Below, one piece after another: positions 1 through 64,000 of a stretch of 64,000 bases of DNA (its first letter is position 1; each line of letters starts with the position of its first letter). Below the pieces are notes generated by a model that saw only the letters and a list, made by a program, of their open reading frames with translations, did no database searches and was not told where the DNA came from. The DNA is from Clostridia bacterium. Its GTDB lineage: Bacteria; Bacillota; Clostridia; Oscillospirales; CAG-272. The stretch is from contig JAFQGP010000115.1 of the NCBI GenBank assembly GCA_017415485.1, positions 8,135-72,134 on the forward strand. The letters are read 5' to 3'. A program made the translations under genes and the position numbers.

Positions 1-1287
1 ATGCTCGCATACGCAAGCAAGGGTGCTTTCGTATTTGAAAACTGTGTAAACAAGGGCGAGATCGCTCCCACCATCGGTAAGGCTGCAGGTCTTATCGGTA
101 ACATCAACTGCAAAGACCCCGACGGTGCATCCGGCTACTACGTTACCGTTACAAACTGTGTAAACTACGGTAAGATCACCGCAGGCGGCGACGGCAACTA
201 TGCCGCAGGTATCGCTGCAACTGTTCAGAACAACCTGAACTTCACCATTACCAAGTGTCTCAACTACGGTGAGATCAACGGCACTCACGACTCCGGCGGT
301 ATCGTAGGCCACACCACTCAGGCTGTTATGAATATGTCCTTCTGTGAGAACCACGCAAAGGTCACCACCACCAGCGATCAGTACGCAGGCGGTATCTGCG
401 GATACGCATGGGGCACCAAGACCGCTTCCGTAAGCGCTGTTGACGGTCAGTATGCGAACAAGATCGAATACTGCATCAACCACGGCGAAGTTGTTGCTAA
501 CACCCGTGCAGGCGGTATCTGCGGTTCCACCGGTACCTCCAACGCTCGCGGTATCTCCCTTATCAACTACTGCCTTAACACCGCTAACGTAACCACCAAC
601 GGCACAAAGGATAACTTCTCCCTTAACACCGCAGGCGGTATCCTCGGATACGGCTACGGCACAGAGGACGTTGCATATCCCGCAGTTACAAACTGCCTCA
701 CCACCGGTAATGTAACCGCTAAGAACACCTCCGGCGCAGGCGCAAACGCAGCTTACTTCCTTGGCTACGTTAACTCCTCTCTCGCAGTTGTTACAGGCAA
801 CCAGGCACTCGGTACTCTTACCTCCGAGTCGGGCAACATCACCTCCCTTGCAAGAAACGAGGGCCACGAATTCAAGGCAGAGAACATGGCTAAGAACAGC
901 ATCCCCTCTGATGCAGCATACGCTTATACCTACGAGAACACCATCACCGACAAGAAGTACGAAGTAAGCACAACCAATGCTGCTGAGATCGCAAGCGGTA
1001 AGCTCGTATACGGCCTCAATCTTATGGCAAAGGCTATGGGTGCTCCCTCCGACGTGATCTTTATGACACTTGACGGTTCCTTCGCTCCCACTCTCGTTCC
1101 CGAGATCGGCGAGGGCGGCCTCGTTCTCAACGCGGTAGTTGCTAACGCTGACGGCACTTTCTCCAACCCCAAGCCCGCTGCACCCGTTGCTCCCACAGGT
1201 GACTCTGCTCTCATCTACATCGCAGTTGCAGTTATCTCCATCGCTACCCTTGGAGTTGCAGCTGTTGCAAAGAAGAGAGAGAACTGA
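1..1287 (+). CDS. Cell-surface beta-helix repeat protein (GLUG-like repeats), 5'-truncated by the window edge, with a C-terminal PTGDSAL/TM/KKREN sorting signal
   Basis: The ORF is open to position 1. It has about 8 repeats of CxNxGxI/V ... (A/S)GGIxG. It ends APTGDSALIYIAVAVISIATLGVAAVAKKREN and a terminator follows. Confidence 0.8.
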   Translation: MLAYASKGAFVFENCVNKGEIAPTIGKAAGLIGNINCKDPDGASGYYVTVTNCVNYGKITAGGDGNYAAGIAATVQNNLNFTITKCLNYGEINGTHDSGGIVGHTTQAVMNMSFCENHAKVTTTSDQYAGGICGYAWGTKTASVSAVDGQYANKIEYCINHGEVVANTRAGGICGSTGTSNARGISLINYCLNTANVTTNGTKDNFSLNTAGGILGYGYGTEDVAYPAVTNCLTTGNVTAKNTSGAGANAAYFLGYVNSSLAVVTGNQALGTLTSESGNITSLARNEGHEFKAENMAKNSIPSDAAYAYTYENTITDKKYEVSTTNAAEIASGKLVYGLNLMAKAMGAPSDVIFMTLDGSFAPTLVPEIGEGGLVLNAVVANADGTFSNPKPAAPVAPTGDSALIYIAVAVISIATLGVAAVAKKREN

Positions 1288-1298
1288 TTTATATATTG

Positions 1299-1326
1299 AA
1301 AAAAGACTGCTTCGGCAGTCTTTTTT
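1299..1326 (+). terminator. Rho-independent terminator (symmetric, potentially bidirectional)
   Basis: AAAAAAGACTGC-TTCG-GCAGTCTTTTTT: perfect stem with an A-tract and a T-tract. Confidence 0.8.
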
Positions 1327-1351
1327 CAATAAGAATTGATGAGGAATTTTA

Positions 1352-1380
1352 TTGACAATAAGATAATATTATGATATAAT
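1352..1380 (+). promoter_or_regulatory. Sigma-70-type promoter for the flavoprotein gene
   Basis: TTGACA (1352-1357), 17-nt spacer, TATAAT (1375-1380); about 30 nt upstream of an AAAGGAG RBS. Confidence 0.6.
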
Positions 1381-1412
1381 TAACTTAATTATATATAAAG
1401 GAGATTTTTCCG

Positions 1413-3479
1413 ATGAATAATCTTGATCCAAAATACGAAGCGTTATTTACCCCTTGGAAGGTCGGTAACGTTGAGATCAAAAACCGTATCGTAATGTGCC
1501 CGATGGGCGGAACCTCGCTTTTCGGCTGGTTCGAGCTTGGCGGATGCCATTTCGATAAGGAAGCCGCAAAGCTCTTCCTTGAGCGCGCACAGAACAACGT
1601 TGGTCTTATCATCCCCGGCATCGCACCCCTCCGCGATACTTTCTGGGGCAAGTGGCTCTGGCAGAACCCGAAGATGTTCGAGGACCTCAAGGTCTTTATG
1701 GACGAGATCCACAAGACGGGCGCAAAACTCTTCGTTCAGCTCACCGCAGGCATGGGCCGCTCCTGGGCGATCACCGAGCTTGTTGCTCCCCTTCACAAAA
1801 ACAAATTTACCCGCGCGATCCTCAAGCCCATTCTTGATACCTCGCATGAGCTTGCTTGTCCCTCTCCCCAGCCCTCGCGTTGGGCGCACGACATCATCTG
1901 CCCCGAGATTACGGTTGAGCAGATCCACGAGATCATCGAGGCTTTTGCAAAGACCGCAAAGCTCTGTATGGACGCGGGCGTTGACGGCGTCGAGGTTCAC
2001 GCTGTTCACGAGGGCTATCTCCTTGACCAGTTTGCGATCGAGTTCTTCAACAAGCGTACCGACAACTACGGCGGAAGCTTCGAGAACCGCTACCGCTTCG
2101 CAGTCGAGGTCGTTGATGCGATCAAGAAGGCTTGCGGCAAGGACTTCCCCGTTTCCCTCCGCTACTCAGTAGAGTCCAAGATGAAGGGCTTCTGCGAGGG
2201 CGCAATGCCCGGCGAGGATTACGTTGAGGTCGGACGTAATATGGAAGAATCCGAAAAGGCGGCAAAGTACCTGCAGGATGCGGGCTACGATATGCTCAAC
2301 GCCGACAACGGTACTTATGACTCCTGGTACTGGGCTCATCCGCCTATGTATATGCCCGAAAACTGCAACCTCGAGGACGTTGCACACATCAAGAAGTTCG
2401 TCGAGATTCCCGTTGTTTGTGCGGGACGTATGGATCCCGAGACGGGTGCCGCTGCCATTGCAGAGGGCAAGATCGACGGTATGGGCGTTGCGCGTCAGTT
2501 CCTGACCGACCCCGAATGGATCACCAAACTCATTGAAAACCGCATCGAGGACATCAAGCCCTGCATCTGCTGTCACGCGGGATGCTTTAACTTCTCTTCC
2601 TCGAAGGGTCACGCAAACACCCAGGATCTCACCGACACCATGGGACTTGCACGCTGCGCTCTCAACCCCGAGACTATGCAGTCAAAGAAATATAACATTC
2701 AGCCCGCAAAGAAGGCAAAGAAGGTCGCCGTCATCGGCGGCGGTATCGGCGGTATGGAAGCTGCTATCGTCTGCGCAAAGCGCGGCCACAGCGTAACTCT
2801 CTATGAAAAGTCGGGCGAGCTCGGCGGCGTATTCATCGCGGCAGCTTCTCCCTCCTTCAAGGAAAAGGATCGCGCGCTCATCGTGTGGTACAGAAGAGAG
2901 ATCTCGCGCTACCCCTCCATCACCGTTAAGCTTAACACCGAAGTCACCGACGTCAAGTCGCTCGGTGCGGACGAGGTGATCGTTGCTACCGGTGCCAAGG
3001 CAAAGAGGATCCCGATCCCCGGAGTTGAAAAGTCGATCGAAGCCGTCGATTTCCTCCTCGGCAAGAAGCAGGTTGGCGAAAGAATTGTTGTCATCGGCGG
3101 CGGTCTGACAGGATGCGAGATCGCATACGAGCTCTTCCTTCAGGGCAAGAAGCCCGCGATCGTTGAGATGATGGATGACCTCATCGTCACCCCCGGCATC
3201 TGTCTTGCAAACACCTCCTACCTCCGCGACTGCTTCAAGGCAAACAACCTGCCCGTATATCTCGAAACCGGCGTCAAGGAGATCAAGGACGGCGCGGTAG
3301 TCGTTGCCGACAAGGAAGGCAAGACTTTTGAGATCGAGGCTGATTCCGTCATCCTCTCGGTTGGATATAATCCCGCACCCATCGAAACCAAGGGCGTTCA
3401 CGTCATCGGCGACGCACAGAAAGTCGGCAACCTCCGCTCTGTAATTTGGGGAGCTTGGGACGTGGCAACAAAGATCTGA
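1413..3479 (+). CDS. NADH:flavin oxidoreductase of the 2-enoate reductase / 2,4-dienoyl-CoA reductase type (OYE barrel + Fe-S Cys motif + FAD/NAD(P) domain)
   Basis: 688 aa. OYE-like N-terminus (CPMGG, HEGYLLDQF), Cys cluster CICCHAGC, and two GxGxxG motifs (VAVIGGGIGG, VVIGGGLTG). Confidence 0.85.
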   Translation: MNNLDPKYEALFTPWKVGNVEIKNRIVMCPMGGTSLFGWFELGGCHFDKEAAKLFLERAQNNVGLIIPGIAPLRDTFWGKWLWQNPKMFEDLKVFMDEIHKTGAKLFVQLTAGMGRSWAITELVAPLHKNKFTRAILKPILDTSHELACPSPQPSRWAHDIICPEITVEQIHEIIEAFAKTAKLCMDAGVDGVEVHAVHEGYLLDQFAIEFFNKRTDNYGGSFENRYRFAVEVVDAIKKACGKDFPVSLRYSVESKMKGFCEGAMPGEDYVEVGRNMEESEKAAKYLQDAGYDMLNADNGTYDSWYWAHPPMYMPENCNLEDVAHIKKFVEIPVVCAGRMDPETGAAAIAEGKIDGMGVARQFLTDPEWITKLIENRIEDIKPCICCHAGCFNFSSSKGHANTQDLTDTMGLARCALNPETMQSKKYNIQPAKKAKKVAVIGGGIGGMEAAIVCAKRGHSVTLYEKSGELGGVFIAAASPSFKEKDRALIVWYRREISRYPSITVKLNTEVTDVKSLGADEVIVATGAKAKRIPIPGVEKSIEAVDFLLGKKQVGERIVVIGGGLTGCEIAYELFLQGKKPAIVEMMDDLIVTPGICLANTSYLRDCFKANNLPVYLETGVKEIKDGAVVVADKEGKTFEIEADSVILSVGYNPAPIETKGVHVIGDAQKVGNLRSVIWGAWDVATKI

Positions 3480-3611
3480 CGATCTTTGTTGCAATGAAAT
3501 CCGCCTTCGGCGGGTGAAATCGCGCGTTGCGCGATGAAATCGAGCTTCGCTCGGTGAAATCTTCGCCTTTGGCGAAGGTTTCGGAAGATTTTCTCGCGGG
3601 GCTCGAAAATC
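3465..3611. repeat. Hairpin-train element H1: 12-bp hairpin over the stop codon plus 4-5 GC hairpins separated by the word [AG]TGAAAT
   Basis: GCAACAAAGATC-TGAC-GATCTTTGTTGC, with the TGA stop in the loop. It is followed by aATGAAAT-ccgccttcggcgg, GTGAAAT-cgcgcgttgcgcg, ATGAAAT-cgagcttcgctcg and GTGAAAT-cttcgcctttggcgaag. Confidence 0.85.
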
Positions 3612-3632
3612 ATTTTTATTGAATGAAAGGAT

Positions 3633-4913
3633 ATGGATATGTATCTTAATGAAGAACAGCAGGCGATACTGAACGGCTCGCAGGGCGAGACTATGGCGAA
3701 GGTCATGAAGACCCTCGTTATGTTCGGTGACGCTTTCGGGGCCGAAAAGATGGTTCCCGTTACATCAAAGCACAATCACCTTGTAACCTCCTTTGGTCTC
3801 AAGGTCATGGCACCCGTTTATGACCTTATGCAGCAGCTTCTCGACGCGGGCGTAAAGTCGGGTCAGACCTTCTCGGTCGACCCCCGTCCCATCGACAAGA
3901 ACGTTCCCGCAAACTTCCTGCAGAATCTTGTTTTCAACAAGCTGATGTATACAAAGCAGGATTTCTATGAAGGACAGCTCAAGAAGCTCGGTCTTCTCTC
4001 GGATGATGCTTTCACCTGCGCTTGCTACCTCGATCAGGTCGGCAACAAGCCCGAAAAGGGCGACATCCTCTCGTGGGCAGAATCCTCCGCGGTCGTTTAC
4101 GCAAACTCCGTCCTCGGCGCGCGCTGCAACCGTAACTCGGGTATTATGGATATTATGGGCTCGATCGTCGGCTATGTTCCCTACTTCGGTCTTCTCACCG
4201 ATGAGGGCAGAAAGGCGACCTGGATCGTCAAGATCGAAACCACCAAGAAGCCCGAGGCGCAGCTTCTCGGCTCCGCTATCGGTATGAAGGTAATGGAGGA
4301 TGTTCCCTACGTTATCGGACTTGACAAGTGGATCGGCTCCGAGCTTGATGATTCGGCTTGCACCTATCTCAAGGATTTCGGTGCGGCAACCGCATCGAAC
4401 GGTGCTGTCGGACTTTACCACATCGACAACCTCACTCCCGAAGCAAAGGAGCTTGGAAAGGCACTTATTGCCGAGGGCGCAAAGGAATACGTCATCACCG
4501 ACGCCGAGCTTGAGAGAGTAAAGGCAAACTACCCCGTTATCTGGAAAGATCCCGATGCTACCCCGAAGCTCTGCTTTATGGGATGCCCCCATATGTCCCT
4601 CCAGCAGCTCAAGGATTGGACCGACAAGGTTGAAGCCGCTCTCAAAGCCGCAGGCAACAAGACCGTCCTCATTCCCACCGTCTTCACCGCACCTCCCAAG
4701 GTTCTTGAGGAGTTCAACAAGACCGATTACGCCGCTCGCCTCAAGGCAACGGGCGTTATCACCTCCTATATCTGTCCCCTTATGTATATGAACAACCCGC
4801 TCTGCAAGAAGATGCCCGTCATCACCTCGTCGAATAAGCTCCGCACCTACACCTCCGCGCGCTACTACACCGACGACGAAATTCTTGCAGCTATCACAAA
4901 GGGAGGTAAATGA
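3633..4913 (+). CDS. Aconitase X catalytic (large) subunit, DUF521 family
   Basis: 426 aa. The N-terminus MYLNEEQQAILNGSQGETMAKVMKTLVMFGDAFGAEKMVPV is typical of DUF521/AcnX. The stop overlaps the next gene's start (ATGA). Confidence 0.8.
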   Translation: MDMYLNEEQQAILNGSQGETMAKVMKTLVMFGDAFGAEKMVPVTSKHNHLVTSFGLKVMAPVYDLMQQLLDAGVKSGQTFSVDPRPIDKNVPANFLQNLVFNKLMYTKQDFYEGQLKKLGLLSDDAFTCACYLDQVGNKPEKGDILSWAESSAVVYANSVLGARCNRNSGIMDIMGSIVGYVPYFGLLTDEGRKATWIVKIETTKKPEAQLLGSAIGMKVMEDVPYVIGLDKWIGSELDDSACTYLKDFGAATASNGAVGLYHIDNLTPEAKELGKALIAEGAKEYVITDAELERVKANYPVIWKDPDATPKLCFMGCPHMSLQQLKDWTDKVEAALKAAGNKTVLIPTVFTAPPKVLEEFNKTDYAARLKATGVITSYICPLMYMNNPLCKKMPVITSSNKLRTYTSARYYTDDEILAAITKGGK

Positions 4914-5359
4914 AAATGAGAGAATTCAAAGGACGCGTTGTAACCCCCGGTACGACCAGCGCTGAAGCCGTTGTTACCACACAGGGCTTCAATACCCTCG
5001 CATCAATGCAGATGGCTCTGCAGTTCGGCGACAAACAGACCAAGTGCGGCGACCAGAACAATCCCGAGCTCAACGGCAAGCCCCTCTGCGGCAAGGCTCT
5101 CTGCCTGCCCCAGACCATCGGCTCGACCACGGGTGGTCTTGTTCTCTACTGTGCTTGCGCGATGAAGCGCCAGCCCGCTTGTATGCTCTTCTCCGAGCAT
5201 ATCGACTCTCTCGCAGCCGCAGGCGCAGTCCTTGCAAGCGTTTGGTGCGAGGACATCAATATGCCTGTTATCGACTGCCTCGGCGAGGAATTCATCAATT
5301 ACGTCAAGGACGGTATGACCGTCACCGTCAAGGAAGACGGCGTGGTAGTTGTTGACTAA
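4910..5359 (+). CDS. Aconitase X swivel (small) subunit, DUF126 family
   Basis: 149 aa. It is translationally coupled to the DUF521 gene. The pattern GRVVTPG...AVVTTQGF...GK.LCLPQTIGSTTG is typical of DUF126. Confidence 0.75.
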   Translation: MKMREFKGRVVTPGTTSAEAVVTTQGFNTLASMQMALQFGDKQTKCGDQNNPELNGKPLCGKALCLPQTIGSTTGGLVLYCACAMKRQPACMLFSEHIDSLAAAGAVLASVWCEDINMPVIDCLGEEFINYVKDGMTVTVKEDGVVVVD

Positions 5360-5375
5360 GCCACATATAACTATA

Positions 5376-5416
5376 TTGGAGGAGCCCGCAAGGGTTCCTC
5401 CAATAACATCTTTTTT
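5376..5416 (+). terminator. Rho-independent terminator after the acnX pair
   Basis: TTGGAGGAgcccgcaagggtTCCTCCAA followed by a TTTTTT run. Confidence 0.75.
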
Positions 5417-5428
5417 CGGAGGCACAAT

Positions 5429-6595
5429 TTGATAAGTATACTTTCCAAAATCTTCATCAAGGACAGCTCGGATACCTCGTCGCCCGCGGTGAGAAGTGCT
5501 TACGGCACTCTTTGCGGCATAATGGGAATCATTCTGAACGTCCTGCTTTTCGCCATCAAGCTTCTTGCGGGCGTCATCAGCGGCTCGATCTCGATCATGG
5601 CTGATGCCTTCAACAATCTCACCGACGCGGGCTCCTCGGTCATCACCCTGATCGGCTTCCGTATGTCGGGTCAGAAGCCCGACCGTGACCATCCCTTCGG
5701 TCACGGAAGAATTGAATACATCTCGGGTCTGATCGTTTCAATGCTCATAATCCTTGTCGGCTTTGAGCTTGGCAAGACTTCTGTGGGCAAGATCATCACC
5801 CCCGAACCCGTCGAATTCAGCATCGTTGCCGTCATCATCCTTGTCTGCTCGATCGCCGTCAAGGCTTATATGGCTCTTTACAACTTCCGCATCGGCAAGA
5901 AGATCTCCTCCGCAGCTATGCGCGCAACGGCGCAGGACAGCCTCAACGATACGATCGCCACCGCTGCGGTACTTCTCTGCCTCATCATCTCGCGCCTTAC
6001 CTCGTTTGATATCGACGCCTACTGCGGCCTTGCGGTTTCGGGCTTCATTCTTTTCTCGGGTCTGCGTGCGGTCAAGGAGACGATGGATCCCCTTCTCGGC
6101 ACTCCCCCGAGCGAGGAATTCATCAAACAGATCGAAAAGATCGTTTATTCCTATGAGGGCGTCGAGGGTATACACGACCTGATCGTTCACGATTACGGCC
6201 CCGCGCGCACGATGATCTCGCTCCACGCAGAGGTTTCCTGTGATTCCGACCTGCTTGAAACACACGATATGATCGACAACATAGAAAAGGAATTGCGGGA
6301 GCATCTGAATTGCGATGCCGTCATTCATATGGACCCGATAGCGACAAACGACGAGCTGACCAACTCCGTGCGCGAAAAGATCGCATCTCTCGTCACCTGC
6401 ATCGACGCAGCTCTCACCATCCACGATTTCCGTATGGTCACGGGTCCCACGCACACAAACGTCATATTCGACGTTGTCATCCCCTATGACTTCAAAAGAA
6501 GCGACGAGGAGATCCGCGCAAATATAGAAACCATTGTAAAGTCGATCGATCAGAGCTACTTTTCGGTTATAAACATCGACAGATCGTATGTTTAA
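5429..6595 (+). CDS. Cation diffusion facilitator (CDF) family metal efflux transporter
   Basis: 388 aa. TTG start after a GGAGG RBS. Six TM segments plus a C-terminal cytoplasmic domain (HDLIVHDYGP, AVIHMDP). Confidence 0.85.
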   Translation: MISILSKIFIKDSSDTSSPAVRSAYGTLCGIMGIILNVLLFAIKLLAGVISGSISIMADAFNNLTDAGSSVITLIGFRMSGQKPDRDHPFGHGRIEYISGLIVSMLIILVGFELGKTSVGKIITPEPVEFSIVAVIILVCSIAVKAYMALYNFRIGKKISSAAMRATAQDSLNDTIATAAVLLCLIISRLTSFDIDAYCGLAVSGFILFSGLRAVKETMDPLLGTPPSEEFIKQIEKIVYSYEGVEGIHDLIVHDYGPARTMISLHAEVSCDSDLLETHDMIDNIEKELREHLNCDAVIHMDPIATNDELTNSVREKIASLVTCIDAALTIHDFRMVTGPTHTNVIFDVVIPYDFKRSDEEIRANIETIVKSIDQSYFSVINIDRSYV

Positions 6596-6627
6596 GCTAT
6601 TGAATTTTATCAAATTCAATCACTTTT

Positions 6628-6668
6628 TTGACAAAAGTATTGACAAATATTATAATATAATGTATAAT
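6628..6668 (+). promoter_or_regulatory. Two overlapping consensus sigma-70 promoters upstream of the surface-protein gene
   Basis: TTGACA 6628-6633 / N17 / TATAAT 6651-6656, and TTGACA 6640-6645 / N17 / TATAAT 6663-6668. Confidence 0.55.
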
Positions 6669-6699
6669 AATTTTATCAATCTATAAAAGGAGATTAATT

Positions 6700-8097
6700 A
6701 TGAAGAAATTTTTAGCACTTGCAATCACCGCTGCTATGCTTCTTTCCTTCGCAGTAATCGGTACATCCGCTGCAGAAGTATATGACGGCACAAGCGTATC
6801 CGCTTCCCTTTCCGGCGCGGGAACAGAGGCTGATCCCTATCTTATCGCAAACGGCGCAGACCTTGCATTCTTTGCTGCAAACGCAGTAGCAGGCGCTTCC
6901 TACAAGCTCACCGCTGACATCGTCTGGGCTTCCGCTGCCGAGGCAACCAACTGGACTCCCGTTGAATTCAACGGCACCTTCGACGGAAACGGTCACTCGA
7001 TCTCCGGCCTCTGCGTCAAGGGCGAAAAGAATGCTGCATTCTTCGCAACCGCAGCCGGTGCCATCAAGAACCTTACCATTAAGGATTCCACATTTGAGGG
7101 ATCGAAGTACATCGCCGCTATTGTCGGTCAGGTAGTAGCTGCAGACGCAAAGGAATCCGCTCCTTCTCTCACGATCGAGAACTGTGTAAGCTACGCTACC
7201 CTCATCTCGACCAAGAACAGCTCACTCATCGGCTCTATGATCGGCGACGCTTTCGCTAACGCGAAGACCCCCAACTATCTCACAGTTACAGTTTCGGGTT
7301 GTGTTAACTACGGCACCATCAGCTCCACCACGGACGGCACCGTTTACGTTGGCGGTATCATCGGCCGTACCTACGGTATTCCCGCAATTGTTGAAAACTG
7401 CGCGAACTTCGGCGATCTCAACTCCATTTCCGCTATCACCGGCGGTATCGTCGGCCAGGGCGGTATCAGCGGCGATACCTACGAAGGCTTCTCTACCAAG
7501 ATCAGCAACTGCCTTAACACCGGCAACGCGACCGGCAAGCGTATCTGCGGCGGTATCATCGGCCGTGCATACCCCGGCGTATACGTTGACGGATGTGTAA
7601 ACACCGGCAGCATGACCATCACCGCTACCGATGCGGCTAAGGACGGCTACAACGATCAGCTCGGCCCCATCACCGGCCACGGCCCCGATGCAAGAGCAGA
7701 TGCAGCTACCTTCGTCAACTGCGGTGAGATCACAAACTGCTACAACTCCGCAGAAGCAGTTTTCACCAACTCGAACGATGCAGCAGCCAAGCCCTTCTAC
7801 GCTTCTCTTGCAACCAATAAAACCGCTGCAGAGCTTAACAGCGCCGCTACCGTTACCGCTCTCGGCGACGCTTGGGAGCTCAAGGACGGCGTTCTTACTC
7901 TCAAGATCGTTGCTACCGCAGGCCAGGTTGAATCCGCACAGCCCGAGGTAACAGAACCTGAGGTTACCGAGCCCGCTCCCGAAGACACCAAGCCCGCGGA
8001 TCCCGTTCCCACCGGCGACTCCGCTCTCGTTTTCGCAGTGATCGCAATCATCTCCGTCCTCGGAGTTGCTGCTGTTGCAAAGAGAAGAGAGAATTAA
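6700..8097 (+). CDS. Secreted GLUG-like beta-helix repeat surface protein with a C-terminal PTGDSAL/TM/KRREN sorting signal
   Basis: Signal peptide MKKFLALAITAAMLLSFAVIGTSAAE. Repeats of CxNxG...GGIIG/GGIVG. Ends DPVPTGDSALVFAVIAIISVLGVAAVAKRREN. Confidence 0.85.
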   Translation: MKKFLALAITAAMLLSFAVIGTSAAEVYDGTSVSASLSGAGTEADPYLIANGADLAFFAANAVAGASYKLTADIVWASAAEATNWTPVEFNGTFDGNGHSISGLCVKGEKNAAFFATAAGAIKNLTIKDSTFEGSKYIAAIVGQVVAADAKESAPSLTIENCVSYATLISTKNSSLIGSMIGDAFANAKTPNYLTVTVSGCVNYGTISSTTDGTVYVGGIIGRTYGIPAIVENCANFGDLNSISAITGGIVGQGGISGDTYEGFSTKISNCLNTGNATGKRICGGIIGRAYPGVYVDGCVNTGSMTITATDAAKDGYNDQLGPITGHGPDARADAATFVNCGEITNCYNSAEAVFTNSNDAAAKPFYASLATNKTAAELNSAATVTALGDAWELKDGVLTLKIVATAGQVESAQPEVTEPEVTEPAPEDTKPADPVPTGDSALVFAVIAIISVLGVAAVAKRREN

Positions 8098-8329
8098 GTG
8101 GACAGTGGTTAGTGGACAGTGGACAGAAAGATGCGAATGATAATTTAATTTGTATATTTGCTATCCATTGTACTAACTAATAATTTAATAGAAAAAACTC
8201 GGATATTATGACGCGTTTGCATCAAAATATCCGAGTTTTTCTATCGCTTATCCAAACGAAGTTAACAGTGCACAAAACAAAATTACTTGTCGCAACTTTC
8301 TGTTCACTGTCCACTAACCACTGTTCCCT
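8098..8329. repeat. Palindromic intergenic element E1 (GTGGACA-heptamer arms, AT-rich core with a bidirectional terminator)
   Basis: The left arm GTGGACAGTGGTTAGTGGACAGTGGACAGAAAG (8098-8130) is the reverse complement of 8296-8328 with 2-3 mismatches. The element fills essentially the whole gap between two converging stop codons (8097 and 8332). Confidence 0.9.
8192..8241. terminator. Bidirectional rho-independent terminator inside E1
   Basis: AAAAACTCGGATATT ... AATATCCGAGTTTTT, with an A-tract and a T-tract on the two sides. Confidence 0.75.
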
Positions 8330-8331
8330 TA

Positions 8332-9180
8332 CTAAGCCTTTCCCTCTTCAATAAGCTCAATAAGCTCCGCGGTGAGACCTTCGGTGTGGTGGCAAAGGCA
8401 GAGATCGGCAACCGCCTTGACACAATCAAGGGCGTTTGAAGGACAAACGGCGACGTCCGCAGCCGCGAGCATTGTCAGATCGTTCTCGTAGTCGCCGCAG
8501 GCATAGATCTTGACGGGCTTGCCAACCTTTTTCTCCACGTATTCGCGCAGAGCCGGGAGCATCGTCGCTTTTGTGGTATTGGGCGATTGGAATTCAAGAT
8601 ATGCCGCGCCGGATTTGCTTGTTTCGAATCTGCCGGGCCATTTTGCTTCGGCAGCTGAGCGGAATTCATCAATGCGCTCGTTTGATCCGCGAACGACGAG
8701 CTTGTACCAATCCGCGATCGAGACCCACTCCTCTTCGGGGAGTGTGAAGACCTTTGCGGGTGCAACTTTGTTCAGATCGCGGTCGACCTCCGGGCAACGT
8801 TCGCGCTGACCGGGTGAGGAAAGGAAGCCTTCCTCCACAGAGATCCTCGCGCCGAGGTCGGGGTATTCCTTGATCATATACTCAACAAGCTCCACTACGT
8901 GCTCGCGGTTCATCAGTCTGCCATCGATCATTTTGTCGGTGCGAAGGTCGCAAAGCATTGCGCCGTTACAACCGACAACGGGCGCGTTGACAAGGTCTGC
9001 CGCGTCGCGCCATTTGTGCTTGAGGTTGAGATTCGTTCTTCCCGTTGCGATAGTGAAATGACCTCCCTGAGCCTTGAGGCGCTCGACAGCTTCAAGATTG
9101 CGCTCGATTGGCGCGCCGTGATTGCCGAAAAAAGTGCCGTCAAGGTCGGTGACGATCAGAATATTACTTAAATCTGCCAT
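8332..9180 (-). CDS. Cof-type HAD-IIB family hydrolase (sugar-phosphatase-like)
   Basis: 282 aa. Motif I is VTDLDGTF. Cap-domain architecture and a C-terminal GDYENDLTM motif. Confidence 0.8.
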   Translation of the reverse strand: MADLSNILIVTDLDGTFFGNHGAPIERNLEAVERLKAQGGHFTIATGRTNLNLKHKWRDAADLVNAPVVGCNGAMLCDLRTDKMIDGRLMNREHVVELVEYMIKEYPDLGARISVEEGFLSSPGQRERCPEVDRDLNKVAPAKVFTLPEEEWVSIADWYKLVVRGSNERIDEFRSAAEAKWPGRFETSKSGAAYLEFQSPNTTKATMLPALREYVEKKVGKPVKIYACGDYENDLTMLAAADVAVCPSNALDCVKAVADLCLCHHTEGLTAELIELIEEGKA

Positions 9181-9181
9181 T

Positions 9182-10126
9182 TTACTGTTCCTGTCTGAAA
9201 ATTTCGATTAGATGCGACATTTCTGCGGGAAGCGGAGCCTCAAAACTCATTCTCTCCCCCGTGCGCGGATGGTCAAGTTCAAGTCTGTAAGCGTGCAGAC
9301 ATTGACCCGAAATGTATTTTGCGTGTTCCTTCGCCGCGCGGCATTTGTCGCCGCCGTAGACTTCATCGCCGAGAACGGGGTGCCCGAGGCTCGACATGTG
9401 CACGCGGATCTGATGCGTTCTGCCCGTTTCGAGCTTGCATTCGATCAAAGAAATGCCGTGAAAACGTTCTTTTACAGTCCAATGAGTAACCGCTTCACGC
9501 GCGCGACCGTCGCGGACGATCGCCATACGCTTGCGGTCAACGGGATGGCGACCTATGGGCGCGTCCACAGTTCCCGCATCCTCACGCGGTGAGCCGACGC
9601 AGATGGCAAGATAGCGCCTATATGCCGTGTGAAGCGCGATCTGCTCGGAAAGCGAGCGGTGCGCGGTGTCGTTCTTTGCAACCACAAGGAGCCCCGAGGT
9701 GTCCTTGTCGATCCTATGTACGATTCCCGGTCGCTGAACGCCGCCGATGCCCGAAAGCGAGTCACCGCAATGATAAAGCAGCGCGGAAACAAGCGTGCCC
9801 GTCATATTTCCGGGCGCGGGATGAACGACCATCCCCGTGGGCTTGTTGATGACGATGATATCGGAATCCTCATATATTATGTCAAGAGGAAGATTCTCGG
9901 GCAGAACCTCGTCGGGGAGCGGCTCGGGGCGCACGACAACAACGCTTTCGCCCTCGCGAAGAATATAATTCTTCTTGACAGCACGACCTCCGACGGTAAC
10001 TCGCCCGTCATCGCAGAGCTTCGCCGCCGCGGAACGGGAAAGCGGTTCTTCCTCCTCGGCACTCATTCGCGCAAGGAAGCTGTCAACTCGCTCGCCCGCC
10101 AAAGCGGTATAAACCGAGGTGCTCAT
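9182..10126 (-). CDS. rluD: 23S rRNA pseudouridine synthase, RluD/RluA family
   Basis: 314 aa. N-terminal S4 domain and the catalytic motif HRIDKDTSGLLVVAK. Confidence 0.9.
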   Translation of the reverse strand: MSTSVYTALAGERVDSFLARMSAEEEEPLSRSAAAKLCDDGRVTVGGRAVKKNYILREGESVVVVRPEPLPDEVLPENLPLDIIYEDSDIIVINKPTGMVVHPAPGNMTGTLVSALLYHCGDSLSGIGGVQRPGIVHRIDKDTSGLLVVAKNDTAHRSLSEQIALHTAYRRYLAICVGSPREDAGTVDAPIGRHPVDRKRMAIVRDGRAREAVTHWTVKERFHGISLIECKLETGRTHQIRVHMSSLGHPVLGDEVYGGDKCRAAKEHAKYISGQCLHAYRLELDHPRTGERMSFEAPLPAEMSHLIEIFRQEQ

Positions 10127-10614
10127 TCCGACTTCTCCTTCTCCGCCTTCTCATTCTTATATGCCTTCACGGTGTCGATGATAAGCCACAGAGAGAGCAT
10201 AAAAGTACCCACGCAAACACAGGAATCGGCAATGTTGAACACCCATTTCCAAAGGTTCGGGAAGGCGCAAAAGTCGATGAAATCTATAACGTAGCCGAGA
10301 AGCACGCGGTCGATCATATTTCCGATGCCGCCGCCGACAATGAGAATGAGCGAGGTCATCACCCATTTGCTTTTCGGCTTGTATTTGCAAATGTAATAGA
10401 TCAGCGCGATTATCATAACCGTTGAAAGCACAAGGAAGACCCAACGGTGATCGTCGAGCATTCCGAAAGCCGCGCCGTCGTTTTCAACGTAAGTGAAGCG
10501 AAGAACGCCGTCAATCAGGTAGTATGACGGCTTGCCCTGAAGCAGAGCAACGACCAGCCATTTTGAAAGCTGATCGGCAAATATTATCAAAACCAAAAGA
10601 ATAATCCAAAGCAT
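10123..10614 (-). CDS. lspA: Lipoprotein signal peptidase II
   Basis: Motifs ADQLSKW, NDGAAFG and FNIAD. I use the ATG at 10614 (MLWIILL...) because the longer ORF to 10671 runs into repeat E2. Confidence 0.85.
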   Translation of the reverse strand: MLWIILLVLIIFADQLSKWLVVALLQGKPSYYLIDGVLRFTYVENDGAAFGMLDDHRWVFLVLSTVMIIALIYYICKYKPKSKWVMTSLILIVGGGIGNMIDRVLLGYVIDFIDFCAFPNLWKWVFNIADSCVCVGTFMLSLWLIIDTVKAYKNEKAEKEKSE

Positions 10615-10657
10615 TTTGCTTTCCTTATTGTATACAAGAAGAATATTTTTCCAAAAA

Positions 10658-11016
10658 GCAAGTGCGAACAAAGCTTTCTGGGTGTCCCCTCATCACCCGC
10701 TGCGGCGGGAGCTTCTCCCAGGAGAAGCCTGGGGAACTGTGAGCTTCGTTTGATATTTCCAATTATTCATTTTTCATTATTCATTTGACCAATTTAGGTT
10801 TATAATGAATAATGAATAATTATTAATTGGCAAGAACACTTTTCTATACAATCGAAACCCAAGTAATATTAATTAACAAATTACATTCATTACTAATAAC
10901 GATAAGCTTCATTTAGATAATTCCAAATGAAGCTAACAGTGACCCCAAGGCTTCTCCTGGGAGAAGCTCCCGCCGCAGCGGGTGATGAGGGGACACCCAG
11001 AAGAATGTGTTAGCAC
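10658..11016. repeat. Long palindromic intergenic element E2 (arms about 95 bp, AT-rich core with a TTATTCA-word inner palindrome)
   Basis: The left arm GCAAGTGCGAACAAAGCTTTCTGGGTGTCCCCTCATCACCCGCTGCGGCGGGAGCTTCTCCCAGGAGAAGCC... recurs as its reverse complement at 10924-11016. The same arm family occurs at 32029 and 34919. Confidence 0.9.
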
Positions 11017-11048
11017 TATCTTTCAAAGAGCTCTAAAACAGATAAATT

Positions 11049-11082
11049 CGGGGTCGGCTCAGATCTTAATGAACCGACCCCA
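11049..11082 (-). terminator. Hairpin downstream of ileS (possible terminator)
   Basis: CGGGGTCGG ... CCGACCCC stem. The T-rich tail is better on the + strand, so its function on the minus strand is uncertain. Confidence 0.4.
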
Positions 11083-11103
11083 ATCTTTTATATTTTTTAA
11101 TGA

Positions 11104-13899
11104 TTAAAGAGTATCGATGATCTGCTTGCATCTTGCGCAGATGAAGCCTTCCTCGGTCTTTTCGCCCTCGGTGGAGTAGCACCAGCAGCGGTCGCAACGC
11201 TCGCCGTCTGCATTCTCAACGAGAACGGCGATCTTGCCTTCCTCGGGAACGTAAGCACCCTCGGGAGCAGTACCTTCAACGACGTGAGCACCGGAGGTGA
11301 TGAATACGGTCTTGAGCTCTTCCTCGGTGAACTTCGCAAGAAGCTCGAGAACGCCCTTGTCTGCGGTGTAAACAGTAACCTTGGCGTCAAGCGACTTACC
11401 AATCTTCTTCTCTGCACGGGCAATTTCAAGCGCCTTCATGACGTCATCGCGGAGAGTGAAGAGGTTTTCCCAACGCTCGGAACCGTCAAACGCGAACTTG
11501 CCTTCAGCCTTCGGCATTTCGGAAAGGTATACGCTTGTCTTGTCATCGCTCGATGCGTGAGGCATAGCCTGCCAGATCTCCTCGGCGGTGAAGGTGAGGA
11601 TGGGCGCGATCATCTTGACGAGTGCCGAGATGATGTAGTAAAGCGCGGTCTGAGCCGAGCGGCGAGCCTGAGACTTGGGATTCTCAACGTAAACTCTGTC
11701 CTTGGTGATGTCGATATAAAGCTTCGACATATCAACGGTGCAGAAGTTGTTGATCGCGTGGTAAACGAGGTGGAAGGAATAGCTGTCATAAGCCTTGCAA
11801 ACCTCTGCGATGAGAGCCTCAAGTCTTGCGAGAGCCCAACGGTCGATGTCGAGCATATCCTCAAGAGCTACACAGTCGGTATCGGGATCAAAGTCGCCGA
11901 GGTTAGCCATGATGATTCGAGCGGTGTTACGGATCTTACGGTAGGTCTCGGAGAGCTGCTTGAAGATGTTATCCGAAACGCGGACGTCAACCTGATAGTC
12001 GCTCGATGCAACCCAGAGGCGGACGAGGTCTGCGCCGTACTTCTTGACGATGTCGTCGGGGTTGATAACGTTGCCGAGGGACTTGTGCATTGCCTTGCCC
12101 TCGCCGTCAACTACCCAACCGTGGGTGAGAACGTTCTTGAAGGGAGCTTCCTTCTTACCGGAACCGATAGCGGTCAGGAGAGATGCCTGGAACCAACCGC
12201 GGTACTGGTCTGCGCCCTCAAGATATACGTCTGCGGGCCATTCTACGTCCGCGCAATCGTCAATTACCGAGAAATGAGTCGAACCCGAGTCGAACCAACC
12301 GTCGAGGGTGTTGGTCTCCTTCGAGAAATGCTTCTTGCCGCAAACGGGGCAAACGTAGTCCTCGCCGAGGATCTCGGAAGCCTCAAGGTCGAACCAAGCG
12401 TTCGAGCCCTTTTCTGCAAATACCTTTGCAACCTTGTCGATGGTCTCGTCGTTGCAGATAGCCTCGCCGCAGTCCTCGCAGTAGAATACGGGAATGGGAA
12501 GACCCCAATGACGCTGACGGGAGATGCACCAGTCTGCGCGTTCACGGATCATCTGAACCATTCTCTCGCCGCCCCAGGCAGGGAGCCAGGTTACGGGCTC
12601 GCAAGCCGCAACGGCATCATCCTTGAAGCCTGCAACAGAGCAGAACCACTGGGGAGTTGCGCGGAAGATGATGGGATTCTTGCATCTCCAGCAGTGAGGA
12701 TAGGAGTGAACTGTCTCCTCGGATGCGAAGAGAGCACCCGATTCCTTCATATCGGCAAGGATTACCTCGTTCGACTTTGCATAGTAAAGTCCCGCATATT
12801 TGCCCGCTTCCTCGGTCTGATAACCGCGGTCGTCAACGGGAACGATGATATCGATATTGTATCTCTTGCAGGTGTTATAGTCATCCGCACCAAAACCGGG
12901 AGCGGTGTGAACACATCCTGTACCGCTGTCCATGGTAACGTAGTCGGCGTTGACAACGATGGAATCGCGGTCAAGGAAGGGATGACGTGCGGTCATAAAC
13001 TCAAACTCGCGTCCGGGCATGGTGAGAACGGTCTCGTACTCCTCAATGCCGCCTGCAGCCATTGTCTTTGCCGCAAGAGCCTCTGCTACGATGTAGCAGC
13101 TACCGTCAGCCGCGCGGAGAACAACGTAGTTCTCGATGGGGTTAAGAGCGATCGCAAGGTTGCCGGGGAGAGTCCAGGTGGTAGTCGTCCAGATGATGAA
13201 GTAGGTCTTGTCGAGGTCGATGCCCGCAAGCTTGCCCTTGTCATCGTTTACCTTGAATTTAACGAAGATGGAGGTGCACTTGTCGTCTGCATACTCGATC
13301 TCAGCCTCTGCGAGAGCGGTCTCGTCGTGAGGGCACCAATAAACGGGCTTGAGACCCTTGTAGATGTATCCGCGCTTGAACATTTCGCCGAAAACGCGAA
13401 CCTCGCGAGCCTCGAACTCGGGAGCCATGGTGATGTAGGGATGCTCCCAATCCGCAACTACGCCGAGTCTCTGGAACTGAAGCGACTGCTTATCAACGAA
13501 GTCCTGCGCGAACTTGTGGCAAGCCGAGCGGAACTCCGAGATCGACATCTTCTTGCGGTCGAGCTTATTCTTCTTGATGATCGCGGACTCAATGGGCATA
13601 CCGTGGTTGTCCCATCCGGGAACGAAGGGAACGCGGTAGCCTTCCATGATCTTCGACTTATTGATAATATCCTTGAGGATCTTGTTGAGCGCGTGACCCA
13701 TGTGGATGTTTCCGTTCGAGAAGGGAGGGCCATCGTGGAGCGCAAACTGGGGCTTACCCTCTGCATTTTCGAGCAGACGGTTGTAAAGATCCTTTTCCTG
13801 CCAATACTTGAGCATATCGGGCTCGCGCTGAGGCAGATTTGCCCTCATCGCAAAGCTTGTCTGGGGCAGATTGAGTGTACTTGTGTAGTCCTTGGACAT
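11104..13899 (-). CDS. ileS: Isoleucyl-tRNA synthetase
   Basis: 931 aa. HIGH motif (NIHMGHALNK), KMSKS-like motif (AMHKSLGN), and a C-terminal Zn-finger (CDRCWCY...CARC). Confidence 0.97.
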   Translation of the reverse strand: MSKDYTSTLNLPQTSFAMRANLPQREPDMLKYWQEKDLYNRLLENAEGKPQFALHDGPPFSNGNIHMGHALNKILKDIINKSKIMEGYRVPFVPGWDNHGMPIESAIIKKNKLDRKKMSISEFRSACHKFAQDFVDKQSLQFQRLGVVADWEHPYITMAPEFEAREVRVFGEMFKRGYIYKGLKPVYWCPHDETALAEAEIEYADDKCTSIFVKFKVNDDKGKLAGIDLDKTYFIIWTTTTWTLPGNLAIALNPIENYVVLRAADGSCYIVAEALAAKTMAAGGIEEYETVLTMPGREFEFMTARHPFLDRDSIVVNADYVTMDSGTGCVHTAPGFGADDYNTCKRYNIDIIVPVDDRGYQTEEAGKYAGLYYAKSNEVILADMKESGALFASEETVHSYPHCWRCKNPIIFRATPQWFCSVAGFKDDAVAACEPVTWLPAWGGERMVQMIRERADWCISRQRHWGLPIPVFYCEDCGEAICNDETIDKVAKVFAEKGSNAWFDLEASEILGEDYVCPVCGKKHFSKETNTLDGWFDSGSTHFSVIDDCADVEWPADVYLEGADQYRGWFQASLLTAIGSGKKEAPFKNVLTHGWVVDGEGKAMHKSLGNVINPDDIVKKYGADLVRLWVASSDYQVDVRVSDNIFKQLSETYRKIRNTARIIMANLGDFDPDTDCVALEDMLDIDRWALARLEALIAEVCKAYDSYSFHLVYHAINNFCTVDMSKLYIDITKDRVYVENPKSQARRSAQTALYYIISALVKMIAPILTFTAEEIWQAMPHASSDDKTSVYLSEMPKAEGKFAFDGSERWENLFTLRDDVMKALEIARAEKKIGKSLDAKVTVYTADKGVLELLAKFTEEELKTVFITSGAHVVEGTAPEGAYVPEEGKIAVLVENADGERCDRCWCYSTEGEKTEEGFICARCKQIIDTL

Positions 13900-13936
13900 A
13901 ATGTGTATATCTCCTTAAAATTATGTAATTCAGATT

Positions 13937-15067
13937 TTATTTTTTGAGTCTTGCGCGGATGGCGTCAAGAGCACTCTTCATATCGTTAAAGGAAGTGGGA
14001 GCGGGCTTTTCTGCAGGCTTTTCTTCCTCGGCGGGAGCTTCGAGCTCTTCGGCTTTCTCTGCTTCCTCGGTTTCGGGCTCTGCTTCATCGCCGGCGAACA
14101 TTTCGTTCAGCTTTGCGGTGAGATCTTCATCCTTGACTTCTTCGGCGGGCTCGATCTCCTCGGTGGGGGCGTCAAGTCCGGCAAATCGGATGAGCTGATC
14201 TGCAATGCTTTCTTCTTCCTTGTTCTCTTCCTCGGGAGCTTCATCGGCTTCCTCTTCGATCTCGATCACCTCGGGCTCGGGGATAGCCTCGGGTTCTTCG
14301 ATCACTTCGGGTTCTTCGGTGATCTCGGGTTCGGGAGCGGACTCGGATTTTACGTCTTCCTCGGGCTCATCCTCAAATTCGGACATAAGAGCGACCTCGG
14401 CAAGAAGATCTTCTTCCTTTTCCTCGGTAGCTTCGGGGATCTGTTCGGGCTCTGCCTCTGCGGGCTCGTCCGCGAAGATCATGGGGATAACGTCGGTGGG
14501 CACGCCGTCGAGCTTGTCACCGAGCGCGTCGATGGCATCAAGAATATCCTGTGCTTTATTATTTGCAGACGTTGCAACAAGACAAGCCGATTCGCTTGCA
14601 GACTTTGATGCCTCTGCAACATCCTTTATCTGTCCGACAGCACTTGCGGCAGATTCGGCGGCATCAAGTGCATCCTCGGCGGCATCGCGCGCCTCTTCTG
14701 CGGCAGTCTTGGCAACAGAGGCAGATTCCTCAGCCTTCTTTGCCGAAATAGCCGCGTCGTTGACAACGCAAAGAGTATCGTTGACAGCATTCTTGATCGA
14801 ATCGATCTTCGCCTCAAGGGCGCCTATCATTAACTCAAGCCCCGCAACGGTGTGCTCGAGACCCGAAAGGTCTACGCTGACAGCTTCTGCGGGCGCAGCC
14901 TTCGCCTCCTCGCGAAGAGCCGCGATCTCTGCCTTGAGATCGGCATTTTCCTTGTAAAGACGTCCCGACACCGCAAAAAGCTCGGAGAGCGCGGCATCTA
15001 CGTTTTTCGAGGGATAGCTTTCACCCGAAAGAGAGTATTTTTGTTTGAAATTTTCCGGAATTTTCAT
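13937..15067 (-). CDS. DivIVA-domain protein with a long acidic E/P/A-rich C-terminal region
   Basis: Start at MKIPENF (GGAG RBS). N-terminal coiled coil LYKENADLKAEIAALREE. Position is sepF-yggT-X-ileS. The C-terminal region of about 200 aa is low complexity. Confidence 0.7.
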   Translation of the reverse strand: MKIPENFKQKYSLSGESYPSKNVDAALSELFAVSGRLYKENADLKAEIAALREEAKAAPAEAVSVDLSGLEHTVAGLELMIGALEAKIDSIKNAVNDTLCVVNDAAISAKKAEESASVAKTAAEEARDAAEDALDAAESAASAVGQIKDVAEASKSASESACLVATSANNKAQDILDAIDALGDKLDGVPTDVIPMIFADEPAEAEPEQIPEATEEKEEDLLAEVALMSEFEDEPEEDVKSESAPEPEITEEPEVIEEPEAIPEPEVIEIEEEADEAPEEENKEEESIADQLIRFAGLDAPTEEIEPAEEVKDEDLTAKLNEMFAGDEAEPETEEAEKAEELEAPAEEEKPAEKPAPTSFNDMKSALDAIRARLKK

Positions 15068-15093
15068 TATTTCTCCATTCTGCCGCGAGGGCA

Positions 15094-15381
15094 TCAAATT
15101 AGCATGGGAATACTGCCGAGCAGCGTTTGAAGCATTGCAAGAAGGATCGAGGCCAGGAAAAACGAAACGTCAAGCGGTGACCCTTGAAAGAGATTGAACT
15201 TTTCAAGCAACAAACGCACGGGCATTATGAAGGGCTCGGTAAAGAAATAAAGCACCATTGAAAGCTTGCTTTCCTCGCCCATAAAAAATATCGAAAGCAG
15301 AGCTCTTATGAGCATTGCAAAGAGCACCGCCGTAAGGATAAGGTCAACGAAATTGACCGTGAGTACCAAAAAGAGTTTCAA
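15094..15381 (-). CDS. YggT family membrane protein
   Basis: 95 aa with 2-3 TM segments. It lies directly downstream of sepF, as in Firmicutes division clusters. Confidence 0.8.
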   Translation of the reverse strand: MKLFLVLTVNFVDLILTAVLFAMLIRALLSIFFMGEESKLSMVLYFFTEPFIMPVRLLLEKFNLFQGSPLDVSFFLASILLAMLQTLLGSIPMLI

Positions 15382-15404
15382 AAACTATTCCGCCTTTCGG
15401 AATA

Positions 15405-15896
15405 TCAATAGTTGTATCCGCCAATGCCGCTAAAGCCTGCAAAGCCATATCCCTCATCCTCGGGAGCGGGCTCTTCGGATTCAATGACCTCCTCGGCAAT
15501 TTCCATGCTGTGGGGAGAAAGCATATAGGTGGTCTCGGAAACGGGCTGTATCTGTCCGCCGATGGCGTAAACAACACCGGTGAGGAAGCAAACGAGGTCG
15601 TGGGAGACCTCCTTGGTTGCGTTCTCAAGGTGAATAAGAACGGGGTGGTTCTCCATAAGTGCGTTGGCAATGATCTGTCCATCCGCAAAGGTGGTGGGAC
15701 GAATGAGCTTCATCTGCATAGGTGCGGACATAGCCGCTCCGAAGGAAGGTCTTGCGGGAGCCTGGGGCTTGGGAGCTGCGGGCTTTTCCTCCTGTGCGGG
15801 GGCTGCAAAATCCTCTTCCTGTCCGTAGTAAGCGGGATCGTAATCTTCTTCTTTAGCAGTCTTGATCTGCTTGTTGAAAATATTAAGAGATGCCAT
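15405..15896 (-). CDS. sepF: Cell division protein SepF
   Basis: 163 aa. The conserved C-terminal domain reads ...IRPTTFADGQIIANALMENHPVLIHLENA...FLTGVVYAIGG. Confidence 0.85.
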   Translation of the reverse strand: MASLNIFNKQIKTAKEEDYDPAYYGQEEDFAAPAQEEKPAAPKPQAPARPSFGAAMSAPMQMKLIRPTTFADGQIIANALMENHPVLIHLENATKEVSHDLVCFLTGVVYAIGGQIQPVSETTYMLSPHSMEIAEEVIESEEPAPEDEGYGFAGFSGIGGYNY

Positions 15897-15912
15897 TTTT
15901 TAATCCTCCGAT

Positions 15913-16644
15913 TTATTTATCATTTGTTTTATTTTTCAAGTTCATCATGTCCGCCGTCGTTCTTCCGAAAACGCTGCTTCCAAGGCGGACGATCGTTGCA
16001 CCCGCAGCGATAGCGGGGCGGTAGCTTTCGCTCATTCCCATTGAAAATATGGGCTCTCCCTCTCTTACGAGGGTGTTTTTCCAAACATCGCATCCGATGT
16101 CGTGTGTTTCTTTGAAATATCGGTAATAATCTTCGCTGCGCTCGCATTTCGGAGCCATTGTCATGAATCCGCAAAGCTCGAGGTGCGGGTATTTTGTAAG
16201 CTCGAGGCAGAAGCCGGACAGCTCCTCGGGCAAAAGCCCGCTTTTCGATTCTTCGCGCCCGATGTTGATCTCGGCAAGCACGCGGGTCGTGATCCCTCTC
16301 TTTGCCGATTGCTTTTCGATCTCCTCGGCAAGCCCGAGAGATTCAAGCGAGTGGATAAGCGCGACCTTGTCGATTATCGACTTCACCTTGTTTCTTTGCA
16401 GATGACCGATGAAGTGTATCTCGACGCGATTTTTCATCCCCTCGTAATGCTCAAGCAGGGTGTCGGTTCTGTTTTCGCCGATGACGTCAAGCCCGCGGTG
16501 CTCGCAAAGAGCATCAAGTTCCTCGGACGTGGCGTATTTTGCGGCAACAACGAGCCGCACGTTCTCGCCGCCCGCCTCGCGGATGCCCGCCATAGCGCAG
16601 TCATAACGCAAAAGCAACTCTTCAAATCTATTTTGTTCGCTCAT
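15913..16644 (-). CDS. YggS-family pyridoxal-phosphate homeostasis protein
   Basis: Motifs VVAAKYAT, HFIGHLQRNK and SMGMSESY. I prefer the ATG at 16644 (MSEQN), 1 nt after the upstream stop; the track start at 16653 is a TTG. Confidence 0.85.
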   Translation of the reverse strand: MSEQNRFEELLLRYDCAMAGIREAGGENVRLVVAAKYATSEELDALCEHRGLDVIGENRTDTLLEHYEGMKNRVEIHFIGHLQRNKVKSIIDKVALIHSLESLGLAEEIEKQSAKRGITTRVLAEINIGREESKSGLLPEELSGFCLELTKYPHLELCGFMTMAPKCERSEDYYRYFKETHDIGCDVWKNTLVREGEPIFSMGMSESYRPAIAAGATIVRLGSSVFGRTTADMMNLKNKTNDK

Positions 16645-16645
16645 A

Positions 16646-18163
16646 TCAGTCAAGTGCCTTTCCGTGATATAGATCCTTACCCGTCAGAATGATCTGCTCA
16701 AGATCGTTCAGGTGGTAGAAATAGCGCAGTGTCCTTCCCTTCGGCACGGGTATTCCGCCGTTGTCGTACACCGTTTTCTCAAGCCCCAGCCCCTCTGCAA
16801 AAGAGTGAAGCGAGGCATAATCGTCGATCTTTCCTTGATCCGGGAAGCCGAGAGAGGTATATGTCAGCGGCTTGCCGGGCTCGGCATCGGAATAATCTGC
16901 GGCAATGCAGTAGCCGTCGCCTTCAAAGATGACCTTGATCTGTCTGAAAAGGACGTATCCGCCGCCAAGCGTGTAAACGCCTGTCATTCCGTCATAGAAA
17001 CGCACCGAGGAAAGCGGAATGCGATAGCCGTGGTAGGATGCATATTCGATGCTGACGTCCTGCGTTCTGCGATAAACGAATCCATTAGGCATCTCGCTCG
17101 TCGAAAAGATCAGAAGCGCCTCGGCGCGGTCGCCATCGTCATCGTGATCGTCAAGGTCGAGCACAAGGCGTTCAAGATTCATCGTCAGCACCTTTCCGCC
17201 GTTGTCGTTGAAGGTGATGTCGTAATCCCTTCCCGACTCAAATCCCCTCGCCTTTTCCGAGTCAAAGGGCAGGCAGAGATACCATTTCGGATTGTCGAGC
17301 ATCTTTCCGACACAGCCCGCGGTATCTGCGGGTTCTTGTGCCGTCAGTTCGGCAAATTCGCCGAAGGTAATATTTTTCAGAAGCGCGGGGTCAAAGATCG
17401 CCTCGTAGCCGTCGCAGTCGCGGAAGAAATATCCCACGCTGTCGGCGTTCACGCTTCCCGTCTTCTTGCCGTAAGCGGCAACAAGTCCGCTTCTTTCGGC
17501 ATAGAGCATACTGATTTGGTTTTTTATATCCCCCGATCCGTTTTCAAGGGCATCTATACGCCCGATTGCGGAAAGGAAGGAATCCGAGATCGCGGCTGCA
17601 TCGGCATATTTGCCCTCGGAAAGCAGGAGCATGATCTCGGCATATCCCGCACTCGCATCGCGGAGTGCTTCGGGGAGACCCGTTTCGATAACACCCGTGT
17701 CCACGATCGATTCAAGCAGGGCGATCTCGCGGTCTATCTCGGCAATACGAACGCGCACGTCATCGGTGAGAGACGAATAAAGATGGCAGATCAATTCACC
17801 CACGCCGATCCTTTCGCCGTCTACAACCTGATAATCGGGCGTGCCCGATGATTTTGTGCGGACGGGACTTTCGCTTCTGACTATATAGCCAACCCCGCGG
17901 CGGTATTCCTTTTCGGTAACGTCATAGGCGGGAGTTGTCGTGACGTCGGAGGTGAAGGTCTTTACGGTATGATAACCGAAATAGAGCACCAGCCCCACCG
18001 ATGCGGCGGCAACCGCAATCGTCAGAAGCGCTGAAAAGAGGTAGGAAAAGTCAAAGCCAATCTTTCGCTCTTTCTTCTCATCGGTGCGTCCGCTATTCAC
18101 TTTTGTTATATCCGAACGCCGCGCGGTGGCAAGCGATACTTTATCTTTTCCTTGTTTTTTCAT
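16646..18163 (-). CDS. Membrane-anchored protein with an HlyD-like barrel-sandwich/coiled-coil region; function unknown
   Basis: 505 aa. Basic N-terminus, one TM segment (LFSALLTIAVAAASVGLVLYFGY), then the lipoyl-like motif GYIVRSE...VVDGERIGVGELICHL. Confidence 0.55.
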   Translation of the reverse strand: MKKQGKDKVSLATARRSDITKVNSGRTDEKKERKIGFDFSYLFSALLTIAVAAASVGLVLYFGYHTVKTFTSDVTTTPAYDVTEKEYRRGVGYIVRSESPVRTKSSGTPDYQVVDGERIGVGELICHLYSSLTDDVRVRIAEIDREIALLESIVDTGVIETGLPEALRDASAGYAEIMLLLSEGKYADAAAISDSFLSAIGRIDALENGSGDIKNQISMLYAERSGLVAAYGKKTGSVNADSVGYFFRDCDGYEAIFDPALLKNITFGEFAELTAQEPADTAGCVGKMLDNPKWYLCLPFDSEKARGFESGRDYDITFNDNGGKVLTMNLERLVLDLDDHDDDGDRAEALLIFSTSEMPNGFVYRRTQDVSIEYASYHGYRIPLSSVRFYDGMTGVYTLGGGYVLFRQIKVIFEGDGYCIAADYSDAEPGKPLTYTSLGFPDQGKIDDYASLHSFAEGLGLEKTVYDNGGIPVPKGRTLRYFYHLNDLEQIILTGKDLYHGKALD

Positions 18164-18186
18164 TAATATTTGCTGTTTTTCGTAAT

Positions 18187-19125
18187 TTATTTATCGATCC
18201 ATTCCCGAATTCGGCTGATAAGCGCCTCGGTCGGGTCGGGAAGATCGGGACGGAGCTCAACGGTTTCGATATAATTCTTCGCGCCGAACCATGTCACCTG
18301 TCTTTTTGCATACTGCCTTGTGGCAATTATAAGCCGTTCGCGAGCGTCGGCAAGCGACACCTCACCGCGAACGTAACCGAGCATTTCCTTGTATCCGATC
18401 GCCTGCGCGGCGGTGGGATTTTTCTCGAAAATGCCCATTTCGAGTAGCTTTTTCGTTTCCTCAAGCAGCCCCGTGGCAAGCATTTCGTCAACTCTCGCCT
18501 CAATTCGGGCATATCGCTCTGCCATATCGGTGCGGCGAAGCTCGAAGGCAAGGAAGTCATATTTCGCGGGCGAGGCAAGCGCATCGAGCTCGCTTTTTTT
18601 CTTGCCCGTGGTTTCAAATATTTCAAGCGCACGTATAACGCGGCGGACGTTGTTTTCGTGGATCTTTGCGGCACTTTCGGGATCGACTTCGGAGAGTCGC
18701 AGATGAAGCGCGTGCGCTCCAAGCTCTTGTGCTTCCCTCTCAAGACGCTCGCGGACGTCGCTTCTGCCGCCGCATTCGTCGAATGGACGCTCAAATAACA
18801 GGGTGTCAAGGTAAAGCCCCGTGCCTCCGCAAATGATGGGAAGTTTACCGCGCGAGAGGATGTCGTTTATAGCCTTTTCGGCATCTTCAGCATAATCTGC
18901 GCAGGAATATGGGCGCATCGGATCGACGAAATCTACCGTGTGATGCGGCGCACGGGCAAGCTCCTCGGGGGTGGGCTTTGCGGTGCCGATGTCCATTTCA
19001 CGATAGATCTGCATCGAGTCGCAGCATACTATCTCTCCGCCCAGCCTCTCGGCAAGCGCGATTGCAAGACCCGTTTTTCCCGAGGCGGTGTGTCCGACAA
19101 CGGCAACTATCTTTGGCTTGCTCAT
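18187..19125 (-). CDS. miaA: tRNA dimethylallyltransferase
   Basis: 312 aa. P-loop GHTASGKTGLAIALA, with MiaA-like sequence throughout. Confidence 0.9.
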   Translation of the reverse strand: MSKPKIVAVVGHTASGKTGLAIALAERLGGEIVCCDSMQIYREMDIGTAKPTPEELARAPHHTVDFVDPMRPYSCADYAEDAEKAINDILSRGKLPIICGGTGLYLDTLLFERPFDECGGRSDVRERLEREAQELGAHALHLRLSEVDPESAAKIHENNVRRVIRALEIFETTGKKKSELDALASPAKYDFLAFELRRTDMAERYARIEARVDEMLATGLLEETKKLLEMGIFEKNPTAAQAIGYKEMLGYVRGEVSLADARERLIIATRQYAKRQVTWFGAKNYIETVELRPDLPDPTEALISRIREWIDK

Positions 19126-20123
19126 ACCTTTATCGGATTATTCGCCGCGGCTGAAAAATCGTCGGGGTATCTTCTTTCCTTGCCGAAAAGCTTCTTCTTC
19201 GGCATCGAAACAAGCTCGGTGGGTACGTAGGGCCCATATGGCTCCTCAAAATAAACCACGCCATCCGCAATCTTTTCACCCTTTTCGGCGCAATCGGGGA
19301 TGAGCGAGTAATAAGGCTCGCCGAAGGTGCAGGCAACGCCAAGCTCAAGCGGCACACCCTGCCACCACCAGGAAATGACTCCGCTTTCCCCGCGGCAGAT
19401 CTGTCCGAAGAAGCCGCCGACGGTCAGAGTCAGCGATTTCAGCAGTCTGCGAAGTGCGAATTTCCACTCCTCGATCTCGTAAAGAGCATCGGGCATACGG
19501 ATCGAAATTCGGTTGGTGCGAAGTCCCGCGCGCTTTGCCTCGGCGCGGTTCGCATCGTTGATATGAACATGAGTTACGGGCTTCTGCGCATACCAGATCG
19601 GCGTCGGAGTATCCTTCAAAAACTCAACAAAAGCGTTCCTATCGCCATAAACCTGCTCGGGCGGCATTTCTTTTCCGTACTTCGACGGAAGCGCAAAGGG
19701 CAATTCTCTCTCGAGCAGAGAAACTATATCCTCATAAAGATCCTCGAAGCGTTTTTCACAGGAAAACCAAACCGAAAGCGTAAGCATCGGGGTGAATTCC
19801 GTGATCTGCGGGGGCAGAAGCTTTTCGGTACAAAAGGCTATCGGCTTGCCGGTTTCCTCAACCGCTCCGTCAAGCGAGCCCGCAAGTTTGAGCGCAAATT
19901 TGCGCGCGTACTGCTCCGAGCTTTCGAACTCATAGTCCGAAAGGCGCGCGTGCACGAGATGGCAGATGCCGTCGAGCGATAAAAGTATCTCGGCGGGAAT
20001 TTCATCAATTGCCGCCTCTCTGTTTTCGATCAGTTCAAAAGTGCAATCGCTGATCTTCGGTAATCTGAAATCCTCGTCCGGCGCAAGGCGCGTCCATATT
20101 TTGAAATCTATTACTCCGTTCAT
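19122..20123 (-). CDS. Hypothetical protein (333 aa), translationally coupled to miaA
   Basis: Long ORF with native GC content. Its stop overlaps the miaA start by 4 nt. I recognise no domain. Confidence 0.6.
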   Translation of the reverse strand: MNGVIDFKIWTRLAPDEDFRLPKISDCTFELIENREAAIDEIPAEILLSLDGICHLVHARLSDYEFESSEQYARKFALKLAGSLDGAVEETGKPIAFCTEKLLPPQITEFTPMLTLSVWFSCEKRFEDLYEDIVSLLERELPFALPSKYGKEMPPEQVYGDRNAFVEFLKDTPTPIWYAQKPVTHVHINDANRAEAKRAGLRTNRISIRMPDALYEIEEWKFALRRLLKSLTLTVGGFFGQICRGESGVISWWWQGVPLELGVACTFGEPYYSLIPDCAEKGEKIADGVVYFEEPYGPYVPTELVSMPKKKLFGKERRYPDDFSAAANNPIKV

Positions 20124-20130
20124 TTTTTCC

Positions 20131-20574
20131 TCATTGAATTGATTTTCTCGCGGTAGATCCGTATTCTCTTTTCATCGCATCCACAGAAACTACCCATTGT
20201 TTGCCAAATTTGCAAACATCCACTCCGTTGACAAGCTTTCCGTAAGATATAGCCTTTCGAAGTGTGCTTTCATTCAAGCCCCAAAGCTCCGTCGCATCAC
20301 CAAAGGACATCAAACCGTCAAACGGCGTATCAACTTGAACTCCATTCTCCCAAAGCTCATCGCAGGAAAGATCGAGATCGTCGTTCCAAACGATCCCATA
20401 TCCACCCACATCCACAGACACACACTCAAACTCGGCGTTATTGCGCAACTCCAAAAAATCCGGGATTTTTTCAAACAAGCTCTTTACGTCGTAAATTTTT
20501 GTAATTCCTTCTGAAAATTGCACGCTGAGCCTGTAATCGGGCAGAGGAAAGACGTTTTTTATCTTGTGAAACAT
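20131..20574 (-). CDS. DUF2442-domain protein fused to a C-terminal helix-turn-helix
   Basis: The N-terminus I..V.PLPDYRLSVQFSEG..KIYDV is DUF2442-like. The C-terminus ELWGLNESTLRKAISYGKL is HTH-like. The gene is AT-rich. Confidence 0.65.
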   Translation of the reverse strand: MFHKIKNVFPLPDYRLSVQFSEGITKIYDVKSLFEKIPDFLELRNNAEFECVSVDVGGYGIVWNDDLDLSCDELWENGVQVDTPFDGLMSFGDATELWGLNESTLRKAISYGKLVNGVDVCKFGKQWVVSVDAMKREYGSTARKSIQ

Positions 20575-20588
20575 AATTCAGCCTCCAA

Positions 20589-20843
20589 TCATTCAAGCGG
20601 CGGAATCTTCTTGAACTCCTGAGTTTTCCATATCTCCATCAAGGTATCTTTATGCAAAGAGATCCACTCACGAACCATTTCAAGCGCCTTATTTGGAAGG
20701 TAACCGTCAAGCACTTCTCCGGTCGTAAAATCTATCGCTGCAACATCTTCGTTGTATATCGCGTGAATATGCGGCGGATTGTGCTCGCTTTGAAGAAAAT
20801 ACATTCGGATTATTATTCCGTAAAATCTTGATAAAACAGGCAT
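20589..20843 (-). CDS. DUF4160-domain protein
   Basis: 84 aa. The N-terminus MPVLSRFYGIIIRMYFLQSEHNPPHIHAIY is the DUF4160 signature. It is paired with the DUF2442 gene 14 nt downstream. Confidence 0.75.
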   Translation of the reverse strand: MPVLSRFYGIIIRMYFLQSEHNPPHIHAIYNEDVAAIDFTTGEVLDGYLPNKALEMVREWISLHKDTLMEIWKTQEFKKIPPLE

Positions 20844-20907
20844 ATTGCTCTCCTTTCGGGTATAACCTGTCTACATTATATCACGATATCGTGATATTGT
20901 CAATATC

Positions 20908-21987
20908 TTATTCAATAAACATCGCATCGCCGAAGGAGAAGAATCTGTATTTCTCGCGGACGGCGGTATTGTAGACCTCGAGCATCTTTTCGCGCTCGTA
21001 GAAAGCCGAAACGAGCATCAGAAGCGTCGATTTGGGAAGGTGGAAGTTGGTTATCAGCGCGTCGGTCGCCTTGAAGCGATAGCCGGGGTAGATGAAAATG
21101 CCCGTGTCGCCGCTGATTGGATGAACGATGCCGTTTTCATCCGAAACGCTTTCAAGCGTTCTGCAGGATGTTGTGCCGACGCAGATGGTTCGTCCGCCTG
21201 CGGCACGGCGGCTGTTGATGATGTTTGCGCTTTCCTCGCTCACCGAGATATATTCGGTGTGCATAATGTGCTCGCCGATGTTCTCCTCCTTGACGGGACG
21301 GAAAGTTCCAAGCCCCACGTGGAGCATTACGGGAACGACGGCGACTCCCTTTGCTTTGATACGTTCAAGCAGCTCGGGAGTGAAGTGAAGACCCGCTGTC
21401 GGCGCGGCGGCAGAACCCTCACGCTTAGCATATACTGTCTGGTAGCGGGACTTATCGCGAAGCTTCTCCGTGATGTAGGGCGGCAGGGGCATAACACCGA
21501 CCTCGGAGAGCATATCGTAAACGTTCGCATAACAATTTTTGTCGTATTCGAGCTTGACGAGGCGGTTGCCCTCCTCGACAATATCCTCGACCGTTGCAGT
21601 GAGGACTCCGTTTCCGAAGACCATCTTCATTCCGATGCGAGCGCGTTTTCCGGGTTTCACGAGAGTTTCCCAAAGATCGTCGCCGCGCTGACGGAGAAGG
21701 AGAAGCTCGACCATCGCCTCTTCTCTGCCCTCGGCGTGTCCGTAAAGACGGGCGGGAATCACCTTTGAATCGTTGACAACAAGCGTGTCGCCCTCGCGCA
21801 GATGATCGATCAGATCGTAGAAATGCTTGTGCGAAAGCTCACCGCTTTTTCGGTCAACGCAGAGCAGACGCGAGGAATCGCGGGGCTCGGCGGGGTGCTG
21901 CGCTATCTGCTCCTCGGGGAGAAAATAGTCAAAATCGGACGTGCAAAGACTCGTTTCGGGCTTTGCATTTATAATAATATCGCTCAT
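20908..21987 (-). CDS. queA: S-adenosylmethionine:tRNA ribosyltransferase-isomerase
   Basis: Start at MSDIII... (ATG at 21987). FDYFLPEEQIAQHPAEPRDSSRLL is the QueA N-terminus. The 47-aa upstream extension in the track is AT-rich promoter DNA. Confidence 0.92.
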   Translation of the reverse strand: MSDIIINAKPETSLCTSDFDYFLPEEQIAQHPAEPRDSSRLLCVDRKSGELSHKHFYDLIDHLREGDTLVVNDSKVIPARLYGHAEGREEAMVELLLLRQRGDDLWETLVKPGKRARIGMKMVFGNGVLTATVEDIVEEGNRLVKLEYDKNCYANVYDMLSEVGVMPLPPYITEKLRDKSRYQTVYAKREGSAAAPTAGLHFTPELLERIKAKGVAVVPVMLHVGLGTFRPVKEENIGEHIMHTEYISVSEESANIINSRRAAGGRTICVGTTSCRTLESVSDENGIVHPISGDTGIFIYPGYRFKATDALITNFHLPKSTLLMLVSAFYEREKMLEVYNTAVREKYRFFSFGDAMFIE

Positions 21988-22081
21988 TTTTAATCTCTCA
22001 TTAAGTATAATTAGCCTATTATATATATTATATAATAAAACCGCGAAAAAAGCAATATTTATTTTGAGAAAGGAGCAAATT

Positions 22082-22954
22082 TTGAGTAAATTTTCTTTGT
22101 TTTTCGGTGCAGCGACGGCGCTCGTCACGCCGTTTGAGCAAAACGGCGCACTCGACCTCGATTCTTACCGAAAGCTCTTGCGTTTTCAGCTCGACGAGGG
22201 CATCGACGCGCTTCTCGTCTGCGGCACGACGGGAGAGACCCCGACCCTGTCCGACGATGAGTGCCTGACCCTGCTTTGCGAAGCAGTCAAAACGGTGCAA
22301 AAGAGCGTTCCCGTCATAATGGGAGTCGGCTCGAACTGCACCGAACACGCAGTTGAAAAAGCTCGCGCGGCAGAGCAAAACGGTGCCGACGCACTCCTCG
22401 CCGTCACCCCCTATTACAACAAATGTACCCCCTCGGGGCTCGTCCGACACTACCGCGAGATAGCCGCGGCGACCTCCCTGCCCATCATCGTCTACACCGT
22501 CCCCTCGCGCACGGGAATGACGATCCCGCCCTCAGTCTGGGGCGAGCTTTTCGCCATTCCGAACATAATCGGCATCAAGGATGCGACCGGTGACATCGCC
22601 TACGGAGCGCAATTTTTGTCTTATTTCGGGGAAGAATCCTGCCTCTGGTCAGGCAACGACAACGCCACTTTACCCCTGCTTTCACTCGGTTCCGAGGGGG
22701 TGATTTCGGTGCTTTCAAACGTCAAACCAAGGGAAACGTCCGCCCTCTGCCACACCTACGCCGAGGGCAAAATCCGAGAAGCAAAGGATCTCGCCGCCTC
22801 ACTTTTACCCCTCGCCGATGCCCTGTTCTGCGAGGTAAATCCCATCCCCGTAAAAGCCGCTCTGTCGATGATGGGAATATGTAAACCATATTGCAGACTG
22901 CCGCTGACGACGGCAGCAGAAACAACATTTAATCGATTAAAAAAACTATTATAA
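22082..22954 (+). CDS. dapA: 4-hydroxy-tetrahydrodipicolinate synthase
   Basis: TTG start at 22082, 6 nt after AAGGAG. Motifs TALVTPF, CGTTGE and the catalytic-Lys region IIGIKDATGD. Confidence 0.88.
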   Translation: MSKFSLFFGAATALVTPFEQNGALDLDSYRKLLRFQLDEGIDALLVCGTTGETPTLSDDECLTLLCEAVKTVQKSVPVIMGVGSNCTEHAVEKARAAEQNGADALLAVTPYYNKCTPSGLVRHYREIAAATSLPIIVYTVPSRTGMTIPPSVWGELFAIPNIIGIKDATGDIAYGAQFLSYFGEESCLWSGNDNATLPLLSLGSEGVISVLSNVKPRETSALCHTYAEGKIREAKDLAASLLPLADALFCEVNPIPVKAALSMMGICKPYCRLPLTTAAETTFNRLKKLL

Positions 22955-22995
22955 ATCAAAAAGCTGTTGCCTCGTTGCAACAGCTTTTTGATTTA
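22953..22995. terminator. Bidirectional terminator between dapA and the ATPase gene
   Basis: AAATCAAAAAGCTGTTGC...GCAACAGCTTTTTGATTT, a near-perfect palindrome between converging stops. Confidence 0.8.
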
Positions 22996-24222
22996 TATCA
23001 TCCAAATCGGAACGATCAGATTATCTCTGTCAAAAGCACCGAACTGCTCTGCCATACAAAGCACCGCGCCCGTACCGACTTGTAAGGGTGATTTATCTAT
23101 CACACCAAAAGTCTTGATGATTCGCTTATCTGGCGTTGCGGTCTTCTTGATCTCAAGCGGGCAAAGCTTGCCGTCACCCTCCATGATCACGTCTATCTCC
23201 TTTGCGTCGCGGTCGCGATAAAAGTAAAGGTATGGCTCGAGTCCTGCGTTCTGATAACCTTTCATGATCTCTGACACCGTAAAGTTTTCAAGAAGCGCAC
23301 CGCTCATTGCTCCGCTCTCGGCAACCTCGGGAGAAGACCATTTTGTAAGATAACAAACAAGACCGGTATCATAAAAATACACCTTCGGAGTCTTTATCGT
23401 TCTCTTAAGCAGATTGTTAGAATACGGATGAAGCAAGAAAATTATCCCAAGTGTTTCGAGAATATCAACCCACGCTTTTGCAGTATTTACATCAATATCC
23501 GCATCTTCTGCCAGAGCGTGATAATTGAGCAGTTGAGCGGTTCGCGCGGCAACTGCGGTAATGAATCTGTTGAATTTAAGAGCATCCACAGTTCCCGAAA
23601 TATCCCTCACGTCACGTTCCACATAAGTTGAAACGTAAGATGAATAATACATATTTCTATCCGCATACAGCCCGCTGACTATACCCGGCATCGAGCCCTT
23701 CCATATACGCTCAAAAATTTCGGGTGTGGTCATAGAATTGAACTTTTTGCTTTCGGAGAGTAGGATGTTAAAATCGGTTGTGAAGGGAACCAAGTCAGCA
23801 CCAATGATCTCGCGCTGTGACATCGGGGACATATGCAAAAGCGCAACTCGTCCCGCAAGCGACTCTTGCACACCGCGCATAAGCCGGAAGATCTGCGATC
23901 CCGTCATCCAGAAATCCCCCGGATTGTGATACTTGTCAATATGAATTTTTATATAGGTAAAGAGCTCGGGCGCGTACTGTACTTCATCTATCAGCACGGG
24001 AGGCTTGTGCAGTTGCAAAAACAATGCAGGATCGTTTTTTGCCATATCTCGCATCGTAAGATCATCAAGAGAAACATATTCACGCCCCTTGTTTTCTTTT
24101 TCCGCAAGCAAACGAAGCATAGTCGTCTTTCCCGCCTGGCGCGGTCCTGTCACCAAAATCGCGGAATAAGACTTTGAAAGCTCCAATATCCTGTTTTCCA
24201 TATGACGAATAATATAGCTCAT
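22993..24222 (-). CDS. AAA-family ATP-binding protein (AAA_14 + DUF4143 architecture)
   Basis: Start at MSYIIRHM (24222). Walker A is GPRQAGKTT and Walker B is VLIDEVQ. The C-terminal region is DUF4143-like. The gene is AT-rich. Confidence 0.8.
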   Translation of the reverse strand: MSYIIRHMENRILELSKSYSAILVTGPRQAGKTTMLRLLAEKENKGREYVSLDDLTMRDMAKNDPALFLQLHKPPVLIDEVQYAPELFTYIKIHIDKYHNPGDFWMTGSQIFRLMRGVQESLAGRVALLHMSPMSQREIIGADLVPFTTDFNILLSESKKFNSMTTPEIFERIWKGSMPGIVSGLYADRNMYYSSYVSTYVERDVRDISGTVDALKFNRFITAVAARTAQLLNYHALAEDADIDVNTAKAWVDILETLGIIFLLHPYSNNLLKRTIKTPKVYFYDTGLVCYLTKWSSPEVAESGAMSGALLENFTVSEIMKGYQNAGLEPYLYFYRDRDAKEIDVIMEGDGKLCPLEIKKTATPDKRIIKTFGVIDKSPLQVGTGAVLCMAEQFGAFDRDNLIVPIWMI

Positions 24223-24489
24223 AATTTTCACTCCATTAACAAAATTGCGGCAGATATTTATGCTAATACTATTATAGCCGAAAAACGGCGTTTTGTCAAG
24301 CATTTTTCGGCTAATATTTGTTTGCACCAAAGATTAGCCGAAGTTTTTTGTTCATTTACAACTCAAGCTCCACTTATTCAACCTGCGGTTAACACCATGT
24401 TTCCTGACAATACCTTTACAAATCGCGAAAATGTGTTATAATTATAGCAGAAGCAGACGTCGGCTTACTTTTATCAACGGAGGTTCACT

Positions 24490-25560
24490 ATGGAAATGAA
24501 CATCGGCGCTAACATCAAGCGCTTACGAAATGAAAAAAATATTACACAAGAACAGCTTGCAACGGCAATGAACGTAAGCTGCGCCGCCGTCAGCAAATGG
24601 GAACGCGGCGAGACCTATCCCGACATCACGCTCCTTCAACCCCTCGCCTACTTTTTCGAGGTTACACTTGACGATCTTATGGGGTACGATCAGGAAAAGA
24701 TCAAAGCGAAGATCAATGAAGTTATTAACCTCTATAAAAAGCATTGGTTCTCGAAAAAGGGCCGCGAGATCATCGTCAAGGCATATCACGACTATCCAAA
24801 TGATTATAACATTATGCACTACTATATGTGGAATATCGGCGGAGATATGGCGGACAACGATCCCGCCGTGCTGATTGCCCATAAGGATGAATTTCTGTCG
24901 ATCTGCAATAAAATACTTGATGGCTGTACCGATGAAAGGATTCGCCTCAGCGCATGGAATATGCGTGCAAAGATACTCCATGCAGAAGGCAAAACGGACA
25001 AAGCCTTGGAGATTTATAAGGCTAAGTTTACAGACTGGTATGGAACATGCACTCAGAAGACAGAACAGTTATTTGCCAAAGACACAGACGAATATTATTT
25101 CCACGTTCAAAAGAATATGTATGAGCTTGTTGACTTTGCGGCAGACAAACTCGGCAGGACTGTATTCTTCAATCCTACACTTTCGATGGCAGAAAAGTCA
25201 GAACATGCATTGCATTGCGGCGATGTGATATTGGCTGCATTTGAAGATACGGGAGAAACGTTCTTCCTGATGCTTGCTCAATCCTTCCTCGGAAGAATTG
25301 AAAACGATCTGTACTATCGTGGCGGAACGGATGAGCAGGTCATTGCCGTTATGGATAAGAATCTATATGCGAAAAAAATGCTCCACGAACTGAGAGCGAA
25401 TAACGAAGCTTTAGATCATTCCTTTGACCGCTTCCCCGAAGATTCACGGGATAATCGTTTCAAATTCAATCTTGATTACCGTAGCAACGCTACGAAAGGC
25501 AGACGCGCCGAGCTGTTGGATAATCCGGAATACGTCAAGGTGCTCGAAAAATACAAATAA
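24490..25560 (+). CDS. XRE-family HTH regulator with a long helical-repeat (TPR-like) C-terminal domain
   Basis: 356 aa. HTH is IKRLRNEKNITQEQLATAMNVSCAAVSKWERG, followed by about 290 aa of helical repeats. GGAGG RBS. Confidence 0.75.
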   Translation: MEMNIGANIKRLRNEKNITQEQLATAMNVSCAAVSKWERGETYPDITLLQPLAYFFEVTLDDLMGYDQEKIKAKINEVINLYKKHWFSKKGREIIVKAYHDYPNDYNIMHYYMWNIGGDMADNDPAVLIAHKDEFLSICNKILDGCTDERIRLSAWNMRAKILHAEGKTDKALEIYKAKFTDWYGTCTQKTEQLFAKDTDEYYFHVQKNMYELVDFAADKLGRTVFFNPTLSMAEKSEHALHCGDVILAAFEDTGETFFLMLAQSFLGRIENDLYYRGGTDEQVIAVMDKNLYAKKMLHELRANNEALDHSFDRFPEDSRDNRFKFNLDYRSNATKGRRAELLDNPEYVKVLEKYK

Positions 25561-25572
25561 CAACATAAAAAT

Positions 25573-25599
25573 CCGCGCTCGCCTTTTCGGCGGGCGCGG
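25573..25599. terminator. Hairpin terminator between the converging regulator genes
   Basis: CCGCGCTCGCC-TTTT-CGGCGGGCGCGG (one mismatch), placed between the stops at 25560 and 25609. Confidence 0.6.
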
Positions 25600-25608
25600 G
25601 TAAATTAT

Positions 25609-26694
25609 TTAGCATTCCTCAATCATCTTCTTAAAATCTTCACGCTCGCGGAGAGGATCGAAAACACTCATGGTTTTGATTCTTTCGAGCCAAAGATCTG
25701 CATGAGGCGTGTATGGCAGAGGATCGCTATAATCGTCAGCATACTTATCGAGCATAAGGCAAGTGTATTCGCCCTTGCCTTGAGCCTTTACTCTGTCGTA
25801 TTCAACACCGTGTTTTTTGGCTTCCCACAGTTTCTCAACAGCCTTTGCGTGATCCCCGTCATGGAGCGCGATCTCTGCCTGCTTGAAGCAGATCATATAC
25901 ATCATGGCGTTAAATCCGTTAAAATTATCATCGGTAATGATGGCACGGATAATCTTTTCCTCGGTTTCAAGTGCAACACGGGTGCGATCATCCTCGATAT
26001 CACCAAAAAGCCACAAGCCGAAAAGATTATTTGCCAGTCTACCCAGTGAGTTTCTTATCATCTTTTGCCGATGGCGCAGTAACTCATCCCCGTGCAGACA
26101 TTGCAGCAGAGCATCATCGCGCGTCATTCCGATAGATTCCGGCAGCATTTCAGCATACTTTTTCGCCTCGTCATACATTTTCAAGCATCGATAATCATTA
26201 ACGATATCATATATCGTCGATCTTCTGAGTTTTTCATCCTCGCAATCCTCGAGTATCATCATATAATGCTTCAAAGAGCTCTCCATGTACTCTCTGAAAA
26301 GCTCGGGGGATTCCTTTTTGTGATTATTTGCAACATAAAACTCGGTTCTCGCAAGCCAGGAGAGATACTTGAACTCACCCGGATATTCGGCAACCGCCTG
26401 TGATGCAGTCTTATATTCCTCTTTTGGATCATCCGTCAGCCAGAAATTTCGGTATTCCGCATCAAAATAAGCCTTGCGCTCGTCAACCCTTTCTTCATTC
26501 AACCCAAGCAACTCATCCGCAGAAACATGGAAGAGCCTCGTCAAGGGCACGAGCATTGCAAGATCCGGGCTTGTGATACCGCATTCCCACTTCGATATCG
26601 CCTGATATGATACATTCAGATATTCCGCCATCTTTTCCTGGGTTAGATTGTTTTTCTTTCTCAAATCCTTGATTTTTTCGCCCAATGTCATCAT
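25609..26694 (-). CDS. XRE-family HTH regulator with a helical-repeat (TPR-like) C-terminal domain, paralogous to 24490-25560
   Basis: HTH is IKDLRKKNNLTQEKMAEYLNVSYQAISKWECG. The track start at 26700 is a GTG; the ATGs at 26694 and 26691 sit better relative to the GAGGTG RBS. Confidence 0.75.
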   Translation of the reverse strand: MMTLGEKIKDLRKKNNLTQEKMAEYLNVSYQAISKWECGITSPDLAMLVPLTRLFHVSADELLGLNEERVDERKAYFDAEYRNFWLTDDPKEEYKTASQAVAEYPGEFKYLSWLARTEFYVANNHKKESPELFREYMESSLKHYMMILEDCEDEKLRRSTIYDIVNDYRCLKMYDEAKKYAEMLPESIGMTRDDALLQCLHGDELLRHRQKMIRNSLGRLANNLFGLWLFGDIEDDRTRVALETEEKIIRAIITDDNFNGFNAMMYMICFKQAEIALHDGDHAKAVEKLWEAKKHGVEYDRVKAQGKGEYTCLMLDKYADDYSDPLPYTPHADLWLERIKTMSVFDPLREREDFKKMIEEC

Positions 26695-26826
26695 TTTCAC
26701 CTCACAAAAAATTTCGAATCCGGATTACGGTTATATTATATCAAAGGCAATGAAAAAAAGCAATAACTTGTTTTTTGCACAGAACTCAACCCGGAAGTGA
26801 GTTGGCGAATGCATTTTAAACTAAAT

Positions 26827-26870
26827 CATTAGCGGTGACGATGCGCAAATACGCATTTTCACCGCTAATG
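26827..26870 (-). terminator. Nested hairpin downstream of the SGNH hydrolase gene
   Basis: CATTAGCGGTGA ... TCACCGCTAATG, enclosing the inner hairpin ATGCG-caaata-CGCAT. Confidence 0.55.
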
Positions 26871-26896
26871 TATCATAATTCAATTATGTTAAGCTA

Positions 26897-28132
26897 TCAA
26901 TTTGCGCCCTTGAACTTCGCGTATTCCGAAGCAATGAACTGCTCCATATAGGGCAGAACGTACTTCATGCCTTCGAGATTCAGATGGCTTACGTCGGTCG
27001 GCTCAATACAGTACTGCTTGCGGAAATTAGCGTCATTCATATTGACTCCGATGGTATTGGGATCAGCCGCGTAGAGGCAGACGATCCTCTTGTCATTGCG
27101 GTGCTCCGCGAGCTTGCGCATTGCGTTGGCGTAATCGACGTTCGAAAGTCCCGTAGCGGCGACCTTGCCCGTGTGATACCAAGGGGTCACAAGGATAATG
27201 AGCGCGTTCGGATAGGTCTTGAGCATACCGTCAAGCATAATATTGATGCTTCCCATAAAGGTCTTTGAATCGCGCGATTCGAGATCGCCGATCGGAACCT
27301 CCTTTGAGCGGTCGTTTCGTCCGCCCTCGAGGAGGATGACGTCGGCATCGCCCTTTGCCATTCTGGTATAACGCAGGACCATCGGGTTCTTGTCTGTTAC
27401 GTAATCCGACATCGTACTTCCGCCGATACCGTAATTTACGTAATCCATTCCGTACTTCTCGCCGAGCATATTTACCCAAGTTGCCTCTTTACCAAGAGAA
27501 GAACCGCCGAAATAGCTGTCACCCATAGCATACATGGTTATGCCCATAAGGATCTTGTTGAAATCATCCTGCGTTTTGAGAACAGTATAATCGTTTGCAA
27601 CCTCGAGAGACGCCGCATCGGTGCTTGCTTCTATGTATTTGACGAATTCTCTGACCGCAAGTGAGGTCAGATAATCGGTCGTACCGATAAGAACGAGCTT
27701 ATTTCCGCTGACGCAGACCTTGTACTCGCCGGGCTGAAGCGATGCGAGAACCTCGACGCTTTCGGGGCGGTTCGTCTCGCCGATAAGTATCTCGGGAGCC
27801 TCGGAAGTGTAAGTTTCGCCCTTTGCGAGTCCCTTGACCCAGTCATCCTGCGGCTTCAGGGTGACACCGTATTTGTCGGTGACAGCCTTACGCAGATCTG
27901 ACATAGCGTCGAGAATAAAACTCTGACACTCGGTGGGGCGGACGATAACGTAATCGCTGGCGCCATTCGATGCGAGAAGAAGTCCCGTGGGCACGGGCAC
28001 GGTGGTTTCTTCAACAGTTGTTTCTGCGGGGATCTCTGCCGCCGTTGTTTCTTCGCCCGAGCCTCCCGCGCAAGCCGCAAAGGAAGGAAGGATCATACAC
28101 AGAACCAAAAGTATAATCGTGATCTTTTTCAT
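26897..28132 (-). CDS. Lipoprotein: N-terminal domain of unknown function plus a C-terminal SGNH/GDSL hydrolase
   Basis: Lipobox LPSFAAC. SGNH blocks AMGDSYFGG, EGGRND and DVSHLN. Confidence 0.75.
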   Translation of the reverse strand: MKKITIILLVLCMILPSFAACAGGSGEETTAAEIPAETTVEETTVPVPTGLLLASNGASDYVIVRPTECQSFILDAMSDLRKAVTDKYGVTLKPQDDWVKGLAKGETYTSEAPEILIGETNRPESVEVLASLQPGEYKVCVSGNKLVLIGTTDYLTSLAVREFVKYIEASTDAASLEVANDYTVLKTQDDFNKILMGITMYAMGDSYFGGSSLGKEATWVNMLGEKYGMDYVNYGIGGSTMSDYVTDKNPMVLRYTRMAKGDADVILLEGGRNDRSKEVPIGDLESRDSKTFMGSINIMLDGMLKTYPNALIILVTPWYHTGKVAATGLSNVDYANAMRKLAEHRNDKRIVCLYAADPNTIGVNMNDANFRKQYCIEPTDVSHLNLEGMKYVLPYMEQFIASEYAKFKGAN

Positions 28133-28149
28133 AGTCTTTTATCCTTTCA

Positions 28150-28716
28150 TTAATTAATATCATCAAGGCGTTTTTTTATCGCCTTCATATCATTCAGCAT
28201 ATCTTCCTTGCGGCGCGGATCGCGGAGGAGTGCGGCGGGGTGGAAGACGGCGGTCATTGCGAAATCGCCCTTCTCGACCCAGGTTCCGTGCTCCTGCGTG
28301 ATCTTGTAATCGGGCTTGATGAGCCTCATAGCCGCGATCCTGCCGAGACAGACGATCACTTTCGGACGGATGAGCCTTACCTGCTCGCGGAGAAAATCTA
28401 TGCACGCGTCTTCCTCTGCGGGGAGAGGATCACGGTTCTTGGGCGGACGGCATTTGAGGATATTCGCGATATACACGTCCTCGCGCTTGATGTCAACGGC
28501 GTAAAGAAAACGGTCAAGGAGCTGTCCCGCGCGGCCGACAAAGGGAGTTCCCGAAAGATCCTCCTGCTCGCCGGGTGCTTCGCCGACGAACATCAGATCT
28601 GCATTCCTGTTACCCGTTCCGAAAACGCAATTTGTGCGCGTTTCGCAAAGGGAGCACTTCGTGCACTCGCAGCACTTCGCCTCAAGAGCTTCCCACCTTG
28701 CATCTATGTTATCCAT
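28150..28716 (-). CDS. Uracil-DNA glycosylase, family 4
   Basis: N-terminal Cys cluster ([10 protein letters not shown]), plus GEAPGEQED...PFVGRAG and FHPAALLR. Confidence 0.88.
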
Positions 28717-28778
28717 AAATCAAACCTCCGAATCGATATATAATTATTATATCAATGCTCGGAGCTTTTGTCAAGTAT

Positions 28779-29321
28779 TTATGCAAAATCCGCCAATCTC
28801 TGCACGGCATTCTCCGCAAAAATGGCACGGGCGTGCTCTTTTATGTATCCTTCGATCTTTTCGCAGTCGCGGCGGCAGCCGAATTCATTTATCACAGCCG
28901 CCTCGAGCGGCAACCGCTCGTCTCGGTCAACTTCGGGAAGGATCAAGGCAAACGCACCCTCGGGGAGCGCATAAGCAGAACTGCATTTGCCGAGACCGCG
29001 CGTGTGAAGGATGCGGCAAAGCGCGATCATCGACTGTATCGTGTCAAAAATGCAGACCGACGCGTCGGTTTCCTTTATTCCGCTCGTAAGCGCGACGCGC
29101 GTGACGAACATCTCGCAACCGCCGCCCCTCGAGGGAAAGACCTGAACGAGCAGCCGCCCGCTTTCGATATCGAATCCGCAATCATTGTGCGCCATCTCAA
29201 GCACGGGCTTGAACCCGCGCCTCAGCGCACTCTCACCGTCGCATTCGATATTGTATTTTTTCATATCTTCTGCGCTCAACATTATCTTGAGCTTCGAATT
29301 GCTTATAAGAATAAGTTCCAT
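28779..29321 (-). CDS. MecA-like adaptor protein (short form)
   Basis: 180 aa. The N-terminus [25 protein letters not shown] resembles the MecA N-terminal domain. Confidence 0.6.
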
Positions 29322-29412
29322 ATCAACCTCGCAAAAAATTTCGTTACACTATAATTATAATCTATTTTGCGACGAAATGTAACCCCTAAAAAGGTGGGAA
29401 ACTGGGAAATTA

Positions 29413-29713
29413 GTGGGCAGATCAGAGTGGACAGTGGACAGATCAGAGTGGACAGTGGACAGTGGACAGTGAACAGAAAGATGCGAATGATATTTTTATT
29501 TATCTTTTCTGTTAATTATTAAACAAATAATTTAATATATAAAACTCTCGGATATCTTGAATTCCTTCAAATATCCGAGAGTATTTTTTATTGCTTATTA
29601 CTCTTTAGTATAATACAAAAACTCTATGTTTTGCACAAAATTATTGCAGCAACCCGCATCTTTCTGTCCACTGTCCACTAACCACTGTCCACTCTTATCT
29701 GACCACTGTCCAC
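29413..29713. repeat. Palindromic intergenic element E3 (GTGGACA-heptamer arms, same family as E1)
   Basis: The left arm has (GTGGACA)n interspersed with GATCAGA and ends CAGAAAGATGCGAATGA as in E1. The right arm CTTTCTGTCCACTGTCCACTAACCACTGTCCAC is the exact reverse complement of the E1 left arm. Confidence 0.9.
29541..29589. terminator. Terminator hairpin in the E3 core
   Basis: ACTCTCGGATAT ... ATATCCGAGAGT followed by TTTTTT. It is homologous in position and sequence to the E1 core hairpin, with a TC/GA insertion pair in the stem. Confidence 0.7.
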
Positions 29714-29718
29714 TTTGC

Positions 29719-30936
29719 TTAAAACAGCTTATACTTCCCCTCCGCTCCCGCTCTCTTCTCGATTCCCGCGGTAAAATCGGGGAACGCCATGGGCGCGCCG
29801 CCTTGCTTGATCGACTGCTCGGAAAGGGGCGTTACTGCCATGAGGATAGCAGAGTCGTAAATATCTATCGGTACGGGTGTGCCGTCCTTGATCGCGGTGA
29901 TGAAGGAGTCGAGGACGAGGAAGTCCATTCCGCCGTGACCGGTCTTGATGCCCGCCTCGAGGTAGTCGCGCCAGAGCTTAGGCATATATTTTTCCTCATA
30001 CTGCGAGTAGTTGCCCCAGAAATTCTTCCACTTGAAGTGGTCGCTTTCCTGATGGTCGGCGTCGCTGTAGACCGACATATTATCCTGCATAAACCAAGCC
30101 TTTGTGCCGTGGATCTCAAGTCCGCGCGAATAGGGACGCGGCAGGGTGGTGTCGAGAGTCAGACGCACGGTCTGACCGAATTCGGTGGTAAGGATCGTTG
30201 TGATAATATCACCCTGCGCCCACTTGCCGTCGGCGTAAGTCTGGTCGCGGTCAGGGTGATTTTTGATATAAGTATCAAGTCCCGCGCTCTTGGAGGAGAA
30301 GGAGGAAACGCTTGTAAACTTATTTCCGTGACCGATGCCGAGAAGCACGTTGAGCGGACCAAGCTCGTGGGTGGGATAGTTTTCACCGCAGCGGCTGCGG
30401 TAGTTGCGGTGGCGGTAATGACGGTTTACAAGCCCCATCGAGATCTCCTCGCGAAGGTCGTGGCAATAGCCGCCGCAAAGGTGGACGATCTCGCCGAAGA
30501 AGTTGTCCGCGTTCATCGCGTAAAGAGTCTGCTCGAGTCTGCCGTAACAGCAGTTTTCAAGCATCATCGCGGGCGTGCCCGTCTCGCGGTGAGCCTCGCA
30601 AAGCTGAATGCACTCGTCGATGGAGTAAGCGCCTCCAACCTCAAAAGCAACCGGCTTGCCCGCCTTCATCGAAGCGACAGCCGCGGGAACGTGGTTTTCC
30701 CAAGCCGAGAAGACGAATACCATCTCGACTTCGGGCGAAGCGATAAGCTCCTCATAATTCAGATAGATCTTGGGATCGTGTCCGAGAGCCGCGATCTTTT
30801 CCTTCATATCGTCACATCTGTCCTGATATTCGTCGCAGATAGCGGTGACCGCGCAGTTTTCGTGCTCGGCAACAAGAGTTCCCATTGTCTTTCCGCGACA
30901 GCCGAGACCGATTATACCAACCTTGATCTTTTCCAT
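29719..30936 (-). CDS. Gfo/Idh/MocA-family NAD-dependent oxidoreductase (GH109-like)
   Basis: 405 aa. Rossmann N-terminus KVGIIGLGCRG, with a C-terminal alpha/beta domain. Confidence 0.8.
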   Translation of the reverse strand: MEKIKVGIIGLGCRGKTMGTLVAEHENCAVTAICDEYQDRCDDMKEKIAALGHDPKIYLNYEELIASPEVEMVFVFSAWENHVPAAVASMKAGKPVAFEVGGAYSIDECIQLCEAHRETGTPAMMLENCCYGRLEQTLYAMNADNFFGEIVHLCGGYCHDLREEISMGLVNRHYRHRNYRSRCGENYPTHELGPLNVLLGIGHGNKFTSVSSFSSKSAGLDTYIKNHPDRDQTYADGKWAQGDIITTILTTEFGQTVRLTLDTTLPRPYSRGLEIHGTKAWFMQDNMSVYSDADHQESDHFKWKNFWGNYSQYEEKYMPKLWRDYLEAGIKTGHGGMDFLVLDSFITAIKDGTPVPIDIYDSAILMAVTPLSEQSIKQGGAPMAFPDFTAGIEKRAGAEGKYKLF

Positions 30937-30940
30937 AGTC

Positions 30941-31984
30941 TTATACTCCCAGATACATTAAAATGAGCTCAACGGTTGCAACGAGCGCGTCGGCGTGGGT
31001 GCGCTCCATTCCGTGCGATGCGTGAACACCGGGGCCGATCAGCGCTCCGGGAACGTCGTGGCCCGCACGCCACATAGCTCCAACGTCGGAGCCGTAATAG
31101 GGGTAGAGGTCAACGCAATAAGGAAGCTCTGCCGCCTTCGCCATATCGATCAGCTTCGAGGTCAGCTCATAGTCATAAGGACCGCCCGCATCCTTTGCGC
31201 AGATCGAAAGAGTGTGCTCGTCGCACTTGAGATCCTTGCCTATGCAACCCATATCAACGGCAAGCATCGACTCGAGATTTTCGGGCACGAACGCCGCGCC
31301 GTGACCGACCTCCTCATACATCGAAACGAGGAATTTAATGTCCTTTTCGGGAACGATGCCCGCATCCTTCATAATTTTGAAGGCGGTGAGAATGCAAGCC
31401 ACGCTCGCCTTGTCGTCGATGAAGCGCGACTTGAGATAACCGCTTTCGGTAACGACGGTCTTGGGATCGAAGCATATGTAGTCGCCGTTTTCAATGCCGA
31501 GCGCGCGGGTGTCCGCCGCACTCTTTACGTTCTCGTCGAGGCGAACGTACATATTGTCTGCGTCACGCGAGCGGCTGCGCGCATCCGAATATACGTGAAC
31601 CGAGGGAGAACGCGAGAGGATAGTTCCCGTGTATCTCTTGCCCTCGCGGGTAATAACGAAGCAGTATTCACCGTCAAGCGAGTTGCAAAGAACTCCGCCG
31701 ACGGGAGCAAAATTGAGGTCACCGTTTCCGTCGATCGATCGAACCATCGCGCCGAGAGTGTCGCAATGCGCCGCAACACCGAGCGCGGAAGAATGATCCT
31801 TGCCCTCGTAAGTCATAAAGAAGCAGCTCTTCTTGGTAGCCTCAAGAGAGAGCCCCTGCTCCTCCGCAATATCCGCGAGCAGCGAAGCGATCTCGCGCGA
31901 ATATCCGCTCGGCGAAGGCACGTCCATCAGACGCTTCACGGTGTCAAAACAATATGATAAGTATTTTTCTCTGTCGAATTTCAT
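30941..31984 (-). CDS. M42-family metallopeptidase (glutamyl aminopeptidase / FrvX-like)
   Basis: 347 aa. Contains PSPSGYS and AAHCDTLG, with M42-like sequence throughout. Confidence 0.8.
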   Translation of the reverse strand: MKFDREKYLSYCFDTVKRLMDVPSPSGYSREIASLLADIAEEQGLSLEATKKSCFFMTYEGKDHSSALGVAAHCDTLGAMVRSIDGNGDLNFAPVGGVLCNSLDGEYCFVITREGKRYTGTILSRSPSVHVYSDARSRSRDADNMYVRLDENVKSAADTRALGIENGDYICFDPKTVVTESGYLKSRFIDDKASVACILTAFKIMKDAGIVPEKDIKFLVSMYEEVGHGAAFVPENLESMLAVDMGCIGKDLKCDEHTLSICAKDAGGPYDYELTSKLIDMAKAAELPYCVDLYPYYGSDVGAMWRAGHDVPGALIGPGVHASHGMERTHADALVATVELILMYLGV

Positions 31985-32028
31985 TTTATGTTCCTTTCTT
32001 TTGAGAAAAGTGTATTTTCTATAAAATC

Positions 32029-32423
32029 AGTGCGAACATAGACGCACTCGGTGTCCCCTCATCACCCGCTACGTCAGAACCCCAAAAACGCGCAAGCGCG
32101 TTTCCGGGAACCCGACGGCTGGAGCTTCTCCCAGGAGAAGCCTAAGGAAAGCTGTCGCTTTGAGCTAAATATTTCTCTGTTAGAGAAATGCTAAATTTTC
32201 GCTATGCAAAAGCTAAATACGCGCTTTGCGCGAGCTAAATATTCCGCCAAAGCGGAATGCAAAGGTAGAAATTTGCCAAGGCAAATTTCAATTTCATTTA
32301 ATTAATGATACGAATATTAGACAATACCAAACGAAGCTCACAGTAACCCCAGGCTTCTCCTGGAAGAAGCTCCCTCCGCAGAGGGTGATGAGGGGACACC
32401 CAGAAAGCTTTGTTCGCACTTGC
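32029..32423. repeat. Long palindromic intergenic element E4 (E2 arm family) with a central GCTAAAT hairpin train
   Basis: The arms GGTGTCCCCTCATCACCCGC...GGAGCTTCTCCCAGGAGAAGCC pair with their reverse complement at 32345-32423. The core at 32162-32292 has 5 hairpins separated by GCTAAAT. It is about 90% identical to E6. Confidence 0.9.
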
Positions 32424-32488
32424 TATTCTACTAAAATCGAAAATTTTCGCCTCGGCGAAAATTCACCTTAACTCTGCACTCTGAACTC

Positions 32489-33193
32489 TTAACTCTGCAC
32501 TATCTTTCGGATAATATGTCCCGCCATAATCAACCCTACCGCTCCCGGCACAAACGACAGGCTTCCCGGCGTATTTCTGCCGTTTTCGCTCTCAAGCCCT
32601 TGCGCCTTGATCGGCTCTTCGTCCGACCAGACGACGTCAAGCTTCTTGATACCTTTTTCCTTCATCTTCTTCCGCATAATTTTCGCAAGCGGGCAGACGC
32701 TCGTTTTGCTGATGTCGGATATGCGGAAACGCTCGGGATAAAGCTTGTTCCCCGCGCCCATCGAGGCAATAACGGGAACTCCCGCCGCATCTGCGCGGCA
32801 GATTAGCTCGACCTTTGCCGCGACGGTATCGACCGCGTCGGCAATGAAATCGAACTGCGAGAGGTCGATCTCGTCGGCATTTTCGGGCAGATAAAAGAGA
32901 TTGACGGGATGCACCTTACATTCGGGATTGATCGAAAGAATGCGCTCCGCCATAACCTCGGATTTTGGTCTGCCGACGGTATCCTGTGTCGCAATGATCT
33001 GGCGGTTTACGTTCGAGGTCGAAACCGTGTCGCCGTCAATGACTGTCAGCTCGCCGACCCCCGCGCGTGCCAAAGCCTCGCAAAGATGTCCGCCGACACC
33101 GCCAAGCCCGAAGACCGCAACGTGCGCCGATCTCAATCTGTTCACGCCCTCCTCGCCAAGCAAAGCCCGCGTGCGTGTATCGTCAAGTTGCAT
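32489..33193 (-). CDS. tcdA: tRNA threonylcarbamoyladenosine dehydratase (ThiF/HesA fold)
   Basis: 234 aa. Nucleotide-binding loop VFGLGGVGG, with TcdA/CsdL-like sequence. Confidence 0.85.
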   Translation of the reverse strand: MQLDDTRTRALLGEEGVNRLRSAHVAVFGLGGVGGHLCEALARAGVGELTVIDGDTVSTSNVNRQIIATQDTVGRPKSEVMAERILSINPECKVHPVNLFYLPENADEIDLSQFDFIADAVDTVAAKVELICRADAAGVPVIASMGAGNKLYPERFRISDISKTSVCPLAKIMRKKMKEKGIKKLDVVWSDEEPIKAQGLESENGRNTPGSLSFVPGAVGLIMAGHIIRKIVQS

Positions 33194-33215
33194 TTTGTCA
33201 CCTCATTTTGCCAAT

Positions 33216-33905
33216 TTATAACTCTGTCAAAACATCACCATTGAAATAATATATATTCTCTTTCTTATAACCGTAAAGCGAATCTTTTATACCGATGTGC
33301 GGCTCAAATGTAAAGAAACCGGTCTCGCTCAACTTGCGCTGATTACCTTTTTCGATATAAATTCGATCCGATTTCTTTCGTACTATGGAATGACCGAGAT
33401 TACCCAAGAAATCCAAATTGATAAAACCGTTGGAAGTTATATATTCATTCATATGATAATACAGTCCCTCAAAAGTGGTATTTCGATCAGCAAATCTCAG
33501 CAGTTCTTTATGAAGTTTTTCTTCCATAAGGAGTCCGTTTTTCCATTCAGAGTTTTGAATTACATCAATATTTTCAACAACCGCGCCATTTTCGATAATT
33601 ATTGTTCGTGCATAATCGCCCCATACAGATTCTTTTGAAGGACTCAAATCAATAGTAATAATATCACTATCTCCGATAGATTTATCGGCAGTTTTGTATT
33701 TCTTTCCCGAAACGGAAAGCGCTGTTTCATCCGATGAAAAGACAAAAGCGCCTACATCCCAATACCAAAATGAATCTGCTCCGAGCTCAAGCATTTTATT
33801 TTCGCATAAACTGCGAATATCAATAAGAGTCATTCCGGGCTTTATTTCTCCCTTTATATACTCCATCGTGAATTTCGCTATCTGTTGTACTTCTAAATTG
33901 GTCAT
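33216..33905 (-). CDS. M24-family metallopeptidase-fold protein (small, AT-rich gene)
   Basis: Start at MTNLEVQQ (33905); the upstream ORF extension reads through repeat E5. Motifs DLSP....WGDYARTI and GHSI... / FTFEPH resemble the pita-bread fold. Confidence 0.6.
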   Translation of the reverse strand: MTNLEVQQIAKFTMEYIKGEIKPGMTLIDIRSLCENKMLELGADSFWYWDVGAFVFSSDETALSVSGKKYKTADKSIGDSDIITIDLSPSKESVWGDYARTIIIENGAVVENIDVIQNSEWKNGLLMEEKLHKELLRFADRNTTFEGLYYHMNEYITSNGFINLDFLGNLGHSIVRKKSDRIYIEKGNQRKLSETGFFTFEPHIGIKDSLYGYKKENIYYFNGDVLTEL

Positions 33906-33934
33906 TTCTGTCCTTTCCGCAAATACAGACTTTG

Positions 33935-34154
33935 TCCTCCTCATCCACCACTGCCGTGGTCCCCCTTCCCCGCTGGGGAAGGCTTGTTGAGCGAGTGCTG
34001 ACATTGACTGTATGGGGTGATTTTGCAGTGCTTTTAGAAACGCTGGTAAATGCTCAATACTATTGCACTATACGATGTTCATAAGATCAAGTGAGACTAT
34101 AATTTAGCCTTCCCCAGCGGGGAAGGGGGACCACGGCAGTGGTGGATGAGGAGG
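33935..34154. repeat. Palindromic intergenic element E5 (same arm architecture as E2/E4/E6, different hairpin sequences)
   Basis: TCCTCCTCATCCACCACTGCCGTGGTCCCCCTTCCCCGCTGGGGAAGGC (33935-33983) pairs with its reverse complement at 34107-34154. Confidence 0.85.
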
Positions 34155-34347
34155 ACATTATCGCAGCAAATTGTATTCAGAAATCAAGTTGTAATGTAAT
34201 ATCGTTATAATTCTATCACAATTCCCCGAAATATGCAATAGAAATTTCAAAAGAGGTGCGTAAGTATGCAAAAAAATCTTTACAAGAGGGAAAAAATGGT
34301 GTATAATTATTCTGTATAAATATAAAATAATATTTTGAGGTGATAAT

Positions 34348-34899
34348 ATGCAAAGTATTGATATGACCGAGCGGCGCATTGACGGGCGCGAGGTCTATTC
34401 GGGCAAGATACTTCACGTTATGGTCGACCGTGTAACGCTTCCCGACGGCAAGGAGGCGACGCGCGAGTACGTCGGTCATCCCGGTGCGGTTTGCGTCGTT
34501 CCGATAAACGAAAAAGGCGAGGTGCTCTGCGTTCGTCAGTTCCGTTACACACACGGGCGCGTCTTCCTTGAAATTCCCGCGGGCAAGCTTGAGCCCGGCG
34601 AGACCGACCGACCCGCGGCGGCTCTGCGCGAGCTGCGTGAGGAAACGGGAGCCGTTTGCGAGACCTTGACTCACATCGGCGACTTCGTCCCCTCCCCCGC
34701 GATCCTCGGTGAGGTCATCTCGATGTATATTGCAGAGGGGCTTTCGATCGGCGAGACCGACCCCGATGACGACGAATTCATCGACGTTGAGGCAATTCCG
34801 CTCGACAAACTCGCCGAAATGTGCGTCTCGGGTGAGATAACCGATGGAAAAACTATCGCTGCGGTTCTTAAAGCGAAGTACATTTTTGATAAGAGATGA
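34348..34899 (+). CDS. NUDIX hydrolase, ADP-ribose pyrophosphatase type
   Basis: 183 aa. Nudix box GKLEPGETDRPAAALRELREETG. Confidence 0.85.
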   Translation: MQSIDMTERRIDGREVYSGKILHVMVDRVTLPDGKEATREYVGHPGAVCVVPINEKGEVLCVRQFRYTHGRVFLEIPAGKLEPGETDRPAAALRELREETGAVCETLTHIGDFVPSPAILGEVISMYIAEGLSIGETDPDDDEFIDVEAIPLDKLAEMCVSGEITDGKTIAAVLKAKYIFDKR

Positions 34900-34918
34900 T
34901 AATTGACTTTATCATTTA

Positions 34919-35285
34919 GCAAGTGCGAACAAAGCTTTCTGGGTGTCCCCTCATCACCCGCTACGTCAGAACCCCAAAAACGCGCAAGCGCGTTTCCGGG
35001 AACCCGACGGCGGGAGCTTCTCCCAGGAGAAGCCTAGGGAGTCTAACGCCTTGAGCTAAATATTTCTCTCTTAGAGAAATGCTAAATTTTTGCTATGCAA
35101 AAGCTAAATTCGCGCTTTGCGCGAGCTAAATATTCCGCTAAAGCGGAATGCAAAGGTAGAAATTTGCCAATGCAAATTTCAATTTAATAAATAATTCGAA
35201 GATTCGAGAATTCCAAACGAAGCTCACAGTAACCCCAGGCTTCTCCTGGGAGAAGCTCCCGCCGCAGCGGGTGATGAGGGGACAC
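34919..35285. repeat. Long palindromic intergenic element E6 (near-copy of E4, same orientation)
   Basis: Same arms as E4, and the same GCTAAAT hairpin train at 35053-35183. Confidence 0.9.
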
Positions 35286-35352
35286 CGTTTGTGCCCAATG
35301 AACACAAGTGAATATTCACTTTAACGATAAAAATTAATCAAGGAGTCCCAAA

Positions 35353-36867
35353 ATGAAACTCAATTACAAACGCACTTTATTTGTCGGATTCGCATTTTTC
35401 CTCATTTGCGCCTTCTGGCAGGCTTATGACACCATCGTTCCCAAGATCCTGACCGACCGCTTCGGTATGTCGCAGTTCTGGTCGGGCGCAATTATGGCTA
35501 TCGACAACATTCTCGCGCTCTTCCTTCTTCCCCTCTTCGGCATCCTTTCGGATAAGACAAAATCCAAGCTCGGACGCCGCACACCCTTCATCATCTTCGG
35601 CACTCTGATCGCGGCGACTGCGCTCATTTCGCTTTCCTTCGTCGATTCAATGCAGCTTGACCGCCTCGGTAACATTGCCGACATCAACTCCGAGGAAGCA
35701 CGCGCAGTCCTTTATGATTATGACTACGGCTCGCCCCTCGCGACTCCCGACGGCGTTGAATACACCCTCTCGGACGAATTCTCCCGCGAGGAGTTCCTCA
35801 CTCTCTCGCCCACGCTTGAAAACGGCAAGGCAAACCCCGATTACACCAATTTCGTCGTTCCCGCGCGCTCGGCTTATATCGCACGCGAGATCGTCGGCAA
35901 GGATCCTTCCGCGCTGATAACCTTCATCGCCGTGCTCTTTGTGTTGCTCCTTTCAATGGCGACCTTCCGCACTCCCGCCGTCGCGCTGATGCCCGACGTT
36001 ACGCCGCGCCCCTTGCGTTCCAAGGCTAACGCCGTCATCAATCTGATGGGCACCATTGGCGGAAGCCTTATCCTCGGACTCGGTATGATTCTTGCCACGG
36101 GCTCGACCAAGAACACGTATATGCCCTACACAGGCTATTTCTGCATCGTTGCGGGAATTATGCTTGTCAGCCTTGTGATCTTCCTTTCAACCGTCCGCGA
36201 GCGCAAATTCGTTGCGGAAATGGAAGAGATCAGCCGTAAAAACGCTATCCAAGAGGGCAACGACGAGGACGATGCATCCGGCAGCCGCAAGCTTTCGGGC
36301 GCGGAAAGGCTCTCGCTCATCCTCCTGCTTGCATCCGTTGTGCTTTGGTTCTTCGGCTACAACGCCGTAACGAGCAAATACTCGGTCTATGCGGGACGCG
36401 TTCTTCAGCTTGACTACAACTCCACCCTCCTCGTTGCAAACATTGCCGCCCTCATCGCATATCTCCCCGTCGGCTTCATTGCCACCAAGTTCGGCAGAAA
36501 GAAGACGATCCTCGCGGGCGTTATTATGCTCTCGGGCGCGTTCCTCACCGCATCCTTCCTTGACGCGGGAACTCCCCTGCCCGTTATGATGATCCTCTTC
36601 GCCATCGCGGGTATCGGATGGGCAACCATCAACGTCAACTCCTTCCCCATGGTCGTCGAGCTTGCACGCGGCGGTAACGTCGGCAAGTACACCGGCTTCT
36701 ACTACACCGCAAGTATGGCGGCACAGACCCTCACCCCCGTCGTTTCGGGTTATCTTATGGACTCCTTCGGACTCAAGATTCTCTTCCCCTACGCCGCTAT
36801 CTTCGCAGCAGGCGCGTTCATCACAATGCTCTTCGTCCGTCACGGCGACTCCAAACCCACGAAATGA
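35353..36867 (+). CDS. MFS transporter (glycoside/cation-symporter-like)
   Basis: 504 aa, about 12 TM segments, with a long extracytoplasmic or central loop. Confidence 0.75.
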   Translation: MKLNYKRTLFVGFAFFLICAFWQAYDTIVPKILTDRFGMSQFWSGAIMAIDNILALFLLPLFGILSDKTKSKLGRRTPFIIFGTLIAATALISLSFVDSMQLDRLGNIADINSEEARAVLYDYDYGSPLATPDGVEYTLSDEFSREEFLTLSPTLENGKANPDYTNFVVPARSAYIAREIVGKDPSALITFIAVLFVLLLSMATFRTPAVALMPDVTPRPLRSKANAVINLMGTIGGSLILGLGMILATGSTKNTYMPYTGYFCIVAGIMLVSLVIFLSTVRERKFVAEMEEISRKNAIQEGNDEDDASGSRKLSGAERLSLILLLASVVLWFFGYNAVTSKYSVYAGRVLQLDYNSTLLVANIAALIAYLPVGFIATKFGRKKTILAGVIMLSGAFLTASFLDAGTPLPVMMILFAIAGIGWATINVNSFPMVVELARGGNVGKYTGFYYTASMAAQTLTPVVSGYLMDSFGLKILFPYAAIFAAGAFITMLFVRHGDSKPTK

Positions 36868-36878
36868 GGTAAATTCAA

Positions 36879-37691
36879 ATGACGATCGTTTATATCCTTC
36901 TCGCTCTCATCGCGCTTTCCGCGCTCTACGTTTTCCTTCTCCGTCCCCGTCCCCAGCCCAAGACCTCGGTTGAGCCCCTCAAGGTGGACTATGCCCACCG
37001 CGGACTCCACGGCGACTTTGCCGTTGAAAACACCATGCAGGCTTTCTACGCCGCCGAGCGCGAGGGCTACGGCATCGAGCTTGATGTTCGACTCTCCAAG
37101 GACAACCAAGTTGTCGTTTTCCACGATGACACTCTCCAGCGTATGTGCGACCGCACCGAGCGCGTTGATTCAAAGACAGCTTCCGAGCTTTCTTGGATGG
37201 AGATCAAGGGTACCTACGAGAGAATTCCCCTTTTCGAGGACGTCCTTGCGGGAATCGACCCCACAACACCCCTCTGCATCGAGCTTAAAGGCAACGATCC
37301 CCGCCTTTGCGTTGAGCTTTCAAAGCTCCTTGACAAGGAAGACAGATTCTATTCGGTCAAATCCTTCAACCCGATGCTCATCTCCTGGTATCGCAAAAAC
37401 CGCCCGAGAGTTGTGCGCGGCGTGCTCGTTTCGAACTTCCTCGCGAAGGGACACAAGGGCAACATTTTCACCCGCTTCATCGCAACCACAATGGTACTCA
37501 ACTGCATCGCACAGCCCGACTACATCTCCTATGACTGCCGCCACCCGAAGCTCTTGCCCCTTGTGATCTGCAAGAAGCTTTATAACGTCCTGACATTCAC
37601 CTGGACAGTAAACACCCCCGAGCTTTACGGCGAGGCAAAGGCAAAGGGCGACATCCCGGTTTTTGAAGGCTTCGAGCCCAAGAGATATTGA
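36879..37691 (+). CDS. Membrane-anchored glycerophosphodiester phosphodiesterase
   Basis: N-terminal TM segment. GDPD motifs HRGLHG..ENT, GIELDVRLSKDNQVVVFHD. Confidence 0.8.
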   Translation: MTIVYILLALIALSALYVFLLRPRPQPKTSVEPLKVDYAHRGLHGDFAVENTMQAFYAAEREGYGIELDVRLSKDNQVVVFHDDTLQRMCDRTERVDSKTASELSWMEIKGTYERIPLFEDVLAGIDPTTPLCIELKGNDPRLCVELSKLLDKEDRFYSVKSFNPMLISWYRKNRPRVVRGVLVSNFLAKGHKGNIFTRFIATTMVLNCIAQPDYISYDCRHPKLLPLVICKKLYNVLTFTWTVNTPELYGEAKAKGDIPVFEGFEPKRY

Positions 37692-37692
37692 T

Positions 37693-38532
37693 ATGAGAGA
37701 TAATTACGACATTTTGAAGACCGAGGGCAGAAACCCTCGCACAATGGACATTGATAAGCTTTCCTCACTCGAAATGGTGCGCCTGATAAATCAGGAGAAC
37801 CGAGCCGTTGAGGACGGCATCGATGAGGCACTCCCCGAGATTGCGGCGGCTATTGATATGATAAGCGAAGCCATCGAGGCGGGGGGCCACGTCATTTATA
37901 TCGGCTGCGGCACTTCGGGCAGACTCGGCATCGTCGATGCCTCCGAATGCCCGCCCACCTTTGGCGTTGATTATGATCTTTTCCGCGGCGTTATCGCGGG
38001 CGGCAAGGAAGCCGTTTTCCGCGCGACCGAGAACGCCGAGGACAGCGAGGAAAAGGGTATGGCCGCCATCGAAGCCGACGGCGCGGCCAGAGGCGACGTT
38101 GTAGTCGGACTTTCCGCGTCGGGACGCGCGCCCTTCGTCATCGGCGCACTCAAAAAGGCAAAAGAACTCGGCTGCAAGACGATCTCCGTAACCTGCAACC
38201 CCGGCTCGCTTATGGAAAACTGCGCTGATATTGCCGTTTCGGTTTACGTCGGCCCCGAGGTAATTTCGGGCTCCACAAGACTCAAAGCCGGCACGGCACA
38301 GAAACTGATACTTAATATGTTCTCCACCTGCGCGATGATAAAGACGGGCAAAGTGCGCTCGAACCTCATGGTAAACGTCCGCCCGACCAACGAAAAGCTC
38401 GTTGAACGCGCGACACGCATCATTATGCAACTTTCCGACGCCGACAGAGAGACCGCCGAAAGACTGCTTGCGGAGTACGGCGAGGTGCCCGCGGCGCTGG
38501 ATGCGTATGAAAGTGCAAAAGGCAAAATGTAA
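37693..38532 (+). CDS. murQ: N-acetylmuramic acid 6-phosphate etherase
   Basis: Start at MRDNYDILKTEGRNPRTMDID. SIS domain GCGTSGRLG. The ATG lies 2 nt after the upstream stop. Confidence 0.9.
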   Translation: MRDNYDILKTEGRNPRTMDIDKLSSLEMVRLINQENRAVEDGIDEALPEIAAAIDMISEAIEAGGHVIYIGCGTSGRLGIVDASECPPTFGVDYDLFRGVIAGGKEAVFRATENAEDSEEKGMAAIEADGAARGDVVVGLSASGRAPFVIGALKKAKELGCKTISVTCNPGSLMENCADIAVSVYVGPEVISGSTRLKAGTAQKLILNMFSTCAMIKTGKVRSNLMVNVRPTNEKLVERATRIIMQLSDADRETAERLLAEYGEVPAALDAYESAKGKM

Positions 38533-38844
38533 AATGCAAAATGTAGGTGAATTTTCTCGCTTCGCTCAAAAATTTTCATTTGAATACAAGCAGCTTAAAG
38601 TTTTGATCGAACTTTTTCAAAAGTTCGCAGAGCTCGAGACAGCGTCTCGATTCAATGCAAAAGCTTCAGCTTTTGCCTCCGTGCTTCAAAATGGCGAAGC
38701 TTCGCTTCGACATTTTGGACAGAGTCAATACTTCCCGATTGTAGGGAAGTGCAGCTCTTGCGGTTTTCCGAAGGAAAATGGAGGCGTAAGCCGAGAAGCA
38801 AGAGTTGCAACTTGCCGTAGGCAAGTATTTGCGCTCTGTCACCC
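38521..38844. repeat. Structured repeat H2 (left module, copy A)
   Basis: It begins with (C/T)AAAATG x3 across the murQ stop. Positions 38549-38844 are homologous to 42879-43101, and the module ends GCGCTCTGTCACCC. It carries extra hairpins inserted at 38755-38830. Confidence 0.85.
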
Positions 38845-38904
38845 TTTGCTGAATAAAATTATTTAGCAAATTGGCTTTACATCTCTCTATTTTGGAGAAT
38901 CCCT

Positions 38905-39114
38905 ATGAAAAAGAACCTTATCTGGAACATTATCTTAATAATCGGCATCATCCCTTTCATACTTCCGTTCGCTTTCGGCATATACAAAATTTCGATCGAA
39001 AGCTGGACGATGTTCGATTGGCTCGTTATGTACTCGTACATTTTTTGGCCCACTTATATCGTCGGCGCGGTAGTTATCGCGATTTCGATCATTGGAAGAT
39101 TCATAAAAAAGTGA
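38905..39114 (+). CDS. Small hydrophobic membrane protein (69 aa), the AT-rich cargo of element copy A
   Basis: MKKNLIWNIILIIGIIPFILPFAF..., with 2-3 TM segments. AT-rich codon usage unlike its neighbours. The stop lies inside the first hairpin of H3. Confidence 0.5.
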   Translation: MKKNLIWNIILIIGIIPFILPFAFGIYKISIESWTMFDWLVMYSYIFWPTYIVGAVVIAISIIGRFIKK

Positions 39115-39275
39115 AGGAGCAAAACCTCCCCGCGGGGAGGTTTTACTCCTTCCAAACAGCCTGCGGGGCGCAGTCTGTTTGAAGCGCAAGGGAATTTCGC
39201 CCTCTGCGGAGGGCGACTTAAGGCTCTGCCTTAAGAAACCGCAACCTTTTGAAAAAGGTTGACCAAAACTTTGAT
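39111..39275. repeat. Structured repeat H3 (right module, copy A)
   Basis: GTGAAGGAGCAAAACCTCCCCGCGGGGAGGTTTTACTCCTTC... contains five hairpins and is homologous to 44837-45001 with compensatory stem changes. Confidence 0.9.
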
Positions 39276-39295
39276 CTTTTTTGTTAGTTGGTAAA

Positions 39296-40630
39296 ATGAA
39301 AACACAATTTCAAGCTAAAATTGAAGAGATAACCGCCTCCGCGATCCCGATGCATATGCCGGGGCATAAGCGCAACACAGCGCTGCTCGGCGACGATCTT
39401 CCCTACTCCGTTGACCTCACCGAGATCGACGGCGCGGACGATCTGCACGATCCCGAGGAAGGCGGCATTATCGGCTCGCTCTGCGAAAGATTTGCCTCGC
39501 TTTACGGCGCAAGATCGGCGCATCCCCTCGTGAACGGCTCGACCTGCGGCATCCTTGCGGGCATCCGAACGCTGACCAAGCCGAACGATTCCGTCATCGT
39601 CGCGCGCAACTGCCACAAATCGGTCTGGCACGCGATCGAGATCTGTCGCCTCAATCCCACCTGCATCCTCCCGCCCATCACCCCGGAGCACGGCATCTGC
39701 GGCGCGATCACGGCTGAGGCAGTCGAAGACGCATTTGTGCTCTCGGGCGGCGCGACTTGCGTGATCCTCACCTCGCCTACATACGAGGGCGTGATCTCGG
39801 ATATCGACGCGATTGCGGAAGTATGCAAAAAGTACAATGCCGCGCTCTTCGTCGATGCCGCTCACGGCGCACACCTCGGATTTTCGAAACACTTCCCCGA
39901 CTTCCCGCGAGGCGCAGATATCGCCGTGACAAGTCTGCACAAGACCCTCCCCGCGCTGACGCAGACCGCGCTCGGACTCGTTTTCAACGATAAATATTCC
40001 TCCGCCTACGCGCGCAATCTCGGCATCTTCGAAACGAGCAGTCCTTCCTATATATTAATGAACTCGATCGCAAAATGCGCCGATATCCTTTCGGACTGCC
40101 GCGAGATGTTCGATAATTACCGCGCGATGCTCGATGACTTTTACGCCTCGACAAAACCGCAAATGCTCTCGCTCATCAAAACCGATGACATCGGCAAGAT
40201 TTCGATCTCAACGAGAAATACGACCTTCACCGGCAGCTCTATCGCAGATGCTTTGCGTAACAGATTCCGCATCGAGCCTGAAATGGTGCATTCGGATTAT
40301 CTCCTCTGCATGACCTCGATCTGCGACACCTCGGAGAATCTTTTCGCCCTCTCTCGCGCGATCATGGAGCTTGACGGGGAGGCTGAATGTTCGGAAGGCA
40401 GAACTTATCCCTCCTTCATCACCGAGCTGCCGCCCGTAGAGATCCCGCTTACCGACGCGGTCTGGCTCGATCTTCCCGACGGCGGCGAGGTCTCAAACGC
40501 CTACGTTTGGGTCTATCCCCCCGGCGTTCCCCTGCTTCTGCCCGGCGAAAGAGTCACCGAGGAAATAAAAAATCACCTCGAAATGCTGAAAAATTCGGGG
40601 ATTTCGCCAAAAATCATCAAAACCTCTTGA
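39296..40630 (+). CDS. PLP-dependent Orn/Lys/Arg decarboxylase-family protein
   Basis: Start at MKTQFQ (ATG 39296). IPMHMPGHKR is the family hallmark, and SLHKTLP provides the PLP lysine. Confidence 0.8.
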   Translation: MKTQFQAKIEEITASAIPMHMPGHKRNTALLGDDLPYSVDLTEIDGADDLHDPEEGGIIGSLCERFASLYGARSAHPLVNGSTCGILAGIRTLTKPNDSVIVARNCHKSVWHAIEICRLNPTCILPPITPEHGICGAITAEAVEDAFVLSGGATCVILTSPTYEGVISDIDAIAEVCKKYNAALFVDAAHGAHLGFSKHFPDFPRGADIAVTSLHKTLPALTQTALGLVFNDKYSSAYARNLGIFETSSPSYILMNSIAKCADILSDCREMFDNYRAMLDDFYASTKPQMLSLIKTDDIGKISISTRNTTFTGSSIADALRNRFRIEPEMVHSDYLLCMTSICDTSENLFALSRAIMELDGEAECSEGRTYPSFITELPPVEIPLTDAVWLDLPDGGEVSNAYVWVYPPGVPLLLPGERVTEEIKNHLEMLKNSGISPKIIKTS

Positions 40631-40695
40631 CAAATGCGCCAAAATCATTTATACTATATAGTGCATATTTAATAATCGAAAGGTGGAATTTTATT

Positions 40696-40842
40696 ATGAA
40701 GAGAATTCGTACTATCAATACTCGTGACCTCAAGGCTTCCGTTAAGAACGGCGGATGCGGCGAGTGCCAGACCTCCTGCCAGTCCGCTTGCAAGACCTCT
40801 TGCGGTGTTGCTAACCAGGCTTGCGAGAAAAAGGCAAAGTAA
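40696..40842 (+). CDS. scfA: SCIFF (six-cysteines-in-forty-five) ranthipeptide precursor
   Basis: 48 aa: MKRIRTINTRDLKASVKNGGCGECQTSCQSACKTSCGVANQACEKKAK. AGGTGG RBS. It was embedded in a longer track ORF. Confidence 0.92.
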   Translation: MKRIRTINTRDLKASVKNGGCGECQTSCQSACKTSCGVANQACEKKAK

Positions 40843-40844
40843 GT

Positions 40845-40879
40845 AAAATAAGCCGCCGCAAATAGCGGCGGCTTATTTT
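40845..40879 (+). terminator. Terminator/attenuator hairpin immediately after scfA
   Basis: AAAATAAGCCGCCG-caaata-GCGGCGGCTTATTTT. Confidence 0.75.
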
Positions 40880-40880
40880 G

Positions 40881-41090
40881 CGATATAGATCCTTGCGGAT
40901 CTGTGATATACGCAGAGCGTGCGATATACCTTCGGCACGATATGCCCCTTCGGGGCGTGATTTCACGTTCGCCTTCGGCGAACATATCGTATCGCGCTTT
41001 GCACGATATATCGTACTGTTTGCCAAAGGCAAACAGTATATCGTATGAGCATAGCGAATATATCGTGTTTACTAAATAAACGAGGTTAAC
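40881..41090. repeat. Hairpin-train element H4 (word CGATAT / ATATCG, overall palindromic)
   Basis: About 9 GC hairpins (gatccttgcggatc, gccccttcggggc, gttcgccttcggcgaac, actgtttgccaaaggcaaacagt ...). The spacer is (G)CGATAT(A) in the left half and ATATCGT in the right half. The centre is cgtgatttcacg. Confidence 0.85.
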
Positions 41091-41092
41091 CG

Positions 41093-41464
41093 ATGAATAA
41101 TATCACTATACGCGAATTAGCAGTAGAATTGACCGTTGAAATTACGCAAATATGCGATAATATCAAAGGAAGAAGCGTTTTCATAAATCAAATTTTGAGA
41201 TCCTGTTCTTCCATCGGAGCAAATTCCGCAGAAGCCAAATATGCACAAAGTTCCGCAGACTTCATTCACAAATTGGAAATCTCACTCAAAGAATGCTATG
41301 AAACCGATTATTGGCTTGAAATCCTTTATAAAACCAATTCAATGGATAAAGAAACATATATAAGATTGTTAAATAAATGCGGTTCTATTCGCAGAAAGCT
41401 TATTGCCTCCATAACAACGGCAAAAGCAAATTCAGAACAGCAATCCGGAGGTACAACAAAATGA
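41093..41464 (+). CDS. Four-helix-bundle protein (23S rRNA intervening-sequence protein family, PF05635/TIGR02436)
   Basis: 123 aa. Contains ...QILRSCSSIGANSAEAKYAQSSADFIHKLEISLKECYETDYWLEIL. AT-rich. Its stop overlaps the scfB ATG (ATGA). Confidence 0.85.
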   Translation: MNNITIRELAVELTVEITQICDNIKGRSVFINQILRSCSSIGANSAEAKYAQSSADFIHKLEISLKECYETDYWLEILYKTNSMDKETYIRLLNKCGSIRRKLIASITTAKANSEQQSGGTTK

Positions 41465-42843
41465 TCCATTCCTATAAACTTGGCGGTTACAATATCGTCC
41501 TTGACGTCGGCTCGGGCGCGGTGCACGCGGTTGATGATCTTGCCTATGACGTCATAAATCTCTACGAAACCAAGTCGGCAGACGAGATCGTCTCGGTCTG
41601 CCTTGAAAAATTCGCCTCCGAAGGTATCACCGAAGAGGACATCCGCGACACGATCTCCGACGTTGAAGAGCTCAAACAGAGCGGCAAACTTTACGCCGAG
41701 GATATCTATGCGCCCCTCGTCGGCAAGCTCAAGAACAATTCCAACATCGTCAAGGCACTCTGCCTGCACGTCGCGCACACCTGCAACCTCAACTGCGAAT
41801 ACTGCTTCGCGGCACAGGGTCGATTCCACGGCGAACGCGCCCTGATGTCATTTGAGGTCGGCAAGCGCGCGCTTGATTTCCTTGTTGAAAACTCGGGAAC
41901 CCGCCACAATCTTGAAGTCGACTTCTTCGGCGGCGAGCCGCTGATGAACTGGCAGGTCGTCAAGGATCTCGTTGCCTACGCGCGCTCGATCGAGGAAGCC
42001 GCAGGCAAGCATTTCCGCTTCACGCTGACGACAAACGGCGTGCTGATCGACGACGACGTCATTGATTTTGCCAACAAAGAGATGGACAACGTCGTTCTCT
42101 CGCTCGACGGCAGACGCCACGTGCACGACAACCTCCGCAAAACTGTGAACGGTCAGGGCAGCTATGACCTGATCCTTCCGAAGTTCAAGGAATTCGTCAC
42201 CCGCCGCGGCGACAAGGGCTACTATATGCGCGGTACATACACCAAGTTCAACACCGATTTCTGCTCCGACATCATCCACATGGCTGACGAAGGCTTTACC
42301 GAGCTTTCGATGGAGCCCGTAGTCTGCCCTCCCGGCGACCCCTACGCACTCGGCGACGAGGATCTGCCCGTGCTTTACGATCAGTATGAAAAGCTCGCCT
42401 TTGAGATGATGGACCGCAAGAAGCGCGGCAAGCCGATCACCTTCTATCACTATATGCTCGACCTTGAGGGCGGCCCCTGCATCTACAAGAGAATTTCCGG
42501 CTGCGGCTCGGGCACCGAGTATATGGCTGTCACCCCTTGGGGCGACCTTTACCCCTGCCATCAGTTCGTCGGCGACGAAAAATACCTCCTCGGCGACATC
42601 TGGAAGGGCGTAACGAACGACGCCATCCGCGACGAATTCCGCTCCTGCTCGGCATATTCGAGAGAGGAATGCCGCGACTGCTGGGCCAGACTCTACTGCT
42701 CCGGCGGCTGCGCCGCGAACTCCTACCACGCAACCGGAAGCGTAAACGGCGTTTATGAGTACGGATGTAAGCTGTTCAAGAAACGAATCGAGTGCGCGAT
42801 CATGCTGAAGGTCGCGGAATCCCTCGAAAACGAAGAAGAATAA
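41461..42843 (+). CDS. scfB: SCIFF radical SAM/SPASM maturase
   Basis: Start at MIHSYKLGGYNIVLDVGSGAVHAVDD. CNLNCEYC radical-SAM motif and a Cys-rich SPASM C-terminus (CRDCWARLYCSGGCAANS). Confidence 0.92.
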   Translation: MIHSYKLGGYNIVLDVGSGAVHAVDDLAYDVINLYETKSADEIVSVCLEKFASEGITEEDIRDTISDVEELKQSGKLYAEDIYAPLVGKLKNNSNIVKALCLHVAHTCNLNCEYCFAAQGRFHGERALMSFEVGKRALDFLVENSGTRHNLEVDFFGGEPLMNWQVVKDLVAYARSIEEAAGKHFRFTLTTNGVLIDDDVIDFANKEMDNVVLSLDGRRHVHDNLRKTVNGQGSYDLILPKFKEFVTRRGDKGYYMRGTYTKFNTDFCSDIIHMADEGFTELSMEPVVCPPGDPYALGDEDLPVLYDQYEKLAFEMMDRKKRGKPITFYHYMLDLEGGPCIYKRISGCGSGTEYMAVTPWGDLYPCHQFVGDEKYLLGDIWKGVTNDAIRDEFRSCSAYSREECRDCWARLYCSGGCAANSYHATGSVNGVYEYGCKLFKKRIECAIMLKVAESLENEEE

Positions 42844-43101
42844 GTTGCTAGTTGCTAGACGCTAGTTGCTAGTTGAAGGTTAATTTCCGCCCTGATCGGG
42901 CGGAAATTTTCATTCTAATTAAAGAGCAGGAAAGTTTTCGTCCACCTTTTTCAAAAGGTGGCGGAGCACGAGGCAGAGCCTCGGACTAATGCGAAAGCTT
43001 CAGCTTTCGCTTCTGCGCTTCAAAATGACGAAGCTCTGCTTCGGCATTTTGGACAGAGTCAACACTTCCCGAATGTAGGGAAGTGTTGCGCTCTGTCACC
43101 C
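42844..43101. repeat. Structured repeat H5 (left module, copy B)
   Basis: It begins with GTTGCTA-type heptamers x5 directly after the scfB stop, continues with sequence homologous to 38549-38844, and ends GCGCTCTGTCACCC. Confidence 0.9.
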
Positions 43102-43121
43102 CTTATTATTTAATATTCAAA

Positions 43122-43164
43122 GGCACACTTTTCGGTAAAAGCCGATTGGTGTGCCAACTTTTTT
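43122..43164 (+). terminator. Rho-independent terminator (plus-strand T-tail)
   Basis: GGCACAC...GTGTGCC followed by TTTTTT. Confidence 0.65.
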
Positions 43165-43489
43165 ATTCAAGTGAATTCAGATATACTTCAAGCAGTTGCT
43201 TAGCAGTTTCGCGATTCTTCTCAGGGAGTAAATCAACTCGTTCGGCAAGTGTTGCGCCGATTGGCACAATTATCTGATCTTCAACAAAAATATCGTTCGG
43301 AGTAATGCCCAACGCCTCGCATATTCTAAGCACACTCTCGATGCGCATATTAACGCTTCCTCTTTCGATATCAGCGTAAGTGCGATCAGAAAGTCCCGCC
43401 TCCTCCGCAACCTGTGCCTGCGTAAGCCCTTTTTGTTTTCTTATGGCATACAATTTATTTCCTATTTCCATCAAATCAAAAACAAGCAT
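43163..43489 (-). CDS. Small XRE-family HTH repressor-like protein
   Basis: 108 aa. HTH is LYAIRKQKGLTQAQVAEEAGLSDRTYADIERG. AT-rich. It is divergent from a consensus promoter. Confidence 0.8.
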   Translation of the reverse strand: MLVFDLMEIGNKLYAIRKQKGLTQAQVAEEAGLSDRTYADIERGSVNMRIESVLRICEALGITPNDIFVEDQIIVPIGATLAERVDLLPEKNRETAKQLLEVYLNSLE

Positions 43490-43537
43490 CTTAATTCCCC
43501 TTTTTATTATATATAGGAATTATAGCACCATTTTATC

Positions 43538-43566
43538 TTGACAAAAAGGAGTTTCAGTGCTATAAT
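43538..43566 (+). promoter_or_regulatory. Perfect consensus sigma-70 promoter with a flanking inverted repeat (candidate operator)
   Basis: TTGACA (43538-43543), N17, TATAAT (43561-43566). The inverted repeat TTATAGCAC (43519-43527) / GTGCTATAA (43556-43564) overlaps the -10 element. Confidence 0.7.
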
Positions 43567-43608
43567 ATAGGAAGTAAGATTCTTATTTGTTTTCAAGGAG
43601 GTATTACA

Positions 43609-43803
43609 ATGAAAAAATATGTTCTTAATGAATCTACAGGTACGCTACACATTCTCGGTTATTGTACACATTCGACACATAAGTTTGACAATGCAATTAC
43701 ATTCGAAACAGAACAAGAAGCATACAAATTTGCTGGCAAGCATATTAAGCTTTGCAAGCTATGTGAAAGAAAAAAAGAAGCAATCTTAAAAGAACAAAAC
43801 TAA
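43609..43803 (+). CDS. Small Cys/His-containing protein (64 aa), possible zinc-binding
   Basis: AGGAGG RBS. Contains LHILGYCTHSTH ... CKLCERKK. AT-rich. I recognise no family. Confidence 0.5.
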   Translation: MKKYVLNESTGTLHILGYCTHSTHKFDNAITFETEQEAYKFAGKHIKLCKLCERKKEAILKEQN

Positions 43804-43831
43804 TTATGCATTAAAGAAAGGAATATAATCC

Positions 43832-44563
43832 ATGAAAAAATTTATTGCAATATTATTAGCGGTAATTATGTGTTTTTCCCTAGTTTCATGCGGAAAGAAA
43901 GTGGCTTTTGAATTAACACAAAATGCATTTTTTGAGATAAGCAAGTCTGTAGATATTTTGAAGCAGATCAGCAATGACATTATTAGCGCGTGGACGATAG
44001 GTATTTATGATGAATCAACATTAAAACACTATGGTGATGGATTTGATTGGTTATGTGAAAACGTTTCATTATCAAGAGATGATATGCTTGATGGATTAGC
44101 ATATTATAAAAGTCTTGGTATTCAACCCGAATACGTAGAAATTTTATGTGATCCGGAATTAGGATTATATAATGATTATTATGAATACCATAAAGAAGCA
44201 GTACGAAAACTTTATGATATGTATTTCTATACCAGTTATGAGGAAACAGGTATATTAAATGTTTACGATAAAGTGTTCACAGGTTGTGTAATGTTGGTCG
44301 TATACTCTTACGAGGCGAACGGAAAGCTCAGCGAAATCGAACAATCTCTTACATCCGCTGAAACAAAAATCAAAGAATTGAGCAATAAGCATTCAAACTA
44401 TGAGCATTACGAAAACATAAAAGAATATTATTCTACTGCTAGGACTATGTATAATTTCTGCAAATTGCCCACTGGAACATTAGAGCAAGCTAAGAGCAAC
44501 ATAAACGATTATAAAAACACAGCAGATTCGTGTTATAACAGTATGTATTACTTTTTCCAGTAG
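43832..44563 (+). CDS. Lipoprotein of unknown function (243 aa)
   Basis: Lipobox FSLVSCG. AT-rich, helical, Tyr/Glu-rich. Confidence 0.6.
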   Translation: MKKFIAILLAVIMCFSLVSCGKKVAFELTQNAFFEISKSVDILKQISNDIISAWTIGIYDESTLKHYGDGFDWLCENVSLSRDDMLDGLAYYKSLGIQPEYVEILCDPELGLYNDYYEYHKEAVRKLYDMYFYTSYEETGILNVYDKVFTGCVMLVVYSYEANGKLSEIEQSLTSAETKIKELSNKHSNYEHYENIKEYYSTARTMYNFCKLPTGTLEQAKSNINDYKNTADSCYNSMYYFFQ

Positions 44564-44599
44564 ACACTGCAACAAAATTTTCATTCTATGCAGTAAAGT

Positions 44600-44836
44600 T
44601 GACGATATATCAAGAGCCCTCCCGCTTGCGGGAGGGTTGGGAGGGGAGTCAGCGGCGCGCGAAATTTGAGCACCAAAACCAAACTCAAAGCGAAATATAA
44701 TAAAAATGTGAAAATCCGCCGCGGCGGATTTTTCCTTTACGTTCCGCGGTGCGGAACATATCGCATCGCGAAGCGATATATCGTATCCGCAGGATATATC
44801 GCGCCGAAGGCATATCGTGCGCCCTGCGGGCGCAGG
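44600..44836. repeat. Hairpin-train element H6a (ATATCG word)
   Basis: ccctcccgcttgcgggaggg and aaatccgccgcggcggattt, followed by gttccgcggtgcggaac-ATATCGC-atcgcgaagcgat-ATATCGT-atccgcaggat-ATATCGC-gccgaaggc-ATATCGT-gcgccctgcgggcgc. Confidence 0.85.
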
Positions 44837-45001
44837 GTGAAGGAGCAAAAATCTCCCGCAAGGGGAGATTTTACTCCTTCCGAACCGTCGACGGGGCGTC
44901 GCCGGTTCGAAGCACAAGGAAATTTCGCGCTCTGCGGAGCGCGACTTAAGGCTCTGCCTTAAGAAACCGCAAACTTTTGAAAAAGTTTGATCAAAACTTT
45001 T
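44837..45001. repeat. Structured repeat H6b (right module, copy B)
   Basis: Collinear with 39111-39275. Linkers are identical (TTACTCCTTCC, CTTAAGGCTCTGCCTTAAGAAACCGCAA) and the stems differ by paired substitutions. Confidence 0.9.
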
Positions 45002-45024
45002 CCGCTGATATAGTTAAATTGTTC

Positions 45025-45053
45025 TTGACATCCCCGCGCGGGCGTGGTACAAT
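45025..45053 (+). promoter_or_regulatory. Sigma-70-type promoter for the glycan cluster
   Basis: TTGACA (45025-45030), N17, TACAAT (45048-45053). Confidence 0.55.
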
Positions 45054-45091
45054 TATCTTAGAGAAAAACTTCATCGATCGGAGGAAGACTT

Positions 45092-46117
45092 ATGGAAAAT
45101 AAAATTCGTTTTGCCGTCATCGGCACCGAGGGCATCGGACGCAGTCACATTGAGGGCATCCTCAGAAATGAAAACGCCGTCCTCGCCGCGCTTTGCGATG
45201 TTGACGAAGCGGGTGTTAAGGCTCGTGCCGAAAAGCACGGGCTCCCGACATATTACACCGACTACAAGGACATGCTCCGCGCGGGAGGCTTTGACTGCGT
45301 TGTCGTCTGCTCCCCCGACTCCTTCCACAAGGATCAGTGTGTCGATTCGCTTGAAGCGGGCTATCACGTGCTCTGTGAAAAGCCGCTTGCAATGCGACTT
45401 GATGAATGCGAGGCTATCATTGCCGCCGCACGCGCATCGGGCAAGAAATTCATGGTCGGTCAGGTCTGCCGCAAGACTCCCGCCTTCGCGCTGATGAAGG
45501 AAATGGTCGACCGCGGCGACATCGGCGAGCTTTTCTACGTTGAATCCGAATACGCGCATGATTACTCGATCCTTGGCAGAGGCGAATGGCGCAAGGATCC
45601 CTCCTACATCCGCCATCCCGTTGTCGGCGGCGGCTGTCACGCGATGGACCTCCTCCGCTGGATCGCGGGCGACCCCACCGAGGTCTTTGCCTACGCAAAC
45701 CACAAGGTGCTCACCGATTGGCCCGTTGACGACTGCACGATCTCGATCCTCAAATATCCCAACGAAGTCATCGGCAAGGTGCTGACCTCGATCGGCTGCA
45801 AGCGCCCCTACACGATGCGCACCCAGCTTTTCGGCTCAAAAGGCACCATCCTCGGCGACAACAAATCGCCATATATCACCCTCTTCACGCCCTGCATTGA
45901 TGAAAAGGGCAAGCACTCCTTCAAGGAGGAGCAGATCCCGATCGACATCAACCACCACAATATGACCGCCGAGATCGGCGATATGTGCGACATCATCCTT
46001 GGCAAAAAGGAGCTTGAGATCGACGTCATCGAGGGCTCGAACACGGTTGCCGTCTGCCTCGCCGCAGTTGAATCGGCAAAGACAGGACTCCCCGTAAATC
46101 CCAAATACTTCAATTAA
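45092..46117 (+). CDS. Gfo/Idh/MocA-family oxidoreductase
   Basis: 341 aa. Rossmann N-terminus RFAVIGTEGIGRSH and the EKP motif (LCEKPLA). Confidence 0.85.
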   Translation: MENKIRFAVIGTEGIGRSHIEGILRNENAVLAALCDVDEAGVKARAEKHGLPTYYTDYKDMLRAGGFDCVVVCSPDSFHKDQCVDSLEAGYHVLCEKPLAMRLDECEAIIAAARASGKKFMVGQVCRKTPAFALMKEMVDRGDIGELFYVESEYAHDYSILGRGEWRKDPSYIRHPVVGGGCHAMDLLRWIAGDPTEVFAYANHKVLTDWPVDDCTISILKYPNEVIGKVLTSIGCKRPYTMRTQLFGSKGTILGDNKSPYITLFTPCIDEKGKHSFKEEQIPIDINHHNMTAEIGDMCDIILGKKELEIDVIEGSNTVAVCLAAVESAKTGLPVNPKYFN

Positions 46118-46133
46118 AGGTAGGTTAAAGACC

Positions 46134-47459
46134 ATGTTAAGAGTTGGATTTTCCGAATTTGATATAACCCCGCCCGTGGGCAAGCTCATCCCCGGCGGTT
46201 TCACACCGTGTCTGACAAGCGAACCCGCGCGCGGCAAGCTCCTTGCAACCGCCGCAGCTTTCGACGTTGACGGGGGCGGCCTTATTCTCGTGTCCGTCGA
46301 CACCCTCTCCTTCCACGTAAACACCGCCGACCGCATCCGTCAGACCATTTCGGATGACACGGGCGTTCCCTTTGACCGCATCCTCGTCGGCGCGACTCAC
46401 ACCCACACGGGCGGCGCCTGCGACTATCAGCTTTGGCTCTGTCCCCCCGACCCCGAGGTTGCTTCCGTGACCGAAAAGGGCGCGATCACCGCCGCTATTG
46501 AGGCATATAAGAACCTTTCCGATGCCGCGATCGGCACGGGCAAGGGCGCGGAGGACCGTTACAGCTTCTGCCGCGACATCCGCCTTACCGACGGCTCGAT
46601 CAAGATGAATCCCAACCGCGCGCACCGCGAGCTTATGGTTGCGCCGATCAGCACCCCCGACTACGCCGTCAACGTGATGCGTATCGACTCCGCAGAGGGC
46701 GACGTGCGCGGCTTCATCGTCAACTATGCAAACCACCCCGACTGTCACCAGAAAAACAAGAGTAGCTTCAGCGCCGACTTCCCCGGTGCGCTCCGCCGAG
46801 GTCTGAAGCGCGTTTACGGCGAGGACATCTTCGTTCTCTTCTTCAACGGCACAGCGGGCGACATCAACTGCATCGACTGGCTCGGCACCACCTCGGATTC
46901 CTACTACGGCGGCACGAAAAACGCGCCCGAGGCTATCGGCGCGGGTCTGACATCCACCGTCGTTGAGATCAACGCCGACATTAAGGCTGATAATTCCGCT
47001 CCCGAGATCGCTTCGATCTCGAAGAACCTCATCCTCGCGCGCCGCTATAAATCGGACGCCGACTACGCGTGGGCACAGGAGATCGCCAAGGATATGGCTT
47101 CGCACGACGCGATGTCGAGAGCCTTTGCGACCGAGTATCTTGAGTCCGACGATGACGTCAGCCCCGAGATCCCCTTCGAGATCCACACCATCCGCCTTGG
47201 CGACTGGGCGATCGTCGGTCTGCCCTCCGAGATCTTCACCGAGGTCGGCAAGCGGATCAAGACGGCTTCTCCCTTTGAAAACACCGTTATTTTCGAGCTT
47301 GCAAACGGCACGCACGGATATATCGCGACCAAGATCATCCACGAAAGCACGGCTTATGAATCGAGAGTCAGCAAGGTCAACGCCTGCACCGCCTCCGACA
47401 GCGCAGATCGCATCGTCGAAGCGGCTCTCCGTCAGCTTGAGGAACTGAAAAATGTATAA
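46134..47459 (+). CDS. Neutral/alkaline ceramidase-N-like hydrolase-fold protein (function uncertain)
   Basis: 441 aa. The N-terminus LRVGFSEFDITPPVGKLIPGG ... GATHTHTGG resembles the ceramidase_alk N-terminal domain. Confidence 0.55.
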   Translation: MLRVGFSEFDITPPVGKLIPGGFTPCLTSEPARGKLLATAAAFDVDGGGLILVSVDTLSFHVNTADRIRQTISDDTGVPFDRILVGATHTHTGGACDYQLWLCPPDPEVASVTEKGAITAAIEAYKNLSDAAIGTGKGAEDRYSFCRDIRLTDGSIKMNPNRAHRELMVAPISTPDYAVNVMRIDSAEGDVRGFIVNYANHPDCHQKNKSSFSADFPGALRRGLKRVYGEDIFVLFFNGTAGDINCIDWLGTTSDSYYGGTKNAPEAIGAGLTSTVVEINADIKADNSAPEIASISKNLILARRYKSDADYAWAQEIAKDMASHDAMSRAFATEYLESDDDVSPEIPFEIHTIRLGDWAIVGLPSEIFTEVGKRIKTASPFENTVIFELANGTHGYIATKIIHESTAYESRVSKVNACTASDSADRIVEAALRQLEELKNV

Positions 47460-49410
47460 GATATTCAAATATTCCGATCATCCCACCGTTGATTTCGCCG
47501 CCGAGGAGCTGAAAAAGTATCTCAGGATGATGATGCCCCGCTGCGGCGAGATCGAGATCACGACCGACGAGCGCGACGGCGACGGCTTCGTTCTCGCACT
47601 CTCTGCCGACATCGGCATCGATCTGCCCGAAACAGATGAACCCGAGCTTGACGACGTCATCGTCATCAACACAAACGAGCACGGCGGCATCATCGCGGGC
47701 AGTAATCCGCGCGCGCTTCTGATCGCGGTCTACGAATATCTGCGTCAGAACGGCTGCCGTTGGCTCTATCCCGGCGTTGACGGCGAGTTTATCCCCGTTA
47801 CAGACCTCAAAGCGGTCAATTACCGCAAAATGGCTGACCTTCGTGTCCGCGCACAATGCAACGAGGGCGCGGAGTATCAGGCCTCTATGATCGAAACCAT
47901 CGATTTCTCTCCCAAGATCGGGCTCAACTCCTATATGATCGAGTTCGACAACCCGAAAACCTACTATAATTCCTATTACAACCACAAAAACAATCTCGCC
48001 AACCGCTTGCCCGAGCCGATCACCTCTGAGCAGGTGCTTCAATGGAAGCGCGCCTGCGAAGCGGAGATCGCGAAGCGTTCACTCATCTTTCAGGATATGG
48101 GACACGGCTGGACGGCTGAGCCCTTCGGGATCGACACCACCGAGGGCTGGACGAAGGACGCGGGCAATCCGATCCCCGAGGAAAGCCGCGATTTCGTCGC
48201 GTTCACCGAGGGTTCGCGCTCGCTTTATCACGGCGTTGCGCTGAACACGAATTTCTGCATGTCAAACCCGAAGGCGCGCGAGATCGTTGCAAAGGCGATC
48301 GCCGATTATGCCGAGATCAGCCCGCAAGTAAACTACCTCCACGTTTGGCTCGCCGACAACAGGAATAACCATTGCGAGTGCGAGGAGTGCAAAAAGCAAA
48401 CCGTTTCGGATTGGTACGTTATGCTTCTCAACGCCATCGACGAGGAGCTGACGGCACGCGGACTTGCCACCCGAATTGCATATATCGCGTATTACGACAC
48501 CGCCTTCCCGCCCGTGACCGAAAAGATCAAGAACCCCGACCGCTTTGTGCTTCTGCTTGCGGCGATCACGCGCGACTACACCGAAACGCCCGATATGTCC
48601 GCCACGGGCAAGGAACTGCCGAAGTTCACGTTGAACAAAAACGTCTTCCCGAGCGACCTTGGGGACTACATCCGCTATTCCGAGGGGTGGCAGGAGACCG
48701 CCTTCACACCGAAATTCTGCTACGAATACCATTTTTGGGTACATCAGTACTATGACATCGGCGGCATTCGCCTTGCCGAGCGGCTTTACGAGGACGTCCG
48801 TGCCTACCGCGAGGCGGGCTTCTTCGGCATCATTCAGGACGGCTCACAGCGCTCCTTCTTCCCCAACGGCTTCCCCTTCTACGTCTACTCGCGCGCGATG
48901 TACGACAAGGAGGTAAGCTTTGAGGAGCTTCGCGAGGACTATTTCAGCCACGCTTACGGCGAAAATTGGCGCGAGATCTCCGAATATCTCGAGAAGATCT
49001 CGGATATCTTCGACGTCAATTACCTCGAAGTTCCGCACAGATCGGCAACGGCAAGGAAACTCGTCTCTCCCGAACGCGCAGAAGCGCTCAAAGAGATCGC
49101 TCCCCTTTGCGCGGAAATGGCAAAGAAGCTCCGCGCGTGGAGAAAGATGCCGCAAAGAAGGATCTCCGGCCTCTCGCTGCGACTTCTCGAGCTCCACGCC
49201 GAGTATTGCACGGGGCTTGCAGAGTCTATGATCCTCACCGCCGAGGGCAAGGCGGACGAGGCTTTCGATGCCTTCAACGCCCTCTTTGACTCCTTTGGCA
49301 GCCACGAATTTGAGATAGAACGCTATTTTGACCATTACCTTGCATACTCCGCGCTGAGGCGCAGCCTGCACGCGGGCAAAAACAGAGTTGAAAGAGAGGA
49401 GATCGGATAA
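47452..49410 (+). CDS. DUF4838-like putative glycoside-hydrolase-related protein
   Basis: 652 aa. It overlaps the upstream gene by 8 nt. The N-terminal domain resembles GH20b/GH67N-type modules. The family assignment is tentative. Confidence 0.5.
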   Translation: MYKIFKYSDHPTVDFAAEELKKYLRMMMPRCGEIEITTDERDGDGFVLALSADIGIDLPETDEPELDDVIVINTNEHGGIIAGSNPRALLIAVYEYLRQNGCRWLYPGVDGEFIPVTDLKAVNYRKMADLRVRAQCNEGAEYQASMIETIDFSPKIGLNSYMIEFDNPKTYYNSYYNHKNNLANRLPEPITSEQVLQWKRACEAEIAKRSLIFQDMGHGWTAEPFGIDTTEGWTKDAGNPIPEESRDFVAFTEGSRSLYHGVALNTNFCMSNPKAREIVAKAIADYAEISPQVNYLHVWLADNRNNHCECEECKKQTVSDWYVMLLNAIDEELTARGLATRIAYIAYYDTAFPPVTEKIKNPDRFVLLLAAITRDYTETPDMSATGKELPKFTLNKNVFPSDLGDYIRYSEGWQETAFTPKFCYEYHFWVHQYYDIGGIRLAERLYEDVRAYREAGFFGIIQDGSQRSFFPNGFPFYVYSRAMYDKEVSFEELREDYFSHAYGENWREISEYLEKISDIFDVNYLEVPHRSATARKLVSPERAEALKEIAPLCAEMAKKLRAWRKMPQRRISGLSLRLLELHAEYCTGLAESMILTAEGKADEAFDAFNALFDSFGSHEFEIERYFDHYLAYSALRRSLHAGKNRVEREEIG

Positions 49411-50498
49411 TGAAACACATCATCATCGGACGCACCGAAAACGGATTTTACCGCTATCAGGGTTGGCCGACCGTTTGCATTGACGAAAACGGCGTGCTTT
49501 ACACCGTTTGCTCGGGAAACAGACTCGGACACCTTTGCGTTTTCGGCAAGAACTTCCTTTACAAAAGCTTTGACGGCGGCGAGAGCTGGACTCCGCCCAT
49601 CGTCATCAACGACACCTACCTTGACGACCGCGACGCGGGAATAACCTACCTCGGTGACGGCAAGATGCTTCTGACCTATTTCTGCCACCCCTGGCAGTTT
49701 TACGCCGAAAGACGCGGTTGGATCGACAGCTACGCAACCGAAGTCACCCGCCCGATGGCAGAGGGTATACTGAACGGATATGCCAATATGCCCGAAGAGC
49801 ACAATAAATACGGCTCCTTCGTCCGTCTCTCGCAGGATTACGGAAACACTTGGGGCGAGGCTGTCAAGGTGCCCGTCACCGCACCTCACGGACCGATCAA
49901 GCTAAAAAACGGCAAGCTTTTCTTCCTCGGCAAGGAATTCCACTCCGGTGACGAATCGCTCGAACAGGGCGCTATCTACGCCTTTGAGAGTGCCGATGAC
50001 GGAAAGACCTGGCAGAAGCTTTGCAAGATCGACTTCCCCGAGGGACTTGACAAGAACAATATGCACGAGCCCCACGCAGTTGAACTGCCCGACGGCACGA
50101 TCGTCGGCTCCATCCGCGCACAGGGCGAGGGTGTGCCGCACAAATTTTCGATCTTCAACTGCACATCGACCGACGGCGGCAAGAGCTTTTCGCATCCCGA
50201 ATGCCTCGGCATCAGCGGCTCGCCCCCTCACCTTTTGCTTCACTCCTCGGGCGCGCTCATTCTCACATACGGCCGCCGCGAAGCTACCTTCGGCGAGCGC
50301 GTTATGATAAGCCGCGACGGCGGCAAGACCTGGGGCGAGGAGCACGCCCTCACCGAAGCCTACTGCAACGATCTCGGCTACCCCGCAACCACCGAACTCC
50401 CCGACGGCTCGCTCGTCACCGTTTACTACGAAAGATACAAGGACGATAAATTCACTTCGATACTATGCGTAAAGTGGAGAATTGAGGAGTTTGAATAA
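49410..50498 (+). CDS. BNR/Asp-box repeat protein (sialidase-like six-bladed propeller)
   Basis: 362 aa. Five Asp-boxes: SFDGGESW, SQDYGNTW, SADDGKTW, STDGGKSF, SRDGGKTW. No signal peptide is apparent. Confidence 0.8.
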   Translation: MKHIIIGRTENGFYRYQGWPTVCIDENGVLYTVCSGNRLGHLCVFGKNFLYKSFDGGESWTPPIVINDTYLDDRDAGITYLGDGKMLLTYFCHPWQFYAERRGWIDSYATEVTRPMAEGILNGYANMPEEHNKYGSFVRLSQDYGNTWGEAVKVPVTAPHGPIKLKNGKLFFLGKEFHSGDESLEQGAIYAFESADDGKTWQKLCKIDFPEGLDKNNMHEPHAVELPDGTIVGSIRAQGEGVPHKFSIFNCTSTDGGKSFSHPECLGISGSPPHLLLHSSGALILTYGRREATFGERVMISRDGGKTWGEEHALTEAYCNDLGYPATTELPDGSLVTVYYERYKDDKFTSILCVKWRIEEFE

Positions 50499-50538
50499 AA
50501 CAAAACGGATACAGCCGCGGCTGTATCCGTTTTGTTTG
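50499..50538. terminator. Bidirectional terminator
   Basis: AAACAAAACGGATACAGCCGCGGCTGTATCCGTTTTGTTT, a perfect palindrome between converging stops. Confidence 0.85.
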
Positions 50539-52860
50539 TTATTTTTTGATCTTGACCGAGATCACCCAATCTCCCGCGTCAGGTTTAGCGGGGAGTGTAT
50601 ATGTTCCGTCGGTAACCGTCACGGTGAATGCATCACCGTATTCGCCGGTGATGCAACTGAACCATTGAACCTCGTATTCGCCGTTTGCCATTGCCGTAAG
50701 CTTGCCAAGCTTACCGTTGGTGTTATTGCCATAGAAGTAGCCGAGATAAAGCTCGTTACCGATATGGCAGACCGAATACTTGCAGGAGCCGGGCTGATAG
50801 AAATAGGATTTATTGAAGCAGGGCACAAGGCGCCACCATTCATATTTCTGAAGATAATCTTTGATATAAGTTATCTGCTCACCGGACTCCAGATACAGTC
50901 CCTCTATCCAGTTCAGTCCTTTATCAAAGGTCTCGCCGTATGAGTCGATTATCGTTCTGGTTTCGTAGTCGGGATATCCGTTTTGCGCCCAGAAAATGCT
51001 CCATATGGGCTGTGCTCCGTAGCCGTATCCGAACTGACCGTTCATATACGCACCCCACGCTTGGATACGGACACCATATCCGCTTCCGCCGCTTTCGTCC
51101 CAATGGTCATACGGACCCTCGTAGTTTACAACGGGCTTACAGCCGTAATTATTGTAAAACTCCTTTGCCCACTCCCAATTTATTCCGTTGAAAGCATAGT
51201 TATACTGTGCCGCGTACCAAGAGTGATTTTCCGAATCATCAAAGCGTGAATTTTCAACACGGGTATAAATCGAATTTTCCTGATGACATGTGGACGGATG
51301 ATCGTACGGATCATATTTTGCGACCCAGTCCATTACGTAGAACCACGGATTCGTCTCGGGAGTTGCCGCGCAGTCGCCGCGGTCAACGCCGTAATAATCG
51401 TTGTCGCCCTCCTGCGTGGTCGCCCACATAACGGGATACGCACTATACCTTGCAACCCAATAGCGAGATAGCTTTTCAAGCTGCTCGTCAGTAATCTTTC
51501 CGCCGAAATATGCGCTCATTAAGGTCGTTGGATATCCAAACTGAGTATTTGAATGAACAAGTCCGTAATCAGCTATTATTTTAAAATAGCGATCATATTG
51601 CTCGAACTTTTCCAGCATAAAGTCATTTACGCCAAGGGTGAAGATATTTTCGGCTCCATCCTGAAACCATATCTGATCGTTGACATCCCACCAATAAAGG
51701 GGTTGCGACTGAATAACGGTATAGCCTTGCTCGGCACGGTAGTTAATAATATAATCAAACTGCGAGGTGATGCCGTACTGATCTGCGATCTCCTTGGTGA
51801 TACCCGCGACCTTTTGGGTCTCGACTGAGCCGTATCCGTCGATCTCCTCTATCGCAAGAGTCCAATGAGTATCGCCAAGATAGAAGAAGGGCGTGCCGTC
51901 ATCATACATAAAATAGTTTTTTCCCGGCTCGGTCTTGACAAATCCGTGCTTGTAGATATCGAGATTACCCGAGTATTCCTTACAGAGCACGCTGCCGCCG
52001 CGATGATGCAGACCGCTGTTTGCGGTATCGGTGCATACGGTATAAAAGCTCCACTCACCAACCTCTGTGGGTGCGAAACGAACCTTCCAGCTCGTTCCGC
52101 CGTCCCAAAATGCAGGAACTTTGAGCGCAGTACCGCTTGACTTATTATAAAAAATAACGTCGGTGTCAACAGTATAAACCGGATTTTCGTATTCCTTTGA
52201 GCTTTCAAATTCGATCTCGCAGGCTACCCATTTTTCGGTCTCTGCCTTGAATAATTCGCCAACGGGTGTAATATTTTCCACTATAGCTTCGTCCTTTTTA
52301 CCATTTTCGGATGAATACGCCGAGTCAATAATATTGAGACTTTCGGGAATGAGAGGCTCGCCTCCCTCGGCAGCGGCTATATAATCGTTTATAAATCTCT
52401 CTGTGGCAACAACCGTGAGATTATCGTTGTAACCAATGATAACGATCTTGTTTCCAACAGCGCGGATGGCATACTCACCCACAGAAAGAGTGAGATAGAC
52501 CTCGCGGCTCTCACGGCGGTTTGTCTCGCCAACGAGTATTTCAGCACCTTCGCTGATATATTCACCAGCCATGGGCTTGCCCTGCACCCAGTCATCCGTA
52601 TCCTTGACAGAGATACCGAGCTTCTCCTCAATTGTGGATTTTATGCTTTTGATTGCCGAAAAAAGGGTTGTAGAGCATTTTTCGGGACGAACGAGAGTAT
52701 ACAAAAGCTCTCCGTTTTCAATTAATTTAAGATAAGTCTCTTCTTTTTCGGTTTCGAGAGAGGTCGTTTCCTGAGGAAGAGTCTCCTCGGGAACGTCCGT
52801 ACATCCAAAAATCGGAATCATCATAAGAAGAGCGAGAATAAAGCTTATGAATTTTTTCAT
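50539..52860 (-). CDS. Lipoprotein: N-terminal domain shared with 26897-28132, plus DUF5060 and DUF4038 (GH140-like glycoside hydrolase)
   Basis: Lipobox PIFGCT. DUF5060-like segment VPAFWDGGTSWKVRFAPTEVGEWSF. DUF4038 hallmark DGTPFFYLGDTHW. Confidence 0.7.
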   Translation of the reverse strand: MKKFISFILALLMMIPIFGCTDVPEETLPQETTSLETEKEETYLKLIENGELLYTLVRPEKCSTTLFSAIKSIKSTIEEKLGISVKDTDDWVQGKPMAGEYISEGAEILVGETNRRESREVYLTLSVGEYAIRAVGNKIVIIGYNDNLTVVATERFINDYIAAAEGGEPLIPESLNIIDSAYSSENGKKDEAIVENITPVGELFKAETEKWVACEIEFESSKEYENPVYTVDTDVIFYNKSSGTALKVPAFWDGGTSWKVRFAPTEVGEWSFYTVCTDTANSGLHHRGGSVLCKEYSGNLDIYKHGFVKTEPGKNYFMYDDGTPFFYLGDTHWTLAIEEIDGYGSVETQKVAGITKEIADQYGITSQFDYIINYRAEQGYTVIQSQPLYWWDVNDQIWFQDGAENIFTLGVNDFMLEKFEQYDRYFKIIADYGLVHSNTQFGYPTTLMSAYFGGKITDEQLEKLSRYWVARYSAYPVMWATTQEGDNDYYGVDRGDCAATPETNPWFYVMDWVAKYDPYDHPSTCHQENSIYTRVENSRFDDSENHSWYAAQYNYAFNGINWEWAKEFYNNYGCKPVVNYEGPYDHWDESGGSGYGVRIQAWGAYMNGQFGYGYGAQPIWSIFWAQNGYPDYETRTIIDSYGETFDKGLNWIEGLYLESGEQITYIKDYLQKYEWWRLVPCFNKSYFYQPGSCKYSVCHIGNELYLGYFYGNNTNGKLGKLTAMANGEYEVQWFSCITGEYGDAFTVTVTDGTYTLPAKPDAGDWVISVKIKK

Positions 52861-54317
52861 GATAACACCTTTCTGATCGTCTCAACAACACCGACATTCG
52901 TCCATATCGAAATTACTGAAAGAGCAGCGGTCAAAACGCCGAATATCGGCTTTTCGTAACCCTCGCTCTTCTCGGTCAGATTCATAAGAACAGCCGCCGA
53001 GATCATTGCGAGTATCACGGAAATATCGTAAACGTATCTCATATTGACTCCGCCGAGGCAGAAATCCGAGAAGGCTATGCCAAGGGCGAGAACGGCGGTC
53101 ACGCAGACCATTGCTGTCTTCCACACATCCCTCTCGCCGCGATGCTTTTCGATAAGCGCGAGGCGGGGATAGAGAAGAATACCGAGGGGCAGACCGTAAG
53201 CAAAGACTCCGCAGGCGCGGTCGGCGTAGAAATACCTTGCTTCTTTGGGCAATACCATAATTCTCTGCATCTCAATGAAGGGCTTCGCCTCACTTTGCCA
53301 CATCGGGCAGAGGAAATAGGAGAAGAAGGACGAGAAAAGGTACTTGAGATCGATCGTATTCAGCGAAACGTCGCTGACGGTGAGCTGATAATTCGCGCCG
53401 AAATCAAGCGGCGAGCCGAAACGCGCGTTGTTATACCACATTACGGCAAGCGCGCCCGCGATCAGGGGGAGTGCGAAGGATGCGACTGTCAAAAGCCCGT
53501 CCTTCAAGGTATCCTTGCGGATCTTGAAAATGAATTCGATAAAGAGCGGGAAAACGGCGACGCACATCAGCGCGACAGTCGGGCGCGACCATACGGTCAG
53601 CGTCAGCGCAAGCGCGGCAAGGACGAGCATTATCATTCTCGCCCACAGCTTCTCTTCCCTCATCGAGCGAACCGCGAGGGCGACGAAAGCCATCGAGAAG
53701 GTCTGCGCCGAGAGCACGGCGACGTAATACATATCCGAGCAAAGCACGCCGAGGTAAACTCCGCTTGCGCAAACGGTTCCCGCAAGTCCGATCAGAAAGA
53801 GCCAAAGATTCGGCTTTTTGATAAATCGGATCACGACCTCGCGATAGGCAAGCGCAGTCGCGATCACCGCTGCGATGGCGAGGATCAGGCAAGTGAGCGA
53901 TATATTCGGCAGCTTGCCCGTCAGCGCGTATATCGGCGAGTGGACGGTGATGATCGGCGCGATGCCGAAATAGGAATAGTATTTTCCCTCGAAAAATGCG
54001 TAATCCCAATTATATCTCGCTCCGGAATTTTTTCTTTCGGTTGGGTCATACGGATTTTCAAGCGCGGCAAGTCTGTGGTCTACTTCGAGATCAAGCTCGA
54101 TCTGTCCCTTTTGCCATGCATCGAACTGCCTGATATAAATATCCGTCGGCACACGACCGCCAACCTCGTATTCGATCAGCTCGGGCTCCTTGCCCATCGT
54201 GGGGAAGCACGTGGCGGCGAGTATCAGCACGACAAGAAAAAAGAGAATATTGTTATATATATTTTTCGGGCTGAAATGCGCGCCCGCGATTCTTTTTATA
54301 GTCTTCATTGGTTTCAC
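52857..54317 (-). CDS. Polytopic membrane protein (GT-C-like glycosyltransferase fold suspected)
   Basis: 486 aa, about 11 TM segments, with an extracytoplasmic first loop. Its stop overlaps the start of the downstream glycosidase lipoprotein gene. Confidence 0.5.
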   Translation of the reverse strand: MKPMKTIKRIAGAHFSPKNIYNNILFFLVVLILAATCFPTMGKEPELIEYEVGGRVPTDIYIRQFDAWQKGQIELDLEVDHRLAALENPYDPTERKNSGARYNWDYAFFEGKYYSYFGIAPIITVHSPIYALTGKLPNISLTCLILAIAAVIATALAYREVVIRFIKKPNLWLFLIGLAGTVCASGVYLGVLCSDMYYVAVLSAQTFSMAFVALAVRSMREEKLWARMIMLVLAALALTLTVWSRPTVALMCVAVFPLFIEFIFKIRKDTLKDGLLTVASFALPLIAGALAVMWYNNARFGSPLDFGANYQLTVSDVSLNTIDLKYLFSSFFSYFLCPMWQSEAKPFIEMQRIMVLPKEARYFYADRACGVFAYGLPLGILLYPRLALIEKHRGERDVWKTAMVCVTAVLALGIAFSDFCLGGVNMRYVYDISVILAMISAAVLMNLTEKSEGYEKPIFGVLTAALSVISIWTNVGVVETIRKVLS

Positions 54318-54434
54318 CTCGGTAATATTATACCATCAGCAGGCAATAAAGTCAAGAATCGGACTGATTTTATTCTTGACAAGAAATAGATTTTATGATA
54401 TAATGTTCTGTCAAATCATCGAAAGGACAATAAT

Positions 54435-55307
54435 ATGATAATACATTCTTTTTTGCACGCGATCGAGCACACCCTGCCGATCATACCTTTTTTATACTTG
54501 ACTTATCTGCTGATGGAGCTACTTGAGCGAAAAGCGGGAGGCAAAATGCAAAGGATAATTTCGGACGCAGGAAAATTCGGACCTATCCTCGGTGCCCTGC
54601 TCGGTGTAGTGCCTCAATGCGGCTTTTCCGCCGTCGGATCGGGTCTTTATGCGGGCAGGGTGATCACGACGGGAACACTTCTTGCAATCTTCCTTTCGAC
54701 ATCCGACGAAATGCTGCCTTTGCTCATTTCATCGGGCGCACCGATCGGACTGATACTAAAAATTCTCGCATCAAAGTTGATAATCGCCGCGATTGCGGGC
54801 ATTGCAGTTGACGGTATCACAAGGATCATCGCCAAGGATAAAAACGAAAAACACAAGATCGGCGAGATCTGCTCGGCAGAACATTGCCATTGCGACAGCC
54901 AATCGATATGGCTTGCCTCTCTCGTGCACACACTCAAGATCACGGCAAGCGTCTTTACCGTCAGCTTCGCGCTTGAGATCGCACTTGAACTGCTCGGCGA
55001 GAATTTTCTTTCGGGTATCCTTACGGGAACGCCCGTTATCGGCTGTCTTTTTGCAGCAATAGTCGGACTCATCCCCAACTGCGCGTCATCGGTCGCGATC
55101 ACACAGCTTTATCTTGAAGGCGTCATATCGTCGGGCGCAATGCTCTCGGGACTCCTCGTCGGCGCGGGGATCGGAATCCTTGTCCTCCTCCGTGCTAACC
55201 GACCGCTCAAAGACTCCATTCGCGTCATTGCTATCCTATTCGGTATCGGACTCGCCGCAGGACTTGTCTTTGATCTGATCTCTATAGGAACAATAATCAA
55301 TATATAG
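54435..55307 (+). CDS. 10-TM putative metal exporter (ArsP_2-like)
   Basis: 290 aa. Contains GVVPQCGFSAVGSGLYAGRVITTGTLLAIFLSTSDEMLPLLIS, and a second half-repeat with PNCASSV. Confidence 0.55.
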   Translation: MIIHSFLHAIEHTLPIIPFLYLTYLLMELLERKAGGKMQRIISDAGKFGPILGALLGVVPQCGFSAVGSGLYAGRVITTGTLLAIFLSTSDEMLPLLISSGAPIGLILKILASKLIIAAIAGIAVDGITRIIAKDKNEKHKIGEICSAEHCHCDSQSIWLASLVHTLKITASVFTVSFALEIALELLGENFLSGILTGTPVIGCLFAAIVGLIPNCASSVAITQLYLEGVISSGAMLSGLLVGAGIGILVLLRANRPLKDSIRVIAILFGIGLAAGLVFDLISIGTIINI

Positions 55308-55338
55308 AAAACACCCGCACAGCGGGTGTTTTCTATAT
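55303..55338. terminator. Bidirectional terminator
   Basis: ATATAGAAAACACCCGC-acag-CGGGTGTTTTCTATAT. Confidence 0.85.
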
Positions 55339-55341
55339 AGA

Positions 55342-57057
55342 TCAGTTCGTCTTCTCTCCGTAAACGAGGATCTCGCGGGTATTGATGGTGTTGTATTTGT
55401 TTTCTTCGTCATTTCTGCCGACAATGACGCCAACACGGATATACTGTCCCTCGACACCGCCCATATCAAACAGGCAGGTGACCTTCGAGGTATTGCCGTT
55501 CCAGGGGTCCTTCGGCGAGGTTCCGCAGTTGACAAGATCGGTTCCTGTCACCTGATTCCAGCAAGCCGTAGGCACCTGGGTCCAATTCACTCCGTCATCG
55601 CTGACATAGACAGCAGCAACTCCGGGGAATCCCTCAAGGCTTCCCGAAGCGAATCCCATTGCATCAAACTTGTGCTTCGAGCCGAAATTGAGGGTGATAA
55701 GGCAGGTATAGGGAGAATTTGCATCGACCTCGCCCTTGATGTTATAGGTCTTATCGTCAAAGACGAAGTTTGCCATAAAGGAGTTGCCCCAGTGGCCGTT
55801 GACAAGGTTTTCGACAGCTGTGGTGTAGCCCTTTGCGGAGGAATCCATTTTTTCGATACCTATTACCGAAACACCGTAGCCGATATCGGCAATGTCAGCC
55901 TTCTGCGCGTCGGTAAGTCCCGTGGTCGAATACTCGGTCGATGCGATCGCATTCTTGGTGCCGAGAATACCCGAGAAGCTCTTGCCGTTCGGGTATGTTC
56001 CGCCCTCGAGGACGGAGATGAGCTTCGACTTCGGGAAAGCGGTCAGGTTCTTCATAGCCGAAGCATCGACCGCATAGGTCTTCTCAACGAATTCAACGCC
56101 GACAGACGAGGTCTTGTACTTTTCGGGGATCGCGGGAGTCTCCCAAACAGCCTTGCGAGCCGCTTCTTTGAGAACAGCCGCCGCTTCATCGGTAAGATTT
56201 GCATTGTAATCGACCGTGGTGGGATCGATACCCGTGATCTTTGCAAAGATCGTCATCGCCGCGAGATAGCTTCCCGTAGCGTTGGGGTGGGTCAGGTCGG
56301 AATCATAGAGGTTGATGTTCTTGTTATTGTTATAAACGTCAAAGAAAGCAAGACCCGCATATGCAATGTCGATACCGAGCTCGGCGCCGATAGCCTCGTA
56401 TGCCGCGCTGATCATCCAGGTCATACTCTCGTTGGTCCAGCCGTTTTCCTTGAGAACGCTGTGTCCCTCTTTTCTGCCCCAGGTGCCGTAGAGAATGGGG
56501 GTCGCGCCGTCTGCAATCACCTTTGCGGCAAGGTTGCGCACGCCGGTGTAGAACTTATCGGGGTACAGCGCGGGGCAGGTGCTCTGCTCCTGCAGAACGA
56601 TGTAATCGTAATCGCGGAGCTTAAGCGCGGAGTCAACCTTCGCGCCGACCTCGTCGGTCGACTTTGCGGAATCGATCAGATACCATCCGCCCTTGGTGAT
56701 ACGGGTGACGGTGGCATCATAGCCCGCCGCCTTCAGTATCTTCGCAAAGATCTGCTCGGGCATATCGTTATAATGAGTATAGCTGTTTCCGATAAAGAGG
56801 AAATTGTATTTCTTGCTCTTGTCGAGGACCGTGGTTTCGGGCTCGGCGGTGGTCTCGGGAGCGGGCTCGGTCGCCTCGGTCTCGGGAGCGGGCTCGGTCG
56901 CCTCGGTCTCGGGAGCGGCAGTGGTTACTTCAATTTCGGGTGCTTTGGTGGTTTCCTCGGGGGCTGTGGTGACTTCACCTTCGCCCGTGCAGGCAACACC
57001 CGCAAAAAGCATTGAGAAAAGCAAAAGCATTGCGATCAATCTCTTTTTCATTGTCAT
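55342..57057 (-). CDS. Lipoprotein with a DUF4886 (SGNH-like) domain and a C-terminal discoidin-like domain
   Basis: Lipobox FAGVACT. T/E/P-rich linker with the EATEPAPET repeat. FLFIGNSYTHYNDMP is DUF4886-like. Confidence 0.6.
   Translation of the reverse strand: MTMKKRLIAMLLLFSMLFAGVACTGEGEVTTAPEETTKAPEIEVTTAAPETEATEPAPETEATEPAPETTAEPETTVLDKSKKYNFLFIGNSYTHYNDMPEQIFAKILKAAGYDATVTRITKGGWYLIDSAKSTDEVGAKVDSALKLRDYDYIVLQEQSTCPALYPDKFYTGVRNLAAKVIADGATPILYGTWGRKEGHSVLKENGWTNESMTWMISAAYEAIGAELGIDIAYAGLAFFDVYNNNKNINLYDSDLTHPNATGSYLAAMTIFAKITGIDPTTVDYNANLTDEAAAVLKEAARKAVWETPAIPEKYKTSSVGVEFVEKTYAVDASAMKNLTAFPKSKLISVLEGGTYPNGKSFSGILGTKNAIASTEYSTTGLTDAQKADIADIGYGVSVIGIEKMDSSAKGYTTAVENLVNGHWGNSFMANFVFDDKTYNIKGEVDANSPYTCLITLNFGSKHKFDAMGFASGSLEGFPGVAAVYVSDDGVNWTQVPTACWNQVTGTDLVNCGTSPKDPWNGNTSKVTCLFDMGGVEGQYIRVGVIVGRNDEENKYNTINTREILVYGEKTN
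56851..56918. repeat. 27-nt tandem repeat (2.5 copies) encoding the linker of the lipoprotein
   Basis: GGTCTCGGGAGCGGGCTCGGTCGCCTC x2 plus a partial copy; on the minus strand it encodes (EATEPAPET)n. Confidence 0.9.
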
Positions 57058-57113
57058 TGATCCTTTCGGGTAATTATAAGATAATATAATAATATATTAT
57101 TTTACCCGATTTG

Positions 57114-57779
57114 TCAAGTGTTTTTTGCGATTTTCATCAATTCCTGCCAAGTGACAACGCCCGCGACCGAGTCTGCCGTGATTCCGCGGCTCCTTTGAAA
57201 CGCTGCCAGCGCCTTCGCAGTTGCGGGACCGAAGCTTGAGTCACATTCAATCTTTGCGCCGTGAAAGTTGAGAAGCGTCTGCAAAAGCTTGACCTCTTCG
57301 CCCTTGGCGCCTCGCTTGAGCAGTTTTCTTTCTTGTATTACAGTCAATTTGTTCACCTCACTTAAATCCTTATCAAAATATTTTTCCGGATCGACCCACT
57401 CGCCGAAAAGCGAGATCCCGAAGTGCAAATGTGCCCCCGTGCTTCTTCCCGTGCTGCCCATATAGCCAAGGATCTCCCCTTTTACCACCTTATCGCCCTT
57501 TTTCACCCGAAGCGTGCCTTTTTTGAAGTGGCAATAGAGCGTGACGAGCGTTTCATCGTGCCTGATCTTGCAATAATAACCCGAGCGCGAATTATATCCC
57601 GCCTCGATGACTTCACCCGAGTCGAACGCAACCACATAATCCGACACCGCACCGCCGTTTTCGGCAACGGCGACAAGATCGACTCCTGTGTGATGCTCTT
57701 TTTTGCCAAATATCACGCGCGAGCCGAATGGATACGTGATCTTATATCTGTCATAATTCTTAAAAAATCTCGAAGCCAT
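57114..57779 (-). CDS. M23 peptidase fused to a PG_binding_1 domain (endolysin-like)
   Basis: Contains HTGVDL and GSTGRSTGAHLHF. C-terminal LLKRGAKGEEVKLLQTLL...FGPATAKALAAFQ. Confidence 0.85.
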   Translation of the reverse strand: MASRFFKNYDRYKITYPFGSRVIFGKKEHHTGVDLVAVAENGGAVSDYVVAFDSGEVIEAGYNSRSGYYCKIRHDETLVTLYCHFKKGTLRVKKGDKVVKGEILGYMGSTGRSTGAHLHFGISLFGEWVDPEKYFDKDLSEVNKLTVIQERKLLKRGAKGEEVKLLQTLLNFHGAKIECDSSFGPATAKALAAFQRSRGITADSVAGVVTWQELMKIAKNT

Positions 57780-57780
57780 C

Positions 57781-58212
57781 TTATGCCGCTCCCCTTTTCA
57801 GCGCTTTGATCTCTCCGCGAAGCGATTCGATCTCGGCGCGGAGCTGATCGAGCTCGCTCGGCGCATACTCCTTCGGCTCACGCCCGCCGGGGTAAGCGGT
57901 ATCAATGACCCGAAGCTCGCCGCGCGCGCTGACGAGTCTGTTTCCGCCCGAGTCGATTCCATCAAGCACAAACACCGCAGTTCCCGCATTCGCCATGACC
58001 TCATCGGGCACTCTGACAGCATTTTCGCTTAACAGCAAAGCCACTCCATCGCCCCCGCCCGCGGGAAAAAAGGTTACCCGCTTATTCATCCCCTGCCAAT
58101 CGGGCGAAAGATCGAACACGATCCGGCAGCTCCCGAAACTCCCGCGCGTGCCCGCCACCGCCCAATCGGGCGTCAATTTCCAAAGATCTGCTTTAATATT
58201 GATTTCCTTCAT
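57781..58212 (-). CDS. Hypothetical protein (143 aa) coupled to the M23 peptidase gene
   Basis: There is a 1-nt gap to the downstream gene. C-terminal coiled coil ELDQLRAEIESLRGEIKALK. Possibly phage-derived. Confidence 0.5.
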   Translation of the reverse strand: MKEINIKADLWKLTPDWAVAGTRGSFGSCRIVFDLSPDWQGMNKRVTFFPAGGGDGVALLLSENAVRVPDEVMANAGTAVFVLDGIDSGGNRLVSARGELRVIDTAYPGGREPKEYAPSELDQLRAEIESLRGEIKALKRGAA

Positions 58213-58292
58213 CAGTTTCTCCTTTCATTTTGCCATCCAAAATAGATTTTAGCATATAAACAAACAGAGTGACTGACAGAAAACTGTCGCAA

Positions 58293-58326
58293 CAAAAAAG
58301 CTGCCGGCTCATTAAGAGCCGACAGC
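58293..58326 (-). terminator. Rho-independent terminator after the surface-protein gene
   Basis: On the minus strand: GCTGTCGGCTC-ttaat-GAGCCGGCAGC followed by TTTTTT. Confidence 0.75.
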
Positions 58327-58352
58327 AATGTTAGTCGATTATTAATTTATAA

Positions 58353-59987
58353 TCAGTTTTCTCTTCTCTTTGCAACAACTGCAACTCCGCAAAGGGAGAT
58401 AACAGCAACAACAGCGAAGATGAGAGCGGAGTCGCCGGTGGGAACGGGATCTGCAGGAACTTCGGGCTCGGTGATAACGGGATCAAGCTTGCCCTCGGGA
58501 TCCGAGATAATGAGTCCCTTGTAGATGTTGATATCCTTGTACTCTGCAACAAGGCTCTTGTTGTGGAGGTAGAAGCCTACACAAACCTGGAAACCGGACT
58601 CGTGAGGATAAGGAGTGCCATCGGTAGCCTTGGTGGTGTTGGTCATATCGATAACGTTGTAGGAGATCCACTTGCCTTCGGTGTTGAGGTAGTAAATGGT
58701 AGCCTGGTAACCGTGCATCTCAACGCGGAAGGTTGCGTAACCGTCTGCATCGTGGCCGAGGTCTTCAACAGGAACATACTCCTTGCCGGGAGTGTTGATG
58801 TTTGTGATCTTGGTGGAACCGTGCTCGGTTGCGAAGGAACCGGTCTGGAAGTTACCGTAGATATTGAAGGAGTTGTTGAAGGGATGGAGGGTAGGAACTG
58901 CGAAGCAGAAACCGGTGTTCTTTGCGCCGGTCTTTACCTTCCACTCAGTGGTGTATCTGGTCTCGGAGTTGATCTCAAGGCCTTCAACGATAGAACCGTA
59001 GTATGTACCCTTTTCTGCGGAGCCGTCCTGCTCGATCTTGATGTAGTCCTTATCAGCGGGATCAAGAGTGATGTTGAACTTTTCGCCGTTAGCAGCAAGG
59101 AAACGTGCGGAGAAGCCGGTATCCTTTCTCGAGAAATCGGGGGTAAAGAGAATGTCGCCGGTCTTAGCCTTATCGTAACCGGTTACGGAAGCACCCTCAA
59201 CGTAGTAGTCGGGGTAAGTGGGGTTCTTAACGGTGTTGCCTTCGTAAACAACAGCATCCTTGATGGTGATAGCTGCGCCCGGGTTGTAGAGGTATGCGGA
59301 GAGACCGAAGTTGGGAGCAACCTCAAGAAGACCGGTGTTGAATGCATCATACTCGTCGATGTATACGTTGTTGATGAATACCTTAACGTTTGCACCGGTA
59401 ACTACGAAATCGATGTCAACGAAGCCCTCAGCGTCAACTGCGGAGAGGTACTTTGCGTCGGTAACGTAAGCATCGCCATAGAAAATGGAACCGATGGACT
59501 TACCGCCTGCACCGTAGCTCATTACGTGACGGATGTTGGGACAACCGTAGTAGCCAACAAGAGATTTGTAACCAAGGTCAAGAAGATACTGAGCCTCGGT
59601 GTTGGTGGGCATGTTGATGAACACACCTGCGTTGCCGGAAGCGAGCTTACCGTCGGTATCGGTGTAAGCAACTGCCATCTTCATAGAGAAGGTGTAGTTC
59701 TTGCCCTCGCCGTAGGTGAGACCCTTGATTGCGCCGCCCCAGAATGCACGGCCTGCAGCAGTACCTGCATAGGTAACGGTTGCGGACTTGCCGTCATCGG
59801 AAACGGTTGTTGCGAGAGTTCCGTCGCCCTTGAGGAGACAGAAATCTGCGGGAGCGTACTTGTCGTCGCCCTTGAAGTTGACTTCATAGAGAACGTCGCC
59901 TTCCTTAGCGGAAGCGGTGATTCCCATAGCAGCAACAAGCGCGAGGATCATTGTGAGAGAAAGAATTGCGCTGAGGATCTTTTTCAT
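58353..59987 (-). CDS. Secreted surface protein (beta-sandwich/lectin-like, function unknown) with a PTGDSAL/TM/KRREN sorting signal
   Basis: Signal peptide MKKILSAILSLTMILALVAAMGITASA. Ends DPVPTGDSALIFAVVAVISLCGVAVVAKRREN. It is a paralogue of the next gene. Confidence 0.8.
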   Translation of the reverse strand: MKKILSAILSLTMILALVAAMGITASAKEGDVLYEVNFKGDDKYAPADFCLLKGDGTLATTVSDDGKSATVTYAGTAAGRAFWGGAIKGLTYGEGKNYTFSMKMAVAYTDTDGKLASGNAGVFINMPTNTEAQYLLDLGYKSLVGYYGCPNIRHVMSYGAGGKSIGSIFYGDAYVTDAKYLSAVDAEGFVDIDFVVTGANVKVFINNVYIDEYDAFNTGLLEVAPNFGLSAYLYNPGAAITIKDAVVYEGNTVKNPTYPDYYVEGASVTGYDKAKTGDILFTPDFSRKDTGFSARFLAANGEKFNITLDPADKDYIKIEQDGSAEKGTYYGSIVEGLEINSETRYTTEWKVKTGAKNTGFCFAVPTLHPFNNSFNIYGNFQTGSFATEHGSTKITNINTPGKEYVPVEDLGHDADGYATFRVEMHGYQATIYYLNTEGKWISYNVIDMTNTTKATDGTPYPHESGFQVCVGFYLHNKSLVAEYKDINIYKGLIISDPEGKLDPVITEPEVPADPVPTGDSALIFAVVAVISLCGVAVVAKRREN

Positions 59988-60037
59988 AATCAGATTCCTT
60001 TCTTTATTTTTCGGTCATACCGAATTGATACAATATA

Positions 60038-60066
60038 ATAATATCATTTTTATTCTTATTTGTCAA
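60038..60066 (-). promoter_or_regulatory. Promoter of 58353-59987 (followed by a conserved leader hairpin at 60010-60024)
   Basis: On the minus strand: TTGACA, N17, TATTAT. The leader is TGTATCAATTCGGtatgaCCGAAA. Confidence 0.55.
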
Positions 60067-60086
60067 TAGTAAATTACATTTTTCTA

Positions 60087-60116
60087 TAAAAAGACCGCCT
60101 CACGAGGAGGCAGTCT
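60087..60116 (-). terminator. Terminator after 60137-61855
   Basis: On the minus strand: AGACTGCCTC-ctcg-tGAGGCGGTCT followed by TTTT. Confidence 0.65.
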
Positions 60117-60136
60117 TGATTATGTTGATGAATTTA

Positions 60137-61855
60137 TCAGTTTTCTCTTCTCTTTGCGATGGTTGCAACGCCGAGAACGGAGATGATAGCAACAACTGCG
60201 AAGATGAGAGCGGAGTCACCGGTGGGAACGGGATCAGCGGGCTCTGTTACTTCGGGCTCGGTCTCAACGGGAGGAACATAGTTCGCGATATCGGTGAGAG
60301 TACCCTTGTAAAGAGCAACGTCCTTCATACCGAATGTAGCCATATCGTGGTAGATGTAAAGGCCGCATGCAACCTGAGGAGCAGCTGCAAATTCAGCAGC
60401 GGTGCCGTGGTAGGACTCGAAGAGTACCCACGCGCCGGTAGCATCCTTGTAGTATACGTTCCAAGTGTAACCGTCAACGGTTACAGCCATATCAGCATAG
60501 CCCTCAGCGTCGAACGCGATGTTCTTCTCGAGGTTAGCAAACTTGGTGTAGGAGGTGGTCTTTACGGTCTCGTGACCCTTGATCTTGGTGCCGCTGATAG
60601 CGATAACCATATCGGAATCTGCGCTGCCGTTGAAGTTGCCGTAGAAGTTGTAGAGCTGTGCCCAGTTGTACTTCATATTGGTCTCATCAAGATTGAAGAG
60701 AATGCCGCCGCGGAGCTCGTTGGACTTAACCTTGTAGGTGAAGGTGTAAACGGTGTCAGCGGTGTACTCAAGAGAACCGATAGCGCCGCCCCACCAGGTA
60801 GCACCCTGGCCTGCATCCTTCATAGCTGCATCGGTGGGCTTTTCAAAGTCGATCTTGGAGCCGTCATCGGAAACGGTGATGTTAAGGTCGGTACCTGCAA
60901 GATAGAGCATCTTGGGGTCGAAATCGGTGCCGTTCTTGAAGTTTACGTCGGTAAGCTTTGCGCCAAGGCCTGCCTTAGCATAAGCATCCATAGTGAGCGA
61001 CTTTGCGTTGAGAGCCATTGCGCCGGACCAGTCTTCCTTTACTGCGCCTTCGCGGAGTGCGGGATAGGTGAAGCCCTTAGCGGTGTAGATGTTGCCCTCG
61101 TATACAACAGCATCCTTGAAGGTTACGGAACCTGCGTTGTAAACGTAGAAAATGAGAGCGAGATCATCGTAGTTGTTTGCGAAGGGGATATAGTCCTCGT
61201 CAAAGAACTCGCCGTTGATGAATACACGGTAAACGAAGCCGTCAACTTCGATGGAAACCTTGCAGAAACCGTCTGCGTCGGGAGTGTAAAGACCGCCAAC
61301 ATAGTTGGAGCCGTCACTTACGTAAAGACCGTAGTCCTTGCTGCCCGCGCCACGAGAAAGGGTGTTCTTGGGAGTACCGTTCCAGCCCTCGGGAGTGCCG
61401 TAGTAGCCTCTGAGAGCGTTCATGGTATCGGTGTACTTGCTGTTGTTGGGAGTAATTGCTGCCCAATCGCCTTCAACGACGTCCTTGTTGCCATTGATGT
61501 ATACACCGAAGTTCTGCATTGCGTCCTTGCCTTCGATGGAGTTGTCAGCGAGAACTTCAACAGTGTACTTCTTGCCTTCGCCGATCTTGAGACCGTCGAG
61601 GATGTCGCCGTAGAAGTATCTCTTGGACTTGGTGACAACGGTGATGGTTGCTGCAGAGCCGTCTTCGGAAACTTCTGCTGTAACACCGTCTGCCTTGCCG
61701 TTTGTAGCAAACATATTGAACGAATACTTGTCGTCGTTCTTGAAGTTGATCTTACGAAGAACGTCGCCTTCCTTAGCGGAAGCGGAGATTCCCATAGCCG
61801 CAACGAGCGAGAGAATCATAACAAGCGAGAGAAGTGCGCTGAAAATTCTTTTCAT
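60137..61855 (-). CDS. Secreted surface protein, paralogue of 58353-59987, with a PTGDSAL/TM/KRREN sorting signal
   Basis: Start at MKRIFSALLSLVMILSLVAAMGISASA (61855). Ends DPVPTGDSALIFAVVAIISVLGVATIAKRREN. Confidence 0.8.
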   Translation of the reverse strand: MKRIFSALLSLVMILSLVAAMGISASAKEGDVLRKINFKNDDKYSFNMFATNGKADGVTAEVSEDGSAATITVVTKSKRYFYGDILDGLKIGEGKKYTVEVLADNSIEGKDAMQNFGVYINGNKDVVEGDWAAITPNNSKYTDTMNALRGYYGTPEGWNGTPKNTLSRGAGSKDYGLYVSDGSNYVGGLYTPDADGFCKVSIEVDGFVYRVFINGEFFDEDYIPFANNYDDLALIFYVYNAGSVTFKDAVVYEGNIYTAKGFTYPALREGAVKEDWSGAMALNAKSLTMDAYAKAGLGAKLTDVNFKNGTDFDPKMLYLAGTDLNITVSDDGSKIDFEKPTDAAMKDAGQGATWWGGAIGSLEYTADTVYTFTYKVKSNELRGGILFNLDETNMKYNWAQLYNFYGNFNGSADSDMVIAISGTKIKGHETVKTTSYTKFANLEKNIAFDAEGYADMAVTVDGYTWNVYYKDATGAWVLFESYHGTAAEFAAAPQVACGLYIYHDMATFGMKDVALYKGTLTDIANYVPPVETEPEVTEPADPVPTGDSALIFAVVAIISVLGVATIAKRREN

Positions 61856-61905
61856 AATTTTCTTTCCTTTCAAAAATTTCGGCTTTGCCGAATTGATACA
61901 TAATA

Positions 61906-61934
61906 ATGATACCACTTTTGTGCGAATTTGTCAA
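61906..61934 (-). promoter_or_regulatory. Promoter of 60137-61855 (followed by a conserved leader hairpin at 61878-61892)
   Basis: On the minus strand: TTGACA, N17, TATCAT. The leader is TGTATCAATTCGGcaaagCCGAAA. Confidence 0.55.
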
Positions 61935-62058
61935 GCAAAATCGAAATTTTCTTGACAAATTAAAAAATTATATAATAAATGCGAAAACAAAAACAGCCCA
62001 AAAACGGCGGTTTTGTGATCGCATTTTATTTTTTTATTCAAAAAGGAAGGTTGCGCGG

Positions 62059-62334
62059 ATGAAGGTGCTTGAAAAAGGCGTGATGCCGAACAAAACGAAA
62101 ATTCAAATTGAGGATTGGAGCGGTGACTATACATTTCTCGCACACGCCGACACGATTGCCGCGTATCCGACAAACAGACACGGTGAGCGATTCAGAGCAG
62201 AAAAGAGATTTGAAAGCGGCGATGCGGCGGCGTGTGCATTCAAAGAACTGTTGAGCGGGAAGGCAACGCTTGACGATTACGGATTCACGACAATGCACGC
62301 GGGGCGGTCAATCCCCTATCAAGAAAAAATGTAA
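62059..62334 (+). CDS. Hypothetical protein (91 aa)
   Basis: ATG at 62059 after GGAAGG. MKVLEKGVMPNKTKIQIEDWSGDY... I recognise no family. Confidence 0.45.
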   Translation: MKVLEKGVMPNKTKIQIEDWSGDYTFLAHADTIAAYPTNRHGERFRAEKRFESGDAAACAFKELLSGKATLDDYGFTTMHAGRSIPYQEKM

Positions 62335-62350
62335 AGGAGGCGGCAGCGGG

Positions 62351-62599
62351 ATGACATATCACTATTTATCATATGAAGATCGGCAGGAGATCGAACAGCG
62401 TTATTCGCAGGGGGAACGCCCCGAAGATATTGCGGCGGTGGTTGGCGTACATACCGCCACGATATACAGAGAACTTGAACGCGGGTACACAGGCGAAAAG
62501 GACGAAAGCGGAAAGCCGAAGTACAGCGCGGACATCGGACAAAGTAAGCAGAAAAACAGTTTTCGCCGGAGAGGGCGGACACCAAACGCCGCGTGTTGA
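62351..62599 (+). CDS. Helix-turn-helix protein (IS30-type N-terminal HTH-like)
   Basis: MTYHYLSYEDRQEIEQRYSQGERPEDIAAVVGVHTATIYRELERG. Confidence 0.6.
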   Translation: MTYHYLSYEDRQEIEQRYSQGERPEDIAAVVGVHTATIYRELERGYTGEKDESGKPKYSADIGQSKQKNSFRRRGRTPNAAC

Positions 62600-62611
62600 G
62601 GAGGATGGGAT

Positions 62612-62788
62612 ATGCAACTGTGTGAGATCAAGCGATTTGATGGCAAATGCCGCATCAGCATTCCGAAGGAATATGTGGCGGGCGCGGGCGGCAAACCGAA
62701 TCAACGTGCGTATGTTTCTTTCGATGAAGAAACCAAAGAAATCAAAATCACTTTGAAGCAGGAGAACGAAGCCGATGGGAACGTGTGA
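62612..62788 (+). CDS. AbrB/SpoVT-like small DNA-binding protein (58 aa; not in the ORF track)
   Basis: GAGGAGG RBS. MQLCEIKRFDGKCRISIPKEYVAGAG... has a looped-hinge-helix-like R-I-S-I-P-K pattern. Confidence 0.4.
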   Translation: MQLCEIKRFDGKCRISIPKEYVAGAGGKPNQRAYVSFDEETKEIKITLKQENEADGNV

Positions 62789-63020
62789 CATCATCCGTGG
62801 CGGGCGCGAATATCACATATCGCCACATTTTATTTATAAATACAATCTGACAAAAGATGCGTTACGCCGCGCACGAAAAAACGGATTGCCGTACATAAAG
62901 GAATCGGGCGTGTACTTTTACAACGAAAACGATTTCCACGATTATTATGCGGGGCGCATCGGAAATGATGTTAAAAGAAAACAGGAGGTTAAACATGGCA
63001 ACACACATCAAAACAATTAA
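62775..63020 (+). CDS. Hypothetical protein (81 aa)
   Basis: It overlaps the previous gene by 14 nt. MGTCDIIRGGREYHISPHFIYKYNLTKDALRRARKNGLPY... Confidence 0.4.
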   Translation: MGTCDIIRGGREYHISPHFIYKYNLTKDALRRARKNGLPYIKESGVYFYNENDFHDYYAGRIGNDVKRKQEVKHGNTHQNN

Positions 63021-63357
63021 AAACGACAATGGCGATACCATTGACATCGTTGTGGATATTTCCACGATGCACGGGTACACAGGATCAACACCGTGCCATT
63101 TCATCAAGATCGTTGATTTGCGAATCAAGCGTTGCAGAAAACGCACATGGGAGGACATCGGACAAGCCATTTCGGATGATTACAATTTCCGCAAACAACC
63201 GATTGGCAAAGAGCGCGACACATACAAGATGCAAATTTTCCTTCAGTATATCACGCCCGAACAGGCGAAAGCGGCGATCATGGAAGCGTATGAAGCCATC
63301 AAGCCGGATACAAGCATCATCGACATCGCGGCGCAGAACGTGAAACGGGAGGTGTGA
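62995..63357 (+). CDS. Hypothetical protein (120 aa)
   Basis: ATG at 62995 after an AGGAGG RBS. MATHIKTIKNDNGDTIDIVVD... Confidence 0.5.
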   Translation: MATHIKTIKNDNGDTIDIVVDISTMHGYTGSTPCHFIKIVDLRIKRCRKRTWEDIGQAISDDYNFRKQPIGKERDTYKMQIFLQYITPEQAKAAIMEAYEAIKPDTSIIDIAAQNVKREV

Positions 63358-63360
63358 ATC

Positions 63361-63447
63361 ATGGAATCTGTTTTGATAACGGCGATCATTTGCATCACGG
63401 TCATCATCGTGTTTGCGATCATGTCAAAGAACAGCGGAAGGAAGTGA
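63361..63447 (+). CDS. 28-aa single-TM peptide (not in the ORF track)
   Basis: GGGAGG RBS. MESVLITAIICITVIIVFAIMSKNSGRK. Confidence 0.35.
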   Translation: MESVLITAIICITVIIVFAIMSKNSGRK

Positions 63448-63452
63448 ACGGC

Positions 63453-64000
63453 ATGACGGTCAATATTTTTGATACGGCGAATCGGTACAATCTCATATAT
63501 GCCGATCCGCCGTGGAAACAAAGCCGCGGCGGGAAAAAGAGTGTCCGCGCGAATTCAAGCGGAAAGCCACTTGAATATCCCGTTTGTTCCCTATCTGAAA
63601 TCAAAGAGCATTTGAAACAGGCGGATTCCCTTGCGGAAGGTGACACCATTCTGTTCCTATGGACGATTGACAAATATCTGTTTGAAGCGCAGCAGATGGC
63701 GGAGGAAATGGGATACAAATTGCACGCCCGCATGATTTGGGATAAGGTCACAGGCATTCCCGCGGCGTTCACGGTGCGTTACGGTCACGAATATCTGCTG
63801 TATATGTACAAAGGAAAATTGATGCCCGTGGCAAAGGATGAACGCGGGAAAATACATACAGTATTCCGCGAAAAGGTGCAGCGGCACAGCCAAAAGCCGG
63901 AAATTGCATACAACATCATCGAGCGGTTATATCCCGACACAAACAAAATCGAACTATACGCCCGCAAACATCGCGCCGGGTGGGATTGTTGGGGGAACGA
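63453..64000 (+). CDS. MT-A70-family N6-adenine DNA methyltransferase, 3'-truncated by the window edge
   Basis: My own translation gives MTVNIFDTANRYNLIYADPPWK...FLWTIDKYL...HSQKPEIAY...ELYARKHRAGWDCWGN. It contains the DPPW catalytic motif. The ORF is open to the window end. Confidence 0.85.
   Translation, partial: MTVNIFDTANRYNLIYADPPWKQSRGGKKSVRANSSGKPLEYPVCSLSEIKEHLKQADSLAEGDTILFLWTIDKYLFEAQQMAEEMGYKLHARMIWDKVTGIPAAFTVRYGHEYLLYMYKGKLMPVAKDERGKIHTVFREKVQRHSQKPEIAYNIIERLYPDTNKIELYARKHRAGWDCWGN

Follow-up and report, generated by a model that had tools for sequence, protein, structure and literature searches.

What are E2, E4 and E6, three palindromic elements lying between genes in the 64-kb stretch of clostridial DNA analysed here (the window), and how have they come to be copied? 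The reading to which we lean, tentatively and with somewhat less than even confidence, is that they are structured DNA repeats of a non-autonomous kind, palindromic mosaics that lie between genes and stand to DUF559 proteins much as REPINs do to RAYT. Their mode of spread is something we infer.

Palindromic elements of the window

E2, E4 and E6 lie where the first-pass annotation had placed them, and the inverted arms that it described as shared are present in the window sequence: GGTGTCCCCTCATCACC has six exact occurrences, one per arm (0.07 expected), and GAGCTTCTCCCAGGAGAAGCC also occurs six times (0 expected). The flanking genes, for an M42 peptidase, ThiF/TcdA, an M24 peptidase, a NUDIX protein and an MFS transporter, are those named earlier as well. 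Folding of the three elements far exceeds that of shuffled sequences (z from -13 to -24), and because independent metagenome assemblies carry them at 100% identity they are not assembly artefacts.

E2 (10658..11020) is a complete family-1 element in the ileS/lspA interval, identical in strains L215 and L216. It runs from outer module A through an arm, module X, an AT-rich core, X' and the inverse arm to outer module A'. The core holds the inner palindrome of TTATTCA words reported before, at 10751-10785 against 10804-10838. The 80-nt arms (10655-10734 and 10944-11023) are 90% complementary. The left arm core (10681..10731, plus strand; E=2.8e-6 with our covariance model R1) comprises GGTGTCCCCTCATCACC (10681-10697), a first hairpin, hp1, CCCGC-TGCG-GCGGG (10696-10709), and a second, hp2, GCTTCTCC-CA-GGAGAAGC (10711-10728); the right arm core (10948..10997, minus strand) is the same module and also matches R1.

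E4 (32029..32425) and E6 (34919..35286), both complete family-1 elements, have the same orientation and are 91% identical over 372 nt, in line with the earlier estimate of about 90%. E4 comes just after the tcdA terminator and 5' of the M42 peptidase gene, and it has an orthologue in locus L059; E6 occupies the interval between nudF and the MFS transporter gene. In the left arms of both (32050..32142 and 34942..35034, plus strand) the loop of the CCCGC/GCGGG hairpin hp1 is enlarged by the 45-nt hairpin insertion already described (32071-32115 and 34963-35007, plus strand). This insertion is optional, being missing from orthologous copies in related genomes, L059 for E4, where the alignment breaks at 32070/32116, and the strain variant L070 for E6. 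The cores (32150..32289 and 35041..35180, plus strand) are arrays of short hairpins with GCTAAAT spacers; the spacers, four in number, stand as first described, whereas the count of five hairpins becomes six when the first, AAGC-nnnn-GCTT, is included. A comparison of 16 copies of the array, that of E4 among them, finds compensatory changes at 8 pairs. The right arm core of E4 (32351..32400, minus strand; R1 E=5.9e-5) has CCCTC/GAGGG as its hp1, discordant with the left arm, and that of E6 (35237..35286, minus strand) matches R1 at E=2.8e-6. The outer modules of E6 are of type A on the left and type B (GGGCACAAACGG) on the right.

E5 (33933..34157), previously set apart as a separate element, belongs to the same superfamily as family 3. 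Its 52-nt arms (33933-33984, plus strand; 34106-34157, minus strand) are 100% complementary, match R1 at E=6.8e-4 each and consist of TGTCCTCCTCATCC, hp1 ACCAC/GTGGT and hp2 CCTTCCCC/GGGGAAGG.

The arm module and its kinship

The arms had been taken to form one very long stem of about 95 bp, but the conserved and selected unit is the single arm with its two local hairpins. It measures about 50 nt and consists of CCCCTCATC, then hp1 with its variable stem, then the conserved hp2 (CTTCTCC/GGAGAAG). In E4, L050, L053, L059 and L061 the two arms differ in hp1 (CCCGC/GCGGG versus CCCTC/GAGGG), and either variant finds its complement inside the arm that carries it. R1 was built from 14 soil-metagenome arms only, the metagenome loci having been retrieved by a pattern in which one arm of every locus had CCCCTCATC and CTTCTCCC fixed. 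It matches the arms of E2, E4, E6 and neighbouring E5 in the window (E=3e-6 to 7e-4) and detects 196 arms in 656 kb. Folding and covariation, suggested earlier as a check, give a clear result in 149 distinct arms (alignment A3, which was fitted to the covariance model): both hairpins covary strongly. Paired cells amount to 96.1%, against 83.9% in shuffles and 57-67% in slid-register controls, and both sides have changed in 236 cells versus 69 in shuffles, a figure that none of 500 shuffles reaches. Among 91 hp1 hairpins there are 60 distinct stems, with loops TTC, TGC, TAC or TGCG; the stem sequence is thus free and the loop conserved as TNC(G). Compensatory changes in DNA palindromes can also arise mutationally, by template switching and without selection.

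The segment CCCTCATC mirrors the strand of hp2, which makes the arm a mirror repeat like those of BoxC/PIT/TMECO, a potential intrastrand triplex, with hp1 inserted in the second loop; the complementary strand reads CTTCTCCC-loop-GGGAGAAG-hp1-GATGAGGG. The triad rule (G·G-C, A·A-T, T·A-T) is obeyed at 95.2% of 1331 positions in register and at 46-51% when shifted. Positions h3 and m7 covary (14 C/C, 132 T/T; Fisher p=1e-16), which may reflect two lineages instead of many independent events, and triple covariation is incomplete, since hp2 position h6 has changed in 23 arms with no change at the third-strand position. For the TMECO motifs, Holder et al. (2015, PMC4666352) did not find a stable triplex in vivo.

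The literature on BoxC, the PIT elements and the TMECO intrastrand-triplex motifs, known from E. coli and further Proteobacteria, includes Hoyne and Maher 2000 and Holder et al. 2015 (PMC4666352). No named repeat family had been recognised in the elements at first; the arms in fact form part of a superfamily that spans phyla and is related both to the BoxC/PIT/TMECO triplex motif (PMC4666352) and to intergenic repeats that abound in rhizobia. Set beside the BoxC/PIT "triplex motif" known from E. coli and rhizobia, the arm is a variant that bears a hairpin. The two share three stems, one C-rich, one of purines and a second purine stem as its mirror repeat; both are strictly intergenic, lie on either strand, often form inverted pairs, occupy loci that are hypervariable between strains and have no known mobility genes. 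Short-loop motifs of the BoxC type also occur in the same loci as the arms (L223, L224, L226) and in the window, where a solitary canonical BoxC/TMECO-type mirror repeat at 44615..44650 (minus strand; R1 E=0.059 and reading by eye) has the plus-strand form CCCTCCC-gcttgc-GGGAGGG-tt-GGGAGGGG. The arms differ in their stems, CTTCTCCC/GGGAGAAG/GATGAGGG in place of the consensus CCCTCNCCC/GGGNGAGGG, and in their second loop, a covarying hairpin of 14-25 nt (59 nt in the left arms of E4 and E6) where BoxC/PIT/TMECO motifs have 3 nt. With a first loop of 3-6 nt those motifs follow a short-loop consensus, CCCTCNCCC...GGGNGAGGG...GGGNGAGGG, to which the arms do not conform, and the published BoxC/TMECO search, with loops of 1-6 nt, was blind to the arms because their second loop is a 14-25-nt hairpin. 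Moreover, motif pairs here enclose AT-rich cores of 150-250 bp and carry extra outer modules, and the host is a Firmicute.

The soil-type arm occurs at 1024 places in 309 PLSDB records and is abundant and intergenic in replicons of Rhizobium, Sinorhizobium, Shinella and Azospirillum; it may be the same as a named RIME, Sm or Bru-RS element. Mosaic palindromic repeats have been described in these alpha-proteobacteria (RIMEs, Sm-repeats, A/B/C palindromes; Bru-RS1/2 in Brucella) (PMC2573895).

Covariation of arm and array hairpins would also fit a cis-acting structured RNA, in which transcribed arms and arrays would stabilise mRNA, serve as processing sites (the long arm-arm duplex could be a substrate of RNase III) or insulate transcription between genes, and the repeat would spread through its usefulness in 3' UTRs. 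All copies are intergenic, E2 lies within the ileS-lspA-rluD gene string and E4 directly 3' of the tcdA terminator, the predicted RNA folds are very stable (z=-14.7 and -24.1), and a palindrome yields the same RNA arm order in either direction of transcription. This reading is nevertheless improbable. G-U pairs are nearly absent from the arm hairpins (about 10 of 2131 cells), the mismatches (AC 18, GT 8, other 34) have no clear wobble or strand bias, and no U-tracts follow 3' of the arm hairpins. Array orientation is independent of gene orientation, for the arrays of E4 and E6 are on one strand and their flanking genes on opposite strands. RNA does not adopt the purine-motif triplex (PMC4666352), and PIT elements had no promoter or terminator activity in earlier work that the same paper cites. 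DNA rather than RNA is thus, we infer, the active form of the arms. Against Rfam the elements have no match at gathering score, only sub-threshold matches to generic long-hairpin miRNAs on both strands. The only Rfam match in the window, Gut-1, lies elsewhere than the elements.

Mosaic copies at variable loci

The elements form a multi-copy family, as had been supposed: the arm 17-mer marks 52 loci, spread over seven MAGs of gut Clostridia. Of these loci 23 are contigs of a single MAG, and many of the matches lie at contig ends. There are 29 full copies, and every copy is intergenic. Between MAGs with no more than 80-93% identity in the flanking genes, the 49-nt arm core shows essentially no variation. 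The remainder is a mosaic: the outer module is one of two, the inner module X or Y and the core one of at least four types, with optional insertions of 45 nt in the hp1 loop and about 75 nt in the hp2 loop (L008). Outer modules are interchangeable, even between the two ends of one element (E6, L019, L025), and E2 and L063 have common flanks and different cores. Arms also stand singly, in tandem or inside-out, and among the arm pairs counted 47 are inside-out and 21 outside-in.

The loci themselves are polymorphic. Filled and empty sites, a comparison recommended at the outset, were found for a family-2 element present in L057 and missing in L004 and L035. The M24 gene and E5 are missing together in L068 and L070, as are the gene at 6700-8097 and E1 in L063 and L010; in L059 the sites that match the positions of E5 and E6 hold other family members, one with inside-out arms. 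This variability of the window is consistent with the hypervariability of TMECO/BoxC loci, which are intergenic, sometimes carry inverted pairs and differ between strains (Holder et al. 2015, PMC4666352). Every strain sampled has the same E2, which thus gives no sign of ongoing mobility within the species.

The MITE-like geometry seen at first, with terminal inverted repeats, small size and many copies, is real. It is what would be expected of a classical MITE, derived from an insertion sequence by internal deletion and moved in trans when a transposase, DDE or other, binds the outer inverted repeats (TTAATAAGCRAGTGCGAACA...): the elements are 250-400 bp long, intergenic and contig-breaking, and their presence varies between species. 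In size, inverted ends, multi-copy intergenic occurrence and long predicted stem-loop they resemble the Correia/NEMIS, RUP, BOX and bcr1 MITEs. A MITE is nonetheless a poor candidate. Unlike bacterial MITEs, the elements lack target-site duplications, both at the 29 copies and in the comparison of L057 with L004 and L035, and they lack a matching transposase, no recurrent transposase-like ORF being found in about 400 kb around the 52 copies or among the window genes scanned; both absences had been noted from the window. In addition, the termini are exchanged, even within one element, conservation resides in the internal, subterminal structured modules instead of the ends, and arms are also found singly, in tandem and inside-out.

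Near-perfect inverted repeats some 200 bp apart should permit inversion, and in L025, judged by the arm that has the 45-nt insertion, the array runs the other way from those of E4, E6 and L017. An invertible switch, with the arms as recombination sites and a core that flips promoters or terminators to control its neighbours, is still very improbable. Every independent assembly has one core orientation (E2 in two full copies, E4 and E6 in six to eight contigs), no invertase or recombinase gene lies nearby, and the E4 and E6 cores hold no promoter-like site. The arrangement in L025 can be explained by modular exchange, because the 45-nt insertion is also found on the other arm type (L051, L032).

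REP, BIME and REPIN sequences offer another comparison with the mosaic elements. They too are short and structured; single units, inverted doublets and mosaic clusters joined by variable linkers are all found, in intergenic positions that are often 3' of terminators or within operons, and in the REPIN/RAYT system many non-autonomous copies likewise stand against one vertically inherited protein gene flanked by units. The units are different: REP is an imperfect palindrome of 20-40 nt with a GTAG head, whereas the arm has CCCCTCATC, two hairpins and a mirror motif in about 50 nt with no GTAG head, and the elements are three to four times longer than REPINs. Integron attC sites and gene cassettes were also considered and set aside, as GTTRRRY cores are absent from the element ends (read by eye) and no integrase is encoded among the window genes scanned. 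An integron-like point is that gene-plus-palindrome units are present or absent between strains.

DUF559 genes beside the arms

A search for a cognate enzyme, with IS200/IS605 TnpA-type transposases as an example, had been suggested; no Y1 (HUH) transposase gene was seen in the sampled loci, and the candidate that emerges by position is instead a DUF559 protein of the Vsr-like PD-(D/E)XK type. This also separates the system from RAYT, an HUH/Y1 transposase. The proteins encoded beside arms match PF04480 (E=2e-35 to 4e-39), and their closest solved structure is 3HRL, an uncharacterised endonuclease-like protein of Neisseria. We know of no activity or target of DUF559 proteins. The same PD-(D/E)XK clade includes the Vsr endonuclease, a nicking repair enzyme, and the Vsr-like homing endonuclease I-Bth0305I (PMC3424549).

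The association was found from either side. In 1.23 Mb of loci selected for arms, all six DUF559 genes have an arm within about 100 nt upstream. With DUF559 genes as the starting point, flanking arms were found at all four gut Clostridia loci, and seven of seven model matches fell within 200 nt of the gene. Altogether at least one motif lies within about 100 nt at each of the 17 DUF559 loci examined, which come from soil bacteria, rhizobia, Azospirillum, E. coli (ycjD), Neisseria and gut Clostridia; among cultured bacteria Shinella, Azospirillum, S. meliloti, Sinorhizobium and E. coli ycjD are positive and Neisseria is weak. At L206 an ORF stands between two perfectly complementary inverted arms, in the order arm'-ORF-arm. 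The lineage studied here has a complete family-1 element directly upstream of a conserved DUF559 gene, which overlaps a conserved methyltransferase gene by 14 nt and looks like a vertically inherited chromosomal gene. All eight contigs that carry it break in or beside the element. In the 64-kb window no DUF559 gene was found. Arm side and orientation relative to the gene vary between loci, a pattern that adjacency fits better than a defined transposon structure. The link is absent from the BoxC/TMECO paper (PMC4666352).

Such adjacency could have another cause if the arms are passive, structure-prone DNA that persists and is reshuffled by slippage, template switching and RecA-dependent recombination with no dedicated enzyme. 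The arm might then regulate or insulate the DUF559 gene, or DUF559 might serve in repair, as a nuclease that keeps damage at such structures in check. TMECO motifs have been tied to local genomic instability with no mobility genes found (Holder et al. 2015, PMC4666352). In PLSDB the arms (1024 places) far outnumber DUF559 genes (33 places in 30 records), the overlapping methyltransferase gene is of a housekeeping type, and target-site duplications are lacking. We regard this explanation as unlikely, since passive decay would not preserve the 49-nt arm core across species with 7-20% gene divergence or one module from Proteobacteria to Clostridia, nor would it fix the hp1 loop (TNC) alongside freely varying stems. 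The invariant core, the cross-phylum module and the fixed loop suggest recognition by a conserved factor.

The reading of E2, E4 and E6 as structured DNA repeats tied to DUF559 would then work as follows. The arm is an independent 50-nt module, two inverted copies of which bracket interchangeable AT-rich cores. In principle a third strand could join its hairpin to give an intrastrand triplex of the purine motif, hp1 lying in the second loop. Modules would be recognised as folded DNA, whether hairpin, cruciform or triplex, extruded in replication or under supercoiling. The recogniser would be the small DUF559 nuclease, encoded by one gene per genome beside such a module; from that position it would be expected to bind or cut the arms. 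Nicking at a module might stimulate recombination, gene conversion or template switching, and modules would be copied, homogenised and reshuffled with no target-site duplications, in analogy to REP/REPIN sequences and RAYT.

A wider proposition, possible though on the unlikely side, is that DUF559/YcjD Vsr-like nucleases are the trans-acting partner of a very widespread class of bacterial repeats on record for decades, with the BoxC/PIT/TMECO motifs of enterobacteria, the abundant rhizobial intergenic palindromes and the gut Clostridia mosaics alike among them, which would make theirs a second partnership of the REPIN/RAYT kind. The adjacency of DUF559 genes gives this repeat superfamily a candidate partner enzyme that can be tested. 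If the proposition is true, a PD-(D/E)XK nuclease that recognises folded mirror-repeat or hairpin DNA would drive local recombination and the hypervariability of these loci.

Palindromic elements and the structure of their arms

The intergenic elements E2 (10658-11020), E4 (32029-32425) and E6 (34919-35286) share inverted arms and lie where the first-pass annotation had placed them. The arm words GGTGTCCCCTCATCACC and GAGCTTCTCCCAGGAGAAGCC occur six times each, once per arm, against 0.07 and 0 occurrences expected by chance, and the 80-nt arms of E2 are 90% complementary. E4 and E6 are co-oriented and 91% identical, as had been estimated by eye. The further details described for this pair also hold: in both left arms a 45-nt insertion occupies the loop of the CCCGC/GCGGG hairpin (hp1), and both cores are arrays of short hairpins separated by the spacer GCTAAAT. 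The neighbours are housekeeping genes (ileS, lspA, rluD, M42 peptidase, ThiF/TcdA, M24 peptidase, NUDIX and MFS transporter), among which the reported tcdA, M24 peptidase and nudF flanks are found, and E4 starts immediately 3' of the tcdA terminator hairpin. The whole window is identical to ENA metagenome contig k141_1724263 (ERZ28019142), and the elements are 99-100% identical across independent assemblies, so they are not assembly artefacts. Rfam searches of the elements and 19 related loci, at gathering and permissive thresholds, returned generic long-hairpin miRNA noise only. The sole Rfam family in the window is Gut-1 RNA (RF01706) at 3492-3565, with 75.6 bits against a gathering score of 50. 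A hammerhead or k-turn reading of UGAUGAG was rejected, as the essential C3 and Rfam support are both absent.

The arm runs in the order (outer module), GG, NGNC, CCCCTCATC, hp1, hp2, CT, where hp2 is the second hairpin (CTTCTCC/GGAGAAG). Compensated changes give the hp1 stem the forms CCCGC/GCGGG, CCCTC/GAGGG and CCCGT/ACGGG. Five elements, E4 among them, have discordant forms in their two arms, each pairing inside its own arm, so it is local pairing that is kept and not the arm-arm stem. The same architecture with different stems is seen in E5 (33933-34157) and in further elements from metagenome-assembled genomes (MAGs). Counted independently, 91 hairpins contain 60 distinct hp1 stems, and their loops are conserved as TNC or TGCG.

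Covariation was measured on a model-fitted alignment of 149 distinct arms, for which retrieval held two words constant in one arm of each locus and left hp1 and the 3' half of hp2 unconstrained. Pairing is present in 96.1% of cells, compared with 83.9% after shuffling and 57-67% with the partners slid, and both sides have changed in 236 cells compared with 69 in shuffles; none of 500 shuffles reaches the observed pairing or change values. The arm hairpins thus covary. An earlier MAFFT alignment (46 diverse arms) misaligned the 3' strand of hp2 and was replaced by a gap-free 14-sequence seed with model-based realignment. Pairing of TCCCC with a downstream GGGGA within one arm was rejected, because the downstream side varies uncompensated.

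The very long stem proposed in the first-pass annotation stands in part. E2, E4 and E6 fold far below shuffled controls (z -13 to -24), which any palindrome is expected to do; the conserved unit, however, is the single arm with its two local hairpins. A rival reading takes the elements as passive structure-prone DNA. The two hairpins and the mirror motif of the arm are under strong structural constraint.

Dispersal and mosaic make-up in gut Clostridia

A C-rich 17-mer of the arm occurs at 64 loci in one scan of species-representative genomes. Fifty-two of these belong to seven MAGs of uncultured Eubacteriales/Clostridia from human and ruminant guts, so the elements are multi-copy and not single-genome oddities; 23 of the loci are contigs of one MAG. 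Many matches lie at contig ends, as is typical of repeats. In IMG/VR, searched for phage carriage, the 17-mer gave two single matches.

Twenty-nine complete copies were extracted for comparison. The 49-nt arm core is near-invariant even between MAGs whose orthologous genes are just 80-93% identical. The rest is modular: outer modules are of two alternatives, TTAATAAGCRAGTGCGAACA... or ...GGGCACAAACGG, with one of each on some elements such as E6, there are inner modules X and Y and at least four core types, and loop insertions are optional in either arm hairpin. Orthologous sites differ accordingly in content. The E4 ortholog at locus L059 is without the 45-nt insertion; in L070, a strain variant of E6, both this insertion and the entire right arm are missing, and the flanks of E2 at L063 enclose a different core. 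At the E5 and E6 positions L059 has other family members, one with inside-out arms, and truncated relics are also present. Filled and empty forms of one site are seen: a related element at L057 is absent in two other species, and comparison of these sites reveals no visible target-site duplication. ORF clustering near the copies gave no recurrent ORF, only spurious repeat-crossing frames, and near the elements the window has no gene for a transposase or recombinase; its sole real paralogous pair (24490-25560, 25609-26700) encodes HTH_3 proteins. The earlier observation that transposase and target-site duplication are lacking is thereby borne out. MITE-like geometry is a fair description of the elements, yet a classical MITE, like an inverton, failed a defining test. 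The reshuffling would rather proceed by recombination or gene conversion than by cut-and-paste transposition.

Other variable or repeated segments were noted. The AT-rich M24 peptidase gene and E5 (33195-34204) behave as an indel: at L068 and L070 both are missing, and 41 unrelated bases separate tcdA from the upstream region of nudF. At L081 an E5-like arm with a different hp1 lies directly beside the tcdA start. A second gene-plus-palindrome unit (6596-8337) comprises a 465-aa gene without a Pfam match (6700-8097) and the palindrome E1 (8075-8351). It is missing at the orthologous site of L063, and at L010 its place is taken by 540 nt of unrelated sequence bearing a separate hairpin array; the gene is paralogous to those at 1-1287 (running off the window start) and 58353-61915. 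E1 and E3 (29412-29717) form a separate palindromic family composed of repeated GTGGACAG words; complementarity of the arms between the two loci reaches 100%, and the family is unrelated to the CCCCTCATC arms. Hairpin arrays also follow genes outside the palindromic elements (L032 3990-4250; L010 2590-2740; window 44700-44960). Each has a short spacer that stays constant (GTTAAGA, GTGATATT, GTGAAAT or GCTAAAT) and GC-topped stems that vary, and they resemble local terminator hairpins (GTGAATTT-stem). Hairpin number varies between orthologous sites, and L011 repeats a spacer word without hairpins. At L008 (2260-2340) an insertion of ~75 nt occupies the hp2 loop; a 77-nt mini-element at L022 (1126-1322) contains the reverse complement of part of it within a palindrome reaching 50 nt into both flanks. 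This arrangement is a genuine nested palindrome or else a snap-back artefact of the assembly. Repeated intergenic segments at 38570-39272 and 42904-45006 flank a decarboxylase and radical-SAM region, with direct repeats of 79-84% identity and inverted repeats with AAAGTTTTGATCGAACTTTTTCAAAAGTTCGC words. The HTH_3 pair (24490-26700) consists of convergent genes (356 and 363 aa, domain N-terminal) in a low-GC (43%) stretch adjoining a DUF4143/AAA_14 ATPase gene.

Relation to the BoxC/PIT/TMECO repeats

Catalogues of BoxC, PIT and triplex-motif repeats, and of the mosaic intergenic repeats of rhizobia, go back to the 1990s; to our knowledge, neither group has an established function, way of spreading or associated protein. 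Scanning metagenomes for the loose pattern CCCCTCATC-N14-40-CTTCTCCC gave, among the matches listed, many soil and other GC-rich contigs in which the motif forms inverted pairs, mostly inside-out and ~46 nt apart. A covariance model (R1) was built from 14 environmental arms alone. It recovers the two arms of E2 and the right arm of E6 at E=2.8e-6, the right arm of E4 at 5.9e-5 and the two arms of E5 at 6.8e-4; across the 656 kb of loci fetched, its matches number 196 arms. In PLSDB, E2 and a soil inverted pair had no BLAST match at strict thresholds, and a single 50-nt soil-type arm at a relaxed E-value matched 1024 intergenic places in 309 replicons, chiefly of Rhizobium, Sinorhizobium, Azospirillum and Shinella. 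Literature searches with sequence strings returned primers only.

Near E. coli ycjD and in rhizobial loci, R1 also picks shorter motifs, CCCCTCACCC-TAA-CCCTCTCCCC-loop-GGGGAGAGGG, which are BoxC/PIT/TMECO "intrastrand triplex" repeats. The TMECO rule is 5'-CCCTCNCCC N3-6 GGGNGAGGG N3 GGGNGAGGG-3' (Holder et al. 2015, PMC4666352). Such motifs are intergenic, on either strand and at times in inverted pairs, at loci unusually rearranged between strains; the triplex forms in vitro and not detectably in vivo, and mobility genes were looked for near the E. coli motifs and none found (PMC4666352). Copy number also differs between E. coli strains, for instance 1 against 29 TMECO copies. On its complementary strand the arm reads CTTCTCCC-loop-GGGAGAAG-hp1-GATGAGGG, where the final block mirrors the purine stem. 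The purine-motif triad rule holds at 95.2% of positions in register versus 46-51% out of register. At one stem position the base changes together with its partner in the third strand (T/T in 132 arms, C/C in 14, p=1e-16), and at another such covariation is absent. The arm is therefore a variant of the known motif, with a covarying hairpin in place of the 3-nt second loop, and it falls outside the 1-6 nt loop limit of the published TMECO search. Canonical short-loop mirror repeats occur in the same lineage as the hairpin-bearing arms, in the window at 44615-44650 (type CCCTCCC-GCAAGC-GGGAGGG-TT-GGGAGGGG) and at L070 1640-1665 and L011 2590-2615. The elements, which the first-pass annotation could not assign to a named repeat family, are thus no orphans: the family represents a novel, expanded form within a known class of repeats whose function is unexplained.

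The evidence favours a role of the pairing at the DNA level. Cis-acting RNA is a rival, and the elements may have a role in transcripts that read through them; against it, G-U pairs are nearly absent (~10 of 2131 cells), the arm hairpins have no U-tracts, E4 and E6 are co-oriented though their contexts are transcribed oppositely, and purine-motif triplexes are not formed in RNA (PMC4666352). Mismatches (AC 18, GT 8, other 34) give no convincing wobble bias, the AC-versus-GT difference being weak.

DUF559 as a candidate partner

At two soil loci, inverted arms enclose a 115-123-aa ORF that belongs to DUF559 (PF04480, E=2e-35 and 4e-39). When all ORFs in the 1.23 Mb of loci fetched were searched with a profile, six DUF559 genes were recovered, each with an arm within ~100 nt upstream; the one in MAG SGB_169 (L017, 6793-7137) is separated by 45 nt from a family-1 element. 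Sampling that started from the protein added four gut Clostridia loci of 5.4 kb, all with flanking arms, where seven of seven model matches fall within 200 nt of the DUF559 gene; at one (L206) the order is arm'-ORF-arm with perfectly complementary arms. On eight contigs encoding the closest homologue (P0002), a complete family-1 element lies directly upstream or the contig breaks inside or beside the element. Among cultured bacteria, arms also lie beside DUF559 in Shinella, Azospirillum lipoferum, S. meliloti pSymB, a second Sinorhizobium and E. coli, where three BoxC-like motifs are just downstream of ycjD and remain together with it in 3332 complete genomes. The DUF559 gene adjoins such a motif in every locus examined, from four phyla or classes, with weak arm evidence at the Neisseria locus.

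Among the PD-(D/E)XK nucleases, DUF559 falls in the Vsr clade, of which a homing endonuclease is another member (PMC3424549); the structure nearest to DUF559, 3HRL, is uncharacterised. The first-pass annotation had suggested looking for a cognate transposase or nuclease, with IS200/IS605 TnpA-type enzymes in mind; no gene of that type was seen in the sampled loci, and the candidate by position is DUF559. In this lineage its gene overlaps a downstream methyltransferase gene (PF05175 MTS) by ~14 nt, followed by a HAD hydrolase gene (L017 6793-7885; L205 2501-3590; L227 242-1379), a conserved order suggesting that it is vertically inherited rather than mobile. In the papers searched, mentions of DUF559 come with no link to repeats, and the connection is apparently unreported so far.

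The best-supported interpretation of these analyses is a non-autonomous structured DNA repeat whose arms would serve as recognition modules and which would stand to the single-copy DUF559 nuclease gene as REPIN to RAYT, with DUF559 possibly acting on the arms. Gut Firmicutes carry a BoxC-type module in an expanded, hairpin-bearing form that builds 360-400-bp palindromes; metagenome assemblies break up at these elements, which also mark hypervariable sites between genes.

Follow-up and report, generated by a model that had tools for sequence, protein, structure and literature searches.

E5 as a probable diverged copy of a dispersed, two-hairpin palindromic repeat of uncultured gut Clostridia

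The palindrome E5, in the 64,000-nucleotide stretch of DNA analyzed here (the window), probably belongs, as a diverged copy, to a family of composite palindromic repeats that are non-coding and dispersed in a lineage of uncultured gut Clostridia; the family resembles BOX, BIME, REPIN, and MITE elements and probably spreads or is exchanged as DNA. The repeat is built on an arm module of approximately 45 nt, comprising an unpaired tag (CCTCATC), a hairpin 1 that varies between subfamilies, a linker of 1–3 nt, and a hairpin 2 of the form CCTTCYCC/GGRGAAGG, the more conserved of the two hairpins. This module is real, widespread, and multi-copy, with the same arm found at unrelated loci, and aligned copies demonstrate stems whose pairing has been kept by compensatory substitutions.

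In Proteobacteria, Neisseria, and pneumococci, small interspersed repeats have received much study; to our knowledge, this is hardly so for the uncultured Clostridia that dominate animal guts. The family described here breaks metagenome assemblies, creates spurious ORF extensions (33 residues on an M24 peptidase in the window), and makes spacers evolve much faster than the flanking genes, and a covariance model of its arm can be used to mask or annotate repeats in metagenome-assembled genomes (MAGs). Because the arm is shared with phage-like contigs and shows unusually clean covariation, it is also a tractable candidate for a new hairpin-recognizing enzyme or RNA element.

Anatomy of E5 and its relation to E2, E4, and E6

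E5 measures 225 bases (33933-34157): a centre of 121 nt separates two arms of 52 nt each, which are 100% complementary. Including the outer module ACAGACT, which is present on the left side only, the whole element of outer module, arms, and centre covers 33925..34157. The left arm (33933..33984, + strand) contains an unpaired leader, CCTCATCC (33939-33946), followed by hairpin 1 (33947-33960), in which ACCAC (33947-51) and GTGGT (33956-60) enclose TGCC, then the linker CCC, and then hairpin 2 (33964-33982), in which CCTTCCCC (33964-71) and GGGGAAGG (33975-82) enclose GCT. The right arm (34106..34157, − strand) is the exact reverse complement of the left and carries hairpin 2 at 34108-34126, hairpin 1 at 34130-34143, and the leader complement GGATGAGG at 34144-34151. 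The initial annotation had described the arm as a leader with two hairpins in a palindromic layout, and the sequence read at 33933-34157 agrees with it; hairpin 1 is indeed present, but its stem has 5 bp (ACCAC/GTGGT) and not the 4 bp originally given.

Folded as single strands, the E5 arms formed exactly these two hairpins (MFE fold, z −3.4 and −3.6), and the whole of E5 folded into a 52-bp duplex of −147.5 kcal/mol (z −14). The centre (33985..34105) is AT-rich and without an ORF, and its structure was not above chance (fold z +0.7 and +1.1). Its inner edges, TGC..ACAT on the left and ACGATGTT..GAGAcTATAAT on the right, are conserved in orthologous and paralogous elements, as the alignment with the comparison loci L129 and L127 demonstrated. 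The outer module ACAGACT is common to L127, L129, L137, L140, and L151, and ACAGAC also occurs in some E2-type ends (GCAGTACAGACGG; ..GCAGTACAGACGGTGTCC).

E5 is the only element of its type in the window, which also holds three elements of the E2 family. E2 itself (10658..11020) is a palindrome of the high-copy type between ileS and lspA, with arms that read GGTGTCC-CCTCATCA-CCCGC.TGCG.GCGGG-A-GCTTCTCC.CA.GGAGAAGC and outer modules GCAAGTGCGAACAAAGCTTTCTGG. E4 (32028..32423) has a 45-nt nested hairpin inside hairpin 1 of its left arm, a centre formed by a train of hairpins with GCTAAAT linkers, and a right arm that is the compensated variant CCCTC/GAGGG; E6 (34919..35310) shares the nested hairpin of the left arm and the centre with E4 and ends on the right in an alternative outer module, ..GGGCACAAACGG. 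The word CCTCATCNNCC occurs eight times in the window against 0.48 expected, each time at an arm of E2, E4, E5, or E6, and leader and hairpin 2 taken as a single pattern gave five matches against 0.00 expected.

Aligned in register, the E5 and E2 arms have an identical leader and agree at 30 of 44 positions (~68%). Three of the five hairpin-1 pairs are the same, and in the other two both partners differ (A-T to C-G and A-T to G-C); hairpin 2 keeps six of eight pairs, with both partners differing in the remaining two (C-G to G-C and C-G to T-A). All four stem differences are thus compensatory double changes, and no pair is broken. Since no stem difference breaks pairing, E5 is a homologue of E2, E4, and E6 that carries compensatory substitutions, and not the same shape made by unrelated sequence; the kinship goes beyond a likeness in architecture.

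A covariance model, R1, gave consistent evidence. Its seed consisted of 13 arms, none of them E5-type and all of one of the two linker classes, and its E-values are rough; run over the 64 kb with filters off, it matched both E5 arms at full length with a 2-nt linker insertion (39.6 bits, E=6e-10; left arm 33937-33983, right arm 34107-34153 on the − strand, also 39.6 bits). R1 also recovered six short-form and two long-form arms of E2, E4, and E6 (E2 at 65.4 bits), and there were no full-length matches in the 64 kb beyond the arms of these four elements. The earlier grouping of E5 with E2, E4, and E6 is therefore upheld by a model built from non-E5-type arms only.

Several details of that grouping required adjustment. 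The four elements do have a common leader, but the motif first proposed for it, CCTCATC[AC]ACC (CCTCATCNACC), fits E5 alone; E2, E4, and E6 read CCTCATCACCC, and the form common to all is CCTCATCMMCC. The leader is not present at every element end: E1 and E3 have heptamer-array arms that lack it. The stem sequences had been called replaced, which is incorrect given that three of five and six of eight stem positions equal those of E2. Likewise, the description of the stems as sequence-free captures the compensatory maintenance of pairing but is overstated, because the E5 and E2 arms share ~68% of their positions and the variants group into a set of discrete subfamilies that recur.

The arm module in other genomes and phage-like contigs

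The comparison drew on ~0.4 Mb from related MAGs and metagenomes together with IMG/VR loci totalling 0.74 Mb, all gathered via the repeat itself, and the gene calls on this foreign DNA are crude. An exact E2-type 20-mer was found in 42 stretches in six species-representative genomes, 22 of them in the MAG JAZSOQ, and many of these matches lie near contig ends. All six hosts are uncultured: five are MAGs named 'Eubacteriales bacterium' and the sixth is 'Clostridia bacterium RGIG402', from cattle colon. Thirty-nine arms were identical to the E2 arm of the window (65.4 bits), which demonstrates the recent homogeneity of the E2 type. From the loci of the six MAGs and the window, 25 complete palindromic elements could be delimited; all are intergenic, between tandem (19), divergent (4), or convergent (2) genes.

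The E5 type is dispersed as well. Three metagenome contigs (L137, L140, and L151) carry palindromic elements with the exact E5 arm (47/47), and these contigs resemble one another and the window only within the element, the flanks being non-homologous. The right arm of L137 carries a different hairpin 1 (GTCAGCC/GGCTGAC), and that of L151 carries ACCGC/GCGGT, one compensatory step from ACCAC/GTGGT.

In IMG/VR, a pattern that fixes the leader and hairpin 2 and leaves 15–21 free bases between them matched 58 stretches, against 0 for the same pattern written backwards; the E5-subtype pattern (CCTCATCCACC..GGTCCCCCTTCCCC) matched 30. Of the 133 distinct arms collected over all loci, 109 have a free region that pairs into a hairpin with a stem of 5 bp or more; composition-matched shuffles gave such a hairpin in a mean of 13.7 (~14) and a maximum of 26 arms. 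The 133 arms contain 52 distinct hairpin-1 stems, and recurring stem types, among them ACCGC, ACCAC, GGCGC, GCCCC, CCCGC, GTCGCC, and GTCAGC, are common to distant genomes. In the related MAG and metagenome loci, R1 gave 115 matches, 59 of them distinct; 53 of these distinct arms carry the tag CCTCATC(C/A) and four carry CCTCATTC. Among the 115 matches, 98.4% of cells held standard pairs and 8 of 13 pairs had compensatory changes, a level reached by 0 of 500 shuffles, although the alignment was fitted to R1 and the copies are related and partly redundant; when partners were slid by 1–3 columns, pairing was 44–69%. These further arms with the same layout and different stems speak against the concern that the resemblance between E5 and the other elements is a coincidence.

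No inverted partner of the module was found in the 740 kb of IMG/VR loci, where the module is always single in phage-like contigs, and the doublet layout is thus lineage-specific. Searches of Rfam with the arms gave no match, either at the gathering threshold over the whole window or at E<=10 over 31900-35400, and full-text searches of the literature, which covered words from the repeat's sequence as well as intergenic repeats of Clostridia, yielded no description of it.

The M24–NUDIX spacer and explanations for the repeat

E5 lies between two divergent genes, an M24 peptidase gene (33216..33905, − strand; 229 aa, Pfam PF00557) and a NUDIX gene (34348-34899, + strand). The ORF at 33216-34004 would encode 262 aa and starts inside E5, its first part (33906-34004, − strand) reading through the left arm and adding 33 residues. 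Gene calls on identical contigs and on close homologues give 229 aa with a start at 33905, and the closest M24 homologues have 229 aa at 100% coverage, so that the extension had rightly been called spurious. Longer M24 homologues were considered as possible translations of arms; their N-terminal extensions proved to be ordinary protein sequence. The genes around the locus (M42, ThiF, M24, NUDIX, MFS, GDPD, and SIS) have housekeeping roles and point in mixed directions.

Within the spacer, just one good sigma-70-like site was seen, the promoter-like TTTACA-17-TATAAT for NUDIX (34279..34307, + strand). It is located outside E5, and strains with neither M24 nor E5 retain it; the E5 centre contains no consensus promoter site. 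An A/T-rich, sometimes TATAAT-like patch occurs just inside the arms and is inconsistent between copies. Since E5 ends 27 nt from the M24 start codon, the M24 mRNA would either start inside E5 or carry the entire 52-bp duplex. Once transcribed, the element would form local hairpins or the 52-bp duplex, and such a duplex should affect the neighbouring M24 mRNA, for example through RNase III cleavage or protection of the 5′ end.

Orthologous spacers demonstrated that the element turns over much faster than its flanks. In L129, a locus of the MAG JAZSOQ that is syntenic with the window at ~92% DNA identity (M24 91% identical in aa), a palindromic element occupies the same position and its inner edges align to E5, but its two arms differ from each other (left hairpin 1 GTCAGCCC/GGGCTGCC, right hairpin 1 GGCGC/GCGCC) and hairpin 2 is longer; compared with the window, its DNA is 92–94% identical in the genes and flank, ~80% in the arms, and ~75% in the centre, with a length difference of 54 nt. 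The contig of L136 (M24 81% aa) ends inside an L129-like arm. In L135 (M24 85% aa), the element is collapsed into a 34-nt hairpin, CCCTCATCCAC-TGCTTGCGCG-GTGGATGAGGG, followed by the right flank of the window. Two loci of the same species with an identical NUDIX protein (L003, L004) lack both M24 and E5, ~1 kb being replaced by 31 nt. At the neighbouring NUDIX–MFS spacer, the window has E6, L129 has an inside-out form whose leaders point towards one another, and L135 has a palindrome of hairpin 2 only; the orthologue of E2 in L133 has kept its arms around a completely different centre.

These observations are consistent with our preferred reading of E5 as one copy of a dispersed repeat. Two inverted modules, together with outer and inner modules, flank a variable AT-rich centre that in some copies is a Gut-1-like hairpin train, and copies would spread or be exchanged as DNA by transposition through some enzyme, by gene conversion between copies, or by both. 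The hairpins would be constrained because the machinery that copies, moves, or tolerates the element needs them, presumably as single-stranded DNA or as RNA. Collapsed forms could arise by slippage or recombination between the mirror hairpins of opposite arms: a hairpin and its mirror copy in the opposite arm are direct repeats of each other, and such an event would delete everything between them.

Searches for a mobilizing enzyme were negative within the DNA examined. No transposase was found among the ~25 window proteins scanned against Pfam, tblastn gave no IS5-like transposase in the ~1.2 Mb of examined loci, and in these loci no long pair of terminal inverted repeats (TIRs) encloses an ORF that would make a candidate autonomous element. 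The outer end of the E2 type shares just 10 nt, GTGCGAACAA, with the IS5 terminus (checked in E. coli), an identity that may serve only as a lead. Among the relatives there was no pair of filled and empty sites with precise boundaries, as whole spacers differ; 3-nt repeats beside the element ends in L151 and L127, candidates for a target-site duplication, could be due to chance.

A feature that counts against the selfish-repeat reading is how well the tag and hairpin 2 are conserved between distant genomes, which one would not usually see in a MITE that is purely parasitic. We also put forward, tentatively and with more doubt than conviction, a broader reading in which a wide range of gut and rumen Clostridia, and their phages, share the arm as a structured nucleic-acid motif that has yet to be described. 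A dedicated trans-acting factor, such as a hairpin-specific HUH transposase or an RNA-binding or RNA-processing protein, would recognize it, and arm and Gut-1-like trains together would make up a 'hairpin grammar', modular and quick to be exchanged, by which intergenic spacers are filled and rewired. If true, the orphan Gut-1 motif would thereby gain a host and a genomic context.

A rather unlikely rival is that the arm acts first of all as a functional RNA module in the mRNA leaders or spacers of Clostridia and their phages, its doublets serving both directions of transcription; it might stabilize 5′ ends, be a site of processing or RNase III cleavage, or bind a protein. The conserved unpaired tag and linker with covarying stems form a classic structured-RNA signature, hairpin loops are often UUCG-, GCAA-, or UACG-like, and the arm read outward ends in the Shine-Dalgarno-like GGAUGAGGAGG. 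On the CCTCATC strand, the non-Watson-Crick cells comprise five G.T and no A.C, a weak hint that the leader strand is the structured strand. In phage-like contigs, 53 of 118 arms are sense and 18 antisense upstream of starts preceded by a Shine-Dalgarno sequence, a bias of ~3:1 that depends on crude gene calls and was counted by an SD-plus-start test, greedy ORF calls being unreliable in such GC-rich contigs (55 arms 'in ORFs'); moreover, in multi-copy viral contigs every copy shares one orientation. The sense bias and the single modules of phage-like contigs are no harder to reconcile with an RNA function than with selfish DNA.

Other observations speak against a primary RNA role. Both orientations occur directly upstream of start codons (for example, antisense in L039 and L015, sense in L073 and L080), E elements are found in every gene-orientation context, and the orthologous spacer tolerates loss or collapse of the element. 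Near-identical arms that break assemblies at dozens of loci point to recent amplification and not to ancient cis-regulators, and the arms match no Rfam family at E<=10.

A purely mechanical origin of the pairing is improbable. Here, functionless palindromes would keep their stems without selection, through quasi-palindrome (template-switch) correction and gene conversion, which would accommodate the perfect identity of the E5 arms (52/52) in a diverged family, the recurrence of compensated variants such as CCCTC/GAGGG in many copies, the faster evolution of the element relative to its flanks, and the collapsed and inside-out forms, which show that the palindromes rearrange readily. Such mechanics, however, leave the conservation of tag, linker, and hairpin 2 in distant genomes and phage contigs unexplained, and the sister elements L129, L137, and L151 keep arms with different hairpins 1, which argues against obligatory arm-to-arm homogenization.

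The idea that E5 is a substrate of site-specific recombination, either an invertible promoter of M24 and NUDIX or an attC-like site of an M24 cassette, draws on the inverted repeat around an AT-rich segment between divergent genes and on the joint presence or absence of M24 and E5 between strains, but it is very improbable: the centre has the same orientation in all four independent assemblies of a small sample (window, L001, L002, and L005), no invertase, integrase, or recombinase is found among the neighbouring genes, the same arms occur at dozens of unrelated spacers, the ends TGTCCTCCTCATCC...GGATGAGGAGGACA lack GTTRRRY/RYYYAAC boxes and the neighbours are not co-oriented cassettes, the boundaries of the L003/L004 indel lie 48 nt outside E5 and at the ThiF start and not at the arms, and the absence of M24 is a deletion, given that the gene is present in sister species.

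Mosaic build and comparison with known repeats

From the outside to the centre, the elements are built from an outer module, the tagged two-hairpin arm, an inner module, and a variable centre. The outer module takes alternative forms, namely GCAAGTGCGAACAAAGCTTTCTGG, ..GGGCACAAACGG / ..GCAGTACAGACGG, and ACAGACTCCGATCT; element ends are also written as GCAAGTGCGAACAAAGC or ACAGACTCCGATCT. In E4, E6, and L133, short hairpins whose sequence is free make up the centre, strung together by a constant 7-nt linker (GCTAAAT or ATATCAT), and the GCTAAAT-hairpin array of E4 and E6 is a tandem with a period of ~22 nt.

This build recalls Gut-1 (Rfam RF01706), described as three hairpins of free sequence joined by the fixed linker UGAAAU (Weinberg et al. 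2010, PMC2864571). Gut-1 occurs in the window at 3492-3565 (75.6 bits), with a further match below threshold at 40878-40968 (40.7 bits). By their shared layout of hairpins and a fixed linker, the trains that had been designated H modules are classed here as Gut-1-like, and the family places this orphan Rfam motif in a defined lineage and context. The linker differs, being UGAAAU in Gut-1 and GCTAAAT in the E4 and E6 trains, and the E arms match neither Gut-1 nor any other Rfam family. E5 had been proposed to link the palindromic E elements with the H elements; because its centre is unstructured, E5 itself provides no such link, but the link holds through E4, E6, and the L133 orthologue of E2, whose centres are trains. 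A 23S_rRNA_IVP/Avd-like ORF (41093-41398) that follows a hairpin train led us to consider a diversity-generating retroelement, which was rejected given that the next ORF is a radical SAM protein and not a reverse transcriptase.

Among described repeats, the BOX elements of Streptococcus pneumoniae, with their boxA-(boxB)n-boxC structure (Croucher et al. 2011, PMC3049150), resemble the E elements in layout; their hosts are unrelated (Streptococcus versus uncultured Eubacteriales). Both are composite intergenic repeats of Firmicutes with many copies and extensive secondary structure, both create spurious or real ORFs, and both are probably co-transcribed with their neighbours. In BOX as in E4 and E6, terminal modules that pair enclose a variable number of tandem internal modules, here the ~22-nt GCTAAAT-hairpin units; E5 has the arms without the internal array. 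Unlike BOX, E arms are true inverted copies of 50–100 nt with two autonomous hairpins and a conserved unpaired tag, their stems differ between subfamilies by compensatory changes, and the arm module occurs singly in phage-like contigs.

REP, BIME, and REPIN sequences are tagged palindromic units that also form doublets (Di Nocera et al. 2013, PMC3733652). They share with the E elements short GC-rich hairpins with a conserved unpaired tag at one end, inverted doublets able to fold into larger structures, an extragenic location, and mosaics with other short motifs. Their tag is GTAG or CGTC whereas that of E is CCTCATC, and E elements therefore do not belong to the GTAG/CGTC REP super-families; E differs further in having two hairpins per unit, inverted units 120–300 nt apart that often carry cargo between them, and a Clostridial host, and no RAYT gene was identified.

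MITEs, such as RUP and the Correia elements of Neisseria, are likewise small and non-coding, with terminal inverted repeats, and are dispersed in intergenic DNA; E5 has perfect 52-nt arms and the E2 type has TIRs of ~80–100 nt including outer modules, both in dispersed copies. Correia elements are targets of RNase III (PMC3049150) and, like E elements, are predicted to form a long duplex when transcribed. In contrast to MITEs, E elements with the same arms do not share conserved centres, as the comparison of E2 in the window with its orthologue in L133 demonstrates. Taken together, three traits set the E repeat apart: a tagged arm of two hairpins that covaries cleanly and divides into discrete subfamilies, the occurrence of this arm in both gut Clostridia and phage-like contigs, and its use as long TIRs around Gut-1-like trains.

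Variant forms of the leader-bearing elements

The left arms of the palindromic elements E4 and E6 carry a 45-nt insertion nested within hairpin 1 (window 32068-32112 and 34960-35004, respectively), and this insertion is conserved, with the sequence ACGTCAGAACCCCAAAAACGCGCAAGCGCGTTTCCGGGAACCCGA. The same long-form arm was recovered from several MAGs, in about 10 copies, and is therefore a subfamily rather than a chance local event. The outer module of E2-type elements, GCAAGTGCGAACAAAGCTTTCTGG, lies at window 10658-10681, 32028-32050, 32402-32423 and 34919-34942. It has GTGCGAACAA in common with the left terminus of Escherichia coli IS5 (GGAAGGTGCGAACAAGTCCC), and no IS5-like transposase was detected in any examined locus.

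Collapsed derivatives were identified among the comparison loci at L098 1587-1615, L107 2-31, L135 2440-2480, L135 1090-1150 and L102 1193-1255, comprising leader-hairpin 1-inverted leader units (~30-34 nt), palindromes of hairpin 2 only, or 63-nt mini-elements. For all of these, relatives carry full elements at the same sites. In a sister genome (L129 5430-5730), the spacer between NUDIX and MFS has an 'inside-out' arrangement: its two arms, each bearing CCTCATTC as a variant leader, are oriented toward each other, and inner-type modules (..GTGCGAACAT) lie on the outer side.

Strain polymorphism at the M24/E5 locus

Comparison of window 33194-34205 with the related contigs L003 (2827-2870) and L004 revealed a strain polymorphism. 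Both contigs encode an identical NUDIX protein and lack the M24 gene, E5 and the 48 nt to the right of E5, with 31 nt in place of this ~1 kb. Because sister species carry M24, the absence in L003 and L004 represents a deletion.

Heptamer arrays

E1 (window 8075-8351) and E3 (window 29412-29717), both located between convergent genes, are palindromic elements of a different kind from the leader-bearing elements. The CCTCATC leader is absent from both, and their arms consist of inverted AGTGGAC heptamer arrays around a common centre that contains an A-run/hairpin/T-run resembling a bidirectional terminator. Short arrays of 4-5 heptamer copies each (AGTTGCT, AAAATGC, AACTCTG) are positioned at or just past stop codons at window 42843-42875, 38510-38543 and 32470-32501. 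The module at window 32439-32501 occurs twice more in a metagenome contig carrying the exact E5 arm (L151).

Hairpin modules and Gut-1

A ~165-nt five-hairpin module is present in two copies (window 39100-39285 and 44825-45010) sharing 88% identity; both sides are changed at eleven predicted pairs with pairing retained. Searching Rfam returned no convincing match to this module.

The hairpin trains of the window are Gut-1-like. Gut-1 was described as 'human gut only', its host not known (PMC2864571). Further train stretches lie at window 40985-41070 and 44757-44815. One ATATCGT hairpin train is immediately followed by an ORF (window 41093-41398) that belongs to the family of 23S rRNA-intervening-sequence proteins (PF05635, 79 bits), and then by a radical SAM enzyme, with no reverse transcriptase nearby. 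Gut-1-layout arrays inside E4 (window 32150-32290) and E6 (window 35050-35190) use the 7-nt linker GCTAAAT, and those elsewhere in the window use the 7-nt linker ATATCGT, both differing from the linker of Gut-1 itself. Sub-threshold matches to Gut-1 were obtained at window 40878-40968 and 44753-44820 (minus strand), and window 3492-3565 is a full match to Rfam Gut-1 (RF01706; 75.6 bits).

Follow-up and report, generated by a model that had tools for sequence, protein, structure and literature searches.

Inverted multi-hairpin repeats flank variable accessory genes at two intergenic sites of a Clostridia genome and may mark recombination hot spots

Within the window, the 64,000-nucleotide stretch of Clostridia DNA analyzed here, the murQ|decarboxylase and scfB|gfo spacers carry at their edges inverted copies of a structured repeat, termed arms, and between these arms small, self-promoted AT-rich genes are gained, lost, or replaced in this genus. 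On balance, we lean to the view that the arms belong to a dispersed recombinogenic repeat family that here borders hot spots of accessory-gene turnover, and that they do not delimit a self-contained cargo transposon.

The genes of the region had been called in the initial annotation, and Pfam upheld these calls, identifying a MurQ-like SIS protein, an Orn/Lys/Arg decarboxylase, SCIFF, a 23S_rRNA_IVP four-helix protein (4HB), a radical-SAM maturase, an XRE HTH protein, and a Gfo oxidoreductase. The cargo is indeed AT-rich between GC-rich genes, with a GC content of 0.29 to 0.41 versus 0.55 to 0.64 for the flanking genes. Deletion or inversion of the decarboxylase-SCIFF block through the repeats, which had also been proposed, is seen in no contig, and the block is deeply syntenic among relatives. 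The features of the two sites are as follows.

38510-38543, no strand: heptamer tandem repeat AAAATGC x4.9 (TRF), covering the murQ 3' end and stop codon
38597-38844, plus: arm LA, L-type, starting at AAAGTTTTGATC with hairpin 1, followed by hairpins 2 to 5, inner end GCGCTCTGTCACCC
38755-38830, plus: nested 76-nt two-hairpin sub-module within hairpin 5 of LA, absent from LB
38905-39114, plus: m69, a 69-aa membrane protein with two TM segments, its TGA stop within the first bases of RA
39111-39272, minus: arm RA, R-type, inner end GTGAAGGAGC, outer end GACCAAAACTTT
42843-42875, no strand: heptamer tandem repeat AGTTGCT x4.7 (TRF), directly 3' of the scfB stop codon
42875-42915, plus: intrinsic-terminator-like hairpin of scfB, AATTTCCGCCC...GGGCGGAAATTTTC (inverted repeat I19)
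42931-43101, plus: arm LB, L-type, from motif, blastn, folding, and hairpin-1 pattern
43163-43489, minus: XRE-family HTH regulator, 108 aa (Pfam HTH_3, E 9e-15), first gene of cargo B
43538-43566, plus: predicted sigma-70-type promoter of the p64-lipoprotein operon, perfect TTGACA-17-TATAAT
43609-43803, plus: p64, a 64-aa Cys/His-containing protein, no family in Pfam, PHROG, or PADLOC
43832-44563, plus: lipoprotein, 243 aa, an all-helical orphan with only 7 homologue clusters
44565-44834, plus: additional train of hairpins inward of RB, which includes the next three features
44710-44733: lipoprotein terminator
44758-44815: 18-nt ATATCG repeat
about 44819-44834: GC hairpin
44835-45000, minus: arm RB, R-type, inner end GGGTGAAGGAGC, outer end GATCAAAACTTT
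45025-45053, plus: predicted promoter of the Gfo oxidoreductase gene, resident and common to the arm-free relative L210

The relationship between the arms was established by pairwise blastn together with a four-way alignment of LA, LB, RA, and RB. As first described, a structured repeat is present twice in the same order and orientation: LA (38535-38758) and LB (42867-43092) are 77.5% identical over 227 nt (E 2e-45), RA (39111-39272) and RB (44837-45000) are 86% identical over 164 nt (E 2e-43), and the ungapped repeat families D1, D2, D14, and D18 of the 64-kb window agree with this pairing. The motifs by which the left and right modules had been recognized were located at 38831-38844 and 43088-43101 (GCGCTCTGTCACCC) and at 39111-39124 and 44837-44850 (GTGAAGGAGCAAAA), respectively. 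Left and right had been taken for two different modules, which proved incorrect, since LB matches the reverse complement of RA (65.6% over 163 nt, E 4e-11) and of RB (63.8% over 196 nt), and LA matches that of RB (66.7% over 144 nt). The four arms are thus one repeat family in which L and R are opposite orientations, so that each L..R pair forms a long imperfect terminal inverted repeat. The divergence of L from R exceeds that of LA from LB and of RA from RB in blastn, so the four cannot stem from one recent duplication of a single arm at this locus. A 32-nt hairpin-1 pattern occurs at exactly four positions of the window (38597+, 39272-, 42931+, and 45000-) and not once in 100 shuffles, even with 3 mismatches allowed; the 64 kb contains no other arm copy, none being expected by chance, and the four arms are confined to 6.5 kb.

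Two further elements of the initial description had to be narrowed. The left module does contain an arm, the arm proper beginning at AAAGTTTT, but a heptamer tandem repeat and a terminator-like hairpin had been lumped in with it. Likewise, the short inverted matches TCACCC/GGGTGA are present at the edges of cargo B but are merely the inner ends of inverted arms, an inner TCAC(CC) being common to L-type and R-type arms.

Arms are about 165 to 250 nt long and consist of a conserved start, AAAGTTTTGRTC, hairpin 1, and then a mosaic train of further hairpins, the arms of the window being trains of five hairpins each. The four arm stretches fold much more stably than shuffled sequences, with z values of -5.7 to -10.7. 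Double compensatory changes were found in 27 of 40 pairs among 15 full arms, and the covarying pairs of hairpin 1 (AU66/CG29/GC17 and GC55/AU29/CG27) include 1 GU among 228. The pairing of the arm hairpins is therefore kept by compensatory changes. The arm strand folds 1.9 kcal/mol better than its complement, with 8.2% versus 5.4% GU pairs, and 13 of 15 arms conserve a T:G pair. For the R arms in the window, this better-folding strand is antisense to all flanking genes. Rfam gave only chance-level matches for the window arms, none at the gathering threshold, and only RNase P and tRNA on 15 related loci; its Gut-1 match (40.7 bits against a gathering score of 50) lies on the separate ATATCG train and not on an arm.

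At the murQ|decarboxylase site, the outer end of RA lies 24 nt upstream of the decarboxylase ATG, and the AAAATGC heptamer repeat is found just upstream of LA. L226 and L230 carry an arm orthologous to RA that shares its rare hairpin-1 variant and its GATCTTTTTT flank. The 76-nt insert of LA is 87% identical to an insert of L020, located there in hairpin 3 of the arm orthologous to LA. The 69-aa gene, for which Pfam has no family, had been regarded as the cargo of this copy. All 29 of the 29 placeable clusters of its homologues map to the same murQ-decarboxylase locus, and in L020 and L237 the homologue, 75 aa long and overlapping the decarboxylase ATG, has the left arm without the right one. 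Judged by this synteny across relatives, the 69-aa gene is not a travelling cargo, and what the initial annotation had named as evidence against its scheme, syntenic and vertically inherited cargo in relatives lacking the modules, was found in part for this copy.

At the scfB|gfo site, the terminator-like hairpin of scfB is resident sequence that is also found in the arm-free L210, as are degenerate heptamer repeats. Since L210 shares with the window both this terminator and the Gfo promoter, the insertion lies between them. Cargo B has its own predicted promoter, given the perfect sigma-70-type sequence upstream of p64 and the lipoprotein gene. Its XRE regulator had only generic HTH matches in PHROG and PADLOC, and p64 has homologues in L214 (58%) and L234. 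The lipoprotein belongs to no Pfam family; its structure was predicted at a pLDDT of 86, and the predicted fold has no match in PDB.

Comparison with relatives revealed how variable the two sites are. The site history is read here from a handful of MAG contigs, possibly chimeric or collapsed at repeats. Empty sites, which the initial annotation had suggested looking for, exist: L210, with a ScfB 95% identical, contains neither arms nor cargo at either site, so both L-cargo-R blocks behave as indels. The DNA between the modules differs between close relatives, which carry other cargo or none. In L214, the same lipoprotein (95%) is accompanied by a different regulator and by the diverged p64, and the L and R arm types are swapped: LB, turned around, matches the right arm of L214 at 90.8% identity. 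Cargo orientation is unchanged, and simple homologous exchange does not explain this arrangement. L237 (ScfB 99%) holds a third cargo at the scfB|gfo site, which thus bears three different cargos in genomes whose ScfB proteins are 95 to 99% identical. L221 has Imm26 and m70 between two L-type arms, and L226 has a beta-lactamase-like gene and m69 with an R-type arm only. Window positions 44712-45000, including RB, are 78% identical to L220 positions 768-1049; there, a lipoprotein homologue, terminator, ATATCG train, and R-type arm follow in the same order amid other genomic surroundings, where the arm adjoins a Crp-family gene, and the homology ends exactly at the outer end of the arm. In L234, an arm lies directly left of the same lipoprotein cassette, and homology to the window begins at 43106, just 3' of TCACCCC. 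The left arm of L214 and L237 lacks TCACCC at its inner end, and L218 and L219 have the same XRE-lipoprotein pair without arms. All eight arms that edge variable cargo, across five genomes, point inward. Between relatives, one site can keep its cargo yet bear another arm subtype, which does not fit a shell inherited with its cargo.

The family extends to at least 119 loci, in Oscillospirales-like MAGs from gut and rumen; an HMM found 156 arms. Arms stand alone, form arrays, and by preference pair into convergent inverted doublets of a foldback, REPIN-like, or MITE-like kind: pairs less than 600 nt apart comprise 11 convergent, 2 divergent, and 4 tandem ones, against 1:1:2 for random orientation. 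A contiguous form in which the left module abuts the right one had been postulated and is present. At L111 (4536-4893), between argG and argH, an R-type arm is followed after a 27-nt AT spacer by an L-type arm, and ten other compact convergent doublets occur in the wider family; such empty doublets measure 282 to 555 nt and have a short AT-rich center. Most arms detected by the HMM look solo, which weakens the initial interpretation; their proportion is overestimated, since the HMM relies on hairpin 1 and overlooked the right-hand arm of L214. One MAG contains four copies about 95% identical within module arrays, and in some subfamilies conserved modules continue past the supposed arm terminus. 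Family-wide, arms have no AT excess on the inner relative to the outer side, so the hot-spot role may be local to this genus. Genes on the outer side of arms are unbiased in orientation (67/67).

Signs of a mobilizing enzyme were not encountered at the places searched. No recurrent transposase, integrase, or recombinase was found beside the 156 arms, no RAYT/Y1 transposase beside any of them, no integrase or recombinase by Pfam in or beside the region, no TnpA/TnpB in the region or recurring beside arms, and no transposase-like ORF inside doublets. Target-site duplications were absent from the window copies, L111, and the ten other doublets, as they were from the fuzzy junctions between the empty sites of L210 and filled sites. 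An autonomous IS with matching inverted-repeat ends was found neither among the neighbors of the 156 arms nor in plasmids, phages, or IMG/VR, the last giving 2 marginal matches, and the arms themselves were absent from the plasmid and phage collections searched.

Under the reading we favor, that of a recombinogenic repeat family, arms would serve both as portable homology and as palindromes whose tendency to fold provokes breaks or template switching. DNA that bears arms, whether incoming or paralogous, would recombine in or next to resident arms, exchanging the intervening cassette and often the bodies of the arms as well, and the arms would spread by a mechanism acting in trans. The arm types swapped in L214 and the cassette with its arm beside another gene in L220 count against this reading. 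We infer both recombination as the process and any benefit to the host.

Several other readings were weighed. The L-cargo-R block might be a non-autonomous foldback or composite transposon with the arms as terminal inverted repeats and its transposase encoded elsewhere, solo arms and empty doublets being deletion derivatives; we regard this as possible but rather unlikely. Inverted arms with a conserved outer terminus, the traceless absence of both blocks from L210, the arm adjoining the same cassette in L234, and the L220 homologue with the same right-hand modules and R-type arm beside a different gene would fit it; the stop of the L220 homology at the outer end is predicted equally well, and there is precedent in MITE-flanked composites, in which IMU elements straddle integrons and are mobilized in trans (PMC3184786). 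Against it stand the lack of target-site duplication at any filled/empty comparison or doublet, of a transposase recurring near arms, and of arms in the plasmid and phage collections, together with the change of subtype under a persisting cargo at a fixed site, a strictly syntenic m69 that sometimes has one arm only, the armless XRE-lipoprotein pair of L218/L219, and the modules conserved beyond the supposed terminus. Of the preferred insertion site or mobile shell proposed initially, the contiguous form, the differing DNA between arms, and the indel behavior of both blocks are supported; no recurrent transposase and no target-site duplication was found, and arm subtype changes under kept cargo. 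It is improbable, in our estimate, that gut Clostridia possess an undescribed cassette-exchange system with the inverted five-hairpin doublet as its attachment or terminal structure. A trans-acting enzyme of such a system would recognize AAAGTTTTGRTC plus hairpin 1 or the TCACCC/GGGTGA center and would insert, excise, or flip promoter-bearing accessory-gene cassettes between arms, and the system would account for the arm-free sites, the three cargos, the cargo with arm beside another gene, and the swapped arms.

Slightly less credence can be given to a loosely integron-like platform where a site-specific recombinase captures cassettes at the TCACCC/GGGTGA center of the inverted doublet. The sharp cargo boundary at inner ends whatever the arm type (window/L234 from 43106), the inner TCAC(CC) of both arm types, the AT-rich center of empty doublets, and three cargos beside nearly identical ScfB genes would suit it, but neither an integrase nor a recombinase was found in the region, next to it, or repeatedly beside arms, the arms do not resemble attC, cargo B has its own promoter and terminators, L218/L219 have the cassette without arms, and TCACCC is missing at the left inner end in L214 and L237. 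We also doubt strongly that the arms act mainly as RNA, as multi-hairpin 3'UTR/5'UTR elements that stabilize, terminate, or insulate the transcripts around foreign genes and owe their distribution to selection rather than to mobility or recombination. REP elements are known mRNA stabilizers (PMC3184786), and the conserved pairing, the small strand asymmetry, and the location of left arms after stop codons or terminators and of right arms before promoters point that way; yet arm orientation is unbiased relative to neighboring genes, R arms in the window fold better on the strand antisense to the flanking genes, covariation in hairpin 1 is nearly all of the Watson-Crick type, no Rfam family matches, arms are not terminator-like because they have no T tracts, and dispersal, doublets, and subtype replacement would be left unexplained. 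Finally, coincidental pairing, through one local intergenic duplication or independent solo insertions around unrelated genes, is disfavored as very improbable. The long-range convergent pairs of L043, L058, and L104 do enclose ordinary-GC genes, and two convergent pairs arise by chance in 1 of 16 cases at random orientation, but the uniformly inward cargo-edge arms, the strong over-representation of compact convergent doublets, and the clustering of all four window arms in 6.5 kb speak against it.

The REP/BIME, NIME, Correia, and BOX families have shaped ideas on genome plasticity, and to our knowledge such intergenic families have been described almost exclusively in cultured Proteobacteria and streptococci. 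The arm family, of which the literature searched contains no description and Rfam no entry, is structurally elaborate (170 nt, five hairpins, strong covariation) and restricted to uncultured Oscillospirales from animal guts. In one genus, arms mark sites of accessory-gene turnover, involving the XRE-lipoprotein cassette, an Imm26 protein, and a beta-lactamase-like protein among others, in genomes whose core genes are 95 to 99% identical. In MAGs, they break contigs and give rise to spurious ORFs; they also mark strain-variable loci and offer a lead towards a mobilizing or recombining activity; were they recognized by a dedicated enzyme, their importance would be much greater.

Among known systems, integron cassettes resemble the arms and cargo in that structured imperfect palindromes (attC) accompany genes that are small, exchangeable, often AT-rich, and located at one fixed position of the chromosome. 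A cassette array was rejected since the region has no integrase, the arms, five-hairpin trains without attC architecture, lie inverted on both sides of the cargo, and cargo B has its own promoter and terminator, whereas integron cassettes are promoterless. An IS200/IS605-derived PATE or omega (guide-RNA) end was also rejected: such ends are asymmetric, whereas arms are symmetric inverted copies, TnpA/TnpB is absent, and neither the window arms nor the 15 related loci had a HEARO or omega-type Rfam match. Like MITEs (e.g., Correia/CREE, IMU), arms form terminal inverted repeats with long stem-loops around a core without transposase, show filled and empty sites in relatives, bracket cargo genes in pairs, and fuse with ORF ends, the m69 stop lying within an arm. 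They differ from MITEs in that no target-site duplication was found and no related autonomous IS among arm neighbors, plasmids, phages, or IMG/VR, in inverted repeats of about 170 nt that are only about 65% alike and internally modular, and in their many single copies.

The REP/BIME/REPIN families are likewise multi-copy intergenic noncoding hairpin units found singly, in mosaic clusters, and as inverted doublets, with compensatory pairing, no target-site duplication, and no gene inside. However, a REP is one palindrome of about 35 nt, whereas arms have at least 5 hairpins over about 170 nt; the conserved 5' motif of arms is AAAGTTTTGRTC and not GTAG, their hosts are Clostridia and not Enterobacteria or Pseudomonas, and no RAYT (Y1 HUH transposase) was found beside any of the 156 arms. 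A dRS3-type NIME array was rejected, as the 20-bp dRS3 punctuation (ATTCCC-N8-GGGAAT) is in none of the arms inspected; arm units are, moreover, long structured hairpin trains, with no associated phage recombinase known and natural transformation not established for their hosts. The arms nevertheless share with NIME/dRS3 the mosaic arrays of many repeat subfamilies, varying in number and type at syntenic sites (PMC1797815), and with minimal mobile elements the small alternative gene sets at one syntenic site (PMC1797815). It has been suggested that acquired DNA recombines with NIME arrays, and genes flanking them are more diverged between strains (PMC1797815); arms, too, flank exchanged or more diverged genes, the arm-side decarboxylase gene being 84 to 86% identical between the window and L237 versus 93 to 98% for its neighbors. 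Taken together, the arms are best read as a new family of mosaic repeats akin to REP/BIME/NIME and as markers of recombination hot spots.

Paired left and right modules had been proposed to occur at two places in the window. This proved to be real: when the modules were compared with the window by blastn, the left pair showed 77.5% identity over 227 nt (E 2e-45) and the right pair 86% over 164 nt (E 2e-43), and the same pairs were recovered by an ungapped repeat finder. The end motifs quoted in the initial annotation were found at their positions, its gene calls agreed with Pfam, and the DNA between the modules is AT rich, with a GC content of 0.29 to 0.41 in the cargo versus 0.55 to 0.64 in the flanks. 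The four aligned stretches are as follows.

38535-38758: LA, left module of copy A, in the murQ-decarboxylase spacer (site A)
39111-39272: RA, right arm of copy A, inverted relative to the left arm
42867-43092: LB, left module of copy B, in the scfB-gfo spacer (site B)
44837-45000: RB, right arm of copy B, inverted relative to the left arm

The view that left and right are two different modules had to be abandoned. Left modules match the reverse complement of right modules (LB versus RA, 65.6% over 163 nt, E 4e-11; LB versus RB, 63.8% over 196 nt, E 4e-8; LA versus RB, 66.7% over 144 nt, E 1e-9; all by blastn), and all hairpins are in register in a four-way alignment. They are thus one repeat family in opposite orientations, and each left-right pair is a long imperfect terminal inverted repeat. 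The outer end of an arm consists of AAAGTTTTGRTC and hairpin 1; four further hairpins follow, and the arm finishes at its inner end in TCAC(CC). The TCACCC/GGGTGA matches noted at the cargo edges are present and are the inner tips of the inverted arms. The left module holds as a unit only for its arm part, since the heptamer tandem repeat and the terminator-like hairpin, both present in an arm-free relative, are resident sequence. The heptamers, AAAATGC x4.9 at 38510-38543 (murQ 3' end) and AGTTGCT x4.7 at 42843-42875 (scfB 3' end), sit just ahead of the terminator hairpin and the left arm, and degenerate versions are still found in that relative (L210).

The arms are under structural constraint. 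Hairpin 1 has a 32-nt pattern found at four places in the 64 kb; none of 100 shuffles contained it, even when 3 mismatches were tolerated, and the four module stretches fold far more stably than shuffled controls (z = -6.2, -10.7, -5.7, and -7.9). Of 40 pairs predicted in 15 full-length arms from six genomes, 27 show changes on both sides that leave pairing intact. Hairpin 1 has two variable pairs, which across 114 arms were AU/CG/GC in 66/29/17 and GC/AU/CG in 55/29/27, with GU once; the invariant flanks of this hairpin are imposed by the search pattern, so only its N positions are informative for covariation. A 76-nt two-hairpin sub-module lies in hairpin 5 of LA (38755-38830) and, in the close relative L020, in hairpin 3 of the orthologous arm (2619-2694; 87% identity), and hairpin modules have therefore been shuffled within arms. 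The arms also generate spurious long ORFs (window 44666-44962, 44749-44949, and 38871-39182; L111 2336-2968) whose translations match mutually by tblastn and which are likely mis-annotated as hypothetical proteins in MAGs.

The family is dispersed over at least 119 loci, as found by a hairpin-1 pattern scan of species-representative genomes in 8-kb chunks, and all listed loci come from gut or rumen MAGs labelled Oscillospiraceae, Ruminococcus, Acutalibacteraceae, Anaerotruncus, Clostridia, and similar names; a profile built on hairpins 1 and 2 counted 156 arms among them. One culturable carrier is Acutalibacter sp. 1XD8-33 (L106). Conservation between MAGs extends over about 60-210 nt; beyond hairpin 3 the hairpins form a mosaic of subfamilies, some of which share additional modules outside hairpin 1. 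One MAG carries four copies, ~95% identical, within tandem arrays of other modules, and in a Ruminiclostridium MAG (L017 2351-2500) the hairpin-2 unit (GGGGTCCAGGGGCAGAGCCCCTGGC) is amplified in tandem several times after hairpin 1. A single arm was seen in 91 loci among the matches listed, which is an overestimate, because detection depends on hairpin 1, and in L214 a right arm with a diverged hairpin 1 escaped the profile.

Arms prefer convergent doublets: neighbours less than 600 nt apart in the listed loci were convergent in 11 cases, divergent in 2, and tandem in 4, versus 1:1:2 expected for random orientation. Empty sites with the left module abutting the right one had been anticipated, and compact convergent doublets of 282-555 nt do exist, their halves being 61-78% alike. 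The clearest lies between argG and argH (L111 4536-4893), where full R-type and L-type arms, in that order, are separated by a 27-nt AT spacer; an AATGCAA run comparable to the heptamer repeats precedes it.

Relatives of sites A and B were found via exact-protein and homologue look-ups. Relatedness was judged from a few proteins, and the sequences compared are almost all MAG or metagenome contigs, which are prone to break or collapse at repeats. Here, m69 denotes the 69-aa membrane protein of site A and p64 the 64-aa Cys/His protein of cargo B.

Layout of sites A and B in relatives of the window
L120-L129, same species as window. Site A: identical layout. Site B: identical layout.
L210 (GCA_017628755.1), ScfB 95%, MurQ 90%, Gfo 91%. 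Site A: 43 nt, without arms or m69. Site B: 137 nt, without arms or cargo.
L237 (GCA_045537015.1), ScfB 99%. Site A: L-type arm and 75-aa m69 homologue overlapping the decarboxylase ATG, without right arm. Site B: R-type-variant arm directly after the scfB stop and third cargo (370-aa protein, two HTH proteins).
L020, close relative. Site A: as L237. Site B: contig ends in scfB.
L221/L222, ScfB 95%. Site A: L-type(+), Imm26, m70, L-type(-). Site B: in L222, arm(+) after scfB, then contig end.
L226/L230, ScfB 95%. Site A: other hairpins, beta-lactamase-like gene, m69, R-type(-). Site B: not covered.
L214, ScfB 96%. Site A: not covered. Site B: R-type(+), 85-aa ORF replacing XRE, p64 (58%), lipoprotein (95%), same extra hairpins, L-type(-).

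Cargo thus varies among relatives, a check proposed in the initial annotation, as seen in the arm-free, cargo-free L210 and the third cargo of L237. These data showed that the arms and the DNA between them are present or absent, and replaced, among genomes with 90-99% identical core genes; we inferred the direction (gain or loss) of each change. At site B, L210 and the window have the scfB terminator and gfo promoter in common, and the window insertion lies between them. The alternative genes between the left edge of site A and m69 encode a 364-aa Imm26-domain protein (L221 2860-3954) and a 572-aa beta-lactamase-family protein that ends 7 nt before m69 (L226 2275-3993).

The right-hand arm of the L214 cargo shares 90.8% identity with the L-type left arm of cargo B in the window (L214 3458-3597 versus window 42962-43102), and the R-type arms match the other way round at 75% (44856-45019 versus L214 1736-1903). 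Cargo orientation is the same although the arms are swapped left for right, and no single inversion or exchange accounts for this. The decarboxylase gene has 84-86% nucleotide identity to L237 versus 93-98% for its neighbours (39295-40490 versus L237 9493-10690), a mosaic divergence that suggests recombination next to the arms. The proposed deletion of the decarboxylase-SCIFF block via direct repeats was shown by no contig examined. A metagenome scan with ScfB returned only relatives of <=72% identity, which keep the decarboxylase-scfA-scfB synteny without arms and are too distant to inform.

The two cargoes differ in behaviour. From the context of its homologues, m69 is not the travelling cargo that had been supposed: every one of its 29 homologue clusters (57-94% identity) for which context could be read maps to the murQ-decarboxylase locus. 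Its stop codon is the TGA within the GTGAAGG end of the arm in the window and L226; the L020/L237 homologue extends six residues further, into the decarboxylase start. The site-A R arm is old, the window and L226 having a rare hairpin-1 variant and the GATCTTTTTT flank in common, so it is as likely that L020/L237 lost it as that others gained it. The XRE-p64-lipoprotein cassette forms a discrete unit equipped with a perfect promoter and a terminator of its own, and the lipoprotein has only seven homologue clusters. In L220, downstream of the lipoprotein come the terminator, ATATCG train, GC hairpin, and R-type arm seen in the window, in that order; there the arm lies against a Crp-family gene instead of gfo, and its outer end is exactly where homology to the window stops. 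The cassette directly adjoins an arm of another subtype in L234, and an XRE-lipoprotein pair lies between yebC and another gene, with arms absent, in L218/L219. Pfam, PHROG, and PADLOC assigned the XRE protein a generic HTH alone, and the confident lipoprotein model (pLDDT 86) had no PDB fold match.

Further AT-rich and repeated sequences lie nearby. Between scfA and scfB, the same 7 kb holds a third AT-rich insertion (40845-41464), which encodes a 123-aa four-helix-bundle protein (PF05635, 35% GC). An ATATCG hairpin train precedes this gene and scored 40.7 bits against Rfam Gut-1, below the gathering score of 50. L237 has the insertion (97% aa); L210, L020, L222, and L226 lack it. Another repeat family has two direct ~350-nt copies (32047-32400 and 34939-35286; 90-97% identity, 2.9 kb apart), each with internal 32-nt inverted repeats (CGGCGGGAGCTTCTCCCAGGAGAAGCC...). 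A 225-nt foldback element whose 52-nt arms are perfect lies in an intergenic spacer (33933-34157; TGTCCTCCTCATCCACC...CCCCGCTGGGGAAGGCT), and a long inverted repeat resembling it is present in the alternative cargo region of L237 (about 16990-17360).

No transposase or integrase was found next to the 156 arms, and among 239 clustered neighbouring ORFs only housekeeping families recurred. Neither a target-site duplication nor a target motif was seen in filled/empty site comparisons, L111, or the compact doublets, and family-wide there was no AT-rich excess inside the arms (GC 51.7% versus 51.5%, n=94). Plasmid and phage collections held no arm copy by blastn in distant mode, so the arms are not part of a known mobile replicon; a pattern scan of IMG/VR gave 2 marginal matches. 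No Rfam family was assigned by an E-value scan of the region or a gathering-threshold scan of 15 related loci, and no description of the arm family was found in literature on MITEs, REPs, and intergenic repeats of Ruminococcaceae/Oscillospiraceae. An IS200/IS605-type end or guide-RNA scaffold was rejected because of the symmetric ends and the lack of TnpA/TnpB, and attC was rejected too.

We somewhat favour the reading that the arms are recombinogenic, REP/BIME/NIME-like mosaic repeats bordering two recombination hot spots in this genus, with cassettes and arm bodies swapped through recombination within or beside the arms. The L220 recurrence would fit recombination with a resident arm; it fits equally well a trans-mobilised composite or foldback transposon, which we regard as unlikely, and a site-specific capture system centred on doublets, which seems quite improbable. 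A slight strand asymmetry hints weakly at a role of the arms at the RNA level: the arm strand folds 1.9 kcal/mol better than its complement, and a T:G pair is conserved in 13/15 arms. Arm orientation, however, shows no bias with respect to the neighbouring genes (67/67 on the outer side), and the preferred strand of the R arms is antisense to every flanking gene, and we consider such a role very doubtful.

Among known systems, the arm family behaves as REP/BIME/REPIN elements and NIME arrays do, and in its cargo-bearing form it behaves as MITE-flanked composites do, a likeness that rests on PMC1797815 and PMC3184786. At the sequence level, however, the family fails the definition of each: unlike REP/BIME/REPIN elements, the arms have no GTAG and no RAYT was seen; unlike NIMEs, they lack dRS3; and unlike MITEs, they lack a target-site duplication and a partner IS. 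From integrons they differ in having neither attC nor an integrase.
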